A stretch of 60,193 bases of DNA from a virus (lineage: Duplodnaviria; Caudoviricetes), in IMG/VR virus record IMGVR_UViG_3300038557_000055, positions 1-60,193 of that record; one strand, given 5' to 3'. The position numbers were made by a program, and so were the translations under genes. The notes under the pieces are model-generated. The model had not been told where the DNA came from. It was given only the letters and a program-made list of their open reading frames with translations, and searched no databases. Positions 1 to 60,193 of this stretch are shown in pieces (position 1 is the stretch's first letter; every line of letters begins with the position of its first letter).

Positions 1-711
1 GAAATGCTCATCGCCAAGGCCGCCCCGATGATATAGCTCCAGTGTTGCCTTTGCCCGCTCCAGCGCGCCCGCCGCCTTCTCTGAGGCGATGTCCTGCACT
101 GGCTGTGCTTTGGGCGCGGCGGCGAGGGCGGCAGACAGAGCGGCGCGAACCTCGTCGGAGAAAACCCGGCAGCATGTTGCGACATTAAACGGTTCAGTTG
201 ATTTGCTGCCGTTGGCTCCATGCAGGAAGGCTCTGAATAGTCCGGTGATTTCGACCGTCAGCGCCTGCACCGCTCTCTCATCTGAGGCGGTGACGGGGGA
301 GGTGTAGAGCTTGGCACCGGGAATAGGTTGGAAGCCGCTCACCCATTGGATGACGGCCATGTCGTTGAGTGAGCCAGTCAGATTCACCACTTCGCCCACC
401 GGCTCCGCCCCCGCCTGCGGCTCTATCGCTGCTAGGATGCGGGGTAGGTGAGTGACGCGCTGGACATTGAGGTATCCATCCTCAAAGCTCCAGTCGATTG
501 ACCAGCGATCGCCATCCCATTCGCTCGGCTCGTCAAGGCGGTCACGCATCGCTTGTGCTTCGTCGCTGGCATCGTCGGGATCGCCAAAGACTGCGGCAAC
601 CACCTCGCGTCGGAGGTCTTCGAAACCAACAACGACTTTCGAGCAACGCCCATCCGGTCCGTTCGTGACCAGCCAAGCGGCCTGTGCGGCTATATCGGCG
701 GTGTTAGGCAT
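1..711 (-). CDS. Phage hypothetical modular protein, runs off the window edge
   Basis: Manually translated open frame from ATG 711 (MPNTADIAAQAAWLVTNGPDG...EPVGEVV...KLYTSP) with no stop before position 1; upstream GGAGG. Confidence 0.7.
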   Translation of the reverse strand, partial: MPNTADIAAQAAWLVTNGPDGRCSKVVVGFEDLRREVVAAVFGDPDDASDEAQAMRDRLDEPSEWDGDRWSIDWSFEDGYLNVQRVTHLPRILAAIEPQAGAEPVGEVVNLTGSLNDMAVIQWVSGFQPIPGAKLYTSPVTASDERAVQALTVEITGLFRAFLHGANGSKSTEPFNVATCCRVFSDEVRAALSAALAAAPKAQPVQDIASEKAAGALERAKATLELYHRGGLGDEHF

Positions 712-880
712 GGGAGCCTCCCGGCGCTTCGAGGGGGACCAGGGCTTCCGAATTGGTGCGGATATAAACTTCGCACTGCTTGCGCGTGCCCCAGAACAGC
801 CACGTCTCAAACAGCTTACCGTCTGATACGTACCATTTGACGTGAGCCGGGATCATGTTGTGGCAGCGTAGGAGGATCAT
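704..880 (-). CDS. Small hypothetical protein
   Basis: ATGA overlap with the upstream gene; MILLRCHN... Confidence 0.55.
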   Translation of the reverse strand: MILLRCHNMIPAHVKWYVSDGKLFETWLFWGTRKQCEVYIRTNSEALVPLEAPGGSHA

Positions 881-1266
881 GACCGAGTCCTCCTGATGAT
901 CTCGCAAGCGACTTCCTCGTCACCGCTGGCCTTCCAGAGCGCCAGGGCGACGACAACAGGATCGATACCCTTTGACCTCCACCACGCCATCTCATCATGC
1001 TGGTGCTGGTCCCTATGGGCTTCGGGGCTGAGCGGAACGACCCATTGGTCGTCGGGCTTCTCGCCCATACCGGTGCCGCGCTTGCCGAGCCGCATGTCTG
1101 CGTAGCGAATGTGGGCCGCTTCGACCGGGCGCCGGCCTGTGACCAGGCAGGGCAGGGTGCGAATAAACTGGAGATGGTCCTCCAGCTTCACCCTCGGCCG
1201 TTTCTGCCCCTTGGCGGATGACCCGGTGAAAGCCTCGGCGTGACGCGGGAATCGAGCGGCCATCAC
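877..1266 (-). CDS. DUF968/Ref-like phage His-metal nuclease
   Basis: HLQFIRTLPC..EAAH..G.GEKPDD.WVVPL...H..QH pattern; recombination operon context. Confidence 0.7.
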   Translation of the reverse strand: MMAARFPRHAEAFTGSSAKGQKRPRVKLEDHLQFIRTLPCLVTGRRPVEAAHIRYADMRLGKRGTGMGEKPDDQWVVPLSPEAHRDQHQHDEMAWWRSKGIDPVVVALALWKASGDEEVACEIIRRTRS

Positions 1267-2687
1267 AGCAGCTCCTCGGACTTCACGCCGCTGGCATCGA
1301 TCAGTTTAGCCTTGCCATCTTCCAGGCTGACTTTCCGCTCACAGATGTTGATGCAGATGTCGCGCAGCTCGCAGGCATAGTCCCGCGCATCCTTGGAAAT
1401 CGTCTCCGAGGTGGCATGCTCGACGATCTGCTCCACCTGGTCTCGGACGGCTTGAGCCGGCGCACCGGGCTTCGTGACGGCCCAGAGATACTTGGCCACA
1501 TCCTTCAGCCAGGTGTCCTCCTCCTCGGTGAACGGCGATGCGGGAGGCGAGGCATCCGGCAGGTCCAACTGTTCTCCTGCCTCGCCATCGCCTCCCAGGT
1601 CCGCCGCTGCGGATTGTTCAGCGCCGAGAGCTGGGTTGGGGGGCGGGGTTTCGCTCCCGGCGCTTCCGTCGACCGACACCCTCTCGGCCGACGATTTCAA
1701 TTCGGTCTTAACGTGCTTGTGGCTGAAGCCTTCCCCGCTGGAGGTGTGGCCAGAAGCCTCGCGCGCAGCGGCCAGCCGGTCAGCGACCGTTGTTGAGCCG
1801 TCGGCCTCCTGAATGTCGTTGTTGATCTGGTCAGCCGCCGCCGCTATCGATTTGAATTCTTCCTTGTCGCCGACCAGGCGCTTTTGCCATTGGCCGAGGT
1901 TGGACCACCATTCCAACAAACCGGCTGTGCCGCCCTGGGCGATCTCGAGTCCTTCGCGCTTCTTCGCCTCGTACTCCGGATCGAGGGCTTTGCCTTCTTC
2001 GGCCCATTTGCGGACCATGGCTCCGATCTCAGGATCGATCCGGCGAGGGGTCTGGAAAATGTGCCGAAGACCCTCGGGGCATTTCGTGATGGTCGGAAGG
2101 TTCGTTCCCTCGGCCAGCATCATCGACAGGGTCATCTCGTAGATGAAGCCCTTCTCCTGGATCGCAACGAAGCCCTCGTTCACGATCTCGGTCTTGCCGT
2201 TGATTTTGACCTGGGCGTGCTTCTCCTTCACTCGGCAGCAGAAAATAAGGTGCATCCTCGCCTGAAGCAGGGCGTTCATAAACTTGCGATGTGCAGCCTT
2301 CGGCTTTGCCCAGCTATTCAAGCCGGATTTCTTGGCGGCCTGCTCTATGGCTTCGGCCTGCTCCAGTATTCCGCCGGTGCCTTCCCACTCGTGGGACGCG
2401 CTGTCGATCACCACCACCTTGAACCCAGCAGCCTCGAACTCCTGGACCGCTTCGACATAGCGCTGGGGCGTGAACGGCGGGGTCAGGTCGAGGACATGAA
2501 ATCCGCCAGCTACGCCGGCGTAATAGCGGGATCGTTTGTTTTCAGCATCGATAAGCCCGATTTCCCCATCAGGCCCGACCAGCCCGCGGGCGAGCTGCAG
2601 TGCGGAATAAGTCTTGCCGGAGCCTGATGGCCCCGAGATCGATATAAGCACGAAACCCTGCTCTTGTACGGCGCGCTCGATCTTCAT
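1263..2687 (-). CDS. AAA_24/Sak4-like recombination ATPase with long acidic C-terminal extension
   Basis: Walker A GPSGSGKT, VVIDSASHEW; adjacent to RecE-like exonuclease. Confidence 0.85.
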   Translation of the reverse strand: MKIERAVQEQGFVLISISGPSGSGKTYSALQLARGLVGPDGEIGLIDAENKRSRYYAGVAGGFHVLDLTPPFTPQRYVEAVQEFEAAGFKVVVIDSASHEWEGTGGILEQAEAIEQAAKKSGLNSWAKPKAAHRKFMNALLQARMHLIFCCRVKEKHAQVKINGKTEIVNEGFVAIQEKGFIYEMTLSMMLAEGTNLPTITKCPEGLRHIFQTPRRIDPEIGAMVRKWAEEGKALDPEYEAKKREGLEIAQGGTAGLLEWWSNLGQWQKRLVGDKEEFKSIAAAADQINNDIQEADGSTTVADRLAAAREASGHTSSGEGFSHKHVKTELKSSAERVSVDGSAGSETPPPNPALGAEQSAAADLGGDGEAGEQLDLPDASPPASPFTEEEDTWLKDVAKYLWAVTKPGAPAQAVRDQVEQIVEHATSETISKDARDYACELRDICINICERKVSLEDGKAKLIDASGVKSEELL

Positions 2688-2689
2688 GG

Positions 2690-3679
2690 TCAGGCCGCCT
2701 GAGCAGGGATGGAGGGGTCGTTGTCCAGCGACTTCTCAAGCCAGTCGGGCGGCGAGGCCGTGTATCCGGAGGTGAAATAGGTCGGCCAGAACTTGGTCCG
2801 CATGCACTCGGCAAAGACGTCCAGTGCAGCGCGGTTCTGGCGCATGCCATCCCAGATGTATTGGTTGTCGAGTGGGAGCAGGTCGTAAGCCCATGGCCGC
2901 TCGGTCTCGAGGAACAAGAGGACGTGTTCCGTTGTCTGGATGCCGGCGGCTCGCTCAAGCGCGGTGCTCGCCAGCGCCATCTGCATGTAATAGCCGTACT
3001 TGTTCACGGCGTTCAGGCTGGATCGGCGAGAGGCGTCTTCACAGGTCTTGAGGTCCGCGATCGTCGTATCCACCGGGATGCAGTCGGGGCGAGCCTTCAC
3101 CCAGACGTTCGTCTTCTTGTCGCGGTAGATGATGGACCTCTCGGTCCGACCATCGAGGAGATCGCGAAGTGTCTGATTGCTGGCGATCCGATTGGCCATG
3201 CCCTCGATCTGGCCGAGGTTGTCAGGGACGAGCACCTTCTTGCCCGCCTTGACCATCGACGCGCGCCACTCTTTTGAGGCGTCCGTCCGCCAGTCCTTGA
3301 ACTCTTTGGGTCGGATCGCGAAGGTTTCGTTGAAGCCCTTCTCGCCCAGAAGCAGCGTGTGGACCGCATTGCCGAGATCGAAATAGTCCTTCTGAACAGG
3401 CGGAGCTTTCTCGGGGTTCAGGTAGCTCTTGTCCCAGAACTTAAGGGGGCAGCCGTTCGGTGGCGCCAGCTCGCGCAATCCGCTCGAGGAGATTGACGGA
3501 CCGTCGCAGCAGTCCGAGTGATAGGTCTCAAGCGGAAGATCCTTGTAGATGCCGGCCTCCGCGATCACCTCGCCGGACCATGTCTTCTCCTGCTCAAGCC
3601 GGCTGACAATCTTGGCTGTCTGCTGGCCGATGGATGTAATGCCGTCGACGTCATTGTCGAAAAGAGGGATGTCGGTCAC
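2690..3679 (-). CDS. RecE/exonuclease VIII-like PD-(D/E)XK nuclease (DUF3799-like)
   Basis: YH...ISSSGL, GNAVH, KARPD, DLKT, YYMQMA motifs. Confidence 0.88.
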   Translation of the reverse strand: MTDIPLFDNDVDGITSIGQQTAKIVSRLEQEKTWSGEVIAEAGIYKDLPLETYHSDCCDGPSISSSGLRELAPPNGCPLKFWDKSYLNPEKAPPVQKDYFDLGNAVHTLLLGEKGFNETFAIRPKEFKDWRTDASKEWRASMVKAGKKVLVPDNLGQIEGMANRIASNQTLRDLLDGRTERSIIYRDKKTNVWVKARPDCIPVDTTIADLKTCEDASRRSSLNAVNKYGYYMQMALASTALERAAGIQTTEHVLLFLETERPWAYDLLPLDNQYIWDGMRQNRAALDVFAECMRTKFWPTYFTSGYTASPPDWLEKSLDNDPSIPAQAA

Positions 3680-3858
3680 AGGAAATCTCCATCACGGGTC
3701 GCATCAGCGATGCGGATTGCCGCCTTCGCCTCGCGTTCGAATTGTCTTCGGGTGGTGTTGGGGAGCTTTTCGAACCGGGTTCTTGCCCGTTCCGGATCAC
3801 GCTCCCGGGTGAATTCTTGGTAGATGCCAAAGGCTACTTCGGTGACGCGATCCGTCAC
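3676..3858 (-). CDS. Small hypothetical protein
   Basis: GTGA overlaps with neighbouring genes in the leftward operon. Confidence 0.6.
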   Translation of the reverse strand: MTDRVTEVAFGIYQEFTRERDPERARTRFEKLPNTTRRQFEREAKAAIRIADATRDGDFL

Positions 3859-4085
3859 GGCTTCGCCTCCCTGTAGCCTCCGCGCTGCATCTCTTCCGCG
3901 ATGCGCAGTGGCATGCCGATGAAGCCGCCATATGAGGACCAGCCGGTGAGCTGGCGCTCCGCTTCGCTGTAGGCGCGCCGATACTCGCGATCCGCATCAG
4001 TGTTGTGCGACTTCGGATCAAGCTTGATCGTGGTGACGTTTCGCCACTCACCGTCTCGCTCTACTTGGATGTACAGCGCGCTCAT
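3855..4085 (-). CDS. Small hypothetical protein
   Basis: Coupled start/stop overlaps. Confidence 0.6.
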   Translation of the reverse strand: MSALYIQVERDGEWRNVTTIKLDPKSHNTDADREYRRAYSEAERQLTGWSSYGGFIGMPLRIAEEMQRGGYREAKP

Positions 4086-4429
4086 GCCGCCACCTTTGGA
4101 TTGGTGGAGGCGACTTCACACAAGCCATGCGGACTTACAGGACAAGCCGCCTCCTGTGCTGCCGTTCGCCCGGCAGCGAGCCTACTCGCCTCTCCCGTCA
4201 TCGGGGCGCACATCGCGGCGCTGGTCCGACCGTTGTCCTCGGAGGCTTTCGCTTGGGAATCAGATGTGAGGTCGCAGTATCGCCGGCGAACGACGGCACG
4301 AAGCTCATAGTCGTCATCGAACTGCATGAGTTCTTCCAGGGCGACCAGCACGCGCTGCCGGCATGCCGGCTTGTCGTCAAGCATAAGCGCGGCTGTGGCG
4401 ACTTCCCTGTCGTAAGGGGACTGCATCAC
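4082..4429 (-). CDS. Hypothetical protein
   Basis: Coupled overlaps; RBS GGAGA. Confidence 0.6.
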   Translation of the reverse strand: MMQSPYDREVATAALMLDDKPACRQRVLVALEELMQFDDDYELRAVVRRRYCDLTSDSQAKASEDNGRTSAAMCAPMTGEASRLAAGRTAAQEAACPVSPHGLCEVASTNPKVAA

Positions 4430-4773
4430 AATTTCTCCAGATCGAGAGGGTGGCTGTAGCCGTCGCGGCTATGCTGCTGGTCGGTCTTCACATCCCGACC
4501 AAAGCCAGCGGTGGCCAATGCGAATTCAGGGGCGATCGAGTCGACGAACGACTTCAAGACCGCGAAATCGGTAGCGCTGAGAACCTGCGAAAATGCCGTG
4601 CCGCCGTGAACGGCTCCGGACACCTTTTCCGATGCTCGAGCCAATGCGGCGAGCTTCGGTGCCGACTGCCCGCCGAAGTCCAAAACGGCAGGGACTATGT
4701 TGAGCTGGGCCGGCTTAGCGGCCGATGCCAGGGCATTCGTGATGCCGGCGAGGGTCAGATCGTGGCGGCTCAT
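4426..4773 (-). CDS. Hypothetical protein
   Basis: GGAGG upstream of ATG 4773 (MSRHDLT...). Confidence 0.6.
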   Translation of the reverse strand: MSRHDLTLAGITNALASAAKPAQLNIVPAVLDFGGQSAPKLAALARASEKVSGAVHGGTAFSQVLSATDFAVLKSFVDSIAPEFALATAGFGRDVKTDQQHSRDGYSHPLDLEKL

Positions 4774-4965
4774 GACAGAGCCTCCAGTGGGCAACCTTGT
4801 TCCCGATTCAGAACGAGGTTGCCCGGGTGGAGATCGAGTGGGGTGGGATGGGGACCTACTTCATTACGATGTCCTCCTGCGTTCGTTGCGCGGCGAGACC
4901 GACCTGTCGAAACCAGATGGATTTTCGTGGTTGGGCGCATCGGCCATCTCCTTCAAGACAGCCGG

Positions 4966-4994
4966 ATTATGCAAAGTGGATAAATGAGTGTCAA
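4966..4994 (-). promoter_or_regulatory. Leftward early promoter (PL-like)
   Basis: Minus strand TTGACA-17 nt-CATAAT, overlapped by operator-like sites at 4969-4981 and 4994-5006. Confidence 0.8.
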
Positions 4995-5044
4995 TACACA
5001 ATGGATATAATTATCCGTAACGTTGACAACGAAACGGATAGGGC

Positions 5045-5087
5045 AGAAAAGAAGAAACCCCGCACGTCCTGCAAGACGTCGGGGTTT
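5045..5087 (-). terminator. Intrinsic terminator for leftward transcripts from the immunity region
   Basis: Minus strand AAACCCCG..CGGGGTTT stem followed by CTTCTTTTC. Confidence 0.65.
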
Positions 5088-5164
5088 GACTGGATGGAAT
5101 TTGGTTTGGCGACCAGAAATCCAGTGGACTGTTGATAGCAGAATCCACCTGATTTCTCAAGCTT

Positions 5165-5440
5165 TTCCGACATTTCCAGGCAGTTTGCGGTGAGATCCGG
5201 TGCAACTCCGGGCAGGTTTAGCCGCAGGCGCGGGTGTCGAAAGTCCTACCGTGCTGCCTGAAAGAGAGGACCGACTCGCCGAGAGGGAGTCGTTGCTTGT
5301 GTCCCATCCCGGCTCCGGCCTTCAGGACATGGCAATGGGCACTCCGTCCTCTTTGGCTATGCCATAGGGGAGGGGGTGTCTGTTGCCTGGAACCCTCCCT
5401 CTCCATCCTTCAGAAACTTTCGAATGAAGAGATGGAGATA
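5165..5440 (+). ncRNA. Candidate structured non-coding RNA
   Basis: Many nested helices with G-U pairs valid only on + strand; no convincing ORF. Confidence 0.45.
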
Positions 5441-5447
5441 GAAGCCG

Positions 5448-5717
5448 TTAGGATTGGTCTCTAGCCATGGTTGCAATGAATTCTACGAATTTCTCACGAT
5501 CGGACGGTTCAAGCTTTTGCATCATCGGCCATATCGCTGCTGCGAGGCGCTGGGTTGGCTCGTTGAAGGTAGCCTCCAGCCGTTCGTGGATCTCGCCATT
5601 CATGGTGTTGCCGGTGCCCTTGCGTGACTCGAGCAACAGCTCCTTCAGGTCTGGCGACATATTGAAGTTGTGGCGTTCGCGTCTCTGTGGCGCGGAATTT
5701 GTCGGCTTCGGCAGCAT
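5448..5717 (-). CDS. Arc-like ribbon-helix-helix DNA-binding protein
   Basis: FNMSPDLKELL.ES.K..GNTMNGEIHERLEATF matches the Arc/Mnt pattern. Confidence 0.75.
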   Translation of the reverse strand: MLPKPTNSAPQRRERHNFNMSPDLKELLLESRKGTGNTMNGEIHERLEATFNEPTQRLAAAIWPMMQKLEPSDREKFVEFIATMARDQS

Positions 5718-5883
5718 GATGTGCCGATTTATGGATGATAGGTTGACGCTTCGAAATGGTGCAAAAAATCAACGAAACTGTGCATACTGGGCAGTCGTGG
5801 CGCGGGGGCGCTTAAAGAGGTGCCGCCGCGAATTGCCTGACGCTACAGTGCATCAAAGGCGCGTCCGACAGGTGTTGGTTCGC

Positions 5884-6633
5884 ATGATGCTTGATCTCCA
5901 TGCCCTGGTGACTTCGCAGGAGCGTCCAACGGAAGAGATGATCGTGGCGCTGGCAATTCGGCTTGGCCAGTACGAGGGCAAGGCCCTGGATGCCTACCAG
6001 ATCGCCAAGATTACCACGCTGCCGAGAACATCGGTGCTGCGCTACTTGAACACGATGCGGATTCGGGGCCGCATATCCCAAGCTCGCATCGGGCGTCGCA
6101 ACGTCTACTACATCAAGTCGACGTCACCCGAGATAGATGCCTTCTTCGCAGATGCGGAAACCGTCGTTCGCAATGCAGCGCGGACGTTGACCAAAATGGA
6201 CTATACACCAAGTCTAACGCTCGGTAGCAATTCGTTAGCTGGCACTGAAATACGAGGCGGCGCTTCTTGGGGAGCGCCGTTCAGGCCAGCGAGTAGGCAA
6301 TCACAAGGTCAGGAACTGTTCGGCGCTGGCGTCCTTCAGGGGCGCGTCATCGGACGTGCAAGCGGCAGGGGAAGTGCGTTGGAAATGCAGGGAGGATTGG
6401 CCGATTGGGCCAAGTTACAGGGTTTGATCGAAGCTCACCGTATGCTGATTCAGCAGCTTCAGCACGCTGGCGAGATGGCGGAGATCGACGGCGCTTTGAA
6501 CAAGATACTGGATTTCAAACCGTATTCTCCGGAAGCTCGCCGCGAGCGGGCCGTCTACCTGGTTGAATTGATGGAAGAGGGTGATGAGTTGCAGGCTCCG
6601 CAATTCAAGCGGCTGCTCAGGTCGATGATATAA
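5884..6633 (+). CDS. Putative winged-HTH protein (start uncertain; may be two modules)
   Basis: LDAYQIAKITTLPRTSVLRYLNTM..RGRI HTH; upstream part of the 388-aa ORF overlaps Arc antisense. Confidence 0.5.
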   Translation: MMLDLHALVTSQERPTEEMIVALAIRLGQYEGKALDAYQIAKITTLPRTSVLRYLNTMRIRGRISQARIGRRNVYYIKSTSPEIDAFFADAETVVRNAARTLTKMDYTPSLTLGSNSLAGTEIRGGASWGAPFRPASRQSQGQELFGAGVLQGRVIGRASGRGSALEMQGGLADWAKLQGLIEAHRMLIQQLQHAGEMAEIDGALNKILDFKPYSPEARRERAVYLVELMEEGDELQAPQFKRLLRSMI

Positions 6634-6978
6634 TCAGTTATCGGATAGATACCGGTCGCGGAATTTTCGGTTAGCCTCGATCTCGGCGCCGTGCTTGCGA
6701 TATGCCACTGATGATGAAGCCGCTGGTGGAGACGGTCGTGCAGGGGTCTCCGAAGACTTCTGCATCTGCTGCAGGACGTAGTTCGCGAGGCCGATCAAAG
6801 CTACCAAGGCGAGCACCATCAGAGCCACCCCTTCGGTAGAAAGGTTCATTGCCGTGATGGCCCATACGGCTGAGCCTACGGCAATGACAGTGCCGAGGAT
6901 CCTGCCGATCGCTCCGATGACGATCGACGATCCGAAGAGCAGGATGGCCACGATGAGAAGAAGCAGGAAGACAGCCAT
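6634..6978 (-). CDS. Small membrane protein downstream of cI (lysogeny-expressed candidate)
   Basis: 2-3 hydrophobic segments; overlaps the cI stop. Confidence 0.7.
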   Translation of the reverse strand: MAVFLLLLIVAILLFGSSIVIGAIGRILGTVIAVGSAVWAITAMNLSTEGVALMVLALVALIGLANYVLQQMQKSSETPARPSPPAASSSVAYRKHGAEIEANRKFRDRYLSDN

Positions 6979-7682
6979 CACATCACCGAGAACCGGCCTT
7001 TAACCCGGCCGATGATGAAAGCTTCCTCTACCGTTGCCTCATATGGTGAGTAAGACGGGTTGCGGCTGCTCAATCGGATGCGGACCGGGTCAGACTTCGG
7101 AACGATTTCAACGAGCTTAACCACCAAGCCGGTGCCGTCAAACACCAGAAACGGGCCGGGAGGTGACGGCCGCCGGTCCCGAGTATCGCAGATTACGCGA
7201 TCCCCAGAAAACAACGAACCTGGTGCATGTGGATTTGTCGGGTCGTATCCCGAGTCGCCAGACACTTCGATTATCCAAGCCGCAGACGGTTCGGTGTGAA
7301 GCACGCCGCGCAAGAATGAGTCTGGAACGCTCCAGACGTCCCGGACCGCATCGGCGTCCACCGAATATCCGTTCTGGGTATGGGTGATCATCTCGCCCAG
7401 GCCGCCGCCGCCGGCACCGGCGCGGGCGTCGACCTCACGAATGACTCGAGATGACTTTTGAGCGTCATCAGCGTCGATGCCAAGGATCAGCCATTCCGGC
7501 CGAACCTTATATTTTCTGGCATATCGAACAGCATCATCGTTGCTGAAATCGCGGGTGCCATTTTCGTGGTGGTAATAGGACGGGCGAGGCACGCCGAGTG
7601 CATCCGCTGCGTCTCCCGGCGTCTTATAGCCGGCGTTGATACGAGCCTTCTTCAGGCGTTCCGGTTTATCCGCTGTGTTCAT
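6978..7682 (-). CDS. cI: CI-like repressor (XRE HTH + S24 peptidase)
   Basis: RLKKARINAG..AADALGV...YYHHENG HTH; Ala-Gly site; VSGDS and VVK catalytic Ser/Lys; divergent from Cro-like gene. Confidence 0.92.
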   Translation of the reverse strand: MNTADKPERLKKARINAGYKTPGDAADALGVPRPSYYHHENGTRDFSNDDAVRYARKYKVRPEWLILGIDADDAQKSSRVIREVDARAGAGGGGLGEMITHTQNGYSVDADAVRDVWSVPDSFLRGVLHTEPSAAWIIEVSGDSGYDPTNPHAPGSLFSGDRVICDTRDRRPSPPGPFLVFDGTGLVVKLVEIVPKSDPVRIRLSSRNPSYSPYEATVEEAFIIGRVKGRFSVM

Positions 7683-7708
7683 AGCGGCGGACAATCGCAA
7701 ATTTCCGT

Positions 7709-7765
7709 ATCCGATGTGGGTTGACATCTAATAATCCCTTCTGCATATGATTATACAGAACGGAT
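7709..7765 (+). promoter_or_regulatory. PR-like promoter with three operator-like sites
   Basis: TTGACA 7721-7726, 17 nt, CATATG; ATCCGATGTGGGT 7709, ATCCCTTCTGCAT 7734, ATACAGAACGGAT 7753. Confidence 0.75.
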
Positions 7766-7780
7766 ACAGGTGCTACCTAC

Positions 7781-8053
7781 ATGGACCCGAACACCACTCT
7801 CACAGGGCCTCAGATCGTTTACATCCGTAACCGTCTCGGCTTCCGGTCACAGGCTGCGCTCGCCAAGCGCATTGGCTCTTCACAAGCCGCCTTGTCCCGA
7901 AAGGAGACCAATCTTGAGCCCCAGAAAGGGCCTGAGATCATCTTGATCGTGCTTCTCGCCAAAGAAGCGAAGATCGAGATCGTTTCCACCGAAGAAGCCG
8001 TCGCCTTCCTGGAAGAGAAGGCCGAATTCCCCGTCGAGGAGACCGCCGCCTGA
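7781..8053 (+). CDS. Cro-like HTH protein
   Basis: IRNRLGFRSQAALAKRIGSSQAALSRKE; divergent from cI. Confidence 0.85.
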   Translation: MDPNTTLTGPQIVYIRNRLGFRSQAALAKRIGSSQAALSRKETNLEPQKGPEIILIVLLAKEAKIEIVSTEEAVAFLEEKAEFPVEETAA

Positions 8054-8430
8054 TGGGTGCTGCGTTCGCTCTCGACGCTGTGACTTATAGCGACCTCGTC
8101 GATCACGAGGTTGCAAGGATCACGCACGATCTTGCGAAAAGTGATCAAGAGGTTGCGTTCGATCTGCTCATGCTGGTGATCGGCCGGCGCGGTATCGACG
8201 AGTACAAATCGAACATGCTCGATCGAGCGCACGACGCGCTCTTGAAGCTGAACGTCAATTGGACCCGTCGTAGGGTCGAAACGATCTTCCACAAACAGGC
8301 AAAGCGCATCGACCGGCGAGAAGTCGCCGAGATGGCCGCTGTCATCAAAAAGGCAAGGGCGAACCATGCGGCCTACCGAGAAGAAACCGCCCGTATTGCT
8401 GCGTTGGTTGACCGTCCAAAGGCGGATTGA
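8053..8430 (+). CDS. Hypothetical protein in the CII position
   Basis: TGATG coupling to cro; WTRRRVETIF segment. Confidence 0.7.
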   Translation: MGAAFALDAVTYSDLVDHEVARITHDLAKSDQEVAFDLLMLVIGRRGIDEYKSNMLDRAHDALLKLNVNWTRRRVETIFHKQAKRIDRREVAEMAAVIKKARANHAAYREETARIAALVDRPKAD

Positions 8431-8519
8431 GCTCGCAGAATTGCTCCGAAATTGGGCGGCCGATGTTGCCGAATGGATCGCCCCGGAAATCACGCAGTAA
8501 GGCCGGAAGGAGGCCATCC

Positions 8520-9173
8520 ATGGCGAAGAAGCCAAAAGCAAGTACCGGTAAGGGGTTCGATCCTTACACCCCACGCGACCCGCGGAAGGAGAAGGAGGCG
8601 GAGGGTACCGCGCCGCCAAAGACCAATGTGGCGGAAGATGCGGTCAAGGCGGTGAACCTCGCCAAGATCAAGGACGCCAACGAGGCGCTGCAGGTGGCAA
8701 AGAACAACCACCAGTCGGTGATCAAGCATGCCGAAGCCAAGGGCATCCATCTCGCCGCCGCCAAGGAAGCGTTGAAGATCAAGAAGTCCGGCAAGATCGA
8801 GACCGTCGTCTCCAAGCTGTCGGCCACCTTGGAATATCTCTTCATCCTCGGGGTGCCGCTGGACAAGAAGCAGCTCGAGCTGTTCCGCGTCGAAGATCCC
8901 CGCGCTCCATTGGTCGAGCGAGCCAAGCAACACGGCAGGCTCACTGGCATCCTCGGAGGTGGAACAAGCGAGTGTCCGCACGATCTGAGCACTGCTGCAG
9001 GTCAAGCCTGGATGCAAGGTTTCCATGGCGGGATCGAGGAGCGGAAGCTCGTACTCGACCTCGAGCCGAAGGACAGCACCGACGATCTGATCAAGAGCGG
9101 CGATGAAGTCGACGATCCCGATGACGAAGAGGTCGACGAAGACGCCGACGAGAAGGAAACCGAAGACGCATAA
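8520..9173 (+). CDS. GapR-like helical domain plus Rmf-like motif and acidic tail
   Basis: AGGAGG RBS; VIKHAEAKGIHLAAAKEALKIKK; CPHD...AWMQGFHGG. Confidence 0.6.
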   Translation: MAKKPKASTGKGFDPYTPRDPRKEKEAEGTAPPKTNVAEDAVKAVNLAKIKDANEALQVAKNNHQSVIKHAEAKGIHLAAAKEALKIKKSGKIETVVSKLSATLEYLFILGVPLDKKQLELFRVEDPRAPLVERAKQHGRLTGILGGGTSECPHDLSTAAGQAWMQGFHGGIEERKLVLDLEPKDSTDDLIKSGDEVDDPDDEEVDEDADEKETEDA

Positions 9174-9282
9174 CAGCGTCCGGCTCAGCGACCGCGACTG
9201 ATTTCGCGGGAGGCCAAGTGGCCATCCTCCCACAAATTGGCGGCGCGAATGCCGCCCTCTTTCTCGCCAGCGAGAGCCGGAC

Positions 9283-9381
9283 ATGCACCGTCATATCCAA
9301 ATTCGATACGCCATGGCCGCAGGGCTGCTGATCGGCGCCGTCTACCTCGCCTTTGTGGCCTACGCGATGGGTGGCCACTGA
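9283..9381 (+). CDS. 32-aa membrane peptide (not in ORF track)
   Basis: MHRHIQIRYAMAAGLLIGAVYLAFVAYAMGGH; TGATG overlap with the next gene. Confidence 0.55.
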   Translation: MHRHIQIRYAMAAGLLIGAVYLAFVAYAMGGH

Positions 9382-10574
9382 TGGCGATCAATTTCAAAAA
9401 CAAGCCGACAAAGCTGCAGAAGCAAGTCGCGATCTTTCAATCCAGCGCCAGGGCCGAAGTCACAACGGGGCCAGTGGCGAAACTCCCCGGCATGATCCGC
9501 GAGGCTGCCAAGAAGTTGCAGTCAGCGGTGTCGGCAGCCGAAGTGCTCGAAGCCAAGGCTATCGCTTCGGCCACGTATACGGCGGCACAGGCGGCTGCCA
9601 GGTTGGAGACGGCCCGCGGGGCCCACGACAAGGTCGTAGCGGAGGCGCACCGGGCTCAAGCCAGCGCACTCATGATCGAAGCCGAGGCCAAGACCCGGTT
9701 GGCCGACGAGTATGATGCTGCTCAGGCGCGCGGCGAGGTCGGCAAGAAGGGCCAACGCACCGATCTCCTGCCGGAAGACAAGAAGGTGCCGACGGCGGAA
9801 CAGGCCGGCCTTAGCCGTCGCGAGGTCATGGAGTTCCGAGAGACCCGTGATCTGCAGGCGAGCAGCCCCACCGCAATGACCGACGCCCTGAGCAAGATGC
9901 TCAAGGATGGTGACGAGCCGACCCGGGCCGCGTTGAAGCGGGAGCTGGCGCCAATCATCAAGGAAATCCGCGCCGAGAAGCAGGAGCAGAAGAAGGCCAA
10001 GCGGGTCGAGCGCGAGGTCATCCTGGCCGAGAAGATCATGGCGCTGCCGGATCAGAAATTCGGTGTGATCCTCGCCGATCCGGAATGGGAGTTCGAAACC
10101 TACTCGGTCGAGACCGGGATGGATCGGGCCGCGGCCAACCACTACCCGACGTCTCCGACGGAGGAAATCGGCAAGCGAGACGTGCCGAGCATCGCGGCCA
10201 AAGATTGCGTGCTGTTCCTCTGGGCCACGGCTCCCGGTCTGCTCGATGCCCTTGAGGTGATGAAGGAATGGGGCTTCACCTACAAGAGCCAGTTCGTCTG
10301 GGTGAAGGACAAGATCGGAACCGGCTACTGGAACCGCAACCGTCACGAGCTGCTGCTGGTAGGGACGAAGGGCGACATCCCAGCCCCCGCGATGGGCGAG
10401 CAATGGGAAAGCGTTATCGAAGCACCTGTCGGCGAGCACTCGGCCAAGCCTGAGAAGTCGCTTGACCTGATCGAAGCCTACTACCCCAACATCCCGAAGA
10501 TCGAACTCAACCGGCGAGGCCCGGCTCGAAAGGGCTGGACTGCTTGGGGCAATGAAGCAGGGGAGGCCGCGTAA
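9381..10574 (+). CDS. MT-A70 family adenine methyltransferase with N-terminal helical domain
   Basis: VILADPEW, HYPT, LFLWAT, WGFTYKS.FVWVK, GTGYW.R..HELLLVG, HSAKP, KIEL. Confidence 0.92.
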   Translation: MAINFKNKPTKLQKQVAIFQSSARAEVTTGPVAKLPGMIREAAKKLQSAVSAAEVLEAKAIASATYTAAQAAARLETARGAHDKVVAEAHRAQASALMIEAEAKTRLADEYDAAQARGEVGKKGQRTDLLPEDKKVPTAEQAGLSRREVMEFRETRDLQASSPTAMTDALSKMLKDGDEPTRAALKRELAPIIKEIRAEKQEQKKAKRVEREVILAEKIMALPDQKFGVILADPEWEFETYSVETGMDRAAANHYPTSPTEEIGKRDVPSIAAKDCVLFLWATAPGLLDALEVMKEWGFTYKSQFVWVKDKIGTGYWNRNRHELLLVGTKGDIPAPAMGEQWESVIEAPVGEHSAKPEKSLDLIEAYYPNIPKIELNRRGPARKGWTAWGNEAGEAA

Positions 10575-11264
10575 ATGCCTGCCTATCGAAGCCCCGCCGA
10601 GACCGAGATCAGGAGTGCGGTGGTCGATCGCATCCGGAAGTATCGACCCAACGCCAGGATCATCCACGAGATCAATGTCAGCACCTACGGGCCGAACCGC
10701 ATTGACCTGATCGCGGTGGACACTGCTGAGATCGTAGCCGTCGAGATCAAGAGCGCGAAGGATAAACTCGATCGCCTGCCAGCTCAGATCGCGGCGATGA
10801 GAGGCGTAGCGCACCACGTCATTGCTGCCATCCACGAAAAATTCCTGGTCGAACAAGTGACGCACGTAGACGCCCGGCACTATGGGCGCGAGGGTCGGTT
10901 CTACCTGCGTACGTTGCCGGACAAGTGGGATTACGCCGTCGAGGCATGGGTCTATCCGGAAGTCCGGAGATGCCTGGAACCAGCCTGGCAGCACGACAGC
11001 CTCGCAAAATGGCAGTTCCCGCAAGCAAAACCGGAAACACCTTTGCCGGCGGCGGCCATCGACATGCTGTGGCGAGACGAGCTGCATGCGCTGTGCAACG
11101 CGCTCAGGGTTTCGGCGACTGCCAGGACCAACATGACCGACATGGTCAGGTCGCTGCGCTGGCACTGCACTGGCAAGGAGTTAACACGTGGCATTTGCGC
11201 AATGCTTCGCTCCCGCAAGTGCGTCGAGGCGGATCCCGAAGTTCACGGGAGGATCGCCGCATGA
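10575..11264 (+). CDS. PD-(D/E)XK nuclease (NERD/MmcB-like)
   Basis: E..IR..V, HE, RIDLIAV, VEIKSAKDKLDRL..Q. Confidence 0.75.
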   Translation: MPAYRSPAETEIRSAVVDRIRKYRPNARIIHEINVSTYGPNRIDLIAVDTAEIVAVEIKSAKDKLDRLPAQIAAMRGVAHHVIAAIHEKFLVEQVTHVDARHYGREGRFYLRTLPDKWDYAVEAWVYPEVRRCLEPAWQHDSLAKWQFPQAKPETPLPAAAIDMLWRDELHALCNALRVSATARTNMTDMVRSLRWHCTGKELTRGICAMLRSRKCVEADPEVHGRIAA

Positions 11265-11536
11265 GAGCCGCGATAACTCCCGAGCAGATCCTCGCCGGCA
11301 TCACTGGCAGCGACCATGCCGCACTGATCTTGAGACGGATTTGCGCCTCCAATCCAAGGCCGGTCACCCGAAAAGTTCTCATGGAGGGTGCTGGCATCTC
11401 GGTCGAACGAGAGGGGCCGAGATCGGCCTACGCCGCATTCTACTGGTACGTCGAGCGGGTGAACGACGAACTCCGGCGTCTCGGCTGGCGTGTCGCGGAC
11501 CATGGCGGCGACCATTTCTTCCTGATGCGAAACTGA
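11261..11536 (+). CDS. Small winged-helix-like protein
   Basis: VTRKVLME...YVERVNDELRRLGWRV; ATGA coupling. Confidence 0.6.
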   Translation: MRAAITPEQILAGITGSDHAALILRRICASNPRPVTRKVLMEGAGISVEREGPRSAYAAFYWYVERVNDELRRLGWRVADHGGDHFFLMRN

Positions 11537-11548
11537 TGGGGCGGCACA

Positions 11549-12139
11549 ATGACCGACATGCCAGCACCGATGTCCTATCTCACTATGGATCCCGGTCGAA
11601 AGATGGGGTGGGCGCACTGTCTCGCCGGTGGCGAAGAGCTTCGATACGGCACTTGGAAATTCGCCCAAGAATTGCCGGGCGCTGCATACTCGGCTTTCCT
11701 GGCCAATCTGAAGAGCAAGATGGACATCCTGCCCGATGTCCAGATCGGCCTAGAGCTGATGACGATCGTCGGCCACGAGGACGCCAAGGGCCGGACTAAC
11801 ATCGACGCTCAACAGGTCGAGTTCTCGGCCGGCTGGCCAACTCACGCCAAGACGCTTTGCTTCCGGATGGATCGTCGACCGCCGGAGATGATCGCCATCT
11901 CGGCCTGGAGATCGAAGACCCACGGAAAGACTCGAGCACCCGACCACATCCAGAAGGGGGCGGACAAGCGGAAGTGGCTGAAGCAGAAGGCGATCGACTA
12001 CTGCCACGCTCAGGGATGGAGCCCATCCAACGATGAAGAGGCCGAATCTCTCTGCATGCTCGTCTACATGCGCATGCTCTTCGAGCCAGGATTCGCTTTC
12101 GAGCGTGGCTACGCCTTCAAGCAAGAGGCGTTGCTCTGA
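11549..12139 (+). CDS. RuvC-like (RNase H fold) resolvase
   Basis: LTMDPG..MGWA, central E, AWRSK, NDEEAES. Confidence 0.7.
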   Translation: MTDMPAPMSYLTMDPGRKMGWAHCLAGGEELRYGTWKFAQELPGAAYSAFLANLKSKMDILPDVQIGLELMTIVGHEDAKGRTNIDAQQVEFSAGWPTHAKTLCFRMDRRPPEMIAISAWRSKTHGKTRAPDHIQKGADKRKWLKQKAIDYCHAQGWSPSNDEEAESLCMLVYMRMLFEPGFAFERGYAFKQEALL

Positions 12140-13248
12140 TGCGCTTTACCGACGACTTTCTCAACGACCTTCGCGACCGGATCACGATCTCCGATGTCAT
12201 CGGGTCGCGGGTGACGTGGGACAACAAGAAGACCAAGCGGGCGCGCGGGGACTGGTGGGCATGCTGCCCGATGCACGGGGAAAGTAGCCCGTCGTTCCAT
12301 TGCGAAGATAAGAAGGGCCGCTATCACTGCTTCGGTTGCGGCGCTTCCGGTGATCACTTCCGGTTCTTTATGGATTTGGACGGGGTCAGTTTCCCTCGCG
12401 CTGTGGAGCTGGTTGCGGACCTTGCCGGCGTAAGTCTCCCAACCCAGCGAGAAGAAACACCCCAAGAGCGGGCCGAGCGCGAACGGCGCCAGCAGCTACG
12501 GGAACAGCGCAAGGCCGATCAGGATCGGCAAGCCGAACGGGACGCCGAGCGCAAGGCGGACACGGTCAAGGATATCTGGTCACAGGGCAAGCCGATCGCT
12601 GGAACGCTGGCCGAGGCATATCTGCTCAGCCGCGGGCTGCCTAGGATGGAATGGCCAGCGAGCCTCCGGTTTCATCCCCGCGTTCGATACACGCTCGATA
12701 GCCCCTTCGATTTCAACTGCCGGTATTTCCCAGCTCTGATCTGCGGTGTTCAAGCCTCGAACCGCAAGCTCATGGCTATCTGGCAAATCTTCCTCGATCC
12801 GGCCGGCGGCAAGGCGAGGGTCAGACCCGGAGAGTCGGCCAAACTCGGGTTTGGTCCGGCAGCTGGAGGGGCTGTTCGCCTCGGCCCAGCAGCTGAAGAG
12901 ATCGACACCTGCGAGGGTGTCGAGACGGGCTTCGGTGTTGGCAATCTCAATGGTTGGAAGCGTCCCGTCTGGCCGCTGCTGTCCACGTCCGGAATGATCG
13001 GGTTCATCCCTCCACCCGGCGTCAAGCGCATCCACAATTGGTCGGATGGCGATCGCCACCGCTTCACACCGACGGGCTCCGTCATGGGGCCGCCTGGTCG
13101 AGAAGCTGCCAAGAAGCTGAAGACCAACATGGCTCGGCTCGGCATCGAGGTCATCAATCACGAACCACCAGAAGGGTCCGACTGGTTGGATGTCTGGAAT
13201 TCACTGCGAGAAGAAAATGAGCGGCAACGGTCAGTCCAATATCTCTAA
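12139..13248 (+). CDS. Phage primase (CHC2 zinc finger + Toprim)
   Basis: CCPMHGESSPSF..YHCFGCGASGD; AEAYL..RG; CEGVET; DGD; DWLD. Confidence 0.92.
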   Translation: MRFTDDFLNDLRDRITISDVIGSRVTWDNKKTKRARGDWWACCPMHGESSPSFHCEDKKGRYHCFGCGASGDHFRFFMDLDGVSFPRAVELVADLAGVSLPTQREETPQERAERERRQQLREQRKADQDRQAERDAERKADTVKDIWSQGKPIAGTLAEAYLLSRGLPRMEWPASLRFHPRVRYTLDSPFDFNCRYFPALICGVQASNRKLMAIWQIFLDPAGGKARVRPGESAKLGFGPAAGGAVRLGPAAEEIDTCEGVETGFGVGNLNGWKRPVWPLLSTSGMIGFIPPPGVKRIHNWSDGDRHRFTPTGSVMGPPGREAAKKLKTNMARLGIEVINHEPPEGSDWLDVWNSLREENERQRSVQYL

Positions 13249-14674
13249 CGTCCAGGCCGAGAAGGAAGTGCTTGGCGCGATCCTGCTCGCCGAAGCCAAC
13301 TTCTGGGAGGTCTCCGACATCCTCGAGCCGGCGTGCTTCAGCACGAAGGATCATCAAGCGATCTACCGCGCCATGTCCGACCTCGCCAAGGAGGATCGCT
13401 CTATCCGGACAACGGCAGTGGCAAACAGAGTAGGGGCCTTCACGGATGGTTCCGAGCCGACGCCGTACCTCTCGGCCCTGATCCATCTCGCCAAGCAGGC
13501 CAGCGCCGACGGAGCGATCCCGCTCGAGGAGTACGCCGATGATATCGCGCGGTCATTCTCGAAGCGCCAGATCAAGGCGCTGGCCGAGCGGATGGCGAAA
13601 GAGGCGGATAATCCCACCTCTGACCCTCTGGCGATCCTAGATGCCGCCCTGACCGATGCATCGGATCTCGTCCGATCCACCGACCGAGTGGTCGAGCGCA
13701 GCATCCCTCAAGTCGGTGCCGACGTGAAAAGCCTTCTGCAGGACGCCGTGACGAGCCAGGGCATAGGCATTGGCACGAGCTTGATCACCGTCGACGAGAT
13801 CATTGGAGGCCTGTTCCCAGGCGATTTCGTTCTCCTCGGTGGGGAACCCGGCGGCGGCAAGACATCCCTTGCGATGCAGATCGCGATGCATGTCAGCCAG
13901 AAGGAGCATGTTGGCTTCATCGAGCTGGAGATGGAGAACAGGATGCTCCTTCTTCGCGTAATCGCGGGACAGACGGGCATCTCGGTGCGCCAGATGATGG
14001 GGGGTGTGAACGACGACCAGCTCGAGAAGATATCGAACTCCATCCAGCAGCTCGGCAATCACAAGCTGTCGATGATCGCCAGCCACCGCATGTCGATTGC
14101 CCAGATCGAAGCGCGTGCCAGGTCGATGAAGCGCAAGAACAAGATGAAGCTGCTCATCATCGATCATCTCGGCTTGATCAAACGGCCCGGCAAGTACCGG
14201 ATCCAGAAGCACGAGAAGGACTTCGAAAACGCCGAGCAGTTGATGGAGCTCGGGAAAGCACTCGGTGTGCCAATCATCTGCCTGTGCCACCTCACAAAGG
14301 CGGGCCGACAGAAGGACGGCGACCCATCTCCTACGATGGAGGATTTCAGCGGCGGCGGTATGGAGCAGCACGCCGACCTGATGCTCTGCACCTTCAATCG
14401 TCACCAATGGCTGGAGAAGAACCCGCCGACAGCGGCCAAAGGCGCGGTCAAGCAGAAATGGGACGAGGACATCCTGATGAGCAAGAACCGGATCGAGCTC
14501 TACAAGCTCAAGGACCGCAAGGGACCGATGCGAGAGCGGGTGATCCTGCATTGGGACGGTCGGCGCACGCGGTTTCAAGACCTCGGCAGCGTTCAGACCG
14601 AACTCATCAAAGGTGGTGGCAACATTCCGCCTGCATTCGAAGGCTTCGACTTCGGAGGACTAGCCCATGCGTAA
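13217..14674 (+). CDS. DnaB-like replicative helicase
   Basis: AEKEVLGAIL N-domain; GEPGGGKT; LEM; IIDHLGLI; MEQHAD; K.R.GP. Confidence 0.93.
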   Translation: MSGNGQSNISNVQAEKEVLGAILLAEANFWEVSDILEPACFSTKDHQAIYRAMSDLAKEDRSIRTTAVANRVGAFTDGSEPTPYLSALIHLAKQASADGAIPLEEYADDIARSFSKRQIKALAERMAKEADNPTSDPLAILDAALTDASDLVRSTDRVVERSIPQVGADVKSLLQDAVTSQGIGIGTSLITVDEIIGGLFPGDFVLLGGEPGGGKTSLAMQIAMHVSQKEHVGFIELEMENRMLLLRVIAGQTGISVRQMMGGVNDDQLEKISNSIQQLGNHKLSMIASHRMSIAQIEARARSMKRKNKMKLLIIDHLGLIKRPGKYRIQKHEKDFENAEQLMELGKALGVPIICLCHLTKAGRQKDGDPSPTMEDFSGGGMEQHADLMLCTFNRHQWLEKNPPTAAKGAVKQKWDEDILMSKNRIELYKLKDRKGPMRERVILHWDGRRTRFQDLGSVQTELIKGGGNIPPAFEGFDFGGLAHA

Positions 14675-15029
14675 CGGCGAACCACTCCTGAGCACCATCA
14701 ATTTCGGCACCTATTACTGCATCATGTACCGGTGGTCTGAAGAGGAACCTTGGTACTTTCTCGCCACCAAAGGGAAGGGCCGGCGCATCTTTCCCTCCGC
14801 GACCGAAGCTGTTCAGGAGGCGAGGCGAATCCTGTGTCCCAAGCGCAAGGAGAAGCTGGTTGAAGAGCCGGCGGACCCCATGGGCCGCGAGGAATGGAAG
14901 AAGCAACGGGACGCCAGCCTCGTCGCCGAGAGGCACAAGGTGTTCGGGCAAGACACCCATCGACCGAAGATCATCTTCCAGAACGGCAAGGTTATTCCAG
15001 TCGAGATGAAGAGGAGGGCACGGGCATGA
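14667..15029 (+). CDS. Hypothetical protein
   Basis: GGAGG RBS; overlaps helicase end. Confidence 0.6.
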   Translation: MRNGEPLLSTINFGTYYCIMYRWSEEEPWYFLATKGKGRRIFPSATEAVQEARRILCPKRKEKLVEEPADPMGREEWKKQRDASLVAERHKVFGQDTHRPKIIFQNGKVIPVEMKRRARA

Positions 15030-15238
15030 GCGCGTGGTTCCGATATGAGCGCGATTTCGCGCAGCGGTTCTGCCCCGTTGTGATCTATGGCGATGAGCCA
15101 CGAATTCCGAGGGGCGAAGAGGACCGGTACACCAAGGCGGTGCCCGTCCCCGTCGACTGTCTCTCTGCCGACGGGTCTCCGATGTTCGGCCGGCTCCAGG
15201 CGATCTACCCGGCTCCTGCGCCCAAGGAGGAGTCGTGA
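15026..15238 (+). CDS. Small hypothetical protein
   Basis: ATGA coupling; MSAWFRYERDF. Confidence 0.6.
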   Translation: MSAWFRYERDFAQRFCPVVIYGDEPRIPRGEEDRYTKAVPVPVDCLSADGSPMFGRLQAIYPAPAPKEES

Positions 15239-15516
15239 TGCGCGGACGACCCAGGAAATATAGCGACAAGCAACGGTTTATCGTCTCGGTGCTGTGGTTG
15301 CATGGCATGTCGGAGCAGACCATTGCCGACGGAGTGTCGGGCTATGGCATTCGCCCCATGTCTCGCGCCGCCGTTGGTGGGCAGCTCAGCCAGACGCCAT
15401 TTCGGGGCAGGGACAAGATGCCGGTCGCGGTCCGCCAGCGCTTCCTTGATCAACTCAAATCGCACCGCCTCGACGGCGGAATCCTGCCGGATAACGTGTT
15501 CAAGGTGATGCCGTGA
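15235..15516 (+). CDS. GcrA-like HTH protein
   Basis: YSDKQ....VLWLHGMSEQTIA...MSRAAVGGQL resembles the GcrA N-terminal DNA-binding domain. Confidence 0.6.
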   Translation: MMRGRPRKYSDKQRFIVSVLWLHGMSEQTIADGVSGYGIRPMSRAAVGGQLSQTPFRGRDKMPVAVRQRFLDQLKSHRLDGGILPDNVFKVMP

Positions 15517-16466
15517 ACTTCGACGAAATCCTCCGAGCTCTCAGCCATCCCCGCCGGGCAACCAAGGACGTCTATCGTCTCGGTGATCCGGATTTCGATG
15601 CTAAGCGCGAGCGGTTTTATGAGAACTGCCGCTATGTGTTCAGCAGCGAACCGCCTCCGATCGTGTTGCCGCTGATCGCCTACTACGGGTTCGAGCGGGA
15701 CACGATGAAACGCCGGGCCGAATTCTATGCCAACTGTGCCCGGGTGTTCGGCTGGAAGGATTGGGAGCTCGACAAGCCGGAGTATCAACCCCACACCGGT
15801 GAGCCTGGTCGAGATGGTCGAGTCGAGCACCGGGAGAAATACGGCGAGGCAGCCAAGGCATCCTACTGGGATCACCACGCCGGTACGGTTGAGCTGTTCG
15901 AACGGAAATCCGACCTGCTCGATTCCATCATCGTGCTGCCGTACACCGACGAGAAGCGAGATCATGCCGCACGCGAGGGCAATACTCGCCGTCGCGTTGC
16001 TCGCATGGTGCGAGACCTGTTCGATGGCGAGATGGTCTCCTCGATGCAGTCCGCTGATCTGGCCGGCGTTCCGGGCGGCACATTCGCTGGCAAGGTGGCA
16101 TCTGATTTCGCACTAGACTGTCAGGCCAAGGTTCACCAGATGCGCAAGGACTTGCCCCCGAGATGCATGGCGATCCTTGAGGACGTGATCCGGCGCGAAG
16201 TCTTCGTCTGGGAGGTGATGACGAAGAACAAGGCTGGCGAACTCGGCCCCGATCGGAGGGCCACAAAGCGAATCCTACAGGAAATCCGAATGGCGCTAGA
16301 CTTTGCGGCTTGGTCGCTGGGCGCCTCGGTGCGGGGTAAAGAGGAGATCAGCAAGGCCGAGCTGTGCGAGCGGTGGCCGACGGCTGGCGAGTGGTTCTAT
16401 CAGTCGAAACTGAGGCCTGCCGTCCATTCTGGACGGGTGATCAGAAGGTCAGCCCGGTCATCTTGA
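15513..16466 (+). CDS. Hypothetical protein, last gene of the replication operon (late-regulator position)
   Basis: 317-aa ORF with GTGA coupling; function inferred from position only. Confidence 0.65.
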   Translation: MNFDEILRALSHPRRATKDVYRLGDPDFDAKRERFYENCRYVFSSEPPPIVLPLIAYYGFERDTMKRRAEFYANCARVFGWKDWELDKPEYQPHTGEPGRDGRVEHREKYGEAAKASYWDHHAGTVELFERKSDLLDSIIVLPYTDEKRDHAAREGNTRRRVARMVRDLFDGEMVSSMQSADLAGVPGGTFAGKVASDFALDCQAKVHQMRKDLPPRCMAILEDVIRREVFVWEVMTKNKAGELGPDRRATKRILQEIRMALDFAAWSLGASVRGKEEISKAELCERWPTAGEWFYQSKLRPAVHSGRVIRRSARSS

Positions 16467-16794
16467 AGAAGAGGGTTTCGATCCTGCCGGCTTTCCGGCC
16501 GCGGCTGATCTCGTGCATCATGAGCTGAAGCGTCTTGTCCCTATCGTGGATCTCGCGCCGGAGATCCTGATAGGTGAGGCTGTAAGCAACTGCCTTCGTG
16601 CCCTCGGCCACGTTCTTGGCCACTCCCTTCCAGTGATGCGCCGAAGCCTTCAGCACCTTGGCTTTGGCTTCATCAAAGGTGTCGCCGGCCAACATGCGCT
16701 CTTCGATCCGGTGTTTCATCGTGTTCACGATGGCGGTGATGTGTTGGACCTGCCAACGCTGCAGGCCAAGCGAGTTACCTTTCCAGCCACTCAT
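16441..16794 (-). CDS. Hypothetical protein
   Basis: End of leftward accessory operon; ATGA coupling. Confidence 0.6.
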   Translation of the reverse strand: MSGWKGNSLGLQRWQVQHITAIVNTMKHRIEERMLAGDTFDEAKAKVLKASAHHWKGVAKNVAEGTKAVAYSLTYQDLRREIHDRDKTLQLMMHEISRGRKAGRIETLFFKMTGLTF

Positions 16795-16985
16795 GCTCGA
16801 CCCTCTTGACGCTTGACCTCGTCTGTCAACGAGGCGATAGCCCGCGAAACATCACCATGCAGCTTTTGCCAGAGCGCTCGCTCTACATCCGAGTAGGGAT
16901 TCGCGGCAAAGCTATCAACAAGCGATCGAACAATATGGAAGCGCTCCAAAACCACCCACTTGTTTGGCAGAAGCTTGTCGGTCAC
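16791..16985 (-). CDS. Small hypothetical protein
   Basis: GTGA coupling, AAGGAGG RBS. Confidence 0.55.
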   Translation of the reverse strand: MTDKLLPNKWVVLERFHIVRSLVDSFAANPYSDVERALWQKLHGDVSRAIASLTDEVKRQEGRA

Positions 16986-17239
16986 TGCGCGTCCTCCTTT
17001 GCGATGTAGAATGCTGCCTGTTCTCGCGCCACTGCAAGGGCACCGGGGAGCTTGAGCAGCGCCATAAGGACGGGAATGTGCGGCGGGATATCCTCTCCAT
17101 CCTTCTCCTTCAGCCACTTCAAAACCCGCTCGTAGCGGTGCCCCGTGATGGTGCAGAATTCAGCCAACGAGATGTCGAGTTCCTTCAGGTCATCCGACAG
17201 ATCGGATGGCGTCATCCGGGTGTACTCGATACGTCTCAC
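16982..17239 (-). CDS. XRE-like HTH protein
   Basis: MTPSDL...LKELDISLAEFCTITG....VLKW...IP. Confidence 0.7.
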   Translation of the reverse strand: MRRIEYTRMTPSDLSDDLKELDISLAEFCTITGHRYERVLKWLKEKDGEDIPPHIPVLMALLKLPGALAVAREQAAFYIAKEDAQ

Positions 17240-17291
17240 GGTGGCTTTCTCCTTTCGCTGATCATCAGCATAGATTGAATCGTGGTCGAGG

Positions 17292-17468
17292 TCAGCGGTG
17301 GAACCACGCTCGAATCCTGCGGGCTCTGGAGCAAATGTCGGCGGCCAGGTCGAAGCCGCTGGCGGTGTACCGCACCAGCTTCATGATCCTGTCGCGCGTG
17401 GCGATGGAGCAAAGGCTATCGGCAAGGCCACCGACGAAGCCCGTGGCGTATTGTGCGAAGCTCATCAT
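17292..17468 (-). CDS. Small hypothetical protein
   Basis: AAGGAG RBS before ATG 17468. Confidence 0.5.
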   Translation of the reverse strand: MMSFAQYATGFVGGLADSLCSIATRDRIMKLVRYTASGFDLAADICSRARRIRAWFHR

Positions 17469-17502
17469 GTTCTCCTTCTCGGGGTTCCTGTAGCCCATGG
17501 CA

Positions 17503-17730
17503 TTAGTGCGCCACGATGAAGCGACGTTCATCCCCAGTGATCGTCGCGATTGACAGTTTAACGGCGGACAGCCTCTGTCCGAGCATCAGCATTCCGGCAT
17601 CTTCGTAGTTGTGGACGTAGCCCAGGAAACGCGGGCCATCGACGCCATTGAAGATGAAAGGCATCTTGTTTGACGTGGCGCCGGCATAGTGCCGGTCCAG
17701 CAAGACCTTGATCTGCTCCGATGACTGCAT
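17503..17730 (-). CDS. Small hypothetical protein
   Basis: TGACCATG junction; MQSSEQIK. Confidence 0.55.
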   Translation of the reverse strand: MQSSEQIKVLLDRHYAGATSNKMPFIFNGVDGPRFLGYVHNYEDAGMLMLGQRLSAVKLSIATITGDERRFIVAH

Positions 17731-17732
17731 GG

Positions 17733-17936
17733 TCAGCGCCTCACCGTGATCTTGCCCTTGCCATAGGGTTCGAAGCCCCGCCCCCATGCCTTCTCTTCTG
17801 CTTGGGTGAGCTTACCGTTGCCGTACATGCTCAGGCCTTGGATCGTATTCCAGACAGCATAGCGGGCTTCCTTGGCGCTCAGCGGGGTGTCGAAGCTGGC
17901 GCGGATAGTGATAAGGTGCGAACGGGCTTTAGCCAT
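17733..17936 (-). CDS. Small hypothetical protein
   Basis: GAAAGGA RBS; MAKARSH. Confidence 0.55.
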   Translation of the reverse strand: MAKARSHLITIRASFDTPLSAKEARYAVWNTIQGLSMYGNGKLTQAEEKAWGRGFEPYGKGKITVRR

Positions 17937-17965
17937 GTGAAATCCTTTCTGGCGCGCGGCGCCGG

Positions 17966-18346
17966 TCAATTGGTTGCGGGGGCGAGCAGCTTCTGTGCTC
18001 GCAGGTGATCTTGAGCAGCGCGCAGCATGTCGTTCGACGGATGAGCCCACGGTAGGGCGAGGCCGAAATGGGCGATCCGGGCTCTCGCGTTCTTCGACTG
18101 GATGGAATTCCAAACGCCGTCCTGCATCCGCTCCATTCTCAGAAACGCTGCTTCACGACGCTTCAACCGGAGCCTCTCAGCGGCGGCCAAGTCCGCCTCG
18201 AAACGTTCCCTGGCCCCCTTAACCGCGAGGGCATAGAACCGCTCAGCCTCCGCAAAGGCCTTGTCGCGCCAGTATGCTTCCTGTGTCGCTGTGCGTTCCA
18301 TGCGTTCGCGGTCGGCGTCAGACAGGATGAATTCGGGATTACGCAT
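17966..18346 (-). CDS. Hypothetical protein
   Basis: AGGAGG RBS. Confidence 0.6.
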   Translation of the reverse strand: MRNPEFILSDADRERMERTATQEAYWRDKAFAEAERFYALAVKGARERFEADLAAAERLRLKRREAAFLRMERMQDGVWNSIQSKNARARIAHFGLALPWAHPSNDMLRAAQDHLRAQKLLAPATN

Positions 18347-18611
18347 TGGCTGCCTCCTGATCTTTGCGGCGGAGCGGCGTGTTCGCCATGAAGCGGATGA
18401 GCTGCATCAGCTCCCGGTATTCGCGATCGCGGCTTGTCTTGGTCTGCTGCCGCCGAAGGTGCTGGAGGCACTGAACCCGGTGTTCGTCGCTCAACGGCCT
18501 ACCGTCGTCTGGATAGAGCGCGTACAGGCACGCGCCCGGGTCCGAGTCGTGGATGAACGATCCCCATTGCGAGGCCAACGCGTAGGCGCGTTCTTTGGAG
18601 ATGATGCGCAT
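18339..18611 (-). CDS. Hypothetical protein
   Basis: TGACCCATG junction. Confidence 0.6.
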   Translation of the reverse strand: MRIISKERAYALASQWGSFIHDSDPGACLYALYPDDGRPLSDEHRVQCLQHLRRQQTKTSRDREYRELMQLIRFMANTPLRRKDQEAANA

Positions 18612-18614
18612 GGG

Positions 18615-18974
18615 TCAGGCCTCGACCTTAGCCTTCGCGCGACGGGCGATATCGGCGACGCTCAGAATCCATTGATCCTGTTCTTCACCGGTGTATTGCG
18701 TCCAAGTTGCGCCTTCGTCGGTCTCGTCGCATTCATTGCCGGCCGCATCCAGCCATCGCCCATCGGTCGAGCAACCTTCAATGATCTCGTCCAGAGCTGT
18801 AAGGAGCTCTGGCAACACCGCGATCCGCTTGGCCAACTCGGGCGCGTGTTCGCCATGGACCCAGATTGAAGCGTTTTCGGTCAGCTCCTCGGGAAGCATG
18901 ACGACGGTATAATCAACGCCGGTGTGGGCGACCCACGGGCCAAGCAAGAGCTTGGCAATCTCGTCGTTTGTCAT
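18615..18974 (-). CDS. Hypothetical protein (GPW...IAVLPELLTAL type)
   Basis: Recurrent small-phage-protein motif; GGAGGG RBS. Confidence 0.65.
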   Translation of the reverse strand: MTNDEIAKLLLGPWVAHTGVDYTVVMLPEELTENASIWVHGEHAPELAKRIAVLPELLTALDEIIEGCSTDGRWLDAAGNECDETDEGATWTQYTGEEQDQWILSVADIARRAKAKVEA

Positions 18975-18975
18975 C

Positions 18976-19515
18976 TCAGCGGCCCTCCGCCCGGGCAATG
19001 AGGTCGTCCAGCATCACCAGCTTGATTGACTTCAGGCGTTCGCCCTCGTCATCTCCGGATGATGCCTCGCGTCGCCGGTAGTATTCGACCGTTCGGCGGA
19101 ATTCCTTCACCTCGGCCAAGAGGTCGGGCCGCGCGCGCTCACGCTGTATGGCTTTGCGGAGACCGGCCAGCAGGTCGGGAATGCCCTCCTGTGTCTCGTC
19201 GTCTTCGAAGCCGGCGGCGAAGCTTTCTGCCCTCACCAGCGAGTCGACAGTGTCGTTTACGCTGTTGATGTCGAGGCCGACGAGCTCGTGCTCTGCAATC
19301 TCGACGTAGCAATGCGCCGCGCCGTGAAAGTCCTGCAGCCACTCGACTTTTGCCCGCCAGTTCTTGGCCGTTGCGGTCGGCTTCCGCCTCGAATCCTTCA
19401 ACATGATGTTGACCAACTCAACGGCTTTCAAAGTGGCCGTCGAGGAATCCGCATGCGCCTCGGTTATGAGGCCGGGCACATGGAAGTGTTCAGCGGTCAA
19501 AATATGGATGTGCAT
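18976..19515 (-). CDS. Hypothetical protein
   Basis: GAAAGGA RBS; ends LIARAEGR. Confidence 0.65.
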   Translation of the reverse strand: MHIHILTAEHFHVPGLITEAHADSSTATLKAVELVNIMLKDSRRKPTATAKNWRAKVEWLQDFHGAAHCYVEIAEHELVGLDINSVNDTVDSLVRAESFAAGFEDDETQEGIPDLLAGLRKAIQRERARPDLLAEVKEFRRTVEYYRRREASSGDDEGERLKSIKLVMLDDLIARAEGR

Positions 19516-19528
19516 CGTTGTGATCCTT

Positions 19529-19633
19529 TCAAACTGGCAGCGGAAGGGGCGGCGTGATGAACACGGCCACGGCGAAAATCGCGGCGAGGATCACGACGAG
19601 CTGGAGGAGGTCGGCTAGGAGGTCTTGGAACAT
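19529..19633 (-). CDS. Small membrane peptide
   Basis: MFQDLLADLLQLVVILAAIFAVAVFITPP; AAGGAGG RBS. Confidence 0.55.
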   Translation of the reverse strand: MFQDLLADLLQLVVILAAIFAVAVFITPPLPLPV

Positions 19634-19995
19634 TTCTGTTCCTCCTTGAGCCGTCGGGCGATGTCGGCAGGATCGGCCAAGCCGCCGTTCTTCCAGTCGA
19701 CTCGAGCAACGAACGCGGGGATGAATTCCCAATCGTAGGGAACAAGGTCGAGCGCTTCGGCTCCCTCGTTGCCGCCTATGAGGTCGAAGGTTTCCAGCGC
19801 CTTGTCGGCAAGGCTGATTGCCTCATAGCGCATCGTTGGCGTGCCGTATCGATCCCACATCGTTTCAAGGTCAGTTCGCCAAGCCGGCACAGGCTCATTG
19901 CCCTTCTTGGGGCTGTTCCACCGGGTCGAGGTCATCGCTTCCCAGATGCACAGCGCCGCCTCCATGCGGAGGGTTTCGGAGTAGCGCTTGGTCAT
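19615..19995 (-). CDS. Hypothetical protein
   Basis: ATGA coupling. Confidence 0.6.
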   Translation of the reverse strand: MTKRYSETLRMEAALCIWEAMTSTRWNSPKKGNEPVPAWRTDLETMWDRYGTPTMRYEAISLADKALETFDLIGGNEGAEALDLVPYDWEFIPAFVARVDWKNGGLADPADIARRLKEEQKCSKTS

Positions 19996-20210
19996 GGGCG
20001 CGGCTCCTGTCCCTCGTCATCGATCTGGTAGCGACCCTCGCCGGGGATGACAGAGAGGGTTTGGCCGACCAGCAGCGCCGGCTTGCCTATATGGATTTCC
20101 CCGTCGGCAATCTTGCGCGCGACGGCTTCGGCTACATCGGAATAGCCATAGTCGCGGTAGTAGCGTTCGGCGGCTTGGCGGCTGACAAAGTGCGAGGTTC
20201 CGGAGCGCAT
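19992..20210 (-). CDS. Small hypothetical protein
   Basis: GGAGGG RBS; MRSGTSHF. Confidence 0.6.
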   Translation of the reverse strand: MRSGTSHFVSRQAAERYYRDYGYSDVAEAVARKIADGEIHIGKPALLVGQTLSVIPGEGRYQIDDEGQEPRP

Positions 20211-20214
20211 CGGC

Positions 20215-21423
20215 TCAGCCCTCCGCCCGGCCAGTGTCGCCACAGGCTGCAATCAGAACCCTGCCGTTTTCGGTTGCGATAACCCCTTCGCCTGGGTGGC
20301 TCGCCAGATAGGTGTTAGCCTCCTCGTCTGAGCTGAAAGACGCAGTCACGTCGAAGGTTCGGCCCATCGTGCGATACGTGGTCGGTGCTTCCTGCTGGGC
20401 CTCGGCCTCGTTGACTGGCGCTGGCTCGTCGTCGACTTGCAGCGCCTTGATGACCTCTTGGGCGGCCCAGCGCCCGCCATTGTTCAGGTTCCGTTGCCAC
20501 GCGCCCTCGGATGGAGCCCAACGGAAGCCGTTCCGCTTCAGGAGATCGCGCGTTGTGGCATCGGGCTTCCCGGAGAACAGGATTTGAACGCGAGCGGCCT
20601 CGCCGTTCTCGACAACCTCGACCGCTCCGGCTGTGGTGTTGTGGGTTCGCGAGACGCGCCCCCGGGCGCGGTTACGCTCTATGTTGGCCAGCCGAGCCTC
20701 AAGCCGTTTGATCTCTGCCAGCTTGCCCGAAAGGGCATAAGAGCCATAGCCGCGCCCCATCCATTTATGGGCCGGAGCTACAACCGGCCTTGCGCGCTCC
20801 TCACGCCAGCCGGTGGCGTCAACCACGGCTTGCACCATGGCCTCTTCGCCTTCCTTCAACTTCGAGCGTATCGCGGCGTTGACCACCTTCATGACAGAGT
20901 GGGCGCTCTTGTGAGCCTCGATTTCGGCTCGCAACAGCTCTGGAGCATCCGGGTTGTTGGCGCGGATCGCATCACCGGGCATGCCGTGCGGAAATGCTGT
21001 GCGTTCCACCGCCTTGCGAGCCGCCCCAACGTGCTCGCTCAACGCCTTGTAGGCGTTGTCGGCCCAATCCATTCGCTTGCGGTTGCGATCTGTCGGGAAC
21101 CGCGCCGGCCCGACGATGAACCACGACATGCAGCGGGAATCCATCGCCCATGCCCGGCGTGTCATCGAGACGTGACGGGATGTGAAACGCTCCAGTTCCG
21201 CCGAAACGTCGAGAGTGCCGCCCATGCCAACCATTAGGCCGACGTGCTCGGCAAAGCCGTTGAGGCGCGCTGCCAGGTCTGACAGTTCGTGGCGTGCTCG
21301 CCTGTCAGGAAAGTGGGACAGAGCGTCCCAATTGTTCTCGATTTGCTTCGTGGTCAGCGTGAGCCCAAAGCCGCCGGCGGACACGGTTAAACAGTCCTCG
21401 TGGAAAGATGCAATTGCGGTCAT
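20215..21423 (-). CDS. DUF3560/polyvalent-protein-like early protein
   Basis: SWFIVGPARFP..RN.KR; RVQILFSGKPD...R..LK.NGFRWAPSEGAWQR. Confidence 0.7.
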   Translation of the reverse strand: MTAIASFHEDCLTVSAGGFGLTLTTKQIENNWDALSHFPDRRARHELSDLAARLNGFAEHVGLMVGMGGTLDVSAELERFTSRHVSMTRRAWAMDSRCMSWFIVGPARFPTDRNRKRMDWADNAYKALSEHVGAARKAVERTAFPHGMPGDAIRANNPDAPELLRAEIEAHKSAHSVMKVVNAAIRSKLKEGEEAMVQAVVDATGWREERARPVVAPAHKWMGRGYGSYALSGKLAEIKRLEARLANIERNRARGRVSRTHNTTAGAVEVVENGEAARVQILFSGKPDATTRDLLKRNGFRWAPSEGAWQRNLNNGGRWAAQEVIKALQVDDEPAPVNEAEAQQEAPTTYRTMGRTFDVTASFSSDEEANTYLASHPGEGVIATENGRVLIAACGDTGRAEG

Positions 21424-21512
21424 AGGATTGATCCTTTCGGGCATAGCTCCGCCGTGGCGCGTGACGCGCTCAAACAGGCGGGAACGGTTTCAGTTTGTGG
21501 GTTAGCGGATGC

Positions 21513-22316
21513 TCAGGCCGATCGCGGCCCGTCGGTCTTTCTTTCTACTGGCGCAAAGCCGGCATCGCGGTTGTGTGCCTTCACCAGCGCTTCAACAGTG
21601 AAAGGCTCGCACTGGCCGTGCAGTTCCATCACCAGTTGCGCACCACCCGGCCGGCCGTCTCCTTCGGTGTAAATTGCAGTTCCTCGGCATTCCCAAGGCT
21701 CGGGAGAGCGCCCGCGCACTCGCTCACGAAGGGCAAAGAACAAGTCGGTTCGCCCCTCCAGATCGTCGGTGGCGTTGTCGATGAACCACCACAGCGCATC
21801 GACAAGCGGCATTTCCGCAAGCATTGCCTCGTATGGTCCTGGCACGTGCTCGGCGATGGTGCGCGCGGCTTTCGCGCGCGGCTTGTAGTGGTGATAAAGC
21901 CAGGTTGGGCCGAGGTCGTTGCGGATGCCATGCAGCGCGCTCCCCATGCCTTCCACCGGCCCGCGCCATATTCTGGCGTTGTACCAGTAGATATCGGAGA
22001 GCTGAGCTCTCCACGTCCGGCAGCCGCGTGAGCGGTTGCGCTGGTAGCGGTGAGCCTCGGCGAATGCTTCAAGCGATTGGTGCTCGAATTCGGTTAGGGC
22101 GCGGAAGACGTCCCGCCATTTGAGCCCGAATACCTCGGCGCAGAAATCGGCGCTCGTCGTCCCGTCTTCCTCTTCGGGCAGGCGGACGGAGACTTGATTG
22201 CGGCCGTTGTCCGGCCAGCTATACACGATGTATTTCAAGCCCCGTGAGTTTGTCACCTCGTCACCCATTTCGACCGGGCGACCGTCCTTGTGGAAGAGAT
22301 TTCGCATTTTGCCCAT
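21513..22316 (-). CDS. Hypothetical modular protein
   Basis: 267-aa ORF with TGACCCATG junction. Confidence 0.65.
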   Translation of the reverse strand: MGKMRNLFHKDGRPVEMGDEVTNSRGLKYIVYSWPDNGRNQVSVRLPEEEDGTTSADFCAEVFGLKWRDVFRALTEFEHQSLEAFAEAHRYQRNRSRGCRTWRAQLSDIYWYNARIWRGPVEGMGSALHGIRNDLGPTWLYHHYKPRAKAARTIAEHVPGPYEAMLAEMPLVDALWWFIDNATDDLEGRTDLFFALRERVRGRSPEPWECRGTAIYTEGDGRPGGAQLVMELHGQCEPFTVEALVKAHNRDAGFAPVERKTDGPRSA

Positions 22317-22319
22317 GGG

Positions 22320-22496
22320 TCAGCCCTCCGCCTTCGGATTGATCCCGTGATCCTCGCAAATGTGGCGAAGCGCGCGCGGGTTCTCGATTGGGTAGCGTGC
22401 GCCGCTATCTTTCGTCGGGTTCCACCACTTGCCGAATGCGCCGTGAACCCAGCCCGCCGCACGTACAACGCGTTCCAAATCATTCAGCGTTTGCAT
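22320..22496 (-). CDS. 58-aa hypothetical protein (not in ORF track)
   Basis: MQTLNDLERVVRAAGW...GINPKAEG; bounded by two junction repeats. Confidence 0.6.
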   Translation of the reverse strand: MQTLNDLERVVRAAGWVHGAFGKWWNPTKDSGARYPIENPRALRHICEDHGINPKAEG

Positions 22497-22498
22497 GG

Positions 22499-22831
22499 TC
22501 AGCCCTCCGCCTTGGCGATGGCTGCCGCGACAAGTTCGCGTGCCTTGATTTTGTTCGCCGTTGCCTTCTCTGACCCACGAGCGGAGAGAGCCCGCATGGT
22601 CGGCCAGTCGGCCAGCAATTCCTCAACTGCTTTCAGCGTAGCCAGCATGTCGGACGCGCCGGCGAACAGATGGGCGCGGGCGATTGCTTCGGCCTTCCGC
22701 TTGGCTTCGTCCGGATCGCCGTAACCTTGTGTCCAGCCTACTTCGGCGACGAAGATGTCGCCTGACCAAATCACGGCACGAGCGCAGTATCGATGATCGC
22801 CAGTGTCCTTAATCTCCACGGTGTAGGTCAT
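22499..22831 (-). CDS. Hypothetical protein ending AAIAKAEG
   Basis: GGAGA RBS; ASDMLATLK...AAIAKAEG motif. Confidence 0.65.
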   Translation of the reverse strand: MTYTVEIKDTGDHRYCARAVIWSGDIFVAEVGWTQGYGDPDEAKRKAEAIARAHLFAGASDMLATLKAVEELLADWPTMRALSARGSEKATANKIKARELVAAAIAKAEG

Positions 22832-22897
22832 TTCGATATCTCCATAGGCAAGCCGGCGCGCACCTGGCACGGCAACGGCTGCAAGGGTTTCGGGCTT

Positions 22898-23083
22898 TTA
22901 GGTGCGCAGGAAGTCGATGCGCGTTTTGGGGTTGGCGATGATGTATTCCGCCAGTTCCCGTTCGGTCATCAACGAACCGACACGACGGCCGTTTTGCATT
23001 ACATAGCCGTCATCGATACGGCTGGTGAAGTCGTTGGCGCGAATGACCAACAATGGTTCTGCTGTGCTTTGTGTAGCGCCCAT
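22898..23083 (-). CDS. Small hypothetical protein
   Basis: GAGGG RBS; MGATQS. Confidence 0.5.
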   Translation of the reverse strand: MGATQSTAEPLLVIRANDFTSRIDDGYVMQNGRRVGSLMTERELAEYIIANPKTRIDFLRT

Positions 23084-23090
23084 CGTGCCC

Positions 23091-23198
23091 TCACAGTTCC
23101 AGGAACATACGCTTTGCAGCGATGCGGGCGCGGCGGTCGTCGCGGCGGATACGGCCAGCGGGCCGGTCGGTGAACTGAATACGTTCGGTCTTGCGCAT
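23091..23198 (-). CDS. 35-aa Arg-rich peptide (not in ORF track)
   Basis: GAAAGGA RBS; MRKTERIQFTDRPAGRIRRDDRRARIAAKRMFLEL. Confidence 0.55.
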   Translation of the reverse strand: MRKTERIQFTDRPAGRIRRDDRRARIAAKRMFLEL

Positions 23199-23284
23199 TT
23201 CGATATCCTTTCTAGGACGTGCCACAATTGGCGGGTTGATCTAGCGACCATCGCAACGCCGCGCTGGCGGCGCTGAAAAAGAGG

Positions 23285-23584
23285 CTAGGGCAGGTCGTTG
23301 TGTGCGAACCGCGCGGAACCGACCTTGGCGATATTGGAAAGCGCGACGAGCTCCCCCTCCTTCCTGACATGCTCGCAATAGTCCGCTTCGCCGAACTGGC
23401 CCGTGCCAGCCGCTATGCGTTCCTCTTGATCATCCCAACGAACGCGGCCATGCGTCTTTGGCATTCCCTCATACGGGCCAAGATAGGTGCCACGGCGCTG
23501 GGGAGCCGAACCGGTGAACTGTCCGGTGTTGCGCAGGAAGGATGCGGCGAGGGCTATGCGGTCGCCTGCTATCAGCTTGGCCAT
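23285..23584 (-). CDS. Hypothetical protein
   Basis: TGACCATG junction. Confidence 0.65.
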   Translation of the reverse strand: MAKLIAGDRIALAASFLRNTGQFTGSAPQRRGTYLGPYEGMPKTHGRVRWDDQEERIAAGTGQFGEADYCEHVRKEGELVALSNIAKVGSARFAHNDLP

Positions 23585-23586
23585 GG

Positions 23587-23772
23587 TCAGCGCTCCAGCT
23601 CACACACAACCGGGGCATGAGCCAGGTTGCGGCGTAGATCATTGGGAAGGTCGCGGGGCAGGGCACGCGCGGCCACGGCTTGATTGCAGTCGTCATAGGT
23701 AAGGCCGGTGTCCAGCATATAGGAATGGGGCTGGCCTGACATGAGCAGGTAGGCGACAAGGGCGAACTTCAT
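23587..23772 (-). CDS. Small hypothetical protein
   Basis: MKFALVAYL...DTGLTYDDC. Confidence 0.55.
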   Translation of the reverse strand: MKFALVAYLLMSGQPHSYMLDTGLTYDDCNQAVAARALPRDLPNDLRRNLAHAPVVCELER

Positions 23773-23777
23773 TGCCG

Positions 23778-24056
23778 TCAACCGTTGTAGATGGTGGACG
23801 TATGGCCGAACGTGCCCGGTCCATGATCGAAGTAGGCAAGGACGCCCGCCGTATGCAGTTCGTCCATTGCGTCCAGCACAACACGGGTGCTTTCCATACC
23901 AGCATCCGGCAGGCCCATAACCTCGGCCATAGCAAGCCAGTTGATAAAGACTGCGTGCTGGTTGTCGCATGAAGGGCTGGCTGCTGAGTGGGTGGCGCAA
24001 TAGCCCATAAGCGCAACCGCGTGTGCAGATAGCGCGCTCTTAGCAATCGTGATCAT
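23778..24056 (-). CDS. Hypothetical protein, first gene of the leftward accessory operon
   Basis: GGGAGA RBS downstream of promoter at 24135-24162. Confidence 0.6.
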   Translation of the reverse strand: MITIAKSALSAHAVALMGYCATHSAASPSCDNQHAVFINWLAMAEVMGLPDAGMESTRVVLDAMDELHTAGVLAYFDHGPGTFGHTSTIYNG

Positions 24057-24134
24057 CGGGTGATCTCCCGGCCTGCATGGGTTTCACAATTGAAACGCCT
24101 TCCGCCTTGGCCGTGTGTCATCGCTGACAGTCAC

Positions 24135-24174
24135 AGAATAGCCGAACCGGAATAGGTGTCAATCCATTTCGGAT
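24135..24174 (-). promoter_or_regulatory. Leftward early promoter with operator
   Basis: Minus strand TTGACA-16-TATTCT; ATCCATTTCGGAT at 24162-24174 abuts the -35. Confidence 0.7.
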
Positions 24175-24296
24175 AAAAATTTGCATTTTGTGACACGGCA
24201 ACTGAGCCAAGAACGGCACGGGCGCACGATAGCAAGAGCCATGCCAAGTGGACGGCCAGAGAGACAAGGGAAGGGCAGGCGGGACAAGCGCTCGAG

Positions 24297-24378
24297 GCCC
24301 CTACCGGGTGTCGGGTTAAAAAGTTGAGAGTAGCTACAGGACCGGCGTGCGCAGTGAAATTTTCGCGAGTGCAGAAAA
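24297..24378. other. Putative cos (cohesive end) region
   Basis: GGGT..GGGTTAAAAAGTT..GGACCGGCGTGCGCAGTGAAATTTT..GCAGAAA layout resembles cos regions of HNH/terminase phages. Confidence 0.5.
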
Positions 24379-24397
24379 CACCCTTTTGCAAAATTGT

Positions 24398-24438
24398 ATC
24401 CGTAGCGGATTGACAATATGCAAACTGGATAGTAGCGT
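24398..24438 (+). promoter_or_regulatory. Rightward early promoter with two operators
   Basis: TTGACA 24410-24415, 17 nt, TAGCGT; ATCCGTAGCGGAT 24398 and ATGCAAACTGGAT 24418. Confidence 0.72.
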
Positions 24439-24466
24439 CGGGGCACATCAGATGAAGGTCACTGAG

Positions 24467-24655
24467 ATGCCTGACCAACTGCAACGGAAGTCATCGGAAC
24501 TGCCCAGCCGAGCACCGCTGGATTACGTCGAGATCTCGCCCTGGAGTGAGAAAGCCGCCACCGCGGAGATGGATTTCGACGGCTGGGATTTGTTCTTCCT
24601 CTGCCTCGCCTTCCTGATGATCCTCGGCGGCGTGGCCATCTGGCTCAGCTACTAG
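24467..24655 (+). CDS. Small C-terminally anchored membrane protein
   Basis: C-terminal LFFLCLAFLMILGGVAIWL. Confidence 0.55.
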   Translation: MPDQLQRKSSELPSRAPLDYVEISPWSEKAATAEMDFDGWDLFFLCLAFLMILGGVAIWLSY

Positions 24656-24737
24656 CGCCGCCATCCTCCCAATCGAAACCACCTCAACCTTGTTCCTGCG
24701 ATGGAACGAGGTTGGCCGAACACATCCGGAGATATCC

Positions 24738-25673
24738 ATGTTCCACGACGTCAAGATCATCGAGAGCGCCGAAGACAACGTCAGCAAGTACGTCTTCACC
24801 GGCGACAACGCCGTCGCCGAGGCGGTGCTCTACCGGTATCCGGACTATGCGACCCGGACTGTCATTTGCTGCTCGACGATGAGCGGATGTCCCGTCGGTT
24901 GTCGCTTCTGTGGCGCTGGCGACCACTTCGTTCGAAGCTTCTCTGGCGATGAGATCGTTGCCCAGGTTGATCGATGCATCGCAGATACGGGCGTCGATCC
25001 GGCCAAGATGAAGCGGCTGCAGATCATGTTCATGTCGATGGGCGAGCCGTTGCTCAACCCAAGGGGCATGCAGGATGCTCTTCGAGCGCTCTATGCCAAA
25101 TACCCCAACGCAGCGCTGCTGATCAGCACGATCGGTCCAGACGTCGACTACGATTGGGTGAGAGATATCAGTGTCGAGATCCCAACGGTCGGTCTTCAGT
25201 TCTCGGTACACAAGTCCAGCGATGCCGAACGCGACATGCTCATTCCGTTTCGGAAGAAGCTTCCACTGAATTTCATCGCTTACGAAGGTCAGGAGTGGTC
25301 GAAGGAGACGGGGCGGAAGCCGTTCTTCAACTATTGTGCCGGAGATGACAATTCTTCAGTCATCGACGCCGACCGGCTTCGCGAGCGGTTCGATCCCGCG
25401 ATCTGGAATGCAACGGTCAGCGTGATCTGCGAGCGCAATGAGGGCCTACCGGCCAAAAACGAGCACCAGATCAAGCTCGCTGCCGATTTCGCATCGCTGC
25501 TCGTCGAACGAGGCTTCGATGTTCGCGTGTTCGATCCTGCCGGCCAGGACGACATCGGCGGCGGATGCGGCCAGCTCTGGTTTGTCCAGCAGTGGATGCG
25601 AGACCATCCCGAGCTTGCTCATCCCAGCATCGGGCATGGGTTGCCGAGCGTCCACACTCCGGCCGTAGCGTGA
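24738..25673 (+). CDS. RlmN/Cfr-like class A radical SAM methyltransferase
   Basis: ICCSTMSGCPVGCRFC, MSMGEPLLN, ISTIG, FSVH, DDIGGGCGQL; GGAGA RBS. Confidence 0.92.
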   Translation: MFHDVKIIESAEDNVSKYVFTGDNAVAEAVLYRYPDYATRTVICCSTMSGCPVGCRFCGAGDHFVRSFSGDEIVAQVDRCIADTGVDPAKMKRLQIMFMSMGEPLLNPRGMQDALRALYAKYPNAALLISTIGPDVDYDWVRDISVEIPTVGLQFSVHKSSDAERDMLIPFRKKLPLNFIAYEGQEWSKETGRKPFFNYCAGDDNSSVIDADRLRERFDPAIWNATVSVICERNEGLPAKNEHQIKLAADFASLLVERGFDVRVFDPAGQDDIGGGCGQLWFVQQWMRDHPELAHPSIGHGLPSVHTPAVA

Positions 25674-25681
25674 GGTGCCGC

Positions 25682-26005
25682 ATGGCCAAGTTCCGCAAGG
25701 GTGATGTCGTTTCTCTCGAGGTGATCGTCGAGAGCCATTTCCAAGGAAACGACGTTCGGCTTCGGCTGGAGGCCGGATACCAAGACATCTATGCCAAAGC
25801 AGACCAGATCAGAATGGTCCGACCGGATATCAAGGTCGAAGACACCATCGAATGGGAGGTCGGTGGGATCATCAATAGCGGCGAGGTCATTGGTGTCGCT
25901 GACGATCACGCATGGGTGAAGTATGGCGACGGAAATTTTGCGACCGTTGCGCTGAAGTTTGCGAGCCGAGTTGATCTCCCGGCCCCTGAAGAGGAGGTCG
26001 CGTGA
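25682..26005 (+). CDS. Hypothetical protein (tandem small beta-barrel-like)
   Basis: MAKFRKGDVV...IKVEDTI; GAGG RBS. Confidence 0.65.
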   Translation: MAKFRKGDVVSLEVIVESHFQGNDVRLRLEAGYQDIYAKADQIRMVRPDIKVEDTIEWEVGGIINSGEVIGVADDHAWVKYGDGNFATVALKFASRVDLPAPEEEVA

Positions 26006-26280
26006 TGGGCAACGCGGAAGCCATGAAGATTTTCGGGGTTCTCGGTGGGCCTGTCCATCCAACGGAATGGCGCTTGCCTGATGGTGGGTCGATCACGTCC
26101 CCAGGCGTAGCGCTGCGCGATTGGTTTGCAGCTCACGCATCCGACCAAGATGTTGAGCATCATCGCGAACTCACCCTCGGCACCGACGGCTCGACCTTTT
26201 GGAAGCGGAGCAGGGAAGAGGCTCGCTTTGCGTTCGCGGACGCCATGCTCGCTGAGAGTAGGAAGGTCGGTGCGTCATGA
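26002..26280 (+). CDS. Phage hypothetical protein (LRDWFAA..ADAML type)
   Basis: GGPVHP, GVALRDWFAAHA, FADAMLAE. Confidence 0.7.
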   Translation: MMGNAEAMKIFGVLGGPVHPTEWRLPDGGSITSPGVALRDWFAAHASDQDVEHHRELTLGTDGSTFWKRSREEARFAFADAMLAESRKVGAS

Positions 26281-26675
26281 CAAAACGCTACACTCGCGCC
26301 GACTTCGATCCCTTCATCGGGGACGGCACATCAAGGAACAAGCCACAGCCGCTCCCGAACGCCGTAGATGCCGATCCGCTCCGCTTCCTCAATGACCTTG
26401 CGGCGCGCGGTCACATGATGGAGCCGGTTTGGGGCTACGCGATGCTCCCTGCCGAGAACCGGACACAATGGACACAGTTCTTCCTCCTCTATGACGCCAT
26501 GGGCGGCGGTGGTGGATATGCCGTGACCTACGGCGGCAACAAACCGATTGTCCGCCAGTTCACAATCTGCCGGCATGAAAAGGTCATGCATTCGGATGCT
26601 CGGCCCGAGTATGGCTGGCGACCAGGCCACTGCAAGCACTGTGGCATGGACATGTCGGTCGACAGCTCCGGGTGA
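26277..26675 (+). CDS. Hypothetical protein with C-terminal Cys/His motif
   Basis: CRHE...GHCKHCG. Confidence 0.65.
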   Translation: MTKRYTRADFDPFIGDGTSRNKPQPLPNAVDADPLRFLNDLAARGHMMEPVWGYAMLPAENRTQWTQFFLLYDAMGGGGGYAVTYGGNKPIVRQFTICRHEKVMHSDARPEYGWRPGHCKHCGMDMSVDSSG

Positions 26676-26678
26676 TCC

Positions 26679-27122
26679 ATGCCGATCAAACCGGAGAACA
26701 TGTCGAAGTATCCAGGCGGCTCGACCAAGTCGCCGGAGTGGCGCGCGATCAGGAAGCGGATCGGCCAGCGCTCAGGCTGGAAGTGCGAGAGGTGCAAGGC
26801 GCCGAACCTCAAGATGATCGCCCGCGGATCGTACAACGGTCGCGAGGCTTACATGGTGGTCGAAACCAGCGAGATCTTCTGCGCTGAGACCGGTCTCGCC
26901 ATGGGCAAGATAAAGCGGTCGGACTTCAACGCTCGCAAGGTGCTGAAGGTCATCCTGACCGTGGCGCACCTCAACCACGACGAGACCGATAACCGGGATG
27001 AGAACCTGGCTCACCTCTGCCAGCGGGATCATCTCCGGCACGACCACAAGCAACACATGACGAACGCGGCGCGCACCCGGAGAAATCGGGGCGGCCAGAT
27101 GGATTTGGAGGACATGCTATGA
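26679..27122 (+). CDS. HNH-like endonuclease
   Basis: CERC...LTVAHLNHD...N...NL..LCQRDHL.HD. Confidence 0.8.
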   Translation: MPIKPENMSKYPGGSTKSPEWRAIRKRIGQRSGWKCERCKAPNLKMIARGSYNGREAYMVVETSEIFCAETGLAMGKIKRSDFNARKVLKVILTVAHLNHDETDNRDENLAHLCQRDHLRHDHKQHMTNAARTRRNRGGQMDLEDML

Positions 27123-27691
27123 CTGAATTGACCCTGGAAGCGCTCGGACTCGATCAGGAGAAGCTTTCCGAAAAGCTGGTCGACCGACTGGCGAAAAACG
27201 TGCTCACGAGCATCGGTTACGATCCCGATGGAGACGAATGGTTCGGAACGAGCCCGTTCGCGAACCGGCTCAACGAATTGGTGAGGGCTCGGCTCGATCA
27301 GGTCGTAAACGACTTGGCCGACAAGCACGTGTTGCCTCGTGTGAACGAGATGGTCGAAGGGCTGGTGCTGCAGGAGACCAACAAGTGGGGAGAGAAGGTG
27401 GGCAAAACTCTCACCTTCATCGAATACCTCACCCAGCGTGCCGACGCCTACATGTCAGAGCCGGTGAGCTACAACGGCAAGACGAAAGCCGAAGACAGCT
27501 ACAACTGGCGCCAGTCGACCACGCGTATCGCGTACATGGTCGACCAGCATCTCCAATATTCGATCTCGCGTGCCATGGAGCAGGCGATGAAGGATGCGAA
27601 CACCAGCATCGCCACGGGTCTCAAGGGCGCCGTCGAGAAGTCCCTCGGGGAAGTTCTGGAGAAGCTGAAAATCGATGTGAAGACGAAGTGA
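27119..27691 (+). CDS. Hypothetical helical protein
   Basis: GGAGG RBS; ATGA coupling. Confidence 0.7.
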   Translation: MTELTLEALGLDQEKLSEKLVDRLAKNVLTSIGYDPDGDEWFGTSPFANRLNELVRARLDQVVNDLADKHVLPRVNEMVEGLVLQETNKWGEKVGKTLTFIEYLTQRADAYMSEPVSYNGKTKAEDSYNWRQSTTRIAYMVDQHLQYSISRAMEQAMKDANTSIATGLKGAVEKSLGEVLEKLKIDVKTK

Positions 27692-27698
27692 GGGCAGG

Positions 27699-28184
27699 AT
27701 GATCCACCTTCCTCAGATATTCGTCGACATGGACGGCGTCCTGGCCGACTTCGACACCGGGTATGAGCAGCACTTCGGAATTCGGCCGAGCAAGTCTGAT
27801 GACAACGTCGATTGGGCGTTGGTTCGTCGGACAGACGGGTTCTACAGCAACCTGCCTCCTATGCCCGATTTCGAGCTGCTGTGGGCCGGCCTCATTCCCT
27901 TCTCACCGATCATCCTCACTGGTGTGCCGAGCTCGGTCGCAGAGGCCGCTGAAAACAAGCGCGCATGGGTTCGGAAGCATATCGGTCCAGATCAGCCGAT
28001 GATCGCGTGTCCATCGAAGGACAAGAGCCTTCACATGCGTCGGCCGGGCGACGTGCTGATCGACGATTGGGAGAAATACCGTTCCCTGTGGATCGGACGG
28101 GGAGGCAGGTGGATCACCCATATCTCTGCGGAAGCGTCCCTCGAACAGCTCGATGTGGTTCTCGTCGAGGCGGTGGCGCCATGA
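27699..28184 (+). CDS. HAD-family 5'(3')-nucleotidase (NT5C-like)
   Basis: FVDMDGVLADF, ILTG, K..WV, VLIDD. Confidence 0.88.
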   Translation: MIHLPQIFVDMDGVLADFDTGYEQHFGIRPSKSDDNVDWALVRRTDGFYSNLPPMPDFELLWAGLIPFSPIILTGVPSSVAEAAENKRAWVRKHIGPDQPMIACPSKDKSLHMRRPGDVLIDDWEKYRSLWIGRGGRWITHISAEASLEQLDVVLVEAVAP

Positions 28185-28333
28185 CCCTATTCCGCGTCCA
28201 CTACAACGACGGCAGCACGATGGATGTCGATGCTGACCGACCCGACAACGCCCGCAAGACAGCTCTGGAGACCCGCAAGGGCATCATCACGAAGGTCAAG
28301 GTGGTGAAGGAGAAGGCCGAGGCCGATGGCTAG
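28181..28333 (+). CDS. Small hypothetical protein
   Basis: ATGA coupling; MTLFRVHY. Confidence 0.55.
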   Translation: MTLFRVHYNDGSTMDVDADRPDNARKTALETRKGIITKVKVVKEKAEADG

Positions 28334-29690
28334 AGATAGACGCCCACCCGCAACGCGTTCCCCCTATGAAATGATTGGCAGATCGATGTTCGAAAAAATT
28401 CAGAAGCCACAGGAAACGAAGCAGGATCACGTGCAGGGGTGCGGCGATCCCAATTGCCAGATTTGCATGCCGAAGGGCGGCTCTGGAGGAGGGAGCAAGG
28501 TCTCTGGTGACGATGTTTCGTGGATCGTCCCCGATGGGAGCATCGAGGATGTGGTTGCCAGGGAACTTCTCTTCAGAGCCGGGAGGCTTACCTTCAGTGG
28601 AGTGGATACATCCGACCCGAAGCGCGCAGCGAGGGATAAGGAACGAGAGCTCCGCCGAAAAGTTGAGCAGTATTTGCTCAAGACACAGCATTCGCTGGCA
28701 TGGGACGATGTGATCGGAAACGAGGCAGCCCGCACGGCCCTCGTCGAAGCCATTGAACATCCGCTGGTGCACAAGGATCTCTATGCTCACTACCAGAAGA
28801 AGCCGACGAAGGGCGTCTTGCTCTACGGAGCGCCGGGCAACGGTAAGACCATGTTCGGCAAAGCTGCAGCTTCGATTCTCGCCAAGCTCAACAAGCAAGC
28901 CGGCGACGTGACGATGCTGTCGATCAAGGGGCCTTCGATCCAGAGCCCTTATGTCGGTGTCACCGAAGGGATCATTCGGGACATCTTCGCCTACGCGGCT
29001 GCTTACAAGGCACTGCATGACGTGCCTCTGGTCGTCTTCATCGACGAGGCAGACTCTATCCTTCCCAGCCGCGACGGGTCGAATAGCAGGCGAGCTCTTC
29101 CATGGGAGGAATCCAACGTCGCGACGTTCCTTGCCGAGATGGACGGCCTCGACGAATCCGGCGCGCTCGTGATCCTCGCGACCAACCGACCAGAGTCCAT
29201 CGACGCCGCGATCCTTCGGGACGGTCGATGTGACCGGAAGATCAAGGTCGAGCGGCCCGACGAGGAGGCATCACGGCAGATCATCCTGCGCAATCTCGTC
29301 CACGTGCCTCTGTCACCAGGTGAAACGGCCGAGGAGTGCGCCACCTATGCCGCTGGCTACCTGTTCGACTGGTCTCATCGCATTGCGAGGCTGAAAACCG
29401 ACAAGGGACCAGATTTCTTGACGCTCGGCCATATCGTGAGCGGGGCAATGGTGGTTGGCTTGGTCGAGGTCGCCAAGGGTGTCGCGTTCCGGCGCGATCT
29501 GGCGGCTGGCGGTGTACCGACAGGCATCTGCAAAGACGATATCCGCGTTGCGATCGACACGGTTTTCGAGCAGAACCGGGGCCTCACTCACGAGTACGCC
29601 CTTCGCGACTACATCGAACGCCACGACATCAAGAAGATGTCAATGGAGTTCGTGCGGGTCGAGTATCCCGAACAGCAAGTGATCCACTGA
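28326..29690 (+). CDS. Classic-clade AAA ATPase (ARC/Mpa/CDC48-like)
   Basis: GVLLYGAPGNGKT, FIDEADS, ATNRPESIDAAILRDGRCDRKIKVERPD, SGAMV. Confidence 0.92.
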   Translation: MARDRRPPATRSPYEMIGRSMFEKIQKPQETKQDHVQGCGDPNCQICMPKGGSGGGSKVSGDDVSWIVPDGSIEDVVARELLFRAGRLTFSGVDTSDPKRAARDKERELRRKVEQYLLKTQHSLAWDDVIGNEAARTALVEAIEHPLVHKDLYAHYQKKPTKGVLLYGAPGNGKTMFGKAAASILAKLNKQAGDVTMLSIKGPSIQSPYVGVTEGIIRDIFAYAAAYKALHDVPLVVFIDEADSILPSRDGSNSRRALPWEESNVATFLAEMDGLDESGALVILATNRPESIDAAILRDGRCDRKIKVERPDEEASRQIILRNLVHVPLSPGETAEECATYAAGYLFDWSHRIARLKTDKGPDFLTLGHIVSGAMVVGLVEVAKGVAFRRDLAAGGVPTGICKDDIRVAIDTVFEQNRGLTHEYALRDYIERHDIKKMSMEFVRVEYPEQQVIH

Positions 29691-29702
29691 GGGGAGGCGG
29701 AC

Positions 29703-30338
29703 ATGAGTGTTTCAGCATATCCGCTTCATTGGCCGGTTGGTCGGCCGCGCAAGGAAAACCGCAAACGAGCGGCCTTCGGGAAGAGGGTGAAAAACGGCAA
29801 GTGGGATGAGACCAAGGATCTCACGGTTGCCGATGCGATCTCACGGCTCCAGCAGGAAATCGACCGGCTCGGTGCTCGTCTGCCGGTGATCTCCAGCAAT
29901 CTGGAGCCTCGGCTCGATGGGCTTCCAAGATCAGGGCAATCGGAACCTCGCGACCCGGGCGTTGCCCTCTATTTCGATCTGAACGGCAAGCCGCACTGCA
30001 TGCCCTGCGATACCTATGACCGGGTAGCGGACAACATCGCAGCCATTGCCAAGCACATCGAGGCGACAAGGGCGATTGATCGGTTTGGTGTCGCGACGGT
30101 GGCCGAGATGTTCACGGGCTTTGCAGCTCTGCCGGCACCGGGTGCGAAACGAGGCTGGCGCGAAGTGATGGACTTCATGCCAGGTGATGACCCTCAGATC
30201 ACAGTCGCCGTAATCGAAAGCCGTTATCGTCGCTTGGCTTCCACTCGGCACCCCGATAGGCCCGGCGGTTCCCACGACATGATGGCCGAACTGAATGCCG
30301 CGCGCGACGAAGCGCTGAAGGCGGTTCGCAATGACTGA
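29703..30338 (+). CDS. Phage J-domain (DnaJ-like) protein
   Basis: AYPLHWP N-terminus; C-terminal YRRLA..RHPDRPGGS..MMAELNAARDEAL. Confidence 0.88.
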   Translation: MSVSAYPLHWPVGRPRKENRKRAAFGKRVKNGKWDETKDLTVADAISRLQQEIDRLGARLPVISSNLEPRLDGLPRSGQSEPRDPGVALYFDLNGKPHCMPCDTYDRVADNIAAIAKHIEATRAIDRFGVATVAEMFTGFAALPAPGAKRGWREVMDFMPGDDPQITVAVIESRYRRLASTRHPDRPGGSHDMMAELNAARDEALKAVRND

Positions 30339-30449
30339 TCGCGGTATCCGCTTTTCCCCAGCCATGGTTCGCGAATTGCTGGCGGGCAGTCCGTGGGTTG
30401 TCGTCGTCTCGTTTACGGTCGAGCAGCGCAACATTGATCAGGCGCACCC

Positions 30450-30803
30450 ATGAGCAGCGATCGCATTCCGTGCTGCGTGCCGTTCTGCCGGCGCACCCGC
30501 CGAGATGATGGAAGCTTCTCGGAATGGATTTGTGGAAAGCATTGGGCACTGGTCAGCCGCAAGGCTAAGCTGATGAAGCGCCGTAGCGAGGCAGCATACG
30601 ACGCCGCGAAGCTGGAATGTGAAGAGATATCGAGCGAAGGCGATGAGTTCGCCAGGACGCAAGGCGGCGGCATTGCCGTCTCGCAAGAGATCATCGACCG
30701 CCTTCGGGTGGCTGCCGCCAAGCACCAAAGGAAGTGGGCTCAGGCCGGTCGGGCATGGGATCGATGCAAGCGTCAAGCGATCGAGCGGTCAGGGGGCATC
30801 TGA
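30450..30803 (+). CDS. Hypothetical Cys/His protein
   Basis: CCVPFCRRT...ICGKHW. Confidence 0.65.
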   Translation: MSSDRIPCCVPFCRRTRRDDGSFSEWICGKHWALVSRKAKLMKRRSEAAYDAAKLECEEISSEGDEFARTQGGGIAVSQEIIDRLRVAAAKHQRKWAQAGRAWDRCKRQAIERSGGI

Positions 30804-31087
30804 TGCGAGACCTATTCGGCCCGGTTCCTCGCAAGCCGCCGCTCATTCGGATGCGAGCCATGGACCATGGATCCGCGCCGGGACTAATGCCCGGATGGAA
30901 AACGACGAATGGCGCTCACTTCCGGTGCTGGCGCTGCAATCATGATGCCGGCTGGCATTTCAACATGAGCGATGGCGAAGTCCGTCGCGGCATTCCATGC
31001 CCTGTCTGCAACGGCGCTCCGACCGAGCCTAGTTTAACCGAACCAAGTTCTCGACACTCGGGTCGAAAGCCTTCAGCCACCGGTTGA
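30803..31087 (+). CDS. Small zinc-ribbon protein
   Basis: CWRC...CPVC; TGATG coupling. Confidence 0.6.
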   Translation: MRDLFGPVPRKPPLIRMRAMDHGSAPGLMPGWKTTNGAHFRCWRCNHDAGWHFNMSDGEVRRGIPCPVCNGAPTEPSLTEPSSRHSGRKPSATG

Positions 31088-31382
31088 TTTTGCCCATCGT
31101 TTCGAACGGAGGAGGGGACATCAGCCTGGTGTCCTCGGCCTTCCGCCATCCATCACCGACTATGCCGCAGATTGGGATGGCCATGAACTGGTCGACCGAG
31201 CGCGGCAGCCCATCGGTCACAAACCGAAACTCATAGTCCGGAAAACGCTTCCCCATGTGGACGCGCAGCCGGTCGACCACAGCCTCATCGTCGTAACGCG
31301 GATCAATAGGCAGAACGACGATGAACTGGCTCGCCTCGACCTGTCCGAGCCGGGTTTTCTTCGTGACGGCGACAATACTCAT
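31029..31382 (-). CDS. Hypothetical protein, LexA-boxed
   Basis: GGAGG RBS; MSIVAVTKK. Confidence 0.65.
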   Translation of the reverse strand: MSIVAVTKKTRLGQVEASQFIVVLPIDPRYDDEAVVDRLRVHMGKRFPDYEFRFVTDGLPRSVDQFMAIPICGIVGDGWRKAEDTRLMSPPPFETMGKINRWLKAFDPSVENLVRLN

Positions 31383-31403
31383 AACTGCAATGCCTCCAGC
31401 TTT

Positions 31404-31418
31404 GTTCTTTTTCTGTTC
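31404..31418 (-). promoter_or_regulatory. Alphaproteobacterial LexA box
   Basis: GTTC-TTTTTCT-GTTC (GAAC-N7-GAAC on coding strand) just upstream of the RBS. Confidence 0.75.
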
Positions 31419-31551
31419 TCGTTTTACAACGAAGGAAAAATCGAGTCCAGAGGCACGAATCACAGCTTTTGTGAACGATGTTTTGCGATTGTCTTCAAAT
31501 AGATAACGGTCAACAATGGTGAACGGTTTGTTTTGAGGTGTTCGCTCATTG

Positions 31552-31580
31552 TTGACGATCTCTGAATTTTCGCGCAACTT
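31552..31580 (+). promoter_or_regulatory. Candidate late-operon promoter
   Basis: TTGACG-17 nt-CAACTT (weak -10) downstream of an AT-rich stretch. Confidence 0.35.
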
Positions 31581-31649
31581 GCATGCGACTCGGGGCAGTG
31601 CGCCCAGAGGAAACTTCGCCAATCTCCGCACTCCACCCTCAATGCCGGC

Positions 31650-31882
31650 TAGAGGTTCATAGCTGCTGCTCGCTCCTGAGAAGAGCCCGCGCGGGGAGGC
31701 GGTGGCGGGTAGCTAGTCCCTCCCTGTCGTCGTCAAGGATAAGCGGGAAAGCTGCGGCGCCGGTAAATCATCAGTTCGGACGGCAGCCTGGAAAGACGAA
31801 GACAGGTAACGCTATGATCCAGCGCGCCGAGCTGGGGAGCCGCCAAGGTGAGCAGCGGGAGTTGGACGCCCCGCCCGTCCGT
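31650..31882 (+). ncRNA. Candidate pseudoknotted RNA element at the head of the late operon
   Basis: Crossing helices plus several hairpins with G-U pairs valid on + strand. Confidence 0.55.
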
Positions 31883-31884
31883 GA

Positions 31885-32349
31885 ATGACAATACCATCCT
31901 TTCGAAGGCTGACAGCCCCGCGTCTTGGCGGCGATCGGGTCCGCACCCATGAAGCGCCGCGAGGCACACGACACCAGCGCGGCTATGACGCGGAATGGGT
32001 AGAGCTGCGCGACGAGTACCGCCGGCAGATCAAGGGCAGGTGCGAGGAATGCGCCCGGCGGGGCTATTTCAAGCACTGCGACGTGATCGACCACATCATT
32101 CCGGTCACGGATGCACCTGATCTGAGGTTGAAGCGGGAGAACCTGCAAGGGCTTTGCCACAGCCATCACAACGGCTGGAAACGGCTGATGGAAGCCTATG
32201 CCAGGAAGAGCGGCGCCACGTCGCTGCTGATTCAATGGTGCAGGCATCCCGAAACACGGCCGAGGCAGTTCCAGATTGTGAAATTCGGTCCGCTCAAGGA
32301 TCTTCTCGATGCAGACCAAAGAGAAGACCGAGCAGTCGGCGACGAATGA
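31885..32349 (+). CDS. Terminase-associated HNH endonuclease (HK97 gp74-like)
   Basis: RGYDAEW..LR, CEEC, DHIIP, NLQGLCHSHHN; adjacent to terS. Confidence 0.9.
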   Translation: MTIPSFRRLTAPRLGGDRVRTHEAPRGTRHQRGYDAEWVELRDEYRRQIKGRCEECARRGYFKHCDVIDHIIPVTDAPDLRLKRENLQGLCHSHHNGWKRLMEAYARKSGATSLLIQWCRHPETRPRQFQIVKFGPLKDLLDADQREDRAVGDE

Positions 32350-32713
32350 GGGTGGAGCGGTTCATTTCCTGCCTTCGTTCGAGGAAATTCCGCCGTCGAA
32401 CATCCCGCTCCTCGAGTCCGGGAACAAGGTCTATCAGGAGTGGTGCCGGACCCTCATAAAGTCCGGTCTCCTCACGCTGAAGACCCGCGAATACGTCGAG
32501 ATGCTGGCCATCGCGACGGACGACATCGCCTACGCGATCGAAAAGGGTAAGCGCCCGACGCGACAGGCGATGGAAGCCAAGCGCGCCGCGATGATGAAGC
32601 TGGAAAAGCTCGATGCCAACCAGTCCATCGTCACGCCGGCCGGCGGTGAGCAAGCTTATTCAGCGTTTGGGTTCGCGCGACGAGCTCGAAACCGGCGCCA
32701 CGGTAAAAATTGA
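32309..32713 (+). CDS. Terminase small subunit (putative)
   Basis: Position between HNH and TerL; helical P27-like composition. Confidence 0.7.
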   Translation: MQTKEKTEQSATNEGGAVHFLPSFEEIPPSNIPLLESGNKVYQEWCRTLIKSGLLTLKTREYVEMLAIATDDIAYAIEKGKRPTRQAMEAKRAAMMKLEKLDANQSIVTPAGGEQAYSAFGFARRARNRRHGKN

Positions 32714-34436
32714 GGACAAGGAGTACCCCGATTACGTCGGTATCGGCGTCGCCTATGCCGAACTGATCGCCAATGAGCAGATTCCGGCCTGCCGGTATCT
32801 CATCATGGCGGCCAAGCGGTTTTTGGCGATGTACGCCGAGGCCAAGGCCGGCGCGGGCGACATCTACTGGTCCGACGAGCACGCCATCGAGCCGTGCGCC
32901 TTCATCGAGACGCTGACCCACGTCAAAGGCGTCCTGGCGAAGGAGAAGATCCGGCTCGAAGCGTGGCAAATCTGGGTCGTTGTCGCGATCTACGGTTTTC
33001 GCTGGACCGACACGGGCGATCGCGTCGTCAACATTGCCCAGCTCGAGATCACTCGAAAGCAGGGCAAGTCGCTTCTGGCCGCCGGCATCGCGCTCTACGA
33101 GCTCGGCCCGAACGCCTACATCGGCGACGACCTCTACATCATCGCTCCCACCGCGGCCCTGGCACAGAAGGTGCTGGAGCCGATGAAGAAGATGGTGGAG
33201 TACAACCCGTCTCTGAAGGAGCATTACGGCATCGTCGCTCTGAACGAGCGGATCGATGTAGCCCAAACCGAGAGCTACGCGACGATCCTGTCCTCATCGG
33301 GCAAGAAACAGGATGGTCACGACCCAAAGGTGGTGATCGCGGACGAATTCCACTCGCTGCCGGCGTCGATCTTCAACGTCATGAAGTCATCGCAAGGCGC
33401 TCGGCCGGAGAGCTTGTTCCTCGAGATCGGATCGGCGGGGTACAACGCCTTCGGTGTGGGCTGGGACGAGCGAAACCTCGGCATAGAGGTCTTGGAGGGC
33501 AAGCGCAGCCGGCCGGAGCTGTTCGTAGCGCTCTGGACCATCGATCCGGAGGATCACGGCAACTGGCGCAGCGAGCGCGTCATCCGGAAGTGCAACCCGA
33601 ATTTCGGCATCTCGACCCCGAAGCGGAAGGTTCTTCAGGAAGTCGAGGAAATCTACACAAATCCGCGGAACAAGAACGAGACTCTGCGCACCAGGTTCAA
33701 CATCTGGGGTCTTGGCGAGAGCCGGATCATTTCAGCGGACCAGTGGGCCTCTTGTGAGCTGAAGGGCATCACGCGGAAGGACTTCAAGGGCGATTCCTGC
33801 TGGATCGGCGTGGATCTTGCGACCCGAAACGACATGGTTTGCTGGGTTGCGGAGTTCGAGCTCGACGATTTCGTCGTTTTCTTCGCAAAACACTATGTTC
33901 CGGAGCATGGACCTTGGCGTGATGACGAAGAGGTCCGCGATATCTACCAGAAATGGCACGAAGACGGGATTTTGACCTTCACGCCCGGCTCGTTCCACAC
34001 CTACACGGAAATTGAGGCTGATCTGCTCGATCTCTGCGACTTCCACAAGGTCGAGATGATCGCGATCGACGACCGTGAAGCCAACGCCATGATGGGCGCC
34101 CTGGCGAAAAAGGGGAAGCCGGTCGTTTCGTTCCGGAAGAACGCCACGAACTACTCTGAGCCGTGCAAGGACATCATCGCCCGGGCGGTGGGGAAGTCGA
34201 AGGGGCTGGCCCACGACGGCAACGAGGTCTTGGCCTGGAACGTCGAGAACGTGATTGGCGGCTTCAATACCGCCGAGCTCATCCTTCCGAAGAAGGTCAC
34301 TGAGCACTCGCCGATGAAGATCGACGGGTTCGACGGCATGTGCATGGCTCACGCCTGCTACATGCAGCAAGTCGACCCGAAGAAAGTCATGAAGCCCCAG
34401 CCGATGATTGCTCGCGGCATGCGCGTGTTGGACTGA
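32613..34436 (+). CDS. terL: Terminase large subunit (start uncertain)
   Basis: LEAWQ, ITRKQGKS Walker A, IADEFH Walker B, GVDLA, KIDGFD. Confidence 0.96.
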   Translation: MPTSPSSRRPAVSKLIQRLGSRDELETGATVKIEDKEYPDYVGIGVAYAELIANEQIPACRYLIMAAKRFLAMYAEAKAGAGDIYWSDEHAIEPCAFIETLTHVKGVLAKEKIRLEAWQIWVVVAIYGFRWTDTGDRVVNIAQLEITRKQGKSLLAAGIALYELGPNAYIGDDLYIIAPTAALAQKVLEPMKKMVEYNPSLKEHYGIVALNERIDVAQTESYATILSSSGKKQDGHDPKVVIADEFHSLPASIFNVMKSSQGARPESLFLEIGSAGYNAFGVGWDERNLGIEVLEGKRSRPELFVALWTIDPEDHGNWRSERVIRKCNPNFGISTPKRKVLQEVEEIYTNPRNKNETLRTRFNIWGLGESRIISADQWASCELKGITRKDFKGDSCWIGVDLATRNDMVCWVAEFELDDFVVFFAKHYVPEHGPWRDDEEVRDIYQKWHEDGILTFTPGSFHTYTEIEADLLDLCDFHKVEMIAIDDREANAMMGALAKKGKPVVSFRKNATNYSEPCKDIIARAVGKSKGLAHDGNEVLAWNVENVIGGFNTAELILPKKVTEHSPMKIDGFDGMCMAHACYMQQVDPKKVMKPQPMIARGMRVLD

Positions 34437-34437
34437 T

Positions 34438-35802
34438 ATGGCCAAAAAGTCGACGAAAAGCACCGGGATGGCTGTCCGCTCCGGCAGCGACGGGCCGTGG
34501 TCCACGGTCCAGCTCGGTGATCGCTACTCGAAGGGTCTATACGTCTTCGGCACGCGCCAGCAGCTTTTCACGCTGTCGGTGAGCCTGCTTTGCATCGACG
34601 TGCTGCAGCAGGATGTCTCGAAAACGCCGTTTGAGCTCCGTCGCCGGGTCGCCGGTGGTGACGTTGCCGTGCCGGCGAACGAACATCCCGTCGCGGCGCT
34701 GTTGAGCGAGCCAAGTGAGTATTATGGCCCGAAAGAGTTCATGCGCATGCTCACGGCTCATCTGGTTACGGCCAGTGAGCATTTTGTAGCCATCCGTCGC
34801 GATCTAAGCGGAATTGGCGGTGGTGCTCCTTTGGAAATGCAGGGCATCCCGCGTCGTCAGACTGACGTTCGCACAGAGCCTGAGAACCGCCGCTACTTTT
34901 ACTATTTCCACCCAGGCTCGCTACACGAAATGGCGCAGTACGGCTGGGCGCGAGGCGGGCTGACAGATAAAGACGTCGCACACCTGCGAAAGAGGTCGCT
35001 CAACGGCATTGATGCCCTCGCGACTTCGCAGCTCATGAAGTCGACGCTCGACCTGCTCGAAGACATGCAGGAGTTCCAGTCCGGGATCTTCGCCAACGGC
35101 GGCATGCCGATCATGGCGTTCGCCTTCCCGGAAGGAATGACCGATGAACAGTTCAAGCGGCTCAACACGGACCTACGATCGGCCGCTGACAAGGCTCGGC
35201 GCGAGGGCAAGCCCTTCATCCTCGAGGGCGCCGACGGCAACGTTCCCCAGGTCCACAAGGTTTCGCTCTCAGCGGTTGATACGGAGTTTGTGAAGGCTCA
35301 CGCGTCGGCTGGGCTGGAGGCAACACGGTATTTCCGCGTGCCGCCGCACAAGGTCTATCTGACCGAGACGATCAAGTACGACAATCTGGCCGCTGAAGAG
35401 CGCCGATATGTCGACGAGGCTCTATGCCCGATCTTCGAGGTGGTCGAGGAGGGGTTCGGCAAGGTTCTGCTGACCAAGGAAGAGCGCCGAGAGTTCTTTT
35501 TCAGGTTCGACCGCGAGCAGGCTTACACCTCCGACCCCGAAATTCGCCAGAAGATCATCGAAAGTCGCTGGAAATCGGGGCTGATCACCAAAAACGAGGC
35601 CCGGAAAGCCAATGGGCTGAATGCCATCGGCGACGCGGGCGAGGTCTACATGGTTTCGGGCAATTTCGTGCTCACCGACCTCAATAACGAGGTGATCCTG
35701 AAGGCCGGCGGCAATCAGCCGGGTTCGGACGAGACCAATGCGCCGGCCGAGCAGAAAACGGCCGAAATCGAACAAGCCCGCCACCTCAAAGTGGTGAAAT
35801 AG
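34438..35802 (+). CDS. HK97-family portal protein
   Basis: HPVAALL..P, F.NGG.P, FRVPPH, ITKNEARK..GL. Confidence 0.93.
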   Translation: MAKKSTKSTGMAVRSGSDGPWSTVQLGDRYSKGLYVFGTRQQLFTLSVSLLCIDVLQQDVSKTPFELRRRVAGGDVAVPANEHPVAALLSEPSEYYGPKEFMRMLTAHLVTASEHFVAIRRDLSGIGGGAPLEMQGIPRRQTDVRTEPENRRYFYYFHPGSLHEMAQYGWARGGLTDKDVAHLRKRSLNGIDALATSQLMKSTLDLLEDMQEFQSGIFANGGMPIMAFAFPEGMTDEQFKRLNTDLRSAADKARREGKPFILEGADGNVPQVHKVSLSAVDTEFVKAHASAGLEATRYFRVPPHKVYLTETIKYDNLAAEERRYVDEALCPIFEVVEEGFGKVLLTKEERREFFFRFDREQAYTSDPEIRQKIIESRWKSGLITKNEARKANGLNAIGDAGEVYMVSGNFVLTDLNNEVILKAGGNQPGSDETNAPAEQKTAEIEQARHLKVVK

Positions 35803-35811
35803 GAGGCCACG

Positions 35812-36849
35812 ATGCCGAATATCAGCGTCGACGAGTACCTTTCGAAGCGCAGCTTGAGCGTCAATGAAGGTGTCGTCTACCGCGCGGCCAAAATGCCGAG
35901 GTCGTTCGACCAGGCGACGCGCTCCGCCACCTTCATCATGACCGACGAGACCACCGACAGTTACGGTGACACGGTGGTCGCCAAGGGCGCCGATCTCTCC
36001 CGGTTCGAGAACAACCCAATCTGCCTGCTCAACCACCGCTCCGATCTCATCCTCGGAACGTGGTCGGATGTCGCGCTGAAGTCCAAGCGCCTGGAAGGCA
36101 AGGCAACGCTGGCCGCCGAAGGCACCGCGCCGCATGTCGACATGAGCTACAACCTCATGTCTCAGGGCATCCTGCGCGCCGCATCGATCGGCTTCATGCC
36201 GAAGAAGCTGGAGCGGAAGCTCGACGAGAAGGGCGAGCCCACTTGGGCCTACAACATCCTCGAGTGGGAGCTCTATGAGTGCTCCATCGTCTCGATCCCT
36301 GCGAATCCGTCGGCGTTGGCCAAGTCGGTCAAGGACGGAAATGTCATGGCGCTCGATTTCATCGAGAGCGTGCTCGATACCTACGCGAAGACCGCTTCCG
36401 GGCTGATCGTGCCACTCGGCGAGCTTGAAGCGGCTCATCGAGACGCCACAGGCAACCGCACGATCATCACGCTTGACGCCAAGGTCGATGCGCCGACGTG
36501 GCTCGGCGAAGTCCGCCAGCTCACGGAACGCATGGAACGTGCTGCGAAGATCACCGGCGGTGACGAAGCCCCTGAAGTTCAGGAAGTCATCGTCGACGAA
36601 GTCGCAAAGGAACTGGAAGAGGGTGTTGAGCGCGCCCTTCAGGAAGTCCAGACCAAGATCGACGACATCCCGGAAGAGCAGGTTGAGCGCCGTGGAGCCT
36701 TCTCCAAGCTGATGGATGGCATCCGCGGCCTGATCAAGGGCAAGGATGCCGAGCCCGAGCCTGCTCCCGAAAAAGCCAATCCCGATGAGGTCGCAGCGCT
36801 GATGCGCGAGGCCGAAGAGATCGCAGCCCGTCACGTCGAGGCTGCCTGA
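35812..36849 (+). CDS. HK97-family prohead protease with C-terminal scaffold-like extension
   Basis: DSYGD, NPICLLNH, ASIGF, ELYECSIVSIPANP. Confidence 0.93.
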   Translation: MPNISVDEYLSKRSLSVNEGVVYRAAKMPRSFDQATRSATFIMTDETTDSYGDTVVAKGADLSRFENNPICLLNHRSDLILGTWSDVALKSKRLEGKATLAAEGTAPHVDMSYNLMSQGILRAASIGFMPKKLERKLDEKGEPTWAYNILEWELYECSIVSIPANPSALAKSVKDGNVMALDFIESVLDTYAKTASGLIVPLGELEAAHRDATGNRTIITLDAKVDAPTWLGEVRQLTERMERAAKITGGDEAPEVQEVIVDEVAKELEEGVERALQEVQTKIDDIPEEQVERRGAFSKLMDGIRGLIKGKDAEPEPAPEKANPDEVAALMREAEEIAARHVEAA

Positions 36850-36894
36850 CCAATCGGGGCGACCCGATAAACCGATCCGCGAGGATCACAACCG

Positions 36895-36923
36895 AACCCG
36901 CCCTTCGTGGCGGGTTTTTCTTT
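36895..36923 (+). terminator. Intrinsic terminator between protease and capsid genes
   Basis: AACCCGCC-cttcgt-GGCGGGTT followed by TTTCTTT. Confidence 0.7.
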
Positions 36924-36941
36924 GAGCGAAAGGATCGAGAA

Positions 36942-38264
36942 ATGACTCTCGAACAGCTTCGTAAGGCCCTCGCGGATCTGGTGAAGGGCCTGGACGCACT
37001 CAAGACCAAGGCCATGGCGGCCGAGGCCACGGTGGAAGACGCCACCGCGCTGAAGAATGCTCTGAAGGATATCAAGGATCTCGAGGCGAAGATCGCCGAT
37101 GCGGTCGAAGCCGACGAGGCGATCAAGCGCAACTCTCAGCCGGCCAACACTCAGGTCGACAACCAGCAGCGCACCGCGGCCGAACCCAAGCACCCCAACA
37201 CCACGGCTCAGAAGCTCGGTCTGGTCATGGCCGGCATGGTGAAGGCTCACCGCGAGAAGGGCATCAAAGGCCCGGGCGCGGCCCTGGAAGGCATCCGGAG
37301 CCTCGGTCATGAGCGTCTGGCCGACGAACTGCACGCCGAGCAGCGCGCCCTGAACTCGGTCAATGGTGCCAACGGCGGCGTTGTCATCGGTGAGAACTTC
37401 GCACCGGACATCATCCCGCTGCTGTATCCGATGTCGTCTTTCATGGCGGGCAATCCGACCGAACTCCCGATGCCGGGCGGTAATTACCGTCAGGCGGCGG
37501 GTGCGACTGGTGCAGTGGCGTCGTACGGCGGTGAAGGCACCGATATCAGCGTCAGCCAGCCGACGTTCCGTGATCTGAAGATGACGGCGCACCGCCTGGG
37601 CGGCATCGTGCCGATCACCAACCAGCTCATCCGCTACTCGCTGGGCTCGGCCGAGCAGTTCGCCCGGAACGATCTGGCGATGGCGATGTCGACCAAGCTG
37701 GACACGGTGGGCTACCTTGGCCTTGGTCTCAACGATGATCCGGTTGGTATCTTCAACCAGCCCGGCGTGTTCAGCACCCCTGCCAACGCCAGCACAACCC
37801 CGACGATGCAGCAGGTCGATGCCGACGCTCGCAAGCTGCTGAACCGCGTCGCTCGGTATCCCGTTCTGCTGCTCGGCCTGGAGTGGCGCATGTCGGTGTC
37901 GACCATCGGCTATCTGCAGGACATGCGCGACGGCAACGGCAATCTGGTCTACCCGACGCTTCAGGGCGACAACCCGACTTGGAAGGGCTACCCGGTCCGT
38001 ATCGGCGGCACGTTCCCGGAAAACCTCGGCGCCGGCACGAACGAGACCTACCTGGCTCTCATCGCCTTCGGCCATGTGCTGTACGGCAACGCCAAGACCC
38101 TGGAACTGGCGGTGTCGGATGAGGCGTCGATCAAGGTCGGCTCGGACATGATCTCCATGTTCTCGACCGACAGCACCGCGATCCGCGCCACCATGGAGCA
38201 CGACTTCTCGACCCGCTACTTCGAGGCCGTGAACGTGCTCACCGGCGTGAAGTGGGGCCGATAA
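36942..38264 (+). CDS. Major capsid protein (HK97 fold, N-terminal delta domain)
   Basis: Coiled N-terminus, NGGVVI, GEG..I, ITNQL, RDGNG, GYPV. Confidence 0.95.
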   Translation: MTLEQLRKALADLVKGLDALKTKAMAAEATVEDATALKNALKDIKDLEAKIADAVEADEAIKRNSQPANTQVDNQQRTAAEPKHPNTTAQKLGLVMAGMVKAHREKGIKGPGAALEGIRSLGHERLADELHAEQRALNSVNGANGGVVIGENFAPDIIPLLYPMSSFMAGNPTELPMPGGNYRQAAGATGAVASYGGEGTDISVSQPTFRDLKMTAHRLGGIVPITNQLIRYSLGSAEQFARNDLAMAMSTKLDTVGYLGLGLNDDPVGIFNQPGVFSTPANASTTPTMQQVDADARKLLNRVARYPVLLLGLEWRMSVSTIGYLQDMRDGNGNLVYPTLQGDNPTWKGYPVRIGGTFPENLGAGTNETYLALIAFGHVLYGNAKTLELAVSDEASIKVGSDMISMFSTDSTAIRATMEHDFSTRYFEAVNVLTGVKWGR

Positions 38265-38328
38265 GCCTTTCAACTCACAATCGAAACACGGCGGCGGCCA
38301 ATGACGGCTGCCGCCAATTCAAACGGAG

Positions 38329-38718
38329 ATGACAATGCAGACCAACGAATATGGCCTTGTCCCCGGCAAGGCGCTCAAGTCCTTCGAAATTTACAAGGGC
38401 GGCCAGCCCTGCGGGTTCGAACCGTCCATTGCGCTGAAGCTCCAGGCGCGCGGTGTTTGGGCTCCAACCAATCCGGAGAATGCGGCTGTTGGCACTGTTG
38501 CCAAAAAGGCTGCCGAAGTTGAGGCGAACGAGAGCGAGACTTTCGCCGTCGCTGTCGAGAGCGGAACGCTCCTCATCCCCAAGAACTGGCGCGAAGTGCA
38601 TCACGCAAAGCGCACGGCCTGGGCGAAGCAGATTTCCGGCGAGAAGGACATCAATGTCGCCCGGGCCGAAGAGATCATCGCCGAGGCGGTGAAATCCCAG
38701 GAACAGCCGGCGGAGTAA
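38329..38718 (+). CDS. Head-associated hypothetical protein
   Basis: Position after MCP; GGAG RBS. Confidence 0.65.
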   Translation: MTMQTNEYGLVPGKALKSFEIYKGGQPCGFEPSIALKLQARGVWAPTNPENAAVGTVAKKAAEVEANESETFAVAVESGTLLIPKNWREVHHAKRTAWAKQISGEKDINVARAEEIIAEAVKSQEQPAE

Positions 38719-38766
38719 TCCGGCTTTCCACCCTTCCCGAAACCATCCTCTGAAAGGAGAGGCGCA

Positions 38767-39249
38767 ATGAATCGCGCAGACACGTTCAACGGCGGGTTCA
38801 ATGCCCGCTCCGCATTCGCCAGCCTGCAGACTGCAGTGGCCGCTGGCGCTGGCGACAACACCGAGGCTGATGGCGTCTACGTCAATCGCAAGGACGACAA
38901 GTCCGGCATCGCCATGTCGGCCAAGCTCATCATCTCGTACCGTGCGACCCTGACCGCTGCCGCGACGCTGTCGATCACGGCCAACATTCAGGATGATGCG
39001 GACGGTGCTGGCGTCGGCGTCGACTACGGTCCTGCATTTACCAAGACGGTCGTTGCGACTGGTGGTGCCGGTGGCTCTACGGAAAGCGGTACGATCGAAC
39101 TCGACTTCGATCTGGCCGCTGCCGAGCAGTATGTCCGTTCACAGATCACTCCCGACCTGTCGGCCGGCGCCACCGATACCGCTACGGTGTCGGCGGTGTG
39201 GGTGTTCTTCGGTGCCCAGAAGGGGCCGATGAGCAAGAGTGCGATCTGA
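38767..39249 (+). CDS. Putative capsid decoration protein
   Basis: Ala/Gly/Thr beta-rich; strong RBS; head gene cluster. Confidence 0.55.
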   Translation: MNRADTFNGGFNARSAFASLQTAVAAGAGDNTEADGVYVNRKDDKSGIAMSAKLIISYRATLTAAATLSITANIQDDADGAGVGVDYGPAFTKTVVATGGAGGSTESGTIELDFDLAAAEQYVRSQITPDLSAGATDTATVSAVWVFFGAQKGPMSKSAI

Positions 39250-39360
39250 TGCACGACAACGATCGAGGCGCCGGCAACGGGTCGGCGTCTCATCTCACCC
39301 AAACGGCCCGGTACGCCGATCGCATGATCCGGCCCGGCCAGCTCACTGATCGAGGCAGCC

Positions 39361-39948
39361 ATGGACCTGACCGTGACAGTCGCTCCGGCGCTATTCTCGA
39401 TCGACAAGGAACTCGTGAAGGCAAACAAGCGCGTCCGCCACGCGAGTGAAAACGACCTGATCGATTTCTGGATCGCAGCGGCCGACCGCTACATCGAGAA
39501 ACGAACCAACCGGTCGCTCCTGACCCAAACCTTGAAGCTCAGGCTTCGTCGCATTCTCCCTACGGTCCAGTTGCCCCGGCCGCCGTTTCAGGACTTGGTT
39601 TCGATCACTGTAGCTCCGGCACAGGGTACGGCTCCGACAATCGACGTTTCGACGGTCAAGAACCGCATCGTCGACATGATCCCGGTGATCGATATCCCCG
39701 GCCTTCCCGAGGCTGATGGAACGATGGAGATCGAATACAAGGCGGGCTGGTCCGAGGCGGCCAAAGTGCCGGCCGATCTTCGCCTCGCTTCGCTGCAGCT
39801 TGCCAGCCATTGGATGACGAGCCGTGAAGCCGCTTTCATGGATCCGCGGATCATGACCGTCGAGAAGAAGATTGCGTTCGGCGTTGACCAGCTCGTAAAG
39901 GAACATCGGGTGATCAACGTCAACGAAGCCATCAACGGCGGCTACTGA
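39361..39948 (+). CDS. Head-tail connector (gp6-like)
   Basis: VK...RV....E.DLI...I.AA..YIE..T.R.L..QT; VPADLR.A.L.L..HW...RE. Confidence 0.88.
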   Translation: MDLTVTVAPALFSIDKELVKANKRVRHASENDLIDFWIAAADRYIEKRTNRSLLTQTLKLRLRRILPTVQLPRPPFQDLVSITVAPAQGTAPTIDVSTVKNRIVDMIPVIDIPGLPEADGTMEIEYKAGWSEAAKVPADLRLASLQLASHWMTSREAAFMDPRIMTVEKKIAFGVDQLVKEHRVINVNEAINGGY

Positions 39949-40346
39949 TGATCCCCTCTCGTCATCCGAACCTGGTGCTGATCCAGCACACCGTAAAAAG
40001 CGGTGAGTTTGGAGACCAGTTTTCGTGGGTCGAATTCCGCCAGGTGTGGGTCTCCATCAATCCGAACCGGGGCCGTGAGGTCTTCGCCGGTCAGGAGCTT
40101 CAGGCCGCTGTGACACACACGATCCGCGGCGATTTCCTCGAACTCGAAGGCGTCGTTGAGAAGATGCGCCTCATCTACAACGACACGCACGAATACGGCC
40201 CGTCTCCCGCGGTCATCCGGCCCGACAGTGAGGTTTTCGACATCCTGGCTGTCATGCCGAATTACGACGGCCGAGACGACGTAATGATGCAGGTGAAACT
40301 GATCACGCGGCGCTTCGCCGACCTTCCCATCGACATCCCCGCTTAG
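39948..40346 (+). CDS. Head closure/head-tail adaptor
   Basis: VWVSI.P..GREVF, THTIR, FDI.AV. Confidence 0.85.
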   Translation: MIPSRHPNLVLIQHTVKSGEFGDQFSWVEFRQVWVSINPNRGREVFAGQELQAAVTHTIRGDFLELEGVVEKMRLIYNDTHEYGPSPAVIRPDSEVFDILAVMPNYDGRDDVMMQVKLITRRFADLPIDIPA

Positions 40347-40359
40347 AAAGGAACTCGAC

Positions 40360-40719
40360 ATGGCTGCGATCTCTCTGGTCAAGCCGACGGCCAAAGGCGC
40401 CGTCGTTACGCGCGTCGCTTCCACCCCGGCAGGCGACACTGTCCCGTCCACGGGTGGCGACATCCTGCTGCACTTCGAAAATGGGCACGCCTCCTCCATC
40501 ACTGTGACGATCGCGCCGACCAAGCTCACCGGCAATCTGCCTGGGGCCGGTCCTGTCGACGTTCCAACGCGCACCTTGGTCCTTGCGGCCGGCGACGAAG
40601 GGGCGATCCGCTTCCGTGGCGGGGATGCCGGCTCTTACACCAATGCGCAGCGCCAAATCCCGATTACCTATACCGGCGGCAATGCTCTGCTGACCGTGAT
40701 GGCGCTCGATCTGAGCTGA
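40360..40719 (+). CDS. Virion structural hypothetical protein
   Basis: Beta-rich; in neck cluster. Confidence 0.6.
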   Translation: MAAISLVKPTAKGAVVTRVASTPAGDTVPSTGGDILLHFENGHASSITVTIAPTKLTGNLPGAGPVDVPTRTLVLAAGDEGAIRFRGGDAGSYTNAQRQIPITYTGGNALLTVMALDLS

Positions 40720-41165
40720 TGTCCAAGGTCACGGGATGGAAAGAGACGGCGCGGGCGATCCGTCGCGCTGCTCAGTTTCCCCGTGGCAAGGTGGGTGCAG
40801 CGTCGCGCAAGGCGCTGACCCCGATGCTGAACGCCAGCAAGGCGAACCTTCGGAAGAACAAGTCGTACAAGCGGGGCGTCCTCTCTCGATCGATGAGGAT
40901 CCGAGCTCTGAAATCGGGCTCGGCACTCAGCCAGTGGGTCGTGTCGGCAACGGGCAGGGGCGTCGCCATCTCCCACCTGGTGGAGCTTGGCACCCGTCCA
41001 CACTGGCAGCCGAAGCGCAACAGGATGCACCCCGGCGCCGATGCGAAGCCGTTCCTTGAGCCGGCATACTTGGCAACCGATGAGCTCGCGATCAAGATCA
41101 TGGCGGATGAGATCGGTGTGGGCTTGATTAAATTCGCTGCTTCAGTGGGTTATCGGGGCAAGTGA
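40719..41165 (+). CDS. HK97 gp10-like tail completion protein
   Basis: G.L.RS, HLVELGT, HPG..AKPFLEPA. Confidence 0.85.
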   Translation: MSKVTGWKETARAIRRAAQFPRGKVGAASRKALTPMLNASKANLRKNKSYKRGVLSRSMRIRALKSGSALSQWVVSATGRGVAISHLVELGTRPHWQPKRNRMHPGADAKPFLEPAYLATDELAIKIMADEIGVGLIKFAASVGYRGK

Positions 41166-41564
41166 ATGGAAATTCTCGATGTCTACCGTGGCTTGCTCTT
41201 GGCGACGCCAGCGGTGCACTCTCAGATGAAGGGCACCTATAACCTCTTCGTCGCGGCGCAAGGTGATCTCCGGCCGAACATGGTGCTGCAGCTCGGCGAT
41301 TCTGGCGAAGATTACACCCATCAGGGTACGAGCGGCGTTGTTGACGCCGAGGTAATCCTCATCAGCCGCGGGGACACGTCAGCCGCCGCCAGTCAGCTCG
41401 CTAAGGCGGTTCATGACACGGTCAAAAACTTCACCGGCACATTGCGCGGTATCGAAGTTCAATTGACCGAGGCGATGTCGACGAAGTCCAGCTACGACGC
41501 CACGAACAAAGTGTTCGAGATCACCAGCACCTACACCAGCTTCTACAGAAAGGTCTCGCCATGA
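41166..41564 (+). CDS. Tail terminator (DUF3168-like)
   Basis: Size, position and composition before tail tube gene. Confidence 0.7.
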   Translation: MEILDVYRGLLLATPAVHSQMKGTYNLFVAAQGDLRPNMVLQLGDSGEDYTHQGTSGVVDAEVILISRGDTSAAASQLAKAVHDTVKNFTGTLRGIEVQLTEAMSTKSSYDATNKVFEITSTYTSFYRKVSP

Positions 41565-41791
41565 CGAAGAAACAATCGTCGCTGCCGGAGAAGTTCGCAA
41601 CCTTCGAGCAGAACATGAGCGCCAAGGAGGCTGAGAATACCAAGCCTGTTGGCGGAATGGTCGAAGTCACCTGGGCCGGTGAGAAGATGTGGTCTTGCTC
41701 GCGCTGCAACGACACGACGTTCAACGAGTTCCAGGCCAAGACCCACACCTGCAAGACTGTCCGACGCGCCGACGACGAAGACGGCGAGTAG
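41561..41791 (+). CDS. Small Cys/His protein
   Basis: WSCSRC...HTC; ATGA coupling. Confidence 0.55.
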   Translation: MTKKQSSLPEKFATFEQNMSAKEAENTKPVGGMVEVTWAGEKMWSCSRCNDTTFNEFQAKTHTCKTVRRADDEDGE

Positions 41792-41817
41792 CCCTCACGA
41801 AAACTGAAGCATCCGCC

Positions 41818-41840
41818 ACCCGCCGCAAGGCGGGTTTTTT
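41818..41840 (+). terminator. Intrinsic terminator upstream of tail tube gene
   Basis: ACCCGCC-GCAA-GGCGGGT-TTTTT. Confidence 0.75.
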
Positions 41841-41858
41841 GTTGGAAAGGAACTGACA

Positions 41859-42299
41859 ATGGCAAATCCGAACAGCGAAGCCGCTCTCGGCTACGGCGCC
41901 AAGATCCTGATGGGCGACGGCGCCACCCCCACCGAAGTGTTTGCCGTCATCGGTGAACTCGGCGACTTCGACAACAGCGACACGATCGGCCAGATCGAAG
42001 TCACCAACCATCAGTCGCCCGGCCGGCGCAAGGAGTACATCGGCGACCTGATCGACGGCGATGAGATCAGCTTCGAGTGCAACTACATCCCGAACCACCC
42101 TACCCACAACCGTGCGACTGGCCTGAAAGGCAAGCTCGGTGCGGTGGTCAATTTCCGCATCGAAGGCCCGGGCGAGACTGAGGGCGCCCAGTTCCCCGCG
42201 CTGGTCACCAAGGTCGGCAATTCCTTCCCTGTGGCCGGCGTCATGAAGTTCTCGGTCTCGATCAAGAAGACCGGCGCTCCGACCTATTACCCGATCTGA
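41859..42299 (+). CDS. Major tail tube protein
   Basis: IEVTNHQSPGRRKEYIGDLIDGDEISFECNYIP. Confidence 0.9.
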   Translation: MANPNSEAALGYGAKILMGDGATPTEVFAVIGELGDFDNSDTIGQIEVTNHQSPGRRKEYIGDLIDGDEISFECNYIPNHPTHNRATGLKGKLGAVVNFRIEGPGETEGAQFPALVTKVGNSFPVAGVMKFSVSIKKTGAPTYYPI

Positions 42300-42310
42300 C
42301 CAGGTGATCC

Positions 42311-42781
42311 ATGGCCAACCCGAAACGTGGGGAGGTGTCTTTCCCGTCTGGTGGGAAGGGTGCCTTCTTCTTATTCACGCTATCCGAGGGGGAAGAGCTC
42401 GAGGCGAAGTTCGGCACGGACTTCTTCGAGAAGATCGACCTCGCGGCTCACAATCGCGGGCTCGGCACGATGCTTCATTGCATCCGCATGGGCTTGAAGA
42501 AGCGTGGCGCCGACGGCAAGGCCGTCCGTCTCCTCGAGGACGATAGCGAGGAGCTGCCGTTCCATTGGACCGAGGCGACACAGCCGGTTCTGGACGCCGT
42601 CTCATTGCTCGTGACCAACGAGACGTACGCCGAACTGATGGCGAAGGTCATCGAGGCGCAGAAAAAACAGCTTCAGGACGCGGTCGAGAACGCCAAGGAG
42701 GCTGCCGAGACGGCTGGCGTCCCTTTAAGCGAAGAGGCTTTGGCGAGCGTTTTGTCGAGATTGCAGTTCGGTCAGGACTGA
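42311..42781 (+). CDS. Tail assembly chaperone (G)
   Basis: MANPKRGEV N-terminus; between tube and tape measure genes. Confidence 0.85.
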   Translation: MANPKRGEVSFPSGGKGAFFLFTLSEGEELEAKFGTDFFEKIDLAAHNRGLGTMLHCIRMGLKKRGADGKAVRLLEDDSEELPFHWTEATQPVLDAVSLLVTNETYAELMAKVIEAQKKQLQDAVENAKEAAETAGVPLSEEALASVLSRLQFGQD

Positions 42782-43023
42782 AGCCTCATGAATACTACGA
42801 TCTCTCTCCCCGGGAGATCATTCGGCACGCCGAAGCCACGGGCAAGGTGAAGACCGACGAGATGAAGCAAGGGATCACCCTTGCTTACCTCAATGCCAAG
42901 CTGCAGCGCGCGGACAAGATGCCGCCGCTCCACAAGCTGATCGAGCCGAGACGGAAAGCGACGTACCGCGAGTTCGTCGACCGGCTGAAGGCTGCTCCCA
43001 CCCACGTCATCGCCGGATCGTAG
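42721..43023 (+). CDS. Tail assembly chaperone frameshift extension (T part of GT)
   Basis: Slippery CCCTTTA at 42721-42727; -1 frame open to 43023 (GLKPHEYYDLSPREI). Confidence 0.8.
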   Translation, partial: PFKRRGFGERFVEIAVRSGLKPHEYYDLSPREIIRHAEATGKVKTDEMKQGITLAYLNAKLQRADKMPPLHKLIEPRRKATYREFVDRLKAAPTHVIAGS

Positions 43024-43024
43024 C

Positions 43025-46000
43025 ATGGCCAACACTGCAGCCCGTGTAGGGAGCATCAATGTCCTGCTCCAGACCGAGCTCGGGCCTGGTGTGGCGGGGC
43101 TCAATAAGTTCGCGTCGGCAGTTGAAACCACCGGCGCTCGCACCGCCCGTTCCGTTTCCGGAATGGACCGGTCGCTGTTGACCCTGAACTCGACCCTGTC
43201 ACGTCTCGACAATCGAGCTTTCACCAGACTGTCCCTGTCGGCGTTGAATGCCAGCAAGGGTGTGGAACGGCTGAAGGGCGCTCTGCTGGCCGCGTCGGCC
43301 CTTGGCGGTGGTATTGGCGGTGCTTTCGCGCTGAAGGGCGCGATTGAGTATTCCGACACCTACAAGACCGTGGGAAACCGCCTGCGCGTCGTTGTGGGCG
43401 AAGCTGGCAACCTCCGCGATACCGAGAAGGAAATCTTCGACGTCGCCCAGCGCAGCCGGGCCTCCTATGAGGCAACCGGCATCCTCTTCTCGCGCATGGC
43501 GAATGCGTCGAAGCGGCTCGGCATCAGCCAGTCCGATGTGCTGCGCACCACTGAGACGATCCAGAAGGCCATGCTGATCGGCGGCGCTACGCCAGTAGAA
43601 GCAGCGCAATCCTCGATCCAGCTCAGCCAAGGCCTCGCGTCGAACCGCCTGCAGGGCGACGAGCTTCGGTCCGTGCTGGAGAACCCGGCTCTGGGCCAAC
43701 TCCTGGCCGACAACATCACCAATGGCGACATCGGCAAGCTTCGCGAGATCGCATCCGCCGGCCAGCTCACTGCCGGCGTGGTCATCAAGGCATTCAAGAA
43801 CGCCTCGGGCGAAATTGACAAGCTGTTCGCCGGCACACAGGAAACGATCGGTCAGGCCTTCGTTCTGATTGACAATGCCTTGATGCGGTACATTGGCACC
43901 TCGAACGCTGCCAACGCATCCTCGCGCGCGACTGTCTCGCTTCTAAACGCTATCGCCGAGAACTTCGAAGGCATCGCGGACAAGCTGATCCTCATCGGAA
44001 CTCTGGTTGCGGCTGCATACGGCGGGCGTAGCCTCCAGACGTTGAAGGCTTGGGGCGCGGGAGTGCGGCTGGCGAGGCTGGAAGCCGTCCAGGCCGCCAT
44101 GGCTGAGGTCCAGCTCGCCAATGCGGAGCGCAACAGGACGGCCCAGCAGCTCGCTGCCACTCGCGCTGCCGTCGAGATGGCCAAGACGGGCAACCTGTCT
44201 GCATCAACCAAGAACAGAGTTCGCACGGGCCTCCAGCCCGCTGTAGCGGCTGATTTTGCCGCCTCGCAGCGCCAGAGCGCCGCCATGGCGCAATACAGTG
44301 CCGCTCTTCGGTCCGCTTCAGTCTCGGGCATGGCATTTGCAGCCGCTGGTCGAGCTGCGTCTTCGGCCTGGGCCTTCGTCGGCGGGCCATGGGGCGCCGG
44401 CCTGATTGCCCTTGGCGCAATCATGTATGTCGCCAGCTCCCGAGCTCAGGAAGCCGAGGATCGCACCGATCGCTACGCCGAGGCCATCAAGAAGGCCGGC
44501 GACTACTCCCAGCGTGCCGCTGGGGGTGTTCGGGAAGTGGCCAAGGCTCTGGAGGATCAGGCCGAGAAAGCCACAAAGGCTCAGCGCGCCGTTGCCGCGC
44601 AGCAAACCAGCATTGATATCGAAAAGAACCTCGCGGACTTTGTCGAAGTCTACAACCGTGCCGGTCGCGGCATATTCAACCTTGGCACCGCCTTCAGCGA
44701 CGGTTACGTCGAGCTCGGCAAGCTTGTCGACAAGTTCATTGCTGGCAAGATTTCGGCAGAAGAGTTCGCCAAGGCTGCCGATGAGCTAGTGGCGGCGAAC
44801 CCGAACCTGTCTCCGCTCATCGCCGAGTTGCAGCGTGCCGGTGATCAAGCCGATGCCTCGCGCGGCAAGTTTGATGCTCTAACAAAGTCGATCGAGGGTG
44901 TGGGCGCTGCGGCCAAGGGTGACCGACTTCGCGGTTTCGGCCGCGTTGAGAATGAAAACCTCAGCCCTGATCTCTACCGCCGGATGTACCCCGAAGCTCT
45001 TGGGTCGTTCTCCGAGAACATCACCGAAGCGATCAAGAAGGGTTTCTCGGATCTCGTCGGCCTGACCGAGGGAACAGACAAGGGCAGGGGCTATAACGAG
45101 ACCCTTGGCTTCGGAGCCTACACCGGGGGTCCGGTCGACCTGGTTAACAAGACCCTGAATGAGGTCTTGGCCATCCAGCGCCAGATGCTTGCCGACCCGA
45201 ACAACAAGTTCAATTCGTCGGCAGTTGGTCGCTACCAGATCGTGGGAAGCACGCTCAAGGGCTTGATGAAAAGCCTCGGATTGAGCGGCACCGAGTTCTT
45301 CGACAAGGACATGCAGGATCGGCTCTTCAACGAGCTGGTGCGCCAGTCGAAAGGCGATCCGAAGAAACTCAGGGGCATCTGGCCCAGCCTCGACGCTCGC
45401 GGTGTCTCGGATGCTCAGATCGCGGCGGCACTCGACAAGACCATCACGGAAATCCCTCCGCTCGACCCAGAGGTACAGAAGCGCATCGACGCGCTGAAGA
45501 ACCTGAAGCTGGATGCCGCTGTCGCTCAGCTCGACGAGTTCCAGCAGAAGATGGTCGCAACTGCTCAAGCAGCCGGCGCCACCGACGAAGAGCTGAAGCA
45601 AATCGTTGACGCTCTCGCATCGGGCGATCTGGACAAAATTCCCGATCGTTTCAAGGCCTTCCAAGAAGCGCTTCAATCAGGATTTGATGCGAACTTCGTT
45701 CGCCAGCTCGAGGCGCTGAAGACCGACAACATCATCTCGACGATGTCGGAACTGGATCAGGAGACGATCCAGACCGCGCGTTCGTTCGGCATTGCCGAGA
45801 CCGAGATCCGCGCCTTCGTCCAGGCTGCTCAATCTGGCGATGCGATCCCGCCCAAGATCGCGGCGATCCGCGCCGAGATGGAAAAGCTCCAGGCGATCAA
45901 TCTCGAAAAGGACATCTGGAAGGGCGTATTCTCCGATCTCCGCTCCGCTTTGGACGATGGCAAAATCTCCCTTGAGGAGTGGGGCAACATCGCCATGAAC

Positions 46001-46546
46001 GTGTTGGACAAGGTCATCGACAAGATCGAGGACCAGCTCGTCAACTCGATCGTCCAGCTCAGCATGGGTGGCGGTGCTTCAGGCGGAGGCGGTGGAGGCC
46101 TTCTCGGCGGGCTGTTTGGCTGGCTCTTCGGCGGCGGCGGTGGTGGTGGGGGTAGTGTCGGCCTGTTCGACGGCGGCGGCGCTATGACCTCGGCCGGTAT
46201 GGTCTCGTTCGGACCGAAGACGCGGAAACTTTCGTTTGGCGTCCAGGCTGACAGCGGTCTTGGACCGAAGAACTTCCTCTCCGTTCTGGAGGAGGGGGAA
46301 TCGGTCCTGACCGGCGACCAGATGGGCCGCACCATGGATGTGCTCGACGCGGCAGCCAAAATGCCGATGAAGCAGAGTGCTGGTCAGACCGCAATCAAGC
46401 TCATCATGCCGGAAGGGTGGCAGGCGAAGATCGTTGGCCAAGCCCGTGAAGGTGCTCGGAAAGACACGCTTCAGATCGTCGGCAGCTACGACGACAGTCT
46501 TCCGCGTCGTGTCCACGAAATCAACAGCGACCCGCGGGCTCGATAA
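43025..46546 (+). CDS. Tape measure protein with internal lysozyme-like domain
   Basis: QLSQGLASNRLQGDELRSVLEN tape-measure domain; EG....YN, SSAVGRYQI, QDR, WPSL. Confidence 0.95.
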   Translation: MANTAARVGSINVLLQTELGPGVAGLNKFASAVETTGARTARSVSGMDRSLLTLNSTLSRLDNRAFTRLSLSALNASKGVERLKGALLAASALGGGIGGAFALKGAIEYSDTYKTVGNRLRVVVGEAGNLRDTEKEIFDVAQRSRASYEATGILFSRMANASKRLGISQSDVLRTTETIQKAMLIGGATPVEAAQSSIQLSQGLASNRLQGDELRSVLENPALGQLLADNITNGDIGKLREIASAGQLTAGVVIKAFKNASGEIDKLFAGTQETIGQAFVLIDNALMRYIGTSNAANASSRATVSLLNAIAENFEGIADKLILIGTLVAAAYGGRSLQTLKAWGAGVRLARLEAVQAAMAEVQLANAERNRTAQQLAATRAAVEMAKTGNLSASTKNRVRTGLQPAVAADFAASQRQSAAMAQYSAALRSASVSGMAFAAAGRAASSAWAFVGGPWGAGLIALGAIMYVASSRAQEAEDRTDRYAEAIKKAGDYSQRAAGGVREVAKALEDQAEKATKAQRAVAAQQTSIDIEKNLADFVEVYNRAGRGIFNLGTAFSDGYVELGKLVDKFIAGKISAEEFAKAADELVAANPNLSPLIAELQRAGDQADASRGKFDALTKSIEGVGAAAKGDRLRGFGRVENENLSPDLYRRMYPEALGSFSENITEAIKKGFSDLVGLTEGTDKGRGYNETLGFGAYTGGPVDLVNKTLNEVLAIQRQMLADPNNKFNSSAVGRYQIVGSTLKGLMKSLGLSGTEFFDKDMQDRLFNELVRQSKGDPKKLRGIWPSLDARGVSDAQIAAALDKTITEIPPLDPEVQKRIDALKNLKLDAAVAQLDEFQQKMVATAQAAGATDEELKQIVDALASGDLDKIPDRFKAFQEALQSGFDANFVRQLEALKTDNIISTMSELDQETIQTARSFGIAETEIRAFVQAAQSGDAIPPKIAAIRAEMEKLQAINLEKDIWKGVFSDLRSALDDGKISLEEWGNIAMNVLDKVIDKIEDQLVNSIVQLSMGGGASGGGGGGLLGGLFGWLFGGGGGGGGSVGLFDGGGAMTSAGMVSFGPKTRKLSFGVQADSGLGPKNFLSVLEEGESVLTGDQMGRTMDVLDAAAKMPMKQSAGQTAIKLIMPEGWQAKIVGQAREGARKDTLQIVGSYDDSLPRRVHEINSDPRAR

Positions 46547-47196
46547 TGGCCATTACTTATCCGTTGTCGCTCGCGGCCTTCGCCGACACTCTCGGTGTCC
46601 GCCGCACGAAATGGCAGCTTCAGGACAATCGCGAGCTGTCCGGAATGGGGTCGGGGCAGGTGCTTCAGGCGAAGCTGGCCCCGTCTCTGTGGGTTGGCGA
46701 TGTCACACTTCGGGAGTGGTATCACGATGATGCCGCGTCGATCGAGGCTAAGCTCGCGGTCCTGATCGAGCAGATGGGATCGTTCTACCTCTACGATCCA
46801 AGAAAGTGGGCGCCGCGAGACGATCCGACGGGAGCGATCCTGGGTGCGGCAACGGTTCAGATCGCATCGCTGCCTACTCCAGCGACCATGAGCCTGAAAG
46901 GCCTGCCCGCTGGTTACAAACTCGCGGCCGGCACTGACCTGGCATTCGACTACGGCAGCAGCCCGACTCGTCGGGCGTTCCATCGCATCGCCGAAGACGT
47001 CACGGCAACGGGCGGCGGGTCGACCACGGCGTTCAACGTCACTCCGTTCGTTCGCCCCGGTGCAGCAGTCAATGCCAGTGTCACTCTGATCAAGCCGGCA
47101 ATGAAGTGCATCATCAAGCCTGGTTCGGTCGATGTGAGTTCCACCGAGAACATCCTGACCACCCAGATCAGCTTTTCCGTGCTCCAGAAAATCTAG
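46546..47196 (+). CDS. Distal tail protein (putative)
   Basis: Directly follows TMP; FYLYDPR..P..DP.G. Confidence 0.75.
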   Translation: MAITYPLSLAAFADTLGVRRTKWQLQDNRELSGMGSGQVLQAKLAPSLWVGDVTLREWYHDDAASIEAKLAVLIEQMGSFYLYDPRKWAPRDDPTGAILGAATVQIASLPTPATMSLKGLPAGYKLAAGTDLAFDYGSSPTRRAFHRIAEDVTATGGGSTTAFNVTPFVRPGAAVNASVTLIKPAMKCIIKPGSVDVSSTENILTTQISFSVLQKI

Positions 47197-47205
47197 GGGT
47201 TTGCC

Positions 47206-47433
47206 ATGTCCGACCTCCACCTCTTGGGGAGTGCTTTGGCCCTGATGAGTGCCATCAACCTCGCGTGTGTCTGGATGGTTATACGCGTCCTTCGGCGACA
47301 CCGCGTCCAGATCACCACGCTGCAAGCGGCGACTGCGACGCTCGATGCCCAAGCCGCTGTCGCAGAGACATCCCTACACGCTCATATCCTCTCAGTGATG
47401 AGCAACCCGCGAAGTCGAAACACACGGAGATAA
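47206..47433 (+). CDS. Small membrane protein inserted in tail operon
   Basis: N-terminal hydrophobic helix. Confidence 0.5.
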   Translation: MSDLHLLGSALALMSAINLACVWMVIRVLRRHRVQITTLQAATATLDAQAAVAETSLHAHILSVMSNPRSRNTRR

Positions 47434-47437
47434 TCTC

Positions 47438-47764
47438 ATGAACCGCCGTTCCTTCCTCGCCATGCTTGGCGTGGCTCCTGTCGTGTTACCCGCACTTCCC
47501 GAGACGAAGCAGGTTCCACTCGAAGGGGAGATCATTCCACCCGGCAAGTTTAGCCCTCGTGAAACCGTCCAAGCTGGCGTTCTTCGCGCGCGTGACGGTG
47601 GGACTGTCATCGACTTTGCCGAGGGAAGCATCCGCTTCACCGATCAATATCCGGTCGACTTGGAGCATCTGGCTCGTGATGTCCGCGAGTTCAATGAGTG
47701 GGTGTTCGAACAGACGAAGCCAGGTTCGCCCTATTATGAAGCGCTTGAGGCGCTGGACACCTGA
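47438..47764 (+). CDS. Small protein with twin-arginine-like N-terminus
   Basis: MNRRSFLAMLGVAP; GGAGA RBS. Confidence 0.65.
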   Translation: MNRRSFLAMLGVAPVVLPALPETKQVPLEGEIIPPGKFSPRETVQAGVLRARDGGTVIDFAEGSIRFTDQYPVDLEHLARDVREFNEWVFEQTKPGSPYYEALEALDT

Positions 47765-47767
47765 GCC

Positions 47768-48403
47768 ATGCGCACCGGCGTTGACGTCGATACCTATGAC
47801 ACGCTCCGGAATGCGCCGGAGAACGGGTTCGAGGAGCGTAACCTTCTAACCGTCTACGCCCGCAACCTGAGCGGCATCGGCGGCCAGATGTTCTGTTTCT
47901 GGAACGACCTCGACGTTGTCGACATCTACGTGATCGGCGGCCAGACCGGGACGACTGAATTGCGGTCGTTCGTCGGGGATGGTGCGATCCTCAGCATGGG
48001 TCGCATCCCACTCACATCGGACCTGACAGTCCGCAACGTGAAGGTGTCCCTGTCTCAGATCCACGCCACTGTACTGAACATGGCACGAGGCTTCGACATC
48101 CGCGGTTCCCGTTGTGAAATCCATCGCGCCTTGTTCAATCCTAAGACAGGTCAGGTGGTCGCCCAGGCGCTTCCTCACTTCGTCGGCAAGGTCAACAAGG
48201 CCCCAACCGACACCCCTCCGACCGGGGGTGAGGGTAGCATCGACATAGAGATCGCCAGCACTACGCGCGAACTCACCCGCACCAACCCGGCCAAGAAGTC
48301 GGACGAGACCCAGAAACGGCGCCAGAACGACAGGGGGCGGCGTTACACCGGTGTGGCCAATGTCGACGTCTGGTGGGCGAAAGAGAAGGGCAAGGCCGGA
48401 TGA
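47768..48403 (+). CDS. Tail hub/tip protein (putative)
   Basis: Position; C-terminal KSDETQKRR..D.G..Y. Confidence 0.75.
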   Translation: MRTGVDVDTYDTLRNAPENGFEERNLLTVYARNLSGIGGQMFCFWNDLDVVDIYVIGGQTGTTELRSFVGDGAILSMGRIPLTSDLTVRNVKVSLSQIHATVLNMARGFDIRGSRCEIHRALFNPKTGQVVAQALPHFVGKVNKAPTDTPPTGGEGSIDIEIASTTRELTRTNPAKKSDETQKRRQNDRGRRYTGVANVDVWWAKEKGKAG

Positions 48404-48846
48404 CGATTGCTCTAACCCGCCGCCCGGATTGGGCTGTTCGACTTCACGACTTCGTCGACGCCGTGAAGCGCAATGCGTTTGATTGGGCGTCACAGAACTG
48501 TGCCGAGCATTTCGCGGCCGGCGCCGTGCTGGCCATGACGGATATCGATATCGCGGCGGAATATCGCGGCTCCTACAAAACGGCGAGAGGTGCGGCGCAG
48601 ATGATGAAGCGGAAGGGATTCGACAATCTTGCCGACATGCTCGGAGCGCACCTTCCTGAAATCACTGGCGTTGATGGCGAGCCGTTCGTTGGCGGCGCCA
48701 CGCTGGGCGATATAGCGGCGATTCCGAAAGACGACGCCTTCGGTTTCACGCTCGGCATCGTCAATGGCGAGATGATCCTCGTGCTCGGCGAAACCGGTAT
48801 GGGCACGGTCCCGTTGTTCAACGCCGCTCGGGCTTTCCGGGTCTAA
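48400..48846 (+). CDS. NlpC/P60-like tail assembly protein (DUF6950-like)
   Basis: R.PDW..RL, FDW...NC..F, Y.T..GA, GDIA. Confidence 0.78.
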   Translation: MTIALTRRPDWAVRLHDFVDAVKRNAFDWASQNCAEHFAAGAVLAMTDIDIAAEYRGSYKTARGAAQMMKRKGFDNLADMLGAHLPEITGVDGEPFVGGATLGDIAAIPKDDAFGFTLGIVNGEMILVLGETGMGTVPLFNAARAFRV

Positions 48847-48866
48847 AGCAAGCCACCAGGTCTGAC

Positions 48867-51551
48867 ATGAAGCTCCTGCGCTTAGCGGCGTGGACCGTAT
48901 GGTTCATGCTGTCATGGGTGACGCTTGCCCATGCCGGGCCGTTGCTGGGAATTTTCGGTGCGATCGGGTCGCTTTTCGGTGGCGGCCTGATCGGCCAGCT
49001 CGTGCAGTGGGGCCTTGGCGTTGCGCTGCGCGTCGGTATTGGGCTGCTCACGAGGTCAAAGAAGACCAACCAGCAAGCTGGCATTTCGGGTCAGGTGCAG
49101 GTCGGCGGCGACAATCCGCTTTCCTTCATCATGGGCCACTTCGGCACCGCGGGGCAGCTCGAATACATCAACACGTGGGGCAACGTCGACAAGACGCCGA
49201 ACGCCTACCTGGTGAGCGTCATTTCGATCAGCGACCTCCCTATGGCTCTGAGCGGGCTGTGGGTCGATGACAAGAAGGTCACGTTGCCCGACATGTCCGG
49301 AACGATGCCGGACGAGAAGGGCTGGCCAATTCCCGAGTTTGTGGTGGATGGCAACCCGTATCTCTGGGTGAGGTTCCTCGACGGCTCGCAAACCACGGCT
49401 GACAGCTATCTCCTGTCGAAGTTCGGCAGCGATCCTGATCGTCCTTGGCAGTCCGACATGATTTTCCGCGGCGTGCCCGTGCTCATCATGACGGCACGCG
49501 CCAAGGAAGATCTGTTCAATAGCTACCCGAAATACATCGCCGAGAGCCCCGGCATTCGGCTTTACGACCTTCGCAAGGACAGCAGCGTTGGAGGTTCCGG
49601 CTCTCATCGCTGGTGGGACCAGTCGACTTGGGAGCCGTCTGACAACAACGCCGTCCAGGCCTACAACGTGCTTCGCGGCATCTATCTGGGCACGGATTGG
49701 GTCTGGGGTGGCCGATGCGAAGGCTGGCAATTGCCAGCCGCCAACTGGATGGCGGCTGCGAACGCCTGCGATCTGGGCATCCCGCTTTCTGCCGGTGGCA
49801 CCGAGGCGCAGTTTCGCGCCGGTTCCGAGATCAAGGTCGATCAGGAGCCGGCGGACGTCATTGACGACCTGATGAAGGGCTGCCACGGGCGCATCGCTGA
49901 GATCGGAGGCATCTACAAGGTATCGGTCGGGGCACCGGGCGCTGCGATCTACTCCTTCACCGATGAGATGATCATCGTCTCGGAGAGCCAGAGCTTCGAT
50001 CCGTTCCCTGGACTCGAGAACACCTACAACGCCGCGCAGGCCAGCTATCCGGAGCCGGGTGAAAAGTGGGCGGCGAAGGACGCTCCGGCCTACATGCGCC
50101 AAGACCTCGAGGTGTTGGATGACGATCGACGGCTTGTGTCGGGCATCCAGTATCCCTACACGCCTTATGCTCTGCAGGTTCAGCGCCTCCTCAAGGCTGC
50201 GGTTGAGGACAGCAGGCGGTTTCGGGTCCACCAGATCGTTCTGCCGCCCGAGGCATGGCTCTTGGAGCCCAACGACATCGTGGCGTGGACGTCGGGCAGG
50301 TTCAGCTACACCGACAAGAAGTTCATCGTTGTTGAAGTCGAGGGCGATTCCAATTTCCTCCAGTATGTCACGCTGAAGGAAGTCGATCCGGCCGACTTCG
50401 TCTGGAACCCTCTGACCGACGAGAAGCCGTACAGCATCGGCAACCTCGGGCCGATCGTTCCTCCGATCCAAGCCTTCGTTGGCTGGCAGGTCGCGCCATA
50501 TGTGACGACCAAAAACGGCAAGCAGATGCCGGGCATCCTTGTCCGGTATCCCGGCGACCTCGACGACGTCCAGATGGTCCGCATTCAGGTGCGGTTTGCA
50601 GGTTCGGCCTTCATCGAGGTCGACGGCGTTTATCCGTACGGCGATCCGGCGAAGAACGACAATCCGGTTCAACGGGTGCTGGAGAACATCTTCCTGCCCG
50701 ACGAGGACTACGAGGTGAGGGGCCTTTTCATCCCGTTCTCATCTCGTCGAACGGACTGGTCCACCTGGCTCGCGGTCAAGACGCCCAAGGTCTGGATGCG
50801 CGACCTTTACCCGGTCGACATCGAAAGACTGGCGGCCGACGTCCGCGCTTACCAACAGTGGGTGTCTGGTAGCCTTCGCGATGCGCTTGAGGAGCTGCGC
50901 GCCGTATCTGCGCTGGTCGCTGACCAGTCGATGACGAACTACACCGACAAGCAGACCCTACGGCAGGAAGCTGCTTCGACGACCCAGAACAACCGGGCCT
51001 ATGTTCGGAAGTCGATCATCACAGCTACCGGACCGAACTCCGCACTGGCGCTCAGCGTCGAGGAGCTTCGAGCCGAGGTGTTCGATCCTGTCACGGGTCT
51101 ACCGGCTGTCGCGCAGGCCGTGACGTCGCTGTCCACCAGGGTTGACACGGTCGACGGCGTTCTCTCGGCGCATGCCACCGCCATCAGTGCCCTCGAGACA
51201 GAAGTTGATGGCGTCATCTCCAGCGTCAATGTCAGGGGCGAGGCGCAATCTAGCCCCGGCGGGGGCTGGGCTCGCTGGGGTGTGCAGGTCAAGACCGGAT
51301 CAGGGGATACCTGGTCAACGTCCAGCTTCTTCCTCGATGCCAAGCCTGGGCAGTCTCGCACCGTATTTGTCGCGGATCAGACGATCTTCATGTCTGGATC
51401 GGGACAGACTGCCAACGTGTTCCTGTTCGATGCCAACGGCGCCTACCTGAATGTGGCCAACATCGGCACGGTCAACGCGGGTGTGCTGCAGTCGACGGAC
51501 GGGAAGTTCAAGATCGACCTCAACAACAAGTATTGGGTGATCAGCGAATGA
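48867..51551 (+). CDS. Central tail tip / host specificity protein (J-like)
   Basis: LYDLRKDSSVGGSG.HR, LEP.D.V, coiled C-terminal region, F.ADQ. Confidence 0.88.
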   Translation: MKLLRLAAWTVWFMLSWVTLAHAGPLLGIFGAIGSLFGGGLIGQLVQWGLGVALRVGIGLLTRSKKTNQQAGISGQVQVGGDNPLSFIMGHFGTAGQLEYINTWGNVDKTPNAYLVSVISISDLPMALSGLWVDDKKVTLPDMSGTMPDEKGWPIPEFVVDGNPYLWVRFLDGSQTTADSYLLSKFGSDPDRPWQSDMIFRGVPVLIMTARAKEDLFNSYPKYIAESPGIRLYDLRKDSSVGGSGSHRWWDQSTWEPSDNNAVQAYNVLRGIYLGTDWVWGGRCEGWQLPAANWMAAANACDLGIPLSAGGTEAQFRAGSEIKVDQEPADVIDDLMKGCHGRIAEIGGIYKVSVGAPGAAIYSFTDEMIIVSESQSFDPFPGLENTYNAAQASYPEPGEKWAAKDAPAYMRQDLEVLDDDRRLVSGIQYPYTPYALQVQRLLKAAVEDSRRFRVHQIVLPPEAWLLEPNDIVAWTSGRFSYTDKKFIVVEVEGDSNFLQYVTLKEVDPADFVWNPLTDEKPYSIGNLGPIVPPIQAFVGWQVAPYVTTKNGKQMPGILVRYPGDLDDVQMVRIQVRFAGSAFIEVDGVYPYGDPAKNDNPVQRVLENIFLPDEDYEVRGLFIPFSSRRTDWSTWLAVKTPKVWMRDLYPVDIERLAADVRAYQQWVSGSLRDALEELRAVSALVADQSMTNYTDKQTLRQEAASTTQNNRAYVRKSIITATGPNSALALSVEELRAEVFDPVTGLPAVAQAVTSLSTRVDTVDGVLSAHATAISALETEVDGVISSVNVRGEAQSSPGGGWARWGVQVKTGSGDTWSTSSFFLDAKPGQSRTVFVADQTIFMSGSGQTANVFLFDANGAYLNVANIGTVNAGVLQSTDGKFKIDLNNKYWVISE

Positions 51552-52051
51552 TCCCGCGGATAATGGGAGATGCCGACAACATCGTCATATCTCGCCCCGG
51601 CAAGGACGCCACGAACCCGGCGCTGGCCGATGCGGACAAGATCTTCGACAGCGATTGGGCTTTCGGTGGCGCGATCATCGCCATGGGCACTCAAGTCTTG
51701 CCAACGAACGAAGGTGTTGGTGGGACGCATTCCTTCAGCTTCCCAGATGCGGGCTTCGCGCCTTCGGCTATCGTGTTCGGGGTGCGGCTGCCGTCGATGT
51801 ACTATGGCCTCGGCGGAGCGAACGTCCCTCCCACGCTGGTGATTTCTGGCGAGCCTTTCAAGGCGCAGTTCCGGAGCAAGGCTTCGCCATCCGATCGATA
51901 TCGGTACTTCCCTCGGGTGACGAACAACCGAGTCATTTTGAACGATTGGCTCCCACGGGCGTCCTACGATTGGGAGACTACGCCCTGTCGATACTCAACG
52001 GGCTCGTCGACCTATTACTACACGGTCGGATACGTCATTTTCGCATTCTGA
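51548..52051 (+). CDS. Tail tip accessory protein 1
   Basis: ISRPGKDA...IFDSDW. Confidence 0.7.
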   Translation: MIPRIMGDADNIVISRPGKDATNPALADADKIFDSDWAFGGAIIAMGTQVLPTNEGVGGTHSFSFPDAGFAPSAIVFGVRLPSMYYGLGGANVPPTLVISGEPFKAQFRSKASPSDRYRYFPRVTNNRVILNDWLPRASYDWETTPCRYSTGSSTYYYTVGYVIFAF

Positions 52052-52060
52052 GGCCCGTCA

Positions 52061-52513
52061 ATGTCGAGAGTTCATCAAGGTCTCAAAAACGGCCGCATGG
52101 GCATCTGGGTATCGGCCCCAGGCCACGATGCCTCCCTGGAGAACGCGAAATTCCTGTTGAATTCGGATTGGCAGTTCATGCGCATCCATCAGCAGGGTTC
52201 TGGAACCGTATCGGCCACATCCACATCCGATCCGCTCGGTCGGTTCCTCTACAACGATTTCACGATCAATTTTCCCGATCTCGGCTATGAGCCGATGGCG
52301 ATCATCTCAAACTCGCCGCCGGCAACCCCTGGCTTCATGTCGCCGTGGTATTTCTCGGACTGCTTCATCCGTTCGAATGAAGATGTGGACCAGAGCGAGT
52401 CCAAGGATAACAATTTCTTCATCTACAACGATCGCCTCGTCGTCTCTCCGGGCTACGTCTACGGGAACACGATGAATTACTCCTATGTCGTCTTCAAAAA
52501 CCGGCTCCTCTGA
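52061..52513 (+). CDS. Tail tip accessory protein 2
   Basis: VSAPGHDA...LLNSDW; FPDLGYEP. Confidence 0.7.
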   Translation: MSRVHQGLKNGRMGIWVSAPGHDASLENAKFLLNSDWQFMRIHQQGSGTVSATSTSDPLGRFLYNDFTINFPDLGYEPMAIISNSPPATPGFMSPWYFSDCFIRSNEDVDQSESKDNNFFIYNDRLVVSPGYVYGNTMNYSYVVFKNRLL

Positions 52514-52869
52514 TGGTCGATCGCGTCTATGCCGGGCTTCTCAGCGGTGCATTCGTCCTTCGTGTTTCTCGCCCGGGCAAAGACATCCGATCGACGGATG
52601 AAAACGACTTCCTGTTCAGGGATGACAGTATTTCGATGCGGCCGAGTCCGTACTCGGGATATATCGACGCGGCCCCAGGCACTTACGACATTGGCATCGG
52701 GGGGTTCAGCGCCAATCCGTTGATCTTGCTGAGCTGCAGCGACGGGACGCTGGCCCAGACCTTCAACTACTACGGCAAGGTAGTGGGAGCGTCGTTCTCG
52801 ACGCTGCGCATCTTCAACAAGGGCGGCACGCGGCGCATCTTCTACAACATCTACGGCAACACCTACTGA
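52513..52869 (+). CDS. Tail tip accessory protein 3
   Basis: VSRPGKDI...FLFRDD. Confidence 0.7.
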   Translation: MVDRVYAGLLSGAFVLRVSRPGKDIRSTDENDFLFRDDSISMRPSPYSGYIDAAPGTYDIGIGGFSANPLILLSCSDGTLAQTFNYYGKVVGASFSTLRIFNKGGTRRIFYNIYGNTY

Positions 52870-52884
52870 TCCAAGGACATTGCG

Positions 52885-53097
52885 ATGACCGAACCAACCA
52901 CGCCACCAGCGGGGCAGGACGCTGCTGGGCATCAAATCGTGCAGATCGACCCGATCGCCGAGTTGGGCGAGCTGCAGTGGCTGCTGTCCTGCTACCGCAA
53001 CCGCAATCTAATCCTGGCCAACGAGCGCCACCTCCTGAACGCGACGGTCAATCAGCAGAAGTCCCTGATCGAGCACCTGAAGGGCGGGAAAGGCTGA
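52885..53097 (+). CDS. Small coiled-coil protein
   Basis: AAGGA RBS. Confidence 0.6.
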   Translation: MTEPTTPPAGQDAAGHQIVQIDPIAELGELQWLLSCYRNRNLILANERHLLNATVNQQKSLIEHLKGGKG

Positions 53098-53102
53098 ATA
53101 AC

Positions 53103-54248
53103 ATGGCCATTCGCGACGACTACACCGACGGCACGATCACGCTGACCGCGGGCTCGGTGGACTTCACCACCGTAGGCTCGGCGCTGGTGTCGGCCGACAT
53201 TCGGAAAGGCGATCAGATCCTCCTCCCGGCGAAGGGCGCTTTCGTTCTGGTCGAAGAGATCACGGGCGAAAACTCTGGGAAGCTCTCGGACCCGTGTCCT
53301 GCGATTGCCGCTGGTGCGGGTCAAAATCTACGCATCCGCTTCCTGGCTGATGGCCAACGTTACTCGGCTGCAGCTCAGACCCTTATGCTCCGTCTAGCGA
53401 GCGGCAATCTTGACGCCCTGGCCGAGTTGATCGGTGATTTCGAAAAGCTGCCCATCTTCACCGGCCCCGGCGCAATGGAGCTGATCGACAAAGCTGATCT
53501 GGTCACGGGTGTCGCCTTTGATGTCCAGGTGCCAACTCTCGCCGCTCGCGCCGCCTATGACGCCAGCGCCAAGAACTTCAAGGTGTTGGTGTCGGACATC
53601 GGCGACGGGCGAGCCGCGCTTTATGTGAAGAAGAGCAGTGCTCTTGCTGACTGGTCAGTGGCGTCGCCTATCACCGGGCCAGTGGGGCCTCCTGTCAGTG
53701 TGCTGGTTGATCCGACAACGACCCTTCCTCCAGGTACGCCAGCGGCGGTCGTCAATACAGGCACTCCGACCGCGCCCAAGCTCGCCTTTGGCGTTCCACA
53801 GGGTGTCCAGGGCTACAAAGGTTGGTCAATGAAACCAGCCATCATTGTCGACGGGGCAACACGAGAAGTTATTCAGATAGTCGACTGGATCGGCGGGGAA
53901 GGAACCAAACCACCTGTTGGCCAATATGTTGGCGCGACCGGTCTAGTGACGAGCATAGCCGATGCGATCAACATCAAGGGCGAAACCGGCTCCCAAGGCG
54001 CCTCTGGCACGCCATACCAGGGCACCTGGGCGATAGGGATCTCATACCTCAAGAACGACGTCGTCAAAGACAATGACGCAGTGGGTGAACCCGCGTTGTG
54101 GATCGCACTACGCGACAACATCGCTAAAAAGCCGAAGGACAACGCCCTCGACTGGGACCCTTTCCCGGCTTCGTTTGCTTCAGTCGCCGACTACGGCAGC
54201 ATAACTGATCCAGCCTTCGAAATTCGCGACTATGGGAGCATCGCATGA
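53103..54248 (+). CDS. Tail fibre protein
   Basis: Y.DGTITL N-terminus, collagen-like GXX stretches, YQGTW...Y..NDVV, two DYGSI motifs at C-terminus. Confidence 0.8.
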   Translation: MAIRDDYTDGTITLTAGSVDFTTVGSALVSADIRKGDQILLPAKGAFVLVEEITGENSGKLSDPCPAIAAGAGQNLRIRFLADGQRYSAAAQTLMLRLASGNLDALAELIGDFEKLPIFTGPGAMELIDKADLVTGVAFDVQVPTLAARAAYDASAKNFKVLVSDIGDGRAALYVKKSSALADWSVASPITGPVGPPVSVLVDPTTTLPPGTPAAVVNTGTPTAPKLAFGVPQGVQGYKGWSMKPAIIVDGATREVIQIVDWIGGEGTKPPVGQYVGATGLVTSIADAINIKGETGSQGASGTPYQGTWAIGISYLKNDVVKDNDAVGEPALWIALRDNIAKKPKDNALDWDPFPASFASVADYGSITDPAFEIRDYGSIA

Positions 54249-55150
54249 GCACTCAAGTTCAACTGCGCAGGGGCAGCACTGTGCAGCACGCCACATTTAC
54301 AGGTGCTGCCGGCGAGGTGTCGGTCGATACGGACAAAAAGGTTGCGGTCGTTCACGACGGCGCAACAGCTGGCGGTTTCCCACTCGCTCGTCAAAGCACG
54401 GTGGACGGGATCGTTTTTCCTCATCTGCAAGGTCTAACGCTCTCCAACAACGCCACTGACGCCACAAATGACATCGACATAAGCATTGGCCAGGCTTCTG
54501 CTATTGACCTTTCGGCGGTGATAAAACTCGGAACGGCTCTTACTAAGCGCCTGGATGCAACTTGGGCGGTAGGTAACAACAACGGCGGCCTGGACACCGG
54601 CGCAAAAGCCAACAGCACGACCTATCATGTATGGCTAATTCGACGCCCTGACACAGGTGTGGTTGATGCCTTGTTTTCGACAAGCGCGACCAATCCAACG
54701 ATGCCTGCGAACTATACGCAAAAGCGCAGAATCGGCGCGGTGATGACCGATGGCAGTGGTGGCATTCGAGCATTTCGCCAGAACGGCGGTTGGTTTCACT
54801 GGATCGCGCCTGCAACAGATTTTGGCGGGCAAGCAATGACGGCTGGGACAGCCGCGAACTTTGCGCTTCCCGTTCCTGCGGGGATCAAGGTTTTGGCTGA
54901 TATCGCAATGGTGCTCATCGGGGCATCCGCGCAGCCTTCGTTGGGCTTTTATGGAATTTCCGATCCAGACCGCGGCGCCGCTGTAGTCACGAACGTTCAT
55001 GCGATGGTAGGCGCGTCGCCAGATCAGCGTGCATGCCGTGTCAATTGTTGGACCAATACAGCCCGTCAAGTATCTATCTATTCATCACAAACAAACACCT
55101 TCAACCTGTACACCCAGGGATGGTACGACGGTCGTGATACCTATGTCTGA
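54245..55150 (+). CDS. Fibre/receptor-binding protein with Mtd-N-like N-terminus
   Basis: MSTQVQLRRGS...FTGAAGEV.VDTDK..V.HDG.TAGG. Confidence 0.8.
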   Translation: MSTQVQLRRGSTVQHATFTGAAGEVSVDTDKKVAVVHDGATAGGFPLARQSTVDGIVFPHLQGLTLSNNATDATNDIDISIGQASAIDLSAVIKLGTALTKRLDATWAVGNNNGGLDTGAKANSTTYHVWLIRRPDTGVVDALFSTSATNPTMPANYTQKRRIGAVMTDGSGGIRAFRQNGGWFHWIAPATDFGGQAMTAGTAANFALPVPAGIKVLADIAMVLIGASAQPSLGFYGISDPDRGAAVVTNVHAMVGASPDQRACRVNCWTNTARQVSIYSSQTNTFNLYTQGWYDGRDTYV

Positions 55151-55712
55151 TGTGATTTTCGACATTGCGACGATGGGGACGAGCCTAACCGCTGGTAGTG
55201 GAGCTTCCAGGAGTTTCCATAGTGATTTGGAAGCAGCTCTGATGCCAGGAAAGTCACGAAAGATACGAACCTACAACCACGGTATTCCTGGAGGATACAC
55301 TACCGACGGGATCGCCAGAGTTGCAGCCACTGTTGCGATGCGTGCGAAAGTTATCTTAGTCGAGTTCTCGATGAACGACTGCCTCAAGACGATGGCGGCC
55401 GCTCAAGCGGACGCGATAAACTTGCTGAACAGTCTTAAAGCCTCGTCTCCGTCTAGCGCGATCTTTCTTATGACGATGAACCCAGTCGTGGGATCTTCCA
55501 GCTCGGCGACGATAAGAGCAAATTTGCCATCGTATTATCAACTCTATCGGGACTTGGCACTCAGCCAAAACGTCGGACTGATTGACAGTTACCCAAGATG
55601 GTATGGCGTTGATCTGACTGAGATACCTGACGGAGTTCATCCAACACCATCAGCGAACAAGGTTCGTTTGATACCCGCGATCGCGGAAGCCTTGGCAGGT
55701 CTGATTGCCTAA
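55143..55712 (+). CDS. SGNH/GDSL hydrolase
   Basis: GTSLT, N.G.PG, MND, DGVHP blocks. Confidence 0.85.
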   Translation: MSDVIFDIATMGTSLTAGSGASRSFHSDLEAALMPGKSRKIRTYNHGIPGGYTTDGIARVAATVAMRAKVILVEFSMNDCLKTMAAAQADAINLLNSLKASSPSSAIFLMTMNPVVGSSSSATIRANLPSYYQLYRDLALSQNVGLIDSYPRWYGVDLTEIPDGVHPTPSANKVRLIPAIAEALAGLIA

Positions 55713-56023
55713 CAGGCGATCGTTGCAGTGTAGGTGACAGTGTTTCGGTTTCGCTCGATCGTGAGGTGAAACACGTGGGTAGAGCACAAACCTTGCTGCG
55801 CATGGATGCTCCGGTTGACAGCGTCGACGATATCTTCATTGGGGGATTGAAGTTCGATCGTACGCTTGATCTCGGTGCCTGGGCTGCCCATTTCATCGAC
55901 CCTGGTAGGTCTTGTGTAGTCGCCTTCAGCCGTTGGCCTTAGCACTCCGAAAGAGACGACCGCAGCGAATGCTATCGCTGAGTAAATGAAAATCTCAGGT
56001 TTGGTGATTGTCAGTCCCGCCAT
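55709..56023 (-). CDS. Membrane-anchored moron protein
   Basis: N-terminal TM IFIYSAIAFAAVVSFGVL; opposite strand; two Cys. Confidence 0.5.
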   Translation of the reverse strand: MAGLTITKPEIFIYSAIAFAAVVSFGVLRPTAEGDYTRPTRVDEMGSPGTEIKRTIELQSPNEDIVDAVNRSIHAQQGLCSTHVFHLTIERNRNTVTYTATIAC

Positions 56024-56184
56024 GGGCGAAGAATACCATTCTGCTTTGCGGTTTCCAAGGTCGGACCTCAATGCCATTACCGCGCTCGGCGTTCTGAAGT
56101 CGCTGATCAACGTTTACCGGGATGGTCTCGGCGGTCTGCTCAAGAAGCAGCCGCCAGTCGAGTAGTTTCATTCCTAAAGCATGA

Positions 56185-56508
56185 TTGAGCCGGGTTGCCT
56201 ACCGTCACGGTTACGATCTGACCGTTCGCGTCAATGCGAGCGGTAAGCGCTCTAACTTGTCAATTTGGGCAAACGACGAACGCATGATCTCTCTCTATGC
56301 CGGCAATACCGACTACGGCCGAGACATCCTTCTGAGAAATACTCAAATTCCCCTGTGTGCCGATGCCTATGCACGCATCAGCAACATCAACGGCTCGCAG
56401 AAGGTCGAAATCAAGCGCCTCGAAACGCTGTGGCAGAAAACCAAGCGCCTGCTCTGGTGCTTGATGCCCAGGTCAGAGAGCCAGGTAGTGGCCTCGGCTG
56501 ATCACTAA
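56185..56508 (+). CDS. Hypothetical protein (start uncertain)
   Basis: 107-aa ORF between fibre and lysis modules. Confidence 0.4.
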   Translation: MSRVAYRHGYDLTVRVNASGKRSNLSIWANDERMISLYAGNTDYGRDILLRNTQIPLCADAYARISNINGSQKVEIKRLETLWQKTKRLLWCLMPRSESQVVASADH

Positions 56509-56608
56509 AGACTGATCCTCAAATTTCTCGGCTGTTTCGCACGCAGTAGGGCGTAGCCACCGTGCTTTGCGCCTCGGCCGGGGCGCCCATCCTGAAAGGA
56601 CAACCCAC

Positions 56609-57619
56609 ATGAACAACGTGCCCGCCGGCGCGGTGATTTCGCTCGCGCTTATTCGATCGGTCGTCGGCAAGATGACCAAGGCCCAGACCGACAATGCCAC
56701 GAGTGTCGTCGTGGCGCTGCAGAACTATGGCGACGGGACCGGCCTCGATCAGCCGCATCGCCTCGCGCAGTATCTGGCCCAAACTACACACGAAAGCGGG
56801 GCGTTCGCGTATGACCGCGAGGTGTGGGGGCCGACGAAGGCCCAGAAAGGTTATGAGGGGCGCAAGGATCTAGGCAACACTCAGCCAGGTGACGGCAAGA
56901 GGTTCAGCGGACGAACCGGTATCCAGATCACTGGCCGCGCGAACACCCGCTCTTTCCGCGACTGGTGCCGCAAGCTAATGCCCGGCACATCGGTGCCTGT
57001 ACCGGATTTCGAGAGGAATCCCGACGCGATGCTGACCGATCCGTGGGAAGGCCTTGGCCCGATCTGGTATTGGGACACGCGCGGCCTGAACCGATACGCC
57101 GACCAGGGCGATATCGAAATGATCACCCGCAAGGTCAATGGCGGCACGAACGGGCTCGACGATCGCATCAAGTGGTATGCCCGCTATGCGCTGGTCATGC
57201 TCGGCTTCGGCCCGAATGACATCATCGCATTCCAGAAGAAGGCCGGCGTGAAGCTCGTTGATGGTGTTCCGGGTCCTCGCACCCGCGCAGCGCTCCACAA
57301 CGCGCTGGTGGCGCTCACAGCGCCAGTTCTGCAGGCTTCCGATGTTCAGGCGGCGCCGGTGGTCGAGGAGAAGGAGGTCGAGAAGCCGACCGTCCCGGAC
57401 GCCGTCGATCAGCAGGTGAAGGAAAAGGTCGACTGGTGGACCAAGCTTACCGGCGGCGGCGGCATCGGCGCGCTCGGCATCGGCGGCATCCTCGGCGCCG
57501 ATTGGCAGGCCATTCTCGCCGGCGGTCTGGTGCTGATCGTCGTCCTGATCGTGCTCCTCTGCCTTCGCCACCAGATCGTAGCGGCGGTTAACGAGATCCG
57601 CGGCGCCGTGGAGGGGTAG
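56609..57619 (+). CDS. Endolysin, GH19 chitinase-like, with PG-binding segment and C-terminal TM helices
   Basis: LAQ..HES, YEGRKDLGN.QPGDG.RF.GR..IQITGRAN, TRKVNGG.NG; DG..GP.T. Confidence 0.92.
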   Translation: MNNVPAGAVISLALIRSVVGKMTKAQTDNATSVVVALQNYGDGTGLDQPHRLAQYLAQTTHESGAFAYDREVWGPTKAQKGYEGRKDLGNTQPGDGKRFSGRTGIQITGRANTRSFRDWCRKLMPGTSVPVPDFERNPDAMLTDPWEGLGPIWYWDTRGLNRYADQGDIEMITRKVNGGTNGLDDRIKWYARYALVMLGFGPNDIIAFQKKAGVKLVDGVPGPRTRAALHNALVALTAPVLQASDVQAAPVVEEKEVEKPTVPDAVDQQVKEKVDWWTKLTGGGGIGALGIGGILGADWQAILAGGLVLIVVLIVLLCLRHQIVAAVNEIRGAVEG

Positions 57620-57623
57620 GGCG

Positions 57624-57917
57624 ATGGCAGCCATCATTCTCCTCGGAGCACGACTGCTCGGCGTCTCGCCTGCCGTCGCGAAGGTCATCACCATCATGCT
57701 CGCCATCGCCGCCGCCCTGAGCGCTGCCTGGGGCGGCTACGAGCTCATCAAGCACCGCGGAGCCGAAGAGGTCCGCGAGCAAATCCAGAAGGAAAACCAG
57801 AATGCGATACGCAAGGGCGGTGACGCCGGCCGGTCTTTTGATGACTGCCTTGCTGCTGGCGGGGTGTACGACTTCGCGCGTCAACGATGCCGCGACGTTC
57901 CGCGCAGCGATCGGTAA
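57624..57917 (+). CDS. i-spanin (Rz-like)
   Basis: N-terminal TM, periplasmic coil with Cys; overlapped by lipoprotein gene. Confidence 0.75.
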   Translation: MAAIILLGARLLGVSPAVAKVITIMLAIAAALSAAWGGYELIKHRGAEEVREQIQKENQNAIRKGGDAGRSFDDCLAAGGVYDFARQRCRDVPRSDR

Positions 57918-58068
57918 CTCGCTGGCCGGCGCACAAGGCAAGACGATCTCCGACCAGAACAAGATCGACCGCACCATGGCGCCGGGGTGCGCCGTCGGCA
58001 TCTACACCCGAGCAGAGTGCGATCGACACACCAACGCCAGCGCCGAACGGCGTTCGGAACTGAAGTAG
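57802..58068 (+). CDS. o-spanin (Rz1-like lipoprotein)
   Basis: Lipobox LLAGC; +1-frame overlap with i-spanin. Confidence 0.78.
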   Translation: MRYARAVTPAGLLMTALLLAGCTTSRVNDAATFRAAIGNSLAGAQGKTISDQNKIDRTMAPGCAVGIYTRAECDRHTNASAERRSELK

Positions 58069-58087
58069 CAGGCTGGGGAGAGGGGCA

Positions 58088-58423
58088 ATGTCTGAAGAAC
58101 CACCGGTGCCGCTGCGTCTACGTGATCTCGACGATGAAACCATCCTGTGGCTGGACCGGTTGGATTCAAAGCAAAGGGAGTCGTTGATATGGTGCGGCCA
58201 TCTCACACCCGAAGCTCGATCTCGTCTGGATCAGTTTCTCAAACTCGACGTCGAGAAATTCACGGCGGGCTTCAAGCTGGTCGAGCTCTGGACCAAGATA
58301 AGCTGGGTTCTCGGCCGCCTCGGTTGGCTCGGCAAGACGTCTGTGTGGATCATCATCACCGTCGCCAGCATCCTCGTGGCGCTTACCCAGATCATCGAAC
58401 ACTTAGCCAAGGTTCGCTCATGA
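58088..58423 (+). CDS. Holin-like membrane protein (putative)
   Basis: C-terminal TM; lysis cassette. Confidence 0.5.
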   Translation: MSEEPPVPLRLRDLDDETILWLDRLDSKQRESLIWCGHLTPEARSRLDQFLKLDVEKFTAGFKLVELWTKISWVLGRLGWLGKTSVWIIITVASILVALTQIIEHLAKVRS

Positions 58424-58506
58424 CAGGAGAGCGTACCCTCTACACGCTGGTCATCTGCCTCGATGTGCTGGTCGGCGTCTGGCTATGGCTGCAATTGGTC
58501 ACATAG
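58420..58506 (+). CDS. 28-aa membrane peptide
   Basis: ATGA coupling; hydrophobic. Confidence 0.4.
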   Translation: MTGERTLYTLVICLDVLVGVWLWLQLVT

Positions 58507-58529
58507 CATCATCTGGCAGGCCATTCTTC

Positions 58530-58560
58530 GCCCGCTCCGGTTCGCCGGGGCGGGTTTTTT
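58530..58560 (+). terminator. Late operon terminator
   Basis: GCCCGCTCCGG-TTCG-CCGGGGCGGGT-TTTTT. Confidence 0.85.
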
Positions 58561-58570
58561 ACGTTTCAGA

Positions 58571-58765
58571 CTAGCGCACCCGCTTATAAACATCGGACGG
58601 GTCATAAGGCGTCACGTCAATGATCGCCTCCAAATCCTCGGGGATCGTTTGTTTCTGCCCATTGAGCTCGATTGTGATCCGCCCGTCAACGACGCCGGCG
58701 CCAATCACTTTCACCAGGATTGTAAGGGTATCGCCGACACCGATTTTGCGCACAGTCTTCGCCAT
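58571..58765 (-). CDS. Small hypothetical protein
   Basis: MAKTVRKIGVGDTL. Confidence 0.5.
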   Translation of the reverse strand: MAKTVRKIGVGDTLTILVKVIGAGVVDGRITIELNGQKQTIPEDLEAIIDVTPYDPSDVYKRVR

Positions 58766-58812
58766 CGGAGCAAAATAGCGGCTATCAATCTCCTTGACGA
58801 GTCGCTGAGTTT

Positions 58813-58827
58813 GTTCTTTTTTCGTTC
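58813..58827 (+). promoter_or_regulatory. Alphaproteobacterial LexA box
   Basis: GTTC-TTTTTTC-GTTC 2 nt before ATG 58830; TTGACG at 58794. Confidence 0.8.
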
Positions 58828-58829
58828 CC

Positions 58830-59498
58830 ATGGAGATCGAGACGCTTGGCGACGCCTATACCCACTCTGTCGGGGTGAGGATGTATTGTGCCGAGGGGCC
58901 GCAAAACCAAGGCATGAAACGGAGCCGCGAGTGCCAGTTTAACAGCCAACTCGATATGATGACACTGGTTGCGACTCGAGGGCGGATGTTTCCCCTCGCA
59001 ATGCTGGCGTCTCGCCTACGATGCCCGCGATGCCACAGCGAACACATTCGTGTCAGGTTCGATTTCCCATCCCAGCCCACATCCAACTCTGCTCTCGGTG
59101 TCGCGGAAGATGTCGCCCGAGCGGCAGCGTATTCTTGGCAGGTGATGGCTATGGAGCTCAAACTTCCAGAAATCTCGTTCCCTCTGTCGATCGGCACCGT
59201 CGGCATCGTTCTCGCCACGGGCCACGAGATCCTTGCTCACTGCTGCACCAATGGATGTCGACATAACGGCCGGGTGAACCTGGTGAAGGTCGCAAGGAAG
59301 TCGCCGCTCGGTATGCAGCAGGGAACCTTGCGACACGAACTGCTGCCATTCGTGTTCTGCCCTGCTTGCGATGCAGCGGGCCGAGATCGAAAGAACCTTA
59401 ATTTCTCCCTTTGCATCCCAGAGCCACACTGCAGGCTGCCGCGCAAGGAGCACGAGCGGATGGAGATGGCAAAGCGTGCCAGGGGCGGGGAGAACTGA
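58830..59498 (+). CDS. Cys-rich protein with two zinc-binding-like modules
   Basis: C..EC..RLRCPRC and HCC..GCRH..FCPAC. Confidence 0.65.
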   Translation: MEIETLGDAYTHSVGVRMYCAEGPQNQGMKRSRECQFNSQLDMMTLVATRGRMFPLAMLASRLRCPRCHSEHIRVRFDFPSQPTSNSALGVAEDVARAAAYSWQVMAMELKLPEISFPLSIGTVGIVLATGHEILAHCCTNGCRHNGRVNLVKVARKSPLGMQQGTLRHELLPFVFCPACDAAGRDRKNLNFSLCIPEPHCRLPRKEHERMEMAKRARGGEN

Positions 59499-59500
59499 TT

Positions 59501-59788
59501 ATGGGCATCGACCTGCAGACCTCAATGCTATCGGCATATCCGGAAGAGAAGATCGAGGTGACATGCGACACCTGCATGCTGAGTGTCCGCTACGACAAGC
59601 TTGGGATGATTGAAGCGGGTGGCGATCGTCCGCTCGGGAAGCTCCTCGAATCGATCGTTCGGAGACATGGCTGCACGTTGAAGGAATCGGTGCCAGCGTT
59701 CGATAAATGCGGCGCTATCTACTCCAATCTGCCGCCCGAGAAACTGGCGCCGAGGGCGAACGCCTACGCCAAAGCCAAAGGCTTTTAG
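59501..59788 (+). CDS. Small Cys-rich protein
   Basis: VTCDTC...RYD...GC...CGAIY. Confidence 0.65.
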   Translation: MGIDLQTSMLSAYPEEKIEVTCDTCMLSVRYDKLGMIEAGGDRPLGKLLESIVRRHGCTLKESVPAFDKCGAIYSNLPPEKLAPRANAYAKAKGF

Positions 59789-59889
59789 AACCCGAACTGG
59801 CCGTGAAACGGATGAGAACGTACCGGCAATAACTGGCACGTTTCAGAGCGGCGAGTGACACGGCCCATTGATTTCATTGAGTTCGGAAG

Positions 59890-59936
59890 AGCCTTCCAAG
59901 CTGAATACGAGGGTTCGATTCCCTTCACCCGCTCCA
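59890..59936 (+). tRNA. 3' fragment of tRNA-Gly(TCC) = right att core of the prophage
   Basis: AGC-CTTCCAA-GCT anticodon arm, GAGGGTTCGATTCCCTT T-arm, ACCCGCTCCA end; 5' half/D-arm absent. Confidence 0.92.
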
Positions 59937-59954
59937 GTCCCTCCTATCGTCTGG

Positions 59955-59987
59955 AAAAATAAAGGCCGCGCAGAACGCGGCCTATAT
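59955..59987. terminator. Host hairpin terminator after the tRNA remnant
   Basis: AAAAATAA-AGGCCGCG-cagaa-CGCGGCCT. Confidence 0.6.
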
Positions 59988-60025
59988 CCTGTTGCGAGGG
60001 CGTCGCCGAAGAGACGCCTGGCTGG

Positions 60026-60193
60026 CTAGAACACCGCCAGATATTTGAGCAGCGACACGATGCCGATCAGAATCACGATGATCTGCACGATTTGCCGGAT
60101 GCGGCCGTCGAGCGGCAGCCGCTGCACGAGATAGAGCACGAGCACGATCACCAGGAAGGTGATCAGGATGCTGATCAGCATGGAAGAAGCCAT
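60026..60193 (-). CDS. Host small two-TM membrane protein (Thivi_2564-like)
   Basis: Manual translation MASSMLISILITFLVIVLVLYLVQRLPLDGRIRQIVQIIVILIGIVSLLKYLAVF. Confidence 0.75.
   Translation of the reverse strand: MASSMLISILITFLVIVLVLYLVQRLPLDGRIRQIVQIIVILIGIVSLLKYLAVF

Follow-up and report, generated by a model that had tools for sequence, protein, structure and literature searches.

RlmN (E. coli YfgB; TIGR00048; PDB 3RFA, 5HR7 and 6FZ6) makes m2A at 23S A2503 and tRNA A37, and Cfr (NF000424 / TIGR04432; PDB 9P0P), a resistance determinant, makes m8A2503 in 23S rRNA. To our knowledge, no other characterised enzymes methylate aromatic carbons via an S-methylcysteine radical, and every characterised enzyme of their class acts on RNA. 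A cryo-EM study of Cfr describes its N-terminal HhH2 domain as crucial for rRNA binding (preprint 10.64898/2026.02.27.707579). The gene described here lies in IMG/VR record IMGVR_UViG_3300038557_000055, whose full 60,193-nt stretch we refer to as the window. This record is classed as a provirus and encodes a CI-like repressor, TerL, portal, major head protein, tape measure and endolysin, confirming the initial annotation of the gene as prophage-borne.

24738..25673, + strand: short RlmN/Cfr-like radical-SAM methyl synthase gene, 311 aa, identified from motifs, profile matches and predicted fold

The gene is contained in an open reading frame at 24690..25673 (+), starts at ATG 24738 with a GGAG located 6 nt 5′ of the ATG, and could be extended upstream by 16 codons at most. 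Its 311-aa product contains the cluster motif C51-x3-C55-x2-C58, a resolving C44 (within ICCSTMSGC) 7 residues before C51, MSMGEP at 99-104, STIG at 130-133, SVH at 156-158 and a methyl-carrier C277 in GGCGQL, so that every motif named earlier for an RlmN/Cfr-type radical-SAM enzyme with a complete two-cysteine apparatus is found in the translation. The protein matches the TIGR00048 RlmN profile (E=3.6e-26) and, among PDB sequences, RlmN 6fz6 (E=1.2e-16) and Cfr 9p0p (E=1.9e-14). An AF2 model (pLDDT 92.2) gave 11 best Foldseek matches that were all RlmN/Cfr chains (TMq 0.60-0.74), followed by viperin-like enzymes at TMq ≤0.52. The likeness to RlmN and Cfr is far beyond chance, and the protein has the features that define class A radical-SAM methyl synthases, namely the three-Cys motif, carrier Cys and resolving Cys together with a partial TIM barrel and beta-extension. 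The profile alignment spans only positions 71-342 of 355, leaving the N-terminal HhH2-type domain of ~60-70 residues absent, as the initial annotation had said of the accessory domain, and the protein is acidic, with a pI of 5.12 and a net charge of -12.

The surroundings of the gene comprise the following elements:

6978..7727, − strand: CI-like repressor (phrog_4, E=2.7e-26)
24157..24185, − strand: left arm of a 29-nt inverted repeat, supplying the -35 element in a promoter-like site that would serve the leftward genes
24387..24415, + strand: right arm of the 29-nt inverted repeat, ending in TTGACA (24410-24415), with palindrome ATCCGTAGCGGAT, from the repeat and promoter scans
24452..24655, + strand: first ORF of the rightward unit, 67 aa (62 aa from ATG 24467), with a hydrophobic C-terminal segment, from the ORF list
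24685..24714, + strand: stem of 12 bp at 92% complementarity around a 6-nt loop, located after the first ORF and ahead of the radical-SAM gene, with no T-run behind it
25676..30803, + strand: close-packed downstream genes of the rightward unit, from the ORF list and family searches, made up of the entries below
From 25676, + strand: three small genes without known function, directly after the radical-SAM gene
26679-27122, + strand: HNH endonuclease
27119-27691, + strand: gene without known function
27699-28184, + strand: NT5C-type 5′-deoxynucleotidase
28326-29690, + strand: AAA ATPase
29703-30338 and 30450-30803, + strand: two genes without known function

The proposed immediate-early status is not supported, as the CI-like repressor and the divergent early operon beside it (MT-A70 methylase, primase and DnaB), which form the true immunity and early region of the prophage, sit 17 kb to the left of the radical-SAM gene. 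That gene is part of a different, rightward unit that precedes the packaging genes. The description of the gene as second after an operator-controlled promoter stands only in its first half: it is the second ORF of this unit, but the operator could not be upheld. The two repeat arms (24157-24185 and 24387-24415) are 83% complementary and each contain TTGACA and an ATCC..GGAT palindrome, but this palindrome pattern occurs 4 times in the window against 4.14 expected from shuffles, and we rejected it as an enriched operator motif. The leftward promoter-like site, TTGACA-16-TATTCT with 10/12 matches, was the sole site of the two to pass the promoter scan; the right-arm TTGACA, which has a poor -10 and was not called, is a candidate -35 or regulator site for the rightward unit. 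The gene would be expressed from its own unit, located between the modules for replication and packaging, and not by way of the early promoters that CI controls. The 67-aa ORF in front of it has no PHROG match and its longer GTG form no Pfam match, and since it matches no family we rejected it as a detached RlmN N-terminal domain. None of the genes in 25676..30803 accompanies the radical-SAM gene in relatives, and positions 20000-44000 of the window gave no megablast match among 50,697 phage records. No RNA data set was listed as covering positions 23500-27500, and four sequencing runs guessed to be RNA yielded just short contig pieces from related phages (88-99% alike), which are uninformative on transcription.

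The window protein scores 92 bits with TIGR00048 (91.4 in a six-frame search) against a curated cut-off of 290, and 70.8, 67.2 and 66.6 bits with the Cfr models NF000424, TIGR04432 and NF011024, whose cut-offs are 530, 550 and 468. Its pairwise identity to canonical RlmN/Cfr proteins is 25-31%, comprising 26-31% to RlmN, except for 25% to one of six host RlmN sequences, and 27-29% to Cfr. In the tree, canonical RlmN and Cfr fall in one clade (SH-aLRT 95-96%) with the window protein beyond a split of 95% support, and Cfr, Cfr(C) and Cfr(D) form a 100%-support clade inside the canonical group that does not include it; the protein is therefore not nested among host rlmN genes. It matches phrog_24834 (function unknown, E=5.3e-12) and 79 representative clusters at E≤1e-30, and close relatives among the matches listed are mostly ~270-320 aa. 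One viral collection has 283 viral-contig loci that encode a relative, and viral members make up 67-84% of the nearest Atlas clusters. Copies at 44-86% identity are spread over 10 or more bacterial phyla. C44, C51, C55, C58 and C277 are kept in 112/112 phage-type and 12/12 canonical sequences, and the SAM-motif residues (alignment A1) are invariant or nearly so. Judging from these sequences, the protein belongs to a separate, large, mostly viral clade that is a third branch beside RlmN and Cfr.

Comparison of the gene with three relatives gave dN/dS values of 0.03-0.09, indicating strong purifying selection, and all 5 host genomes checked also have a full-length canonical RlmN above the curated cut-off, so the gene does not look like a decaying capture. 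Among 72,556 plasmid records the clade is absent; we found only true cfr and rlmN genes there, and no relative above ~31% identity. Of the 27 other window proteins tested, none adjoins a copy of the radical-SAM gene in relatives, which rejects each of them as a conserved partner; a few gave weak matches (21-36% identity, ≤2 loci each) kilobases away in other arrangements. On this pattern, the radical-SAM gene would be single-gene cargo moving between phages.

To compare the substrate-binding surfaces, contact residues of Cfr were taken from the Cfr-rRNA cryo-EM structure and mapped onto 112 phage-type and 12 canonical sequences. Cfr R327 (E. coli RlmN R344) is replaced by F265, Cfr S103 (RlmN T116) by V42 and Cfr S187 (RlmN T209) by L128 in 112/112 phage-type sequences. 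Cfr R184 (RlmN R206) has become A or F in 108/112 (A in 92 and F in 16; A125 in the window protein), and Cfr R185 (RlmN R207) has become A, E, Q or S in 98/112 (A126 in the window protein). Among the 12 canonical sequences, R is found at R206 in 12, at R207 in 10 and at R344 in 12, and T or S at both T116 and T209 in 12. Two RNA-contacting positions are kept, R40 (E. coli RlmN R114) and R193 (Cfr R249), and Y34 of the window protein is equivalent to Cfr Y97; the placement of pocket residue N288 (Cfr) / N307 (RlmN) differs between the two alignments used. The clade instead has a pocket signature of its own, consisting of Y32, Y34, R40, V42, Q95, M97, L128, G152, Q154, T226, S228 and F265 plus GGGCGQL, which is invariant or nearly so in the 112 sequences, present in the window protein and common to the two fusion proteins P0271 and P0141 described below. 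Phage-type cores, 119 in all, have a median pI of 5.62, compared with 6.0-9.1 for canonical cores.

NAD+ salvage is the centre of a well-studied conflict between phages and bacteria, and NAD genes are the commonest neighbours of the radical-SAM gene among 119 related loci. NUDIX/NrtR, NadV, PncA, NadE, Prs, PncB or NadD lies within 4 kb in 25/119, counted only among loci that carry the gene, and the remaining 94/119 have no NAD-salvage gene within that distance. By reading of 22 gene maps, ~15 have a NAD gene directly adjacent. The NAD label is scattered on the gene tree, with 19 changes, at least 11 of which are forced by well-supported branches. On a Saccharibacteria contig, genes for PncB, PncA, a histidine phosphatase, the radical-SAM enzyme, NUDIX, NadE and NadD are clustered together, with MetRS and TatD on the flanks. 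The window-type pocket also occurs in fusions, P0271 (His_Phos_1 + radical SAM, 57% identity to the window protein) and P0141 (radical SAM + NUDIX, 41% identity, 2 members on 2 contigs), amounting to 3 sequences in total; among more distant short forms, the fusion partners are isochorismatase (5 members) and an HD phosphohydrolase. As a separate neighbour, His_Phos_1 was seen only at one locus (L024), and we rejected it as a frequent one. The window itself contains no NAD-salvage gene, its sole match being weak (73 aa, E=1e-4). The association may partly reflect the collecting of accessory genes by large phages, because in the genomes of 9/10 large phages the NAPRTase-family gene is not close by but 13 to ~107 kb from the radical-SAM gene by their coordinates. 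The repeated adjacency to and fusion with NAD-recycling enzymes suggest that the target is probably not the ribosomal or tRNA site implied by the enzyme's name.

We tentatively propose, at a little short of even chances, that the protein works as a class-A methyl synthase whose substrate is a free nucleotide from the NAD network. It is predicted to be a stand-alone working enzyme of the large, mostly viral class-A clade. From the conserved residues, a first SAM would methylate C277, and a second would be cleaved at the [4Fe-4S] cluster held by C51, C55 and C58 to give a 5′-deoxyadenosyl radical. This radical would activate the S-methyl group, which would add to an sp2 carbon in an aromatic heterocycle, and the covalent adduct would then be resolved by C44. 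The substrate is the uncertain step of this scheme: it would not be 23S rRNA A2503 or tRNA A37 bound in the fashion of RlmN and Cfr, and a free adenine- or pyridine-containing nucleotide of NAD+ salvage, such as NAD+, NMN or ADP-ribose, seems likelier, in which case the enzyme of a 60-kb temperate phage would act on the host nucleotide pool. Against this reading, RlmN-type enzymes turn over slowly, and slow turnover would be better suited to a stoichiometric target than to a metabolite present in bulk. The bolder claim, that this would be the first class-A radical-SAM methyl synthase to work on a free mono- or dinucleotide, C-methylating NAD+, NMN or ADP-ribose on the adenine or pyridine ring, we regard as possible and on balance unlikely. 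Where the initial annotation allowed for a possibly new substrate, we consider a new one very likely.

RNA was the substrate chiefly expected in that annotation. The alternative that survives best, although we think it unlikely, is an RNA C-methylase that forms m2A or m8A in tRNA, rRNA or another RNA of host or phage, with a new mode of recognition that does without the N-terminal domain. Such an enzyme could serve in translation tuning or in shielding tRNA from defence nucleases. The only homology is to RlmN and Cfr, both characterised members of the class; the beta-extension and the C-terminal loop, which in Cfr together cradle the adenine, are of similar length; and Y34, R40 and R193 match residues of the canonical enzymes. 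A universal RNA site would also account for the 44-67% identity seen across many phyla, and tRNA genes lie within 4 kb in 12/119 loci, with the copy in Stenotrophomonas phage ANB28 located inside a tRNA cluster. Set against this are the loss of the N-terminal domain and of the basic and hydroxyl residues that hold the RNA backbone, the acidity of the clade, fusion partners that are small-molecule hydrolases with no RNA-binding domains among them, and recurrent partners and neighbours that are NAD and nucleotide enzymes rather than tRNA or RNA-repair genes. The window has neither a tRNA gene nor an Rfam match, which rejects a phage-encoded RNA target inside it. On these sequence comparisons, an RNA target for the clade appears doubtful.

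A further alternative, for which the initial annotation left room by naming DNA, strikes us as improbable: here the enzyme would C-methylate adenine, either within DNA or in the dNTP pool, and so mark the phage DNA against restriction. The lost Cfr contacts to the ribose 2′-OH and 3′-O are compatible with a deoxynucleotide, the NT5C-type deoxynucleotidase is encoded within the same rightward unit, 2 kb downstream, and the HD phosphohydrolase fused to a distant short form resembles dNTP-pool enzymes of phage base-replacement pathways. However, the NT5C gene is unlinked to the radical-SAM gene in all relatives, the protein is acidic and has no DNA-binding domain, and the neighbours belong to NAD salvage, not to dNTP synthesis. 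With two SAM consumed per methyl group and slow turnover adding to the cost, genome-wide modification would be expensive, and the prophage is in any case replicated along with the host chromosome. Finally, although some relatives are named ‘23S rRNA (adenine2503-C2)-methyltransferase’ in databases, a Cfr-like resistance determinant making m8A2503 or a recent, decaying capture of host rlmN is extremely unlikely, the former rejected by scores far under all curated cut-offs, by the absence of the clade from plasmids and by the loss of both the H91/H92-anchoring N-terminal domain and the H90-binding R184/R185, and the latter by the separate clade in the tree with 25-31% identity to canonical enzymes, the hosts' own RlmN in 5/5 genomes and the low dN/dS.

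If the proposed action on free NAD-network nucleotides is correct, phages, some Saccharibacteria and Actinomycetota would make a modified cofactor, decoy or inhibitor, and this product could blunt immunity that relies on NAD+ degradation or NAD+-derived signals (TIR, SIR2 and RES systems), adding a new layer to the NAD-centred arms race. RlmN and Cfr would then represent one branch, specialised on RNA, within a broader family of enzymes that methylate nucleotides. Either way, the substrate of the clade would reveal a new nucleotide modification and counter-defence principle or a new mode of RNA recognition. Automatic annotation routinely labels members of the clade ‘23S rRNA (adenine2503-C2)-methyltransferase’ or flags them as Cfr-like, and our results support neither label.

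Our literature search, over main texts, turned up no description of a phage RlmN-like enzyme, nor of any radical-SAM enzyme encoded in an NAD-salvage operon. The closest parallel in gene context is with the NAD+ reconstitution systems NARP2 (NadV + NatV) of Vibrio phage KVP40 and NARP1-AP, which includes the macro-domain phosphatase Adpp (10.1101/2024.02.11.579819, 10.64898/2026.01.28.702374). As described in the main texts of these papers, Adpp accompanies NARP1 much as the radical-SAM gene stands near NAD genes, NadV and NatV-like NUDIX among them, in 25/119 loci, a likeness of context and not of sequence; those main texts mention no radical-SAM enzyme, and the supplementary operon lists may name accessory genes. 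The window phage differs in having no NARP genes, and the radical-SAM chemistry would be C-methylation where NARP is resynthesis. With Cfr, the window protein has in common the fold, the two-cysteine chemistry and the residues Y34 (Cfr Y97) and R193 (Cfr R249), but it lacks the N-terminal domain, scores 67-71 bits against cut-offs of 468-550 at 27-29% identity, and belongs to a clade that is not found on plasmids and in which residues contacting A2503, the U-turn and H90 are mostly replaced; we saw no indication of a resistance function for it. With RlmN, it differs in being phage-borne and extra to the host's RlmN, in lacking the HhH2 domain, in its acidity, its 92 bits against 290 and its separate clade, and in the replacement across the clade of R206, R207, R344, T116 and T209 by A/F, A/E/Q/S, F, V and L, respectively. 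It nevertheless shares with RlmN the radical-SAM core fold (TMq 0.70-0.74), the CxxxCxxC motif with the resolving Cys 7 residues upstream, the carrier Cys in the ..CGQL loop, the beta-extension and the SAM motifs.

The radical-SAM gene of the prophage encodes P0001, a short RlmN/Cfr-like protein:

24690..25673, + strand: radical-SAM ORF, read from the ATG at 24738 (GGAG 6 nt before it) as a 311-aa protein (P0001)

The translation carries the cluster motif C51-x3-C55-x2-C58, the segment ICCSTMSGC in which the resolving cysteine C44 stands seven residues ahead of C51, and MSMGEP (99-104), STIG (130-133), SVH (156-158) and GGCGQL, which includes the methyl carrier C277, so that every motif named by the initial annotation is found. 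Pfam recognizes a generic Radical_SAM domain only (35.2 bits, cut-off 29.5), PHROGs assigns phrog_24834 (function unknown, 5.3e-12), and in NCBIfam the three Cfr models reach 67-71 bits (cut-offs 468-550) and RlmN TIGR00048 reaches 92 bits (curated cut-off 290). The TIGR00048 match spans profile positions 71-342 of 355, which bears out the reported lack of the N-terminal domain of RlmN. Sequence matches in the PDB are confined to RlmN and Cfr (5 distinct sequences; best 6fz6 at 1.2e-16 and 9p0p at 1.9e-14). An AlphaFold2 model built from a 30-sequence alignment (A1) has mean pLDDT 92.2 and pTM 0.91, and in a Foldseek search of the PDB with this model RlmN or Cfr chains take the 11 top places (TMq 0.60-0.74), followed by viperin-like enzymes at TMq <=0.52. 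The motifs, together with sequence and structure matches restricted to RlmN and Cfr, therefore confirm the earlier sequence observation. From the conserved residues and the fold, we infer that P0001 has an intact class-A methyl synthase apparatus, which would methylate an sp2 carbon via mCys277 and C44.

P0001 is nevertheless neither RlmN, nor Cfr, nor a captured host gene, candidates that we rejected on bit scores, tree topology, separate host RlmN genes and dN/dS. All five host genomes searched that contain a phage-type copy, i.e. a member of the short viral RlmN-like clade, also encode a full-length RlmN above cut-off (323-456 bits), whereas the phage-type copies in the same genomes reach 89-102 bits against the RlmN profile. 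We built a 93-row tree (IQ-TREE quick search, LG+G4, support from SH-aLRT only) from E. coli RlmN, six host RlmN, Cfr, Cfr(C), Cfr(D), 30 labelled phage-type sequences and 52 representatives. Canonical RlmN and Cfr enzymes share one clade in it (95-96% support), and P0001 groups with Hyphomonas and Rhizobium copies in a 56-row clade on the other side of a split with 95% support. The initial annotation had named, as a result that would refute its proposal, a position within host rlmN genes that marks the gene as recently captured and decaying; the tree, pairwise identities of 25-31% to canonical enzymes and dN/dS values of 0.03-0.09 against three relatives, with dS near saturation, indicate otherwise, and Cfr-like resistance or host capture is scarcely credible as an explanation. 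P0001 belongs to a distinct, selected and mobile viral clade.

This clade is widespread. Of 7909 candidates in a word-indexed protein search with P0001, 6253 matched at E<=0.001, and the 120 top-ranking ones are 67-100% identical and 308-384 aa long. An exhaustive search of representatives gave 4640 matches at E<=0.001, of which 79 reached E<=1e-30; the close matches listed are mostly ~270-320 aa. In 185,579 species genomes we found 64 loci with a relative (41-86% identity), distributed over Alpha-, Beta- and Gammaproteobacteria, Myxococcota, Actinomycetota, Saccharibacteria, Bacillota, Bacteroidota, Planctomycetota, Fusobacteriota and Lentisphaerota, and in a few cases on contigs binned as archaeal; copies 45-61% identical at two such loci (L026, L055) lie on contigs binned as Methanobacterium and Woesearchaeota. 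IMG/VR contains 283 loci with a relative, viral sequences make up 67-84% of the nearest ESM Atlas clusters, and phage records gave 39 matches, of which the best 13 (46-61% identical) come from lytic or large Stenotrophomonas, Xanthomonas, Salmonella, Vibrio and Aeromonas phages and one uncultured phage. Carriers include ~40-60-kb temperate phages, T5-like phages and phages of 170-430 kb. Among 72,556 plasmid records no match exceeded ~31% identity, and those matches were genuine cfr and rlmN genes. Of the 27 other window proteins tested, none adjoins the gene in any relative, even beside copies 79-86% identical, and their few weak matches (21-36% identity, <=2 loci each) are kilobases away in a different arrangement; the gene is single-gene cargo.

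Three clusters of relatives outside the window (P0273, P0274, P0275; 40-45% identical, 642-648 aa) contain an intein with a LAGLIDADG homing endonuclease, inserted in P0273 exactly at the third cluster cysteine (C58 equivalent), with extein halves that align to P0001 residues 1-58 and 58-297. Saccharibacteria are epibionts of Actinomycetota, and the copies from a Mycolicibacterium (L019) and a Saccharibacteria (L021) locus pair with 99% support on short branches (0.083 and 0.14), which would fit gene flow between the two groups.

The record is classed as a provirus (CheckV completeness 78%) and its layout is lambda-like, in agreement with the prophage setting first proposed:

1263-3679, - strand: Sak4-like and ExoVIII-like recombination genes
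6978-7727, - strand: CI-like repressor (phrog_4, 2.7e-26)
9237-10574, 12139-13248 and 13190-14674, rightward, divergent from the repressor: MT-A70 DNA methylase, primase and DnaB of the early operon
16441-24056, - strand: leftward block of mostly unknown genes, with a second primase-like gene at 20215-21441 (phrog_19458, 6.2e-35)
24452-30803, + strand (rightward): unit with the radical-SAM gene
24452-24655, + strand: first ORF of this unit, 67 aa with a hydrophobic tail, no family match
TerL at 32613; portal, prohead protease, major head protein, tape measure, tail fibre and endolysin

Within its unit the radical-SAM gene follows the 67-aa ORF as second ORF, and the next gene begins 3 nt past its stop. 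The leftward and rightward units are separated by a 395-bp gap, which contains a 29-nt inverted repeat (24157-24185 / 24387-24415, 83% complementary), both arms of which include TTGACA and an ATCC..GGAT palindrome, and a promoter scan placed the leftward site alone above threshold (TTGACA-16-TATTCT). The repeat looks like a second prophage regulatory switch, separate from the CI/Cro region. Of the initial proposal of a second gene behind an operator-controlled promoter, the gene order and a promoter-like, possibly regulated site hold; the palindrome pattern shows no enrichment in the window (4 matches, 4.14 expected). The label 'immediate-early' falls because the immunity switch is 17 kb from the gene. 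A 12-bp stem with a 6-nt loop and no T-run after it (24685-24714) separates the first ORF from the radical-SAM gene and could be a processing or attenuation site. The unit also includes an NT5C-type 5'-deoxynucleotidase (27699-28184; 26.1 bits, cut-off 24.8) and a 454-aa AAA ATPase (28326-29690; 101 bits), neither of which accompanies the radical-SAM gene in relatives. The MT-A70-type DNA adenine methylase of the early right operon (9237-10574; 77.5 bits) means that the phage already owns a conventional DNA methylase. The second primase-like gene exists alongside the primase/DnaB pair at 12139-14674, and the leftward block may be a mosaic replication module or the remnant of a second element. 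A 388-aa ORF (5467-6633, + strand) with no Pfam or PHROG family match adjoins the CI-like repressor on the strand opposite to the left operon, a place typical for a prophage moron or exclusion gene.

In our exploration of the genomic neighborhoods, we scanned 148 loci and recovered from 119 of them a full-length radical-SAM ORF carrying both motifs. All ORFs within 4 kb were then grouped by similarity, and Pfam identified the largest clusters as NUDIX with an NrtR winged helix (17), NAMPT/NadV (14), isochorismatase/PncA (10), NAD synthase (7), Prs-like (5), PncB (5) and NadD (4). A local HMM recount found at least one NAD-salvage gene within 4 kb at 25/119 loci and none at 94/119; before it, the figure was 22/90 loci with full flanks. 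Read by eye, ~15 of 22 gene maps show direct adjacency in several different orders, such as NatV-like NUDIX-NadV-radical SAM, PncA-radical SAM-NUDIX/NrtR and NadE-radical SAM-NUDIX. A FastTree built from the 119 proteins needs 19 changes of the NAD label to account for 24 labelled rows; well-supported branches force at least 11 of these changes, and one labelled locus (L089) falls within the supported 14-row clade of P0001. On a Saccharibacteria contig, one flank of the gene holds PncB, PncA and a histidine phosphatase, the opposite flank holds NUDIX, NadE and NadD, and MetRS and TatD border the whole cluster.

Fusions extend this picture. P0271 joins His_Phos_1 to radical SAM (57% identical to P0001, 1 member) and P0141 joins radical SAM to NUDIX (41%, 2 members on 2 contigs), three sequences in all for fusions of the window type. 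P0271 and P0141 match the P0001 pocket signature at 20 of 21 compared positions, differing at A126 and, for P0141, also at D266. Among more distant short forms, the fusion partner is an HD phosphohydrolase (P0222) or a PncA-like isochorismatase (P0268, 5 members on 5 contigs), the latter in a subfamily without the resolving cysteine. P0268, P0250, P0240 and P0264 keep the cluster motif and the C-terminal CGQ cysteine and have T or I at the resolving position, which suggests different chemistry in the same metabolic neighborhood.

The window has none of these NAD-salvage genes, its one 73-aa match (E=1e-4) probably being chance, and its copy is a stand-alone member in a temperate phage without NAD genes. 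We searched ten large phage genomes whose copy lacks a NAD neighbor; nine carry a NAPRTase-family gene elsewhere (13 to ~107 kb away, by arithmetic from coordinates), the exception being phage ANB28. Published figures place the NAD+ reconstitution pathways NARP2 (NadV and NatV) in ~1.1% and NARP1 in ~4.3% of sequenced phages. Large phages are richer in NAD-salvage-type genes, and the count of 25/119 covers only loci with the gene; part of the NAD signal may therefore be an accessory-island effect. As substrate class we tentatively prefer, at slightly less than an even chance, a free nucleotide, adenine or pyridine, from the NAD network.

A new kind of RNA methylase is rather unlikely, though to be taken seriously. 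tRNA genes lie within 4 kb at 12/119 loci. A cryo-EM preprint on Cfr bound to rRNA (10.64898/2026.02.27.707579) describes the N-terminal domain as crucial for rRNA binding, reports contacts mostly with phosphate and sugar, and lists which residues surround A2503 and the U-turn and which run along helix H90. We mapped these residues by aligning 12 canonical enzymes with 112 distinct phage-type sequences. The five mechanistic cysteines are invariant in both sets (12/12 and 112/112). Cfr R327 (E. coli R344) is R in 12/12 canonical enzymes and F265 in 112/112 phage-type sequences, R184 (R206) is R in 12/12 and A or F in 108/112, R185 (R207) is R in 10/12 and A, E, Q or S in 98/112, and the S/T found in 12/12 at Cfr S103 (T116) and S187 (T209) is replaced (V42, L128) in 112/112. 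R40 (E. coli R114), R193 (Cfr R249) and Y34 (Cfr Y97) are kept; Cfr N288 was given no weight because two alignments disagree by two residues. Phage-type cores (n=119) have a median pI of 5.62 and net charge of -6, with pI >7 in 11, and P0001 has pI 5.12 and net charge -12, compared with pI 6.0-9.1 for canonical cores. Residue replacement and acidity argue against RNA held in the RlmN/Cfr manner and would be compatible with RNA bound in another mode.

We regard DNA or the dNTP pool as a quite improbable target; the remaining probability goes to something else. Neither our literature searches nor term searches of main texts (an RNA-modification review, NARP papers and a jumbo-phage survey) gave an account of the short viral RlmN-like family, or of NAD-salvage operons that include a radical-SAM enzyme. 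The chemistry is already known; the clade itself is uncharacterised, and its substrate is probably new.

Follow-up and report, generated by a model that had tools for sequence, protein, structure and literature searches.

The gap ahead of the packaging genes

The window analysed here is the whole of a provirus record from IMG/VR, 60,193 bases in length. A preliminary description of this DNA had singled out positions 31650-31882 as an RNA-like element. This stretch sits within a 502-nt gap, flanked on one side by a minus-strand ORF whose start is most likely at 31382 and on the other by a gene for an HNH endonuclease (31885..32349, + strand; PF01844 and phrog_144 matches), which is the first gene 3' of the element. 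The HNH start at 31885 is secure, because the N-terminus MTIPSFRR is kept at the opening of many of 27 aligned homologues. The 3' end of the HNH gene overlaps by 41 nt the start of terS (32309-, + strand), which is followed by TerL (32613-34436, + strand) and then by the portal gene.

The first 180 nt of the gap are AT-rich, with a GC of 0.39-0.47, and the composition becomes genome-like from about 31560. Two direct copies of GTGAACG lie in the AT-rich part on the + strand (31471-77 and 31519-25), and GTGAACG/CGTTCAC copies are also present at the matching place in the related phages L008 and L003. To judge by their sequence, the pair in the window (31471..31525) look like operator sites. Reading of the + strand further suggests a putative promoter, TTGACG-17 nt-CAACTT, at 31552..31580, which is absent from the list of a consensus scan because its -10 element is poor. 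The same layout is found in L008 (TTGACA-17-ATGCTC), L003 (TTGACA-17-ATCCTC) and L009 (TTGATC-17-GATTAG), the ATTTTC motif of its spacer is common to relatives, and in the window as in these three phages the promoter-like site is preceded by repeated GTGAACG-type motifs. In the window it would put a putative transcript start about 58 nt 5' of P1, the outermost helix of the element. By reading only, promoter-like sites lie 58-135 nt 5' of the element in the window, L008, L003, L009 and L358; in L103, L120, L007, L370 and L355 the element comes directly after an ORF.

By its codon-position composition, the flagged stretch is non-coding: GC over the three positions is flat (0.64/0.60/0.69), compared with 0.39-0.46 at position 2 in real genes of this DNA. 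An ORF at 31583-31888, which overlaps the HNH start in an ATGA, was rejected as a gene on its flat codon-position GC and its lack of a family match.

A family of related elements

Homology of the gap was apparent only by reading. The first relatives were spotted in the DNA 5' of HNH homologues, the four closest of which have HNH proteins of 57-63% identity, while blastn of the gap against the DNA around about 95-97 HNH relatives returned nothing significant. The HNH protein alone found no relative among the viral contigs, and the upstream minus-strand ORF gave one 12-residue match there. The conserved block starts about 20 nt 5' of the start given in the preliminary description and ends at 31763; in the closest relatives it reads ...GAU(N)CCGGCUA..., then GCUCG, GGGG and AAGC(N)G(N)G(N)CGCCGG. 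In L003, L007 and L009 it lies 0.8-1.9 kb 5' of HNH, with other genes in between.

A covariance model, R1, was used to sort the matches of pattern scans over viral contigs. Ten of the 34 stretches from the first scan were true members by reading, 13 of 53 from the second passed R1 at E<=1e-13, and 11 of 44 from the third passed R1, four of these being new. In the window, R1 delimits a conserved structured element at 31625..31773 on the + strand (97.6 bits, E 3e-23), with a core from P1 to its 3' strand P1' at 31645-31763. Four members outside the R1 training set (L003, L370, L355 and L358) score 60.8-99.4 bits. The family as it stands comprises 15 distinct sequences from IMG/VR phage contigs, the window included; the distance from P1 to P1' is 84-119 nt, and each of the 14 records searched whole with R1 carries one copy. 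Its conservation is not that of a peptide, because core lengths span all three classes modulo 3 and stops occur in every sense frame in some members, L007 having stops in all three + frames.

The family is rare. Among the 119 matches listed from a pattern scan of metagenomes, three were true members by reading, all of them duplicates of viral contigs. A blastn search of 50,697 phage records in INPHARED with three members gave no match save one 26-nt chance hit, and the TerL of the nearest cultured phage is only about 30% identical. The sole R1 match in 151 genomes of one order (L304, 27 bits) is without P1b and part of P1 and was not counted, and pattern matches in 401 genomes of one class amounted to chance, numbering five as against 31 in a reversed control.

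The preliminary description had proposed an RNA-like element on the + strand that heads the late operon and is undescribed, a claim that required Rfam to hold no match, and this part of it stands. A search of the whole window against Rfam 15 at the gathering score gave zero matches, and at E up to 10 the region 31350-32000 gave two minus-strand chance hits only, mir-360 and GHRLOS. None of the Rfam ribozymes (hammerhead, twister, pistol, hatchet, HDV-like), riboswitches, 6S, SRP or tRNA-like families was matched, and ARAGORN reported no tRNA or tmRNA. A catalogue of 8,495 candidate structured viral RNAs from IMG/VR (PMC10690425), many of which, according to its available text, lie upstream of HNH or terminase genes, draws on the same data source and concerns the same kind of object as our element. 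One of its motifs, DNAVirus_7673, has a similar downstream gene mix; it is another family, because the accessible part of the catalogue gives it as a human-gut Ruminococcus motif. The present family is apparently uncatalogued, being absent from Rfam and INPHARED, and, as far as the available portion of that catalogue goes, may stand undescribed among its 8,495 candidates.

Predicted fold and covariation

RNAalifold, run on MAFFT alignments built without reference to a structure, returned the same set of nested helices for 11 sequences as for 15. It predicted 18 pairs, five of them with a compensatory change, in the smaller set and 21 pairs, nine of them with a compensatory change, in the larger, the changes resting on few independent lineages (about seven groups). 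The consensus consists of four nested helices and a variable apical hairpin, of whose stem a part was recovered. In the model-fitted alignment, which leans towards the structure and whose shuffle control ignores relatedness, 98.1% of 268 cells pair compared to 90.6 +/- 1.0% in shuffles, and 21 cells are changed on both sides compared to 6.5 expected, neither value being reached by any of 500 shuffles; slid controls pair 30-62%. For these two reasons the MAFFT result is the more independent one. G-U pairs account for 26 of the 268 paired cells; on the opposite strand these would read A-C, which assigns the fold to the + strand, the sense of the late genes. We are confident that this is a real structured RNA family.

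The predicted fold is an irregular rod in which P1, P1b, P2, P3 and P4 are nested (all coordinates are those of the + strand). P1 (CCGGC/GCCGG, 31645-31649/31759-31763) is invariant on its 5' side in 15 of 15 members and has a C-U mismatch in L358; because it is without covariation, its pairing is putative. P1b (31662-64/31756-58) is a helix of 3 bp with the 5' strand GCU; at its middle pair 11 members have C-G and four have U-A. At the second pair of P2 (31667-70/31750-54), a helix of 5 bp with a one-base bulge in the window, 10 members have C-G and three have U-A. P3 (CCCGC/GCGGG, 31686-31690/31743-31747), also of 5 bp, shows compensatory change in four of its five pairs, with the variants AUCGG/CCGGU in L007, UCUGG/CCAGG in L009 and UCAGC/GCUGG in L003. 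The apical part (31691..31742) is made up of a conserved GCGGGG at 31691-96, the hairpin P4 and a 3' tail, and is followed at 31743..31763 by the 3' strands of P3, P2, P1b and P1, a conserved GRAAGC included.

About 30 unpaired bases of this rod are highly conserved. The internal loop beyond P3 has GCGGGG on its 5' side and, in about half of the members, UCAUUG on its 3' side. The P2-P3 junction (31671..31685) is asymmetric and conserved, with the consensus CG.UCCUNRGAAGA, and contains at 31676-82 the CUGAGAA that the preliminary description had likened to a T-loop. A T-loop is a five-base U-N-N-R-A turn closed by a stem. The CUGAGAA loop is indeed a conserved motif, YUNRGAA-like in 13 of the 15 members by reading, and U[GAUC][AG]GA, in agreement with the T-loop pattern, is present in 15 of 15; judged on sequence only, a closing stem of at least 3 bp exists only in the window, L003, L007 and L008. 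The junction of these three relatives forms a small, clean hairpin, whose loop is similar in L003 (CUAGGAA) and L008 (UUCGGAA). Just past the 5' strand of P3 there is a further candidate helix, CUCG/CGGG, which would be an alternative pairing or a pseudoknot; L008 keeps it by compensation (CUCAC/GUGGG), and L003 has an A-C mismatch.

All 12 members that were folded have an apical hairpin, built from unrelated sequences and with roughly 4 to 12 bp of uninterrupted stem. In the window P4 is the 12-bp helix already reported between GGCGGTGGCGGG (31698-31709) and CCTGTCGTCGTC (31723-31734), with five G-U pairs as had been stated, so that this helix coincides with the variable hairpin of the family. 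Its exact pairing in the window appears ambiguous, the unconstrained predicted fold favouring GCGGGGAGG/CCUCCCUGU in the apical part. The shape of an intrinsic terminator or attenuator, a GC-rich hairpin with a U run immediately behind it, was not found as a common trait: among the 12 folded members a U run after P4 is present only in L008 (UGUUUU), and the window has none. Outside these 12, L370 and L355 have U-rich stretches near the 3' side of P4.

The region 3' of the conserved core

The preliminary description had drawn the element as a pseudoknotted RNA of about 230 nt that extends up to the HNH start. All the strings that it quoted were found at their positions, and its two long-range helices do cross. 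GGTTCATAGC (31654-63) pairs with GCTATGATCC (31811-20) at nine of ten positions, as proposed save for one T-T mismatch, and TGCTGCTCGC (31664-73) forms ten pairs with GTGAGCAGCG (31848-57), two of them G-U, and can be extended to 12 (31663-74/31847-58). Nevertheless, we conclude that the pseudoknot is chance complementarity, because its 5' strands are the very bases used by the covarying helices P1b and P2 (partners 31750-58) and its 3' partners (31811-20 and 31847-58) lie in the unconserved 31764-31884, without a folding signal. The folding energy of the flagged stretch is not better than that of shuffles: 31640-31890 has an MFE of -99.8 kcal/mol, whereas its shuffles average -101.1 (z +0.27), and 109 of 200 of them fold as well. 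The corresponding z is +0.73 for the minus strand, 0.17 for the core (31645-31763) and -0.42 for the 3' half (31764-31884).

That the whole of 31650-31882 is one phage-specific, pseudoknotted RNA is thus hardly credible, even though certain counts speak for it. There are three uninterrupted helices of at least 10 bp compared to 0.68 +/- 0.79 in 300 dinucleotide shuffles, six of which reach three, and the downstream complement of the window's 5' segment beats 95 of 100 shuffles. However, the helix excess is largely due to two triplet-repeat-like runs, GCTGCTGCT and GGCGGTGGCGG, several of the helices being registers of one against the other, and the longest helix, of 12 bp, is matched in 24 of the 300 dinucleotide shuffles. 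An unusually strong downstream complement to the 5' segment is found in only three of the 15 members, namely the window, L370 and L113.

Conservation is confined to 31625-31773. In L008 the HNH gene begins immediately behind the element, and an extent that reaches the HNH start in the window is not supported. A check for covariation among homologues, which the preliminary description had suggested, divided its element in two, with compensatory changes in the 5' half and no counterpart of the 3' half among the relatives. The remaining 121 nt (31764..31884, + strand), which contain the 3' partners of the pseudoknot and three of the hairpins of the preliminary description, form a lineage-specific spacer: their best blastn match over 1.45 Mb of loci had E 0.43, and they correspond to a gap in the alignment. 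The hairpins described within them are unconserved, and another, AGC-GGGAAA-GCT, conflicts with P3 and P2. We read this spacer as the place where related phages carry inserted cargo genes. A kinship that had been suggested with an element at 5.2 kb received no support, R1 matching nothing there.

Genomic context

The element always lies in the sense of the downstream late genes, and these genes differ between members. It is followed by HNH in the window and in L008, by phrog_606 TerS and TerL in L108, L113 and L126 (group D), by small ORFs and then phrog_51 TerS and TerL in L119, and by a 178-aa ORF and then a Walker-A ORF that reads like TerL (by reading, without a family scan) in L358. In L110 an HTH protein ahead of scaffold genes comes next. 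The element is placed between head and neck genes in L103 and L120 and between head-side and neck-/tail-side genes in L370 and L355 (ORFs by reading only). A phrog_302 virion protein with Neck1 is also among the downstream genes of the family. At the point after the element L003 carries a SieB-like gene, L009 a cytidylyltransferase and two more metabolic genes, and L007 a 468-aa ORF as cargo. The element sits at module boundaries, early to packaging and head to neck. It cannot be an independent gene equipped with a promoter and a terminator, because in L103, L120 and L007 it takes up the whole space that separates two ORFs.

Given that the downstream genes vary in this way, the specific partnership with HNH or terminase that had been considered for the window finds no support in the family. 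The carriers have at least two terminase types, phrog_9/HNH and phrog_979. In an all-against-all BLASTP of 10 carrier records at E 1e-5, a cut-off at which distant homologues are missed, no cluster spanned more than five records, and the sole five-record clusters were those of the HNH group. With no protein common beyond the five HNH-group phages, a gene-specific feedback loop or a dedicated phage partner is unlikely, and the absence of a phage protein common to the carriers points to a host component or the RNA itself as the target. A NusG-like gene (PF02357, E 2e-11) stands directly before the element in L119, one of 11 records and the only one of them with such a gene; the same genomic position thus holds elongation control in at least one phage.

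Terminators inside the late operon, which the preliminary description had mentioned, are present and strong. A strong terminator-like hairpin of the intrinsic type lies on the + strand at 36894..36917, 5.1 kb past the element, and a second one at 41818..41835, 10.0 kb past it. A like hairpin, GACCCGCC...GGCGGGTT, with a T run is found 5.0-7.4 kb past the element in L003, L007, L008 and L009. All five HNH-group records have a strong sense-strand terminator at 5.0-7.4 kb, and three of them a second at 10-13.5 kb. A terminator-like hairpin is also located 35-55 nt 5' of the element in group D and in L358. As had been stated, a Q-type antiterminator is not recognised; a Pfam scan of 40 ORFs returned no Q-type family.

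Discussion

We propose that the element is transcribed within the late mRNA, one copy per phage, where it either follows the late promoter region and precedes the first packaging gene or separates two structural genes. From there it would act in cis on the late transcript, either via a host component or alone. Cis action is suggested by the variety of the downstream genes and by the lack of any phage protein present in all carriers, and on this comparison of sequences we consider it somewhat more probable than not. The elongating RNA polymerase, once modified, would read through the terminators inside the late operon, as it does with the put RNA of HK022. Such factor-independent antitermination may be the most likely single mechanism; as a specific assignment made from sequence it is tentative. 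Control of elongation is suggested by the promoter-like layout common to the window, L008, L003 and L009, by the strong terminators of the HNH-group phages, by the lack of a Q family among the 40 ORFs and by the NusG-like gene of L119. The terminators themselves lend it little weight, because terminators inside late operons are common in phages generally. The terminator-like hairpin ahead of the element in group D and L358 counts against antitermination, because a terminator that is transcribed before the element cannot be helped by it. An architecture unlike that of put RNA, and the occurrence of a NusG-like gene in just one of 11 records, also speak against it. In four members the element lies in mid-operon, a place that a processing or stability site fits as well as an antiterminator does. 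Taken as one package, our best explanation, namely a family of cis-acting late-transcript RNAs with antitermination as the favoured mechanism, a 3' spacer and a pseudoknot due to chance, has in our estimation slightly less than an even chance of being right throughout.

Next in rank after antitermination, though rather unlikely, comes a role in RNA processing or stability, or as a self-cleaving ribozyme; a host RNase, or the element itself, would make the cut. The late mRNA would be split into segments of unequal lifetime, with the folded remnant protecting the flanking message. The intercistronic location of the element in L103, L120, L370, L355 and L007 is consistent with this, so that for these members a processing, stability or ribozyme reading fits at least as well as antitermination. 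Its place at the boundaries between early and packaging and between head and neck modules, the rod with conserved internal loops and some 30 conserved unpaired bases, which is usual for catalytic or specifically recognised RNAs, and the want of a phage protein partner in common all point the same way. On the other hand, no Rfam ribozyme was matched even at E up to 10 and no cleavage site can be named, and nothing computational separates this explanation from antitermination. Less probable still is a riboswitch-like or translational control of the next gene, for example through a ribosome-binding site hidden in P1. It is feasible to see an aptamer in the conserved junction bases and covarying stems; in L103, L120 and L003 a GGAG(G) lying 6-10 nt ahead of an ATG continues the 3' strand of P1, and in L008 a GTG start comes directly after P1. 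Yet anything between 0 and 121 nt separates P1 from the next start codon, and the genes that follow bear no relation to one another. Moreover, there is no conserved terminator or anti-sequence downstream, a strong complement being restricted to three of 15 members and a U run after P4 to L008, and no Rfam riboswitch was matched.

Alternatively, the conserved object could be a site in DNA and not an RNA, for instance one that terminase recognises (cos or pac) or one to which a late activator binds. Most members do lie just upstream of packaging genes, and P1 is an invariant short inverted repeat. In three helices, however, compensatory changes hold the pairing as the sequence changes, and the G-U pairs make the two strands unequal. 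Four members, moreover, are placed between structural genes far from terminase (L103 and L120; L370 and L355 by reading only), and a recognition site common to the terminases is unlikely because the carriers have at least two terminase types. We therefore consider a DNA-level site very improbable, and return to an RNA that would act in cis on the late transcript.

Several known systems invite comparison with such an RNA. Lambda-type Q is a protein that acts at a DNA site with a promoter-proximal pause. Its place, together with qut, is the same as that of our element in the window, between the regulatory genes and the first packaging gene and ahead of an operon with internal terminators; in contrast, the conserved feature here is an RNA fold, and no Q family is present among the 40 ORFs. 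The intercistronic RNase III hairpins of T7 are, like our element, rod-like hairpins with internal loops, but they are shorter and are recognised mainly by shape, whereas the element keeps about 30 specific bases across unrelated phages. EAR RNA is a structured RNA element that gives processive antitermination in long operons. The conAn2 RNA of conjugative plasmids also supports processive antitermination and, as described in the available text, needs the adjacent ConAn1 protein (PMC8191782), and LoaP is a NusG paralogue that uses leader hairpins (PMC12691694). The conAn2 and EAR RNAs and the LoaP leader hairpins resemble our element in being structured RNAs inside or heading long operons. Their hosts are Gram-positive, and we set them beside the element by description and not by sequence. 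The conAn and LoaP systems need an adjacent processivity protein; the element has no common adjacent protein, PF02357 occurring in one of 11 records.

A close parallel in the proposed mode of action would be the put RNA of phage HK022, which binds the beta' zinc-binding domain and whose two side-by-side stem-loops form a V shape with a triplex in stem I. In the available text of one report (PMC9378689), putR lies about 270 nt downstream of its promoter, no dedicated protein is required, terminators 10 kb or more away are affected, and the RNA measures about 70 nt in two stem-loops. The put RNA acts in cis within a phage transcript, and our element is proposed to do likewise. To be set beside these traits of put are, in the window, a promoter-like site 58 nt 5' (by reading) and terminators at +5.1 and +10.0 kb and, among the carriers, the absence of a common phage protein. 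The two differ in that put belongs to the early operons of a lambdoid coliphage and the element to late operons, being intercistronic in some phages. As far as put is described in that text, the element is also structurally distinct, a single nested rod of four to five helices over 84-119 nt, with no sequence likeness to put.

Beyond the lambda Q paradigm, little is understood of how late genes are controlled. Carriers of the element lack a recognisable Q, although their late operons contain strong terminators. That the fold is nearly unchanged across unrelated packaging and structural genes suggests that its target lies in the host or in the RNA itself, and would make the element a portable control module. 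A protein-independent RNA module that moves between unrelated phages, whether a put-like antiterminator unrelated in structure or a new class of boundary ribozyme, is a speculative but possible outcome. As an antiterminator it would be a rare factor-independent example; as a ribozyme or processing site it would explain how the doses of head and tail genes are separated. At about 100 nt, and with its helices defined, the element is compact, and directly behind it lies a hot spot for cargo genes in these phages.

Gene insertions downstream of the structured RNA element

The site directly 3' of the conserved structured RNA element (window 31625-31773, + strand) is an insertion hot spot for genes in the phages that, like that of the window, carry the HNH gene. 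In the window, only a short spacer (31764-31884) separates the element from the HNH start, and its counterparts in three related loci hold inserted genes. The L003 insertion (locus 1690-2453) comprises a 90-aa ORF and a SieB-like gene, the latter on the opposite strand, and that of L007 (locus 1122-2528) consists of one 468-aa ORF on the minus strand. In L009 (locus 741-2504), genes for a cytidylyltransferase, a cysteine-dioxygenase-like protein and a DAHP/KDO8P-synthase-like protein lie on the sense strand. The ORF at window 31583-31888 (101 aa) spans this region, its terminal ATGA overlapping the HNH start; since its codon-position GC is flat and a family search gave no match, it is probably not a gene.

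The HNH gene itself (31885-32349, + strand) overlaps terS by 41 nt (32309-32349), and the overlap is similar in relatives (35 nt in L003, for example), so there is no space for a cos site between the two genes. The nearest relative that we saw is P0013, a 91-aa HNH fragment with 91% identity to that of the window, encoded on a 59.6-kb assembly contig.

Putative promoter and terminators upstream of the element

On reading the sequence before the element, we found GTGAACG repeats and a promoter-like site, TTGACG-17-CAACTT, at window 31471-31580, in a layout common to L008, L003 and L009. This stretch is probably the promoter for regulated late transcription, and a -10 as poor as this one suggests dependence on an activator. 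Other carrier phages, group D (L108, L113 and L126) and L358, have terminator-like hairpins with U-rich tails just upstream of the element. In the loci examined, these hairpins are at about 2422-2445 in L294, about 45-55 nt before the outermost helix (P1) in L271 and L266, and about 35 nt before P1 in L380. In L294, a TTGACT-17-TATTGA site precedes the hairpin. In the L119 record, a gene for a NusG-like protein lies directly upstream of the element (L284, 1571-2110), and its product matches PF02357 (E 2e-11) and phrog_6386, 'transcription antiterminator'. This gene is restricted to that one record among the 11 searched.

Two small overlapping + strand ORFs at window 30450-30803 and 30734-31087 contain cysteine pairs (CCVPFC...CGKHW and CWRC...CPVC) and could encode zinc-finger late regulators; a family search gave no match above threshold for either.

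The 5.2-kb element and other genes of the window

The preliminary description had likened the structured element to a site at 5.2 kb. That kinship was not supported: the covariance model (R1) of the family, which comprises 15 distinct sequences from IMG/VR phage contigs, has no match at window 5253-5269, and we therefore rejected this site as a second copy. Its motif occurs once in the window, in the gap between ORFs 4991-5173 (- strand) and 5467-6633 (+ strand), and matches with up to three mismatches arise by chance in 21 of 100 shuffles.

Elsewhere in the window, most remaining early ORFs were without a match in the Pfam scan, which identified a CI-like repressor (HTH_3 and Peptidase_S24; 6978-7727, - strand) and, on the + strand, a primase and DnaB-like helicase (12139-14674) and a radical-SAM protein (24690-25673).
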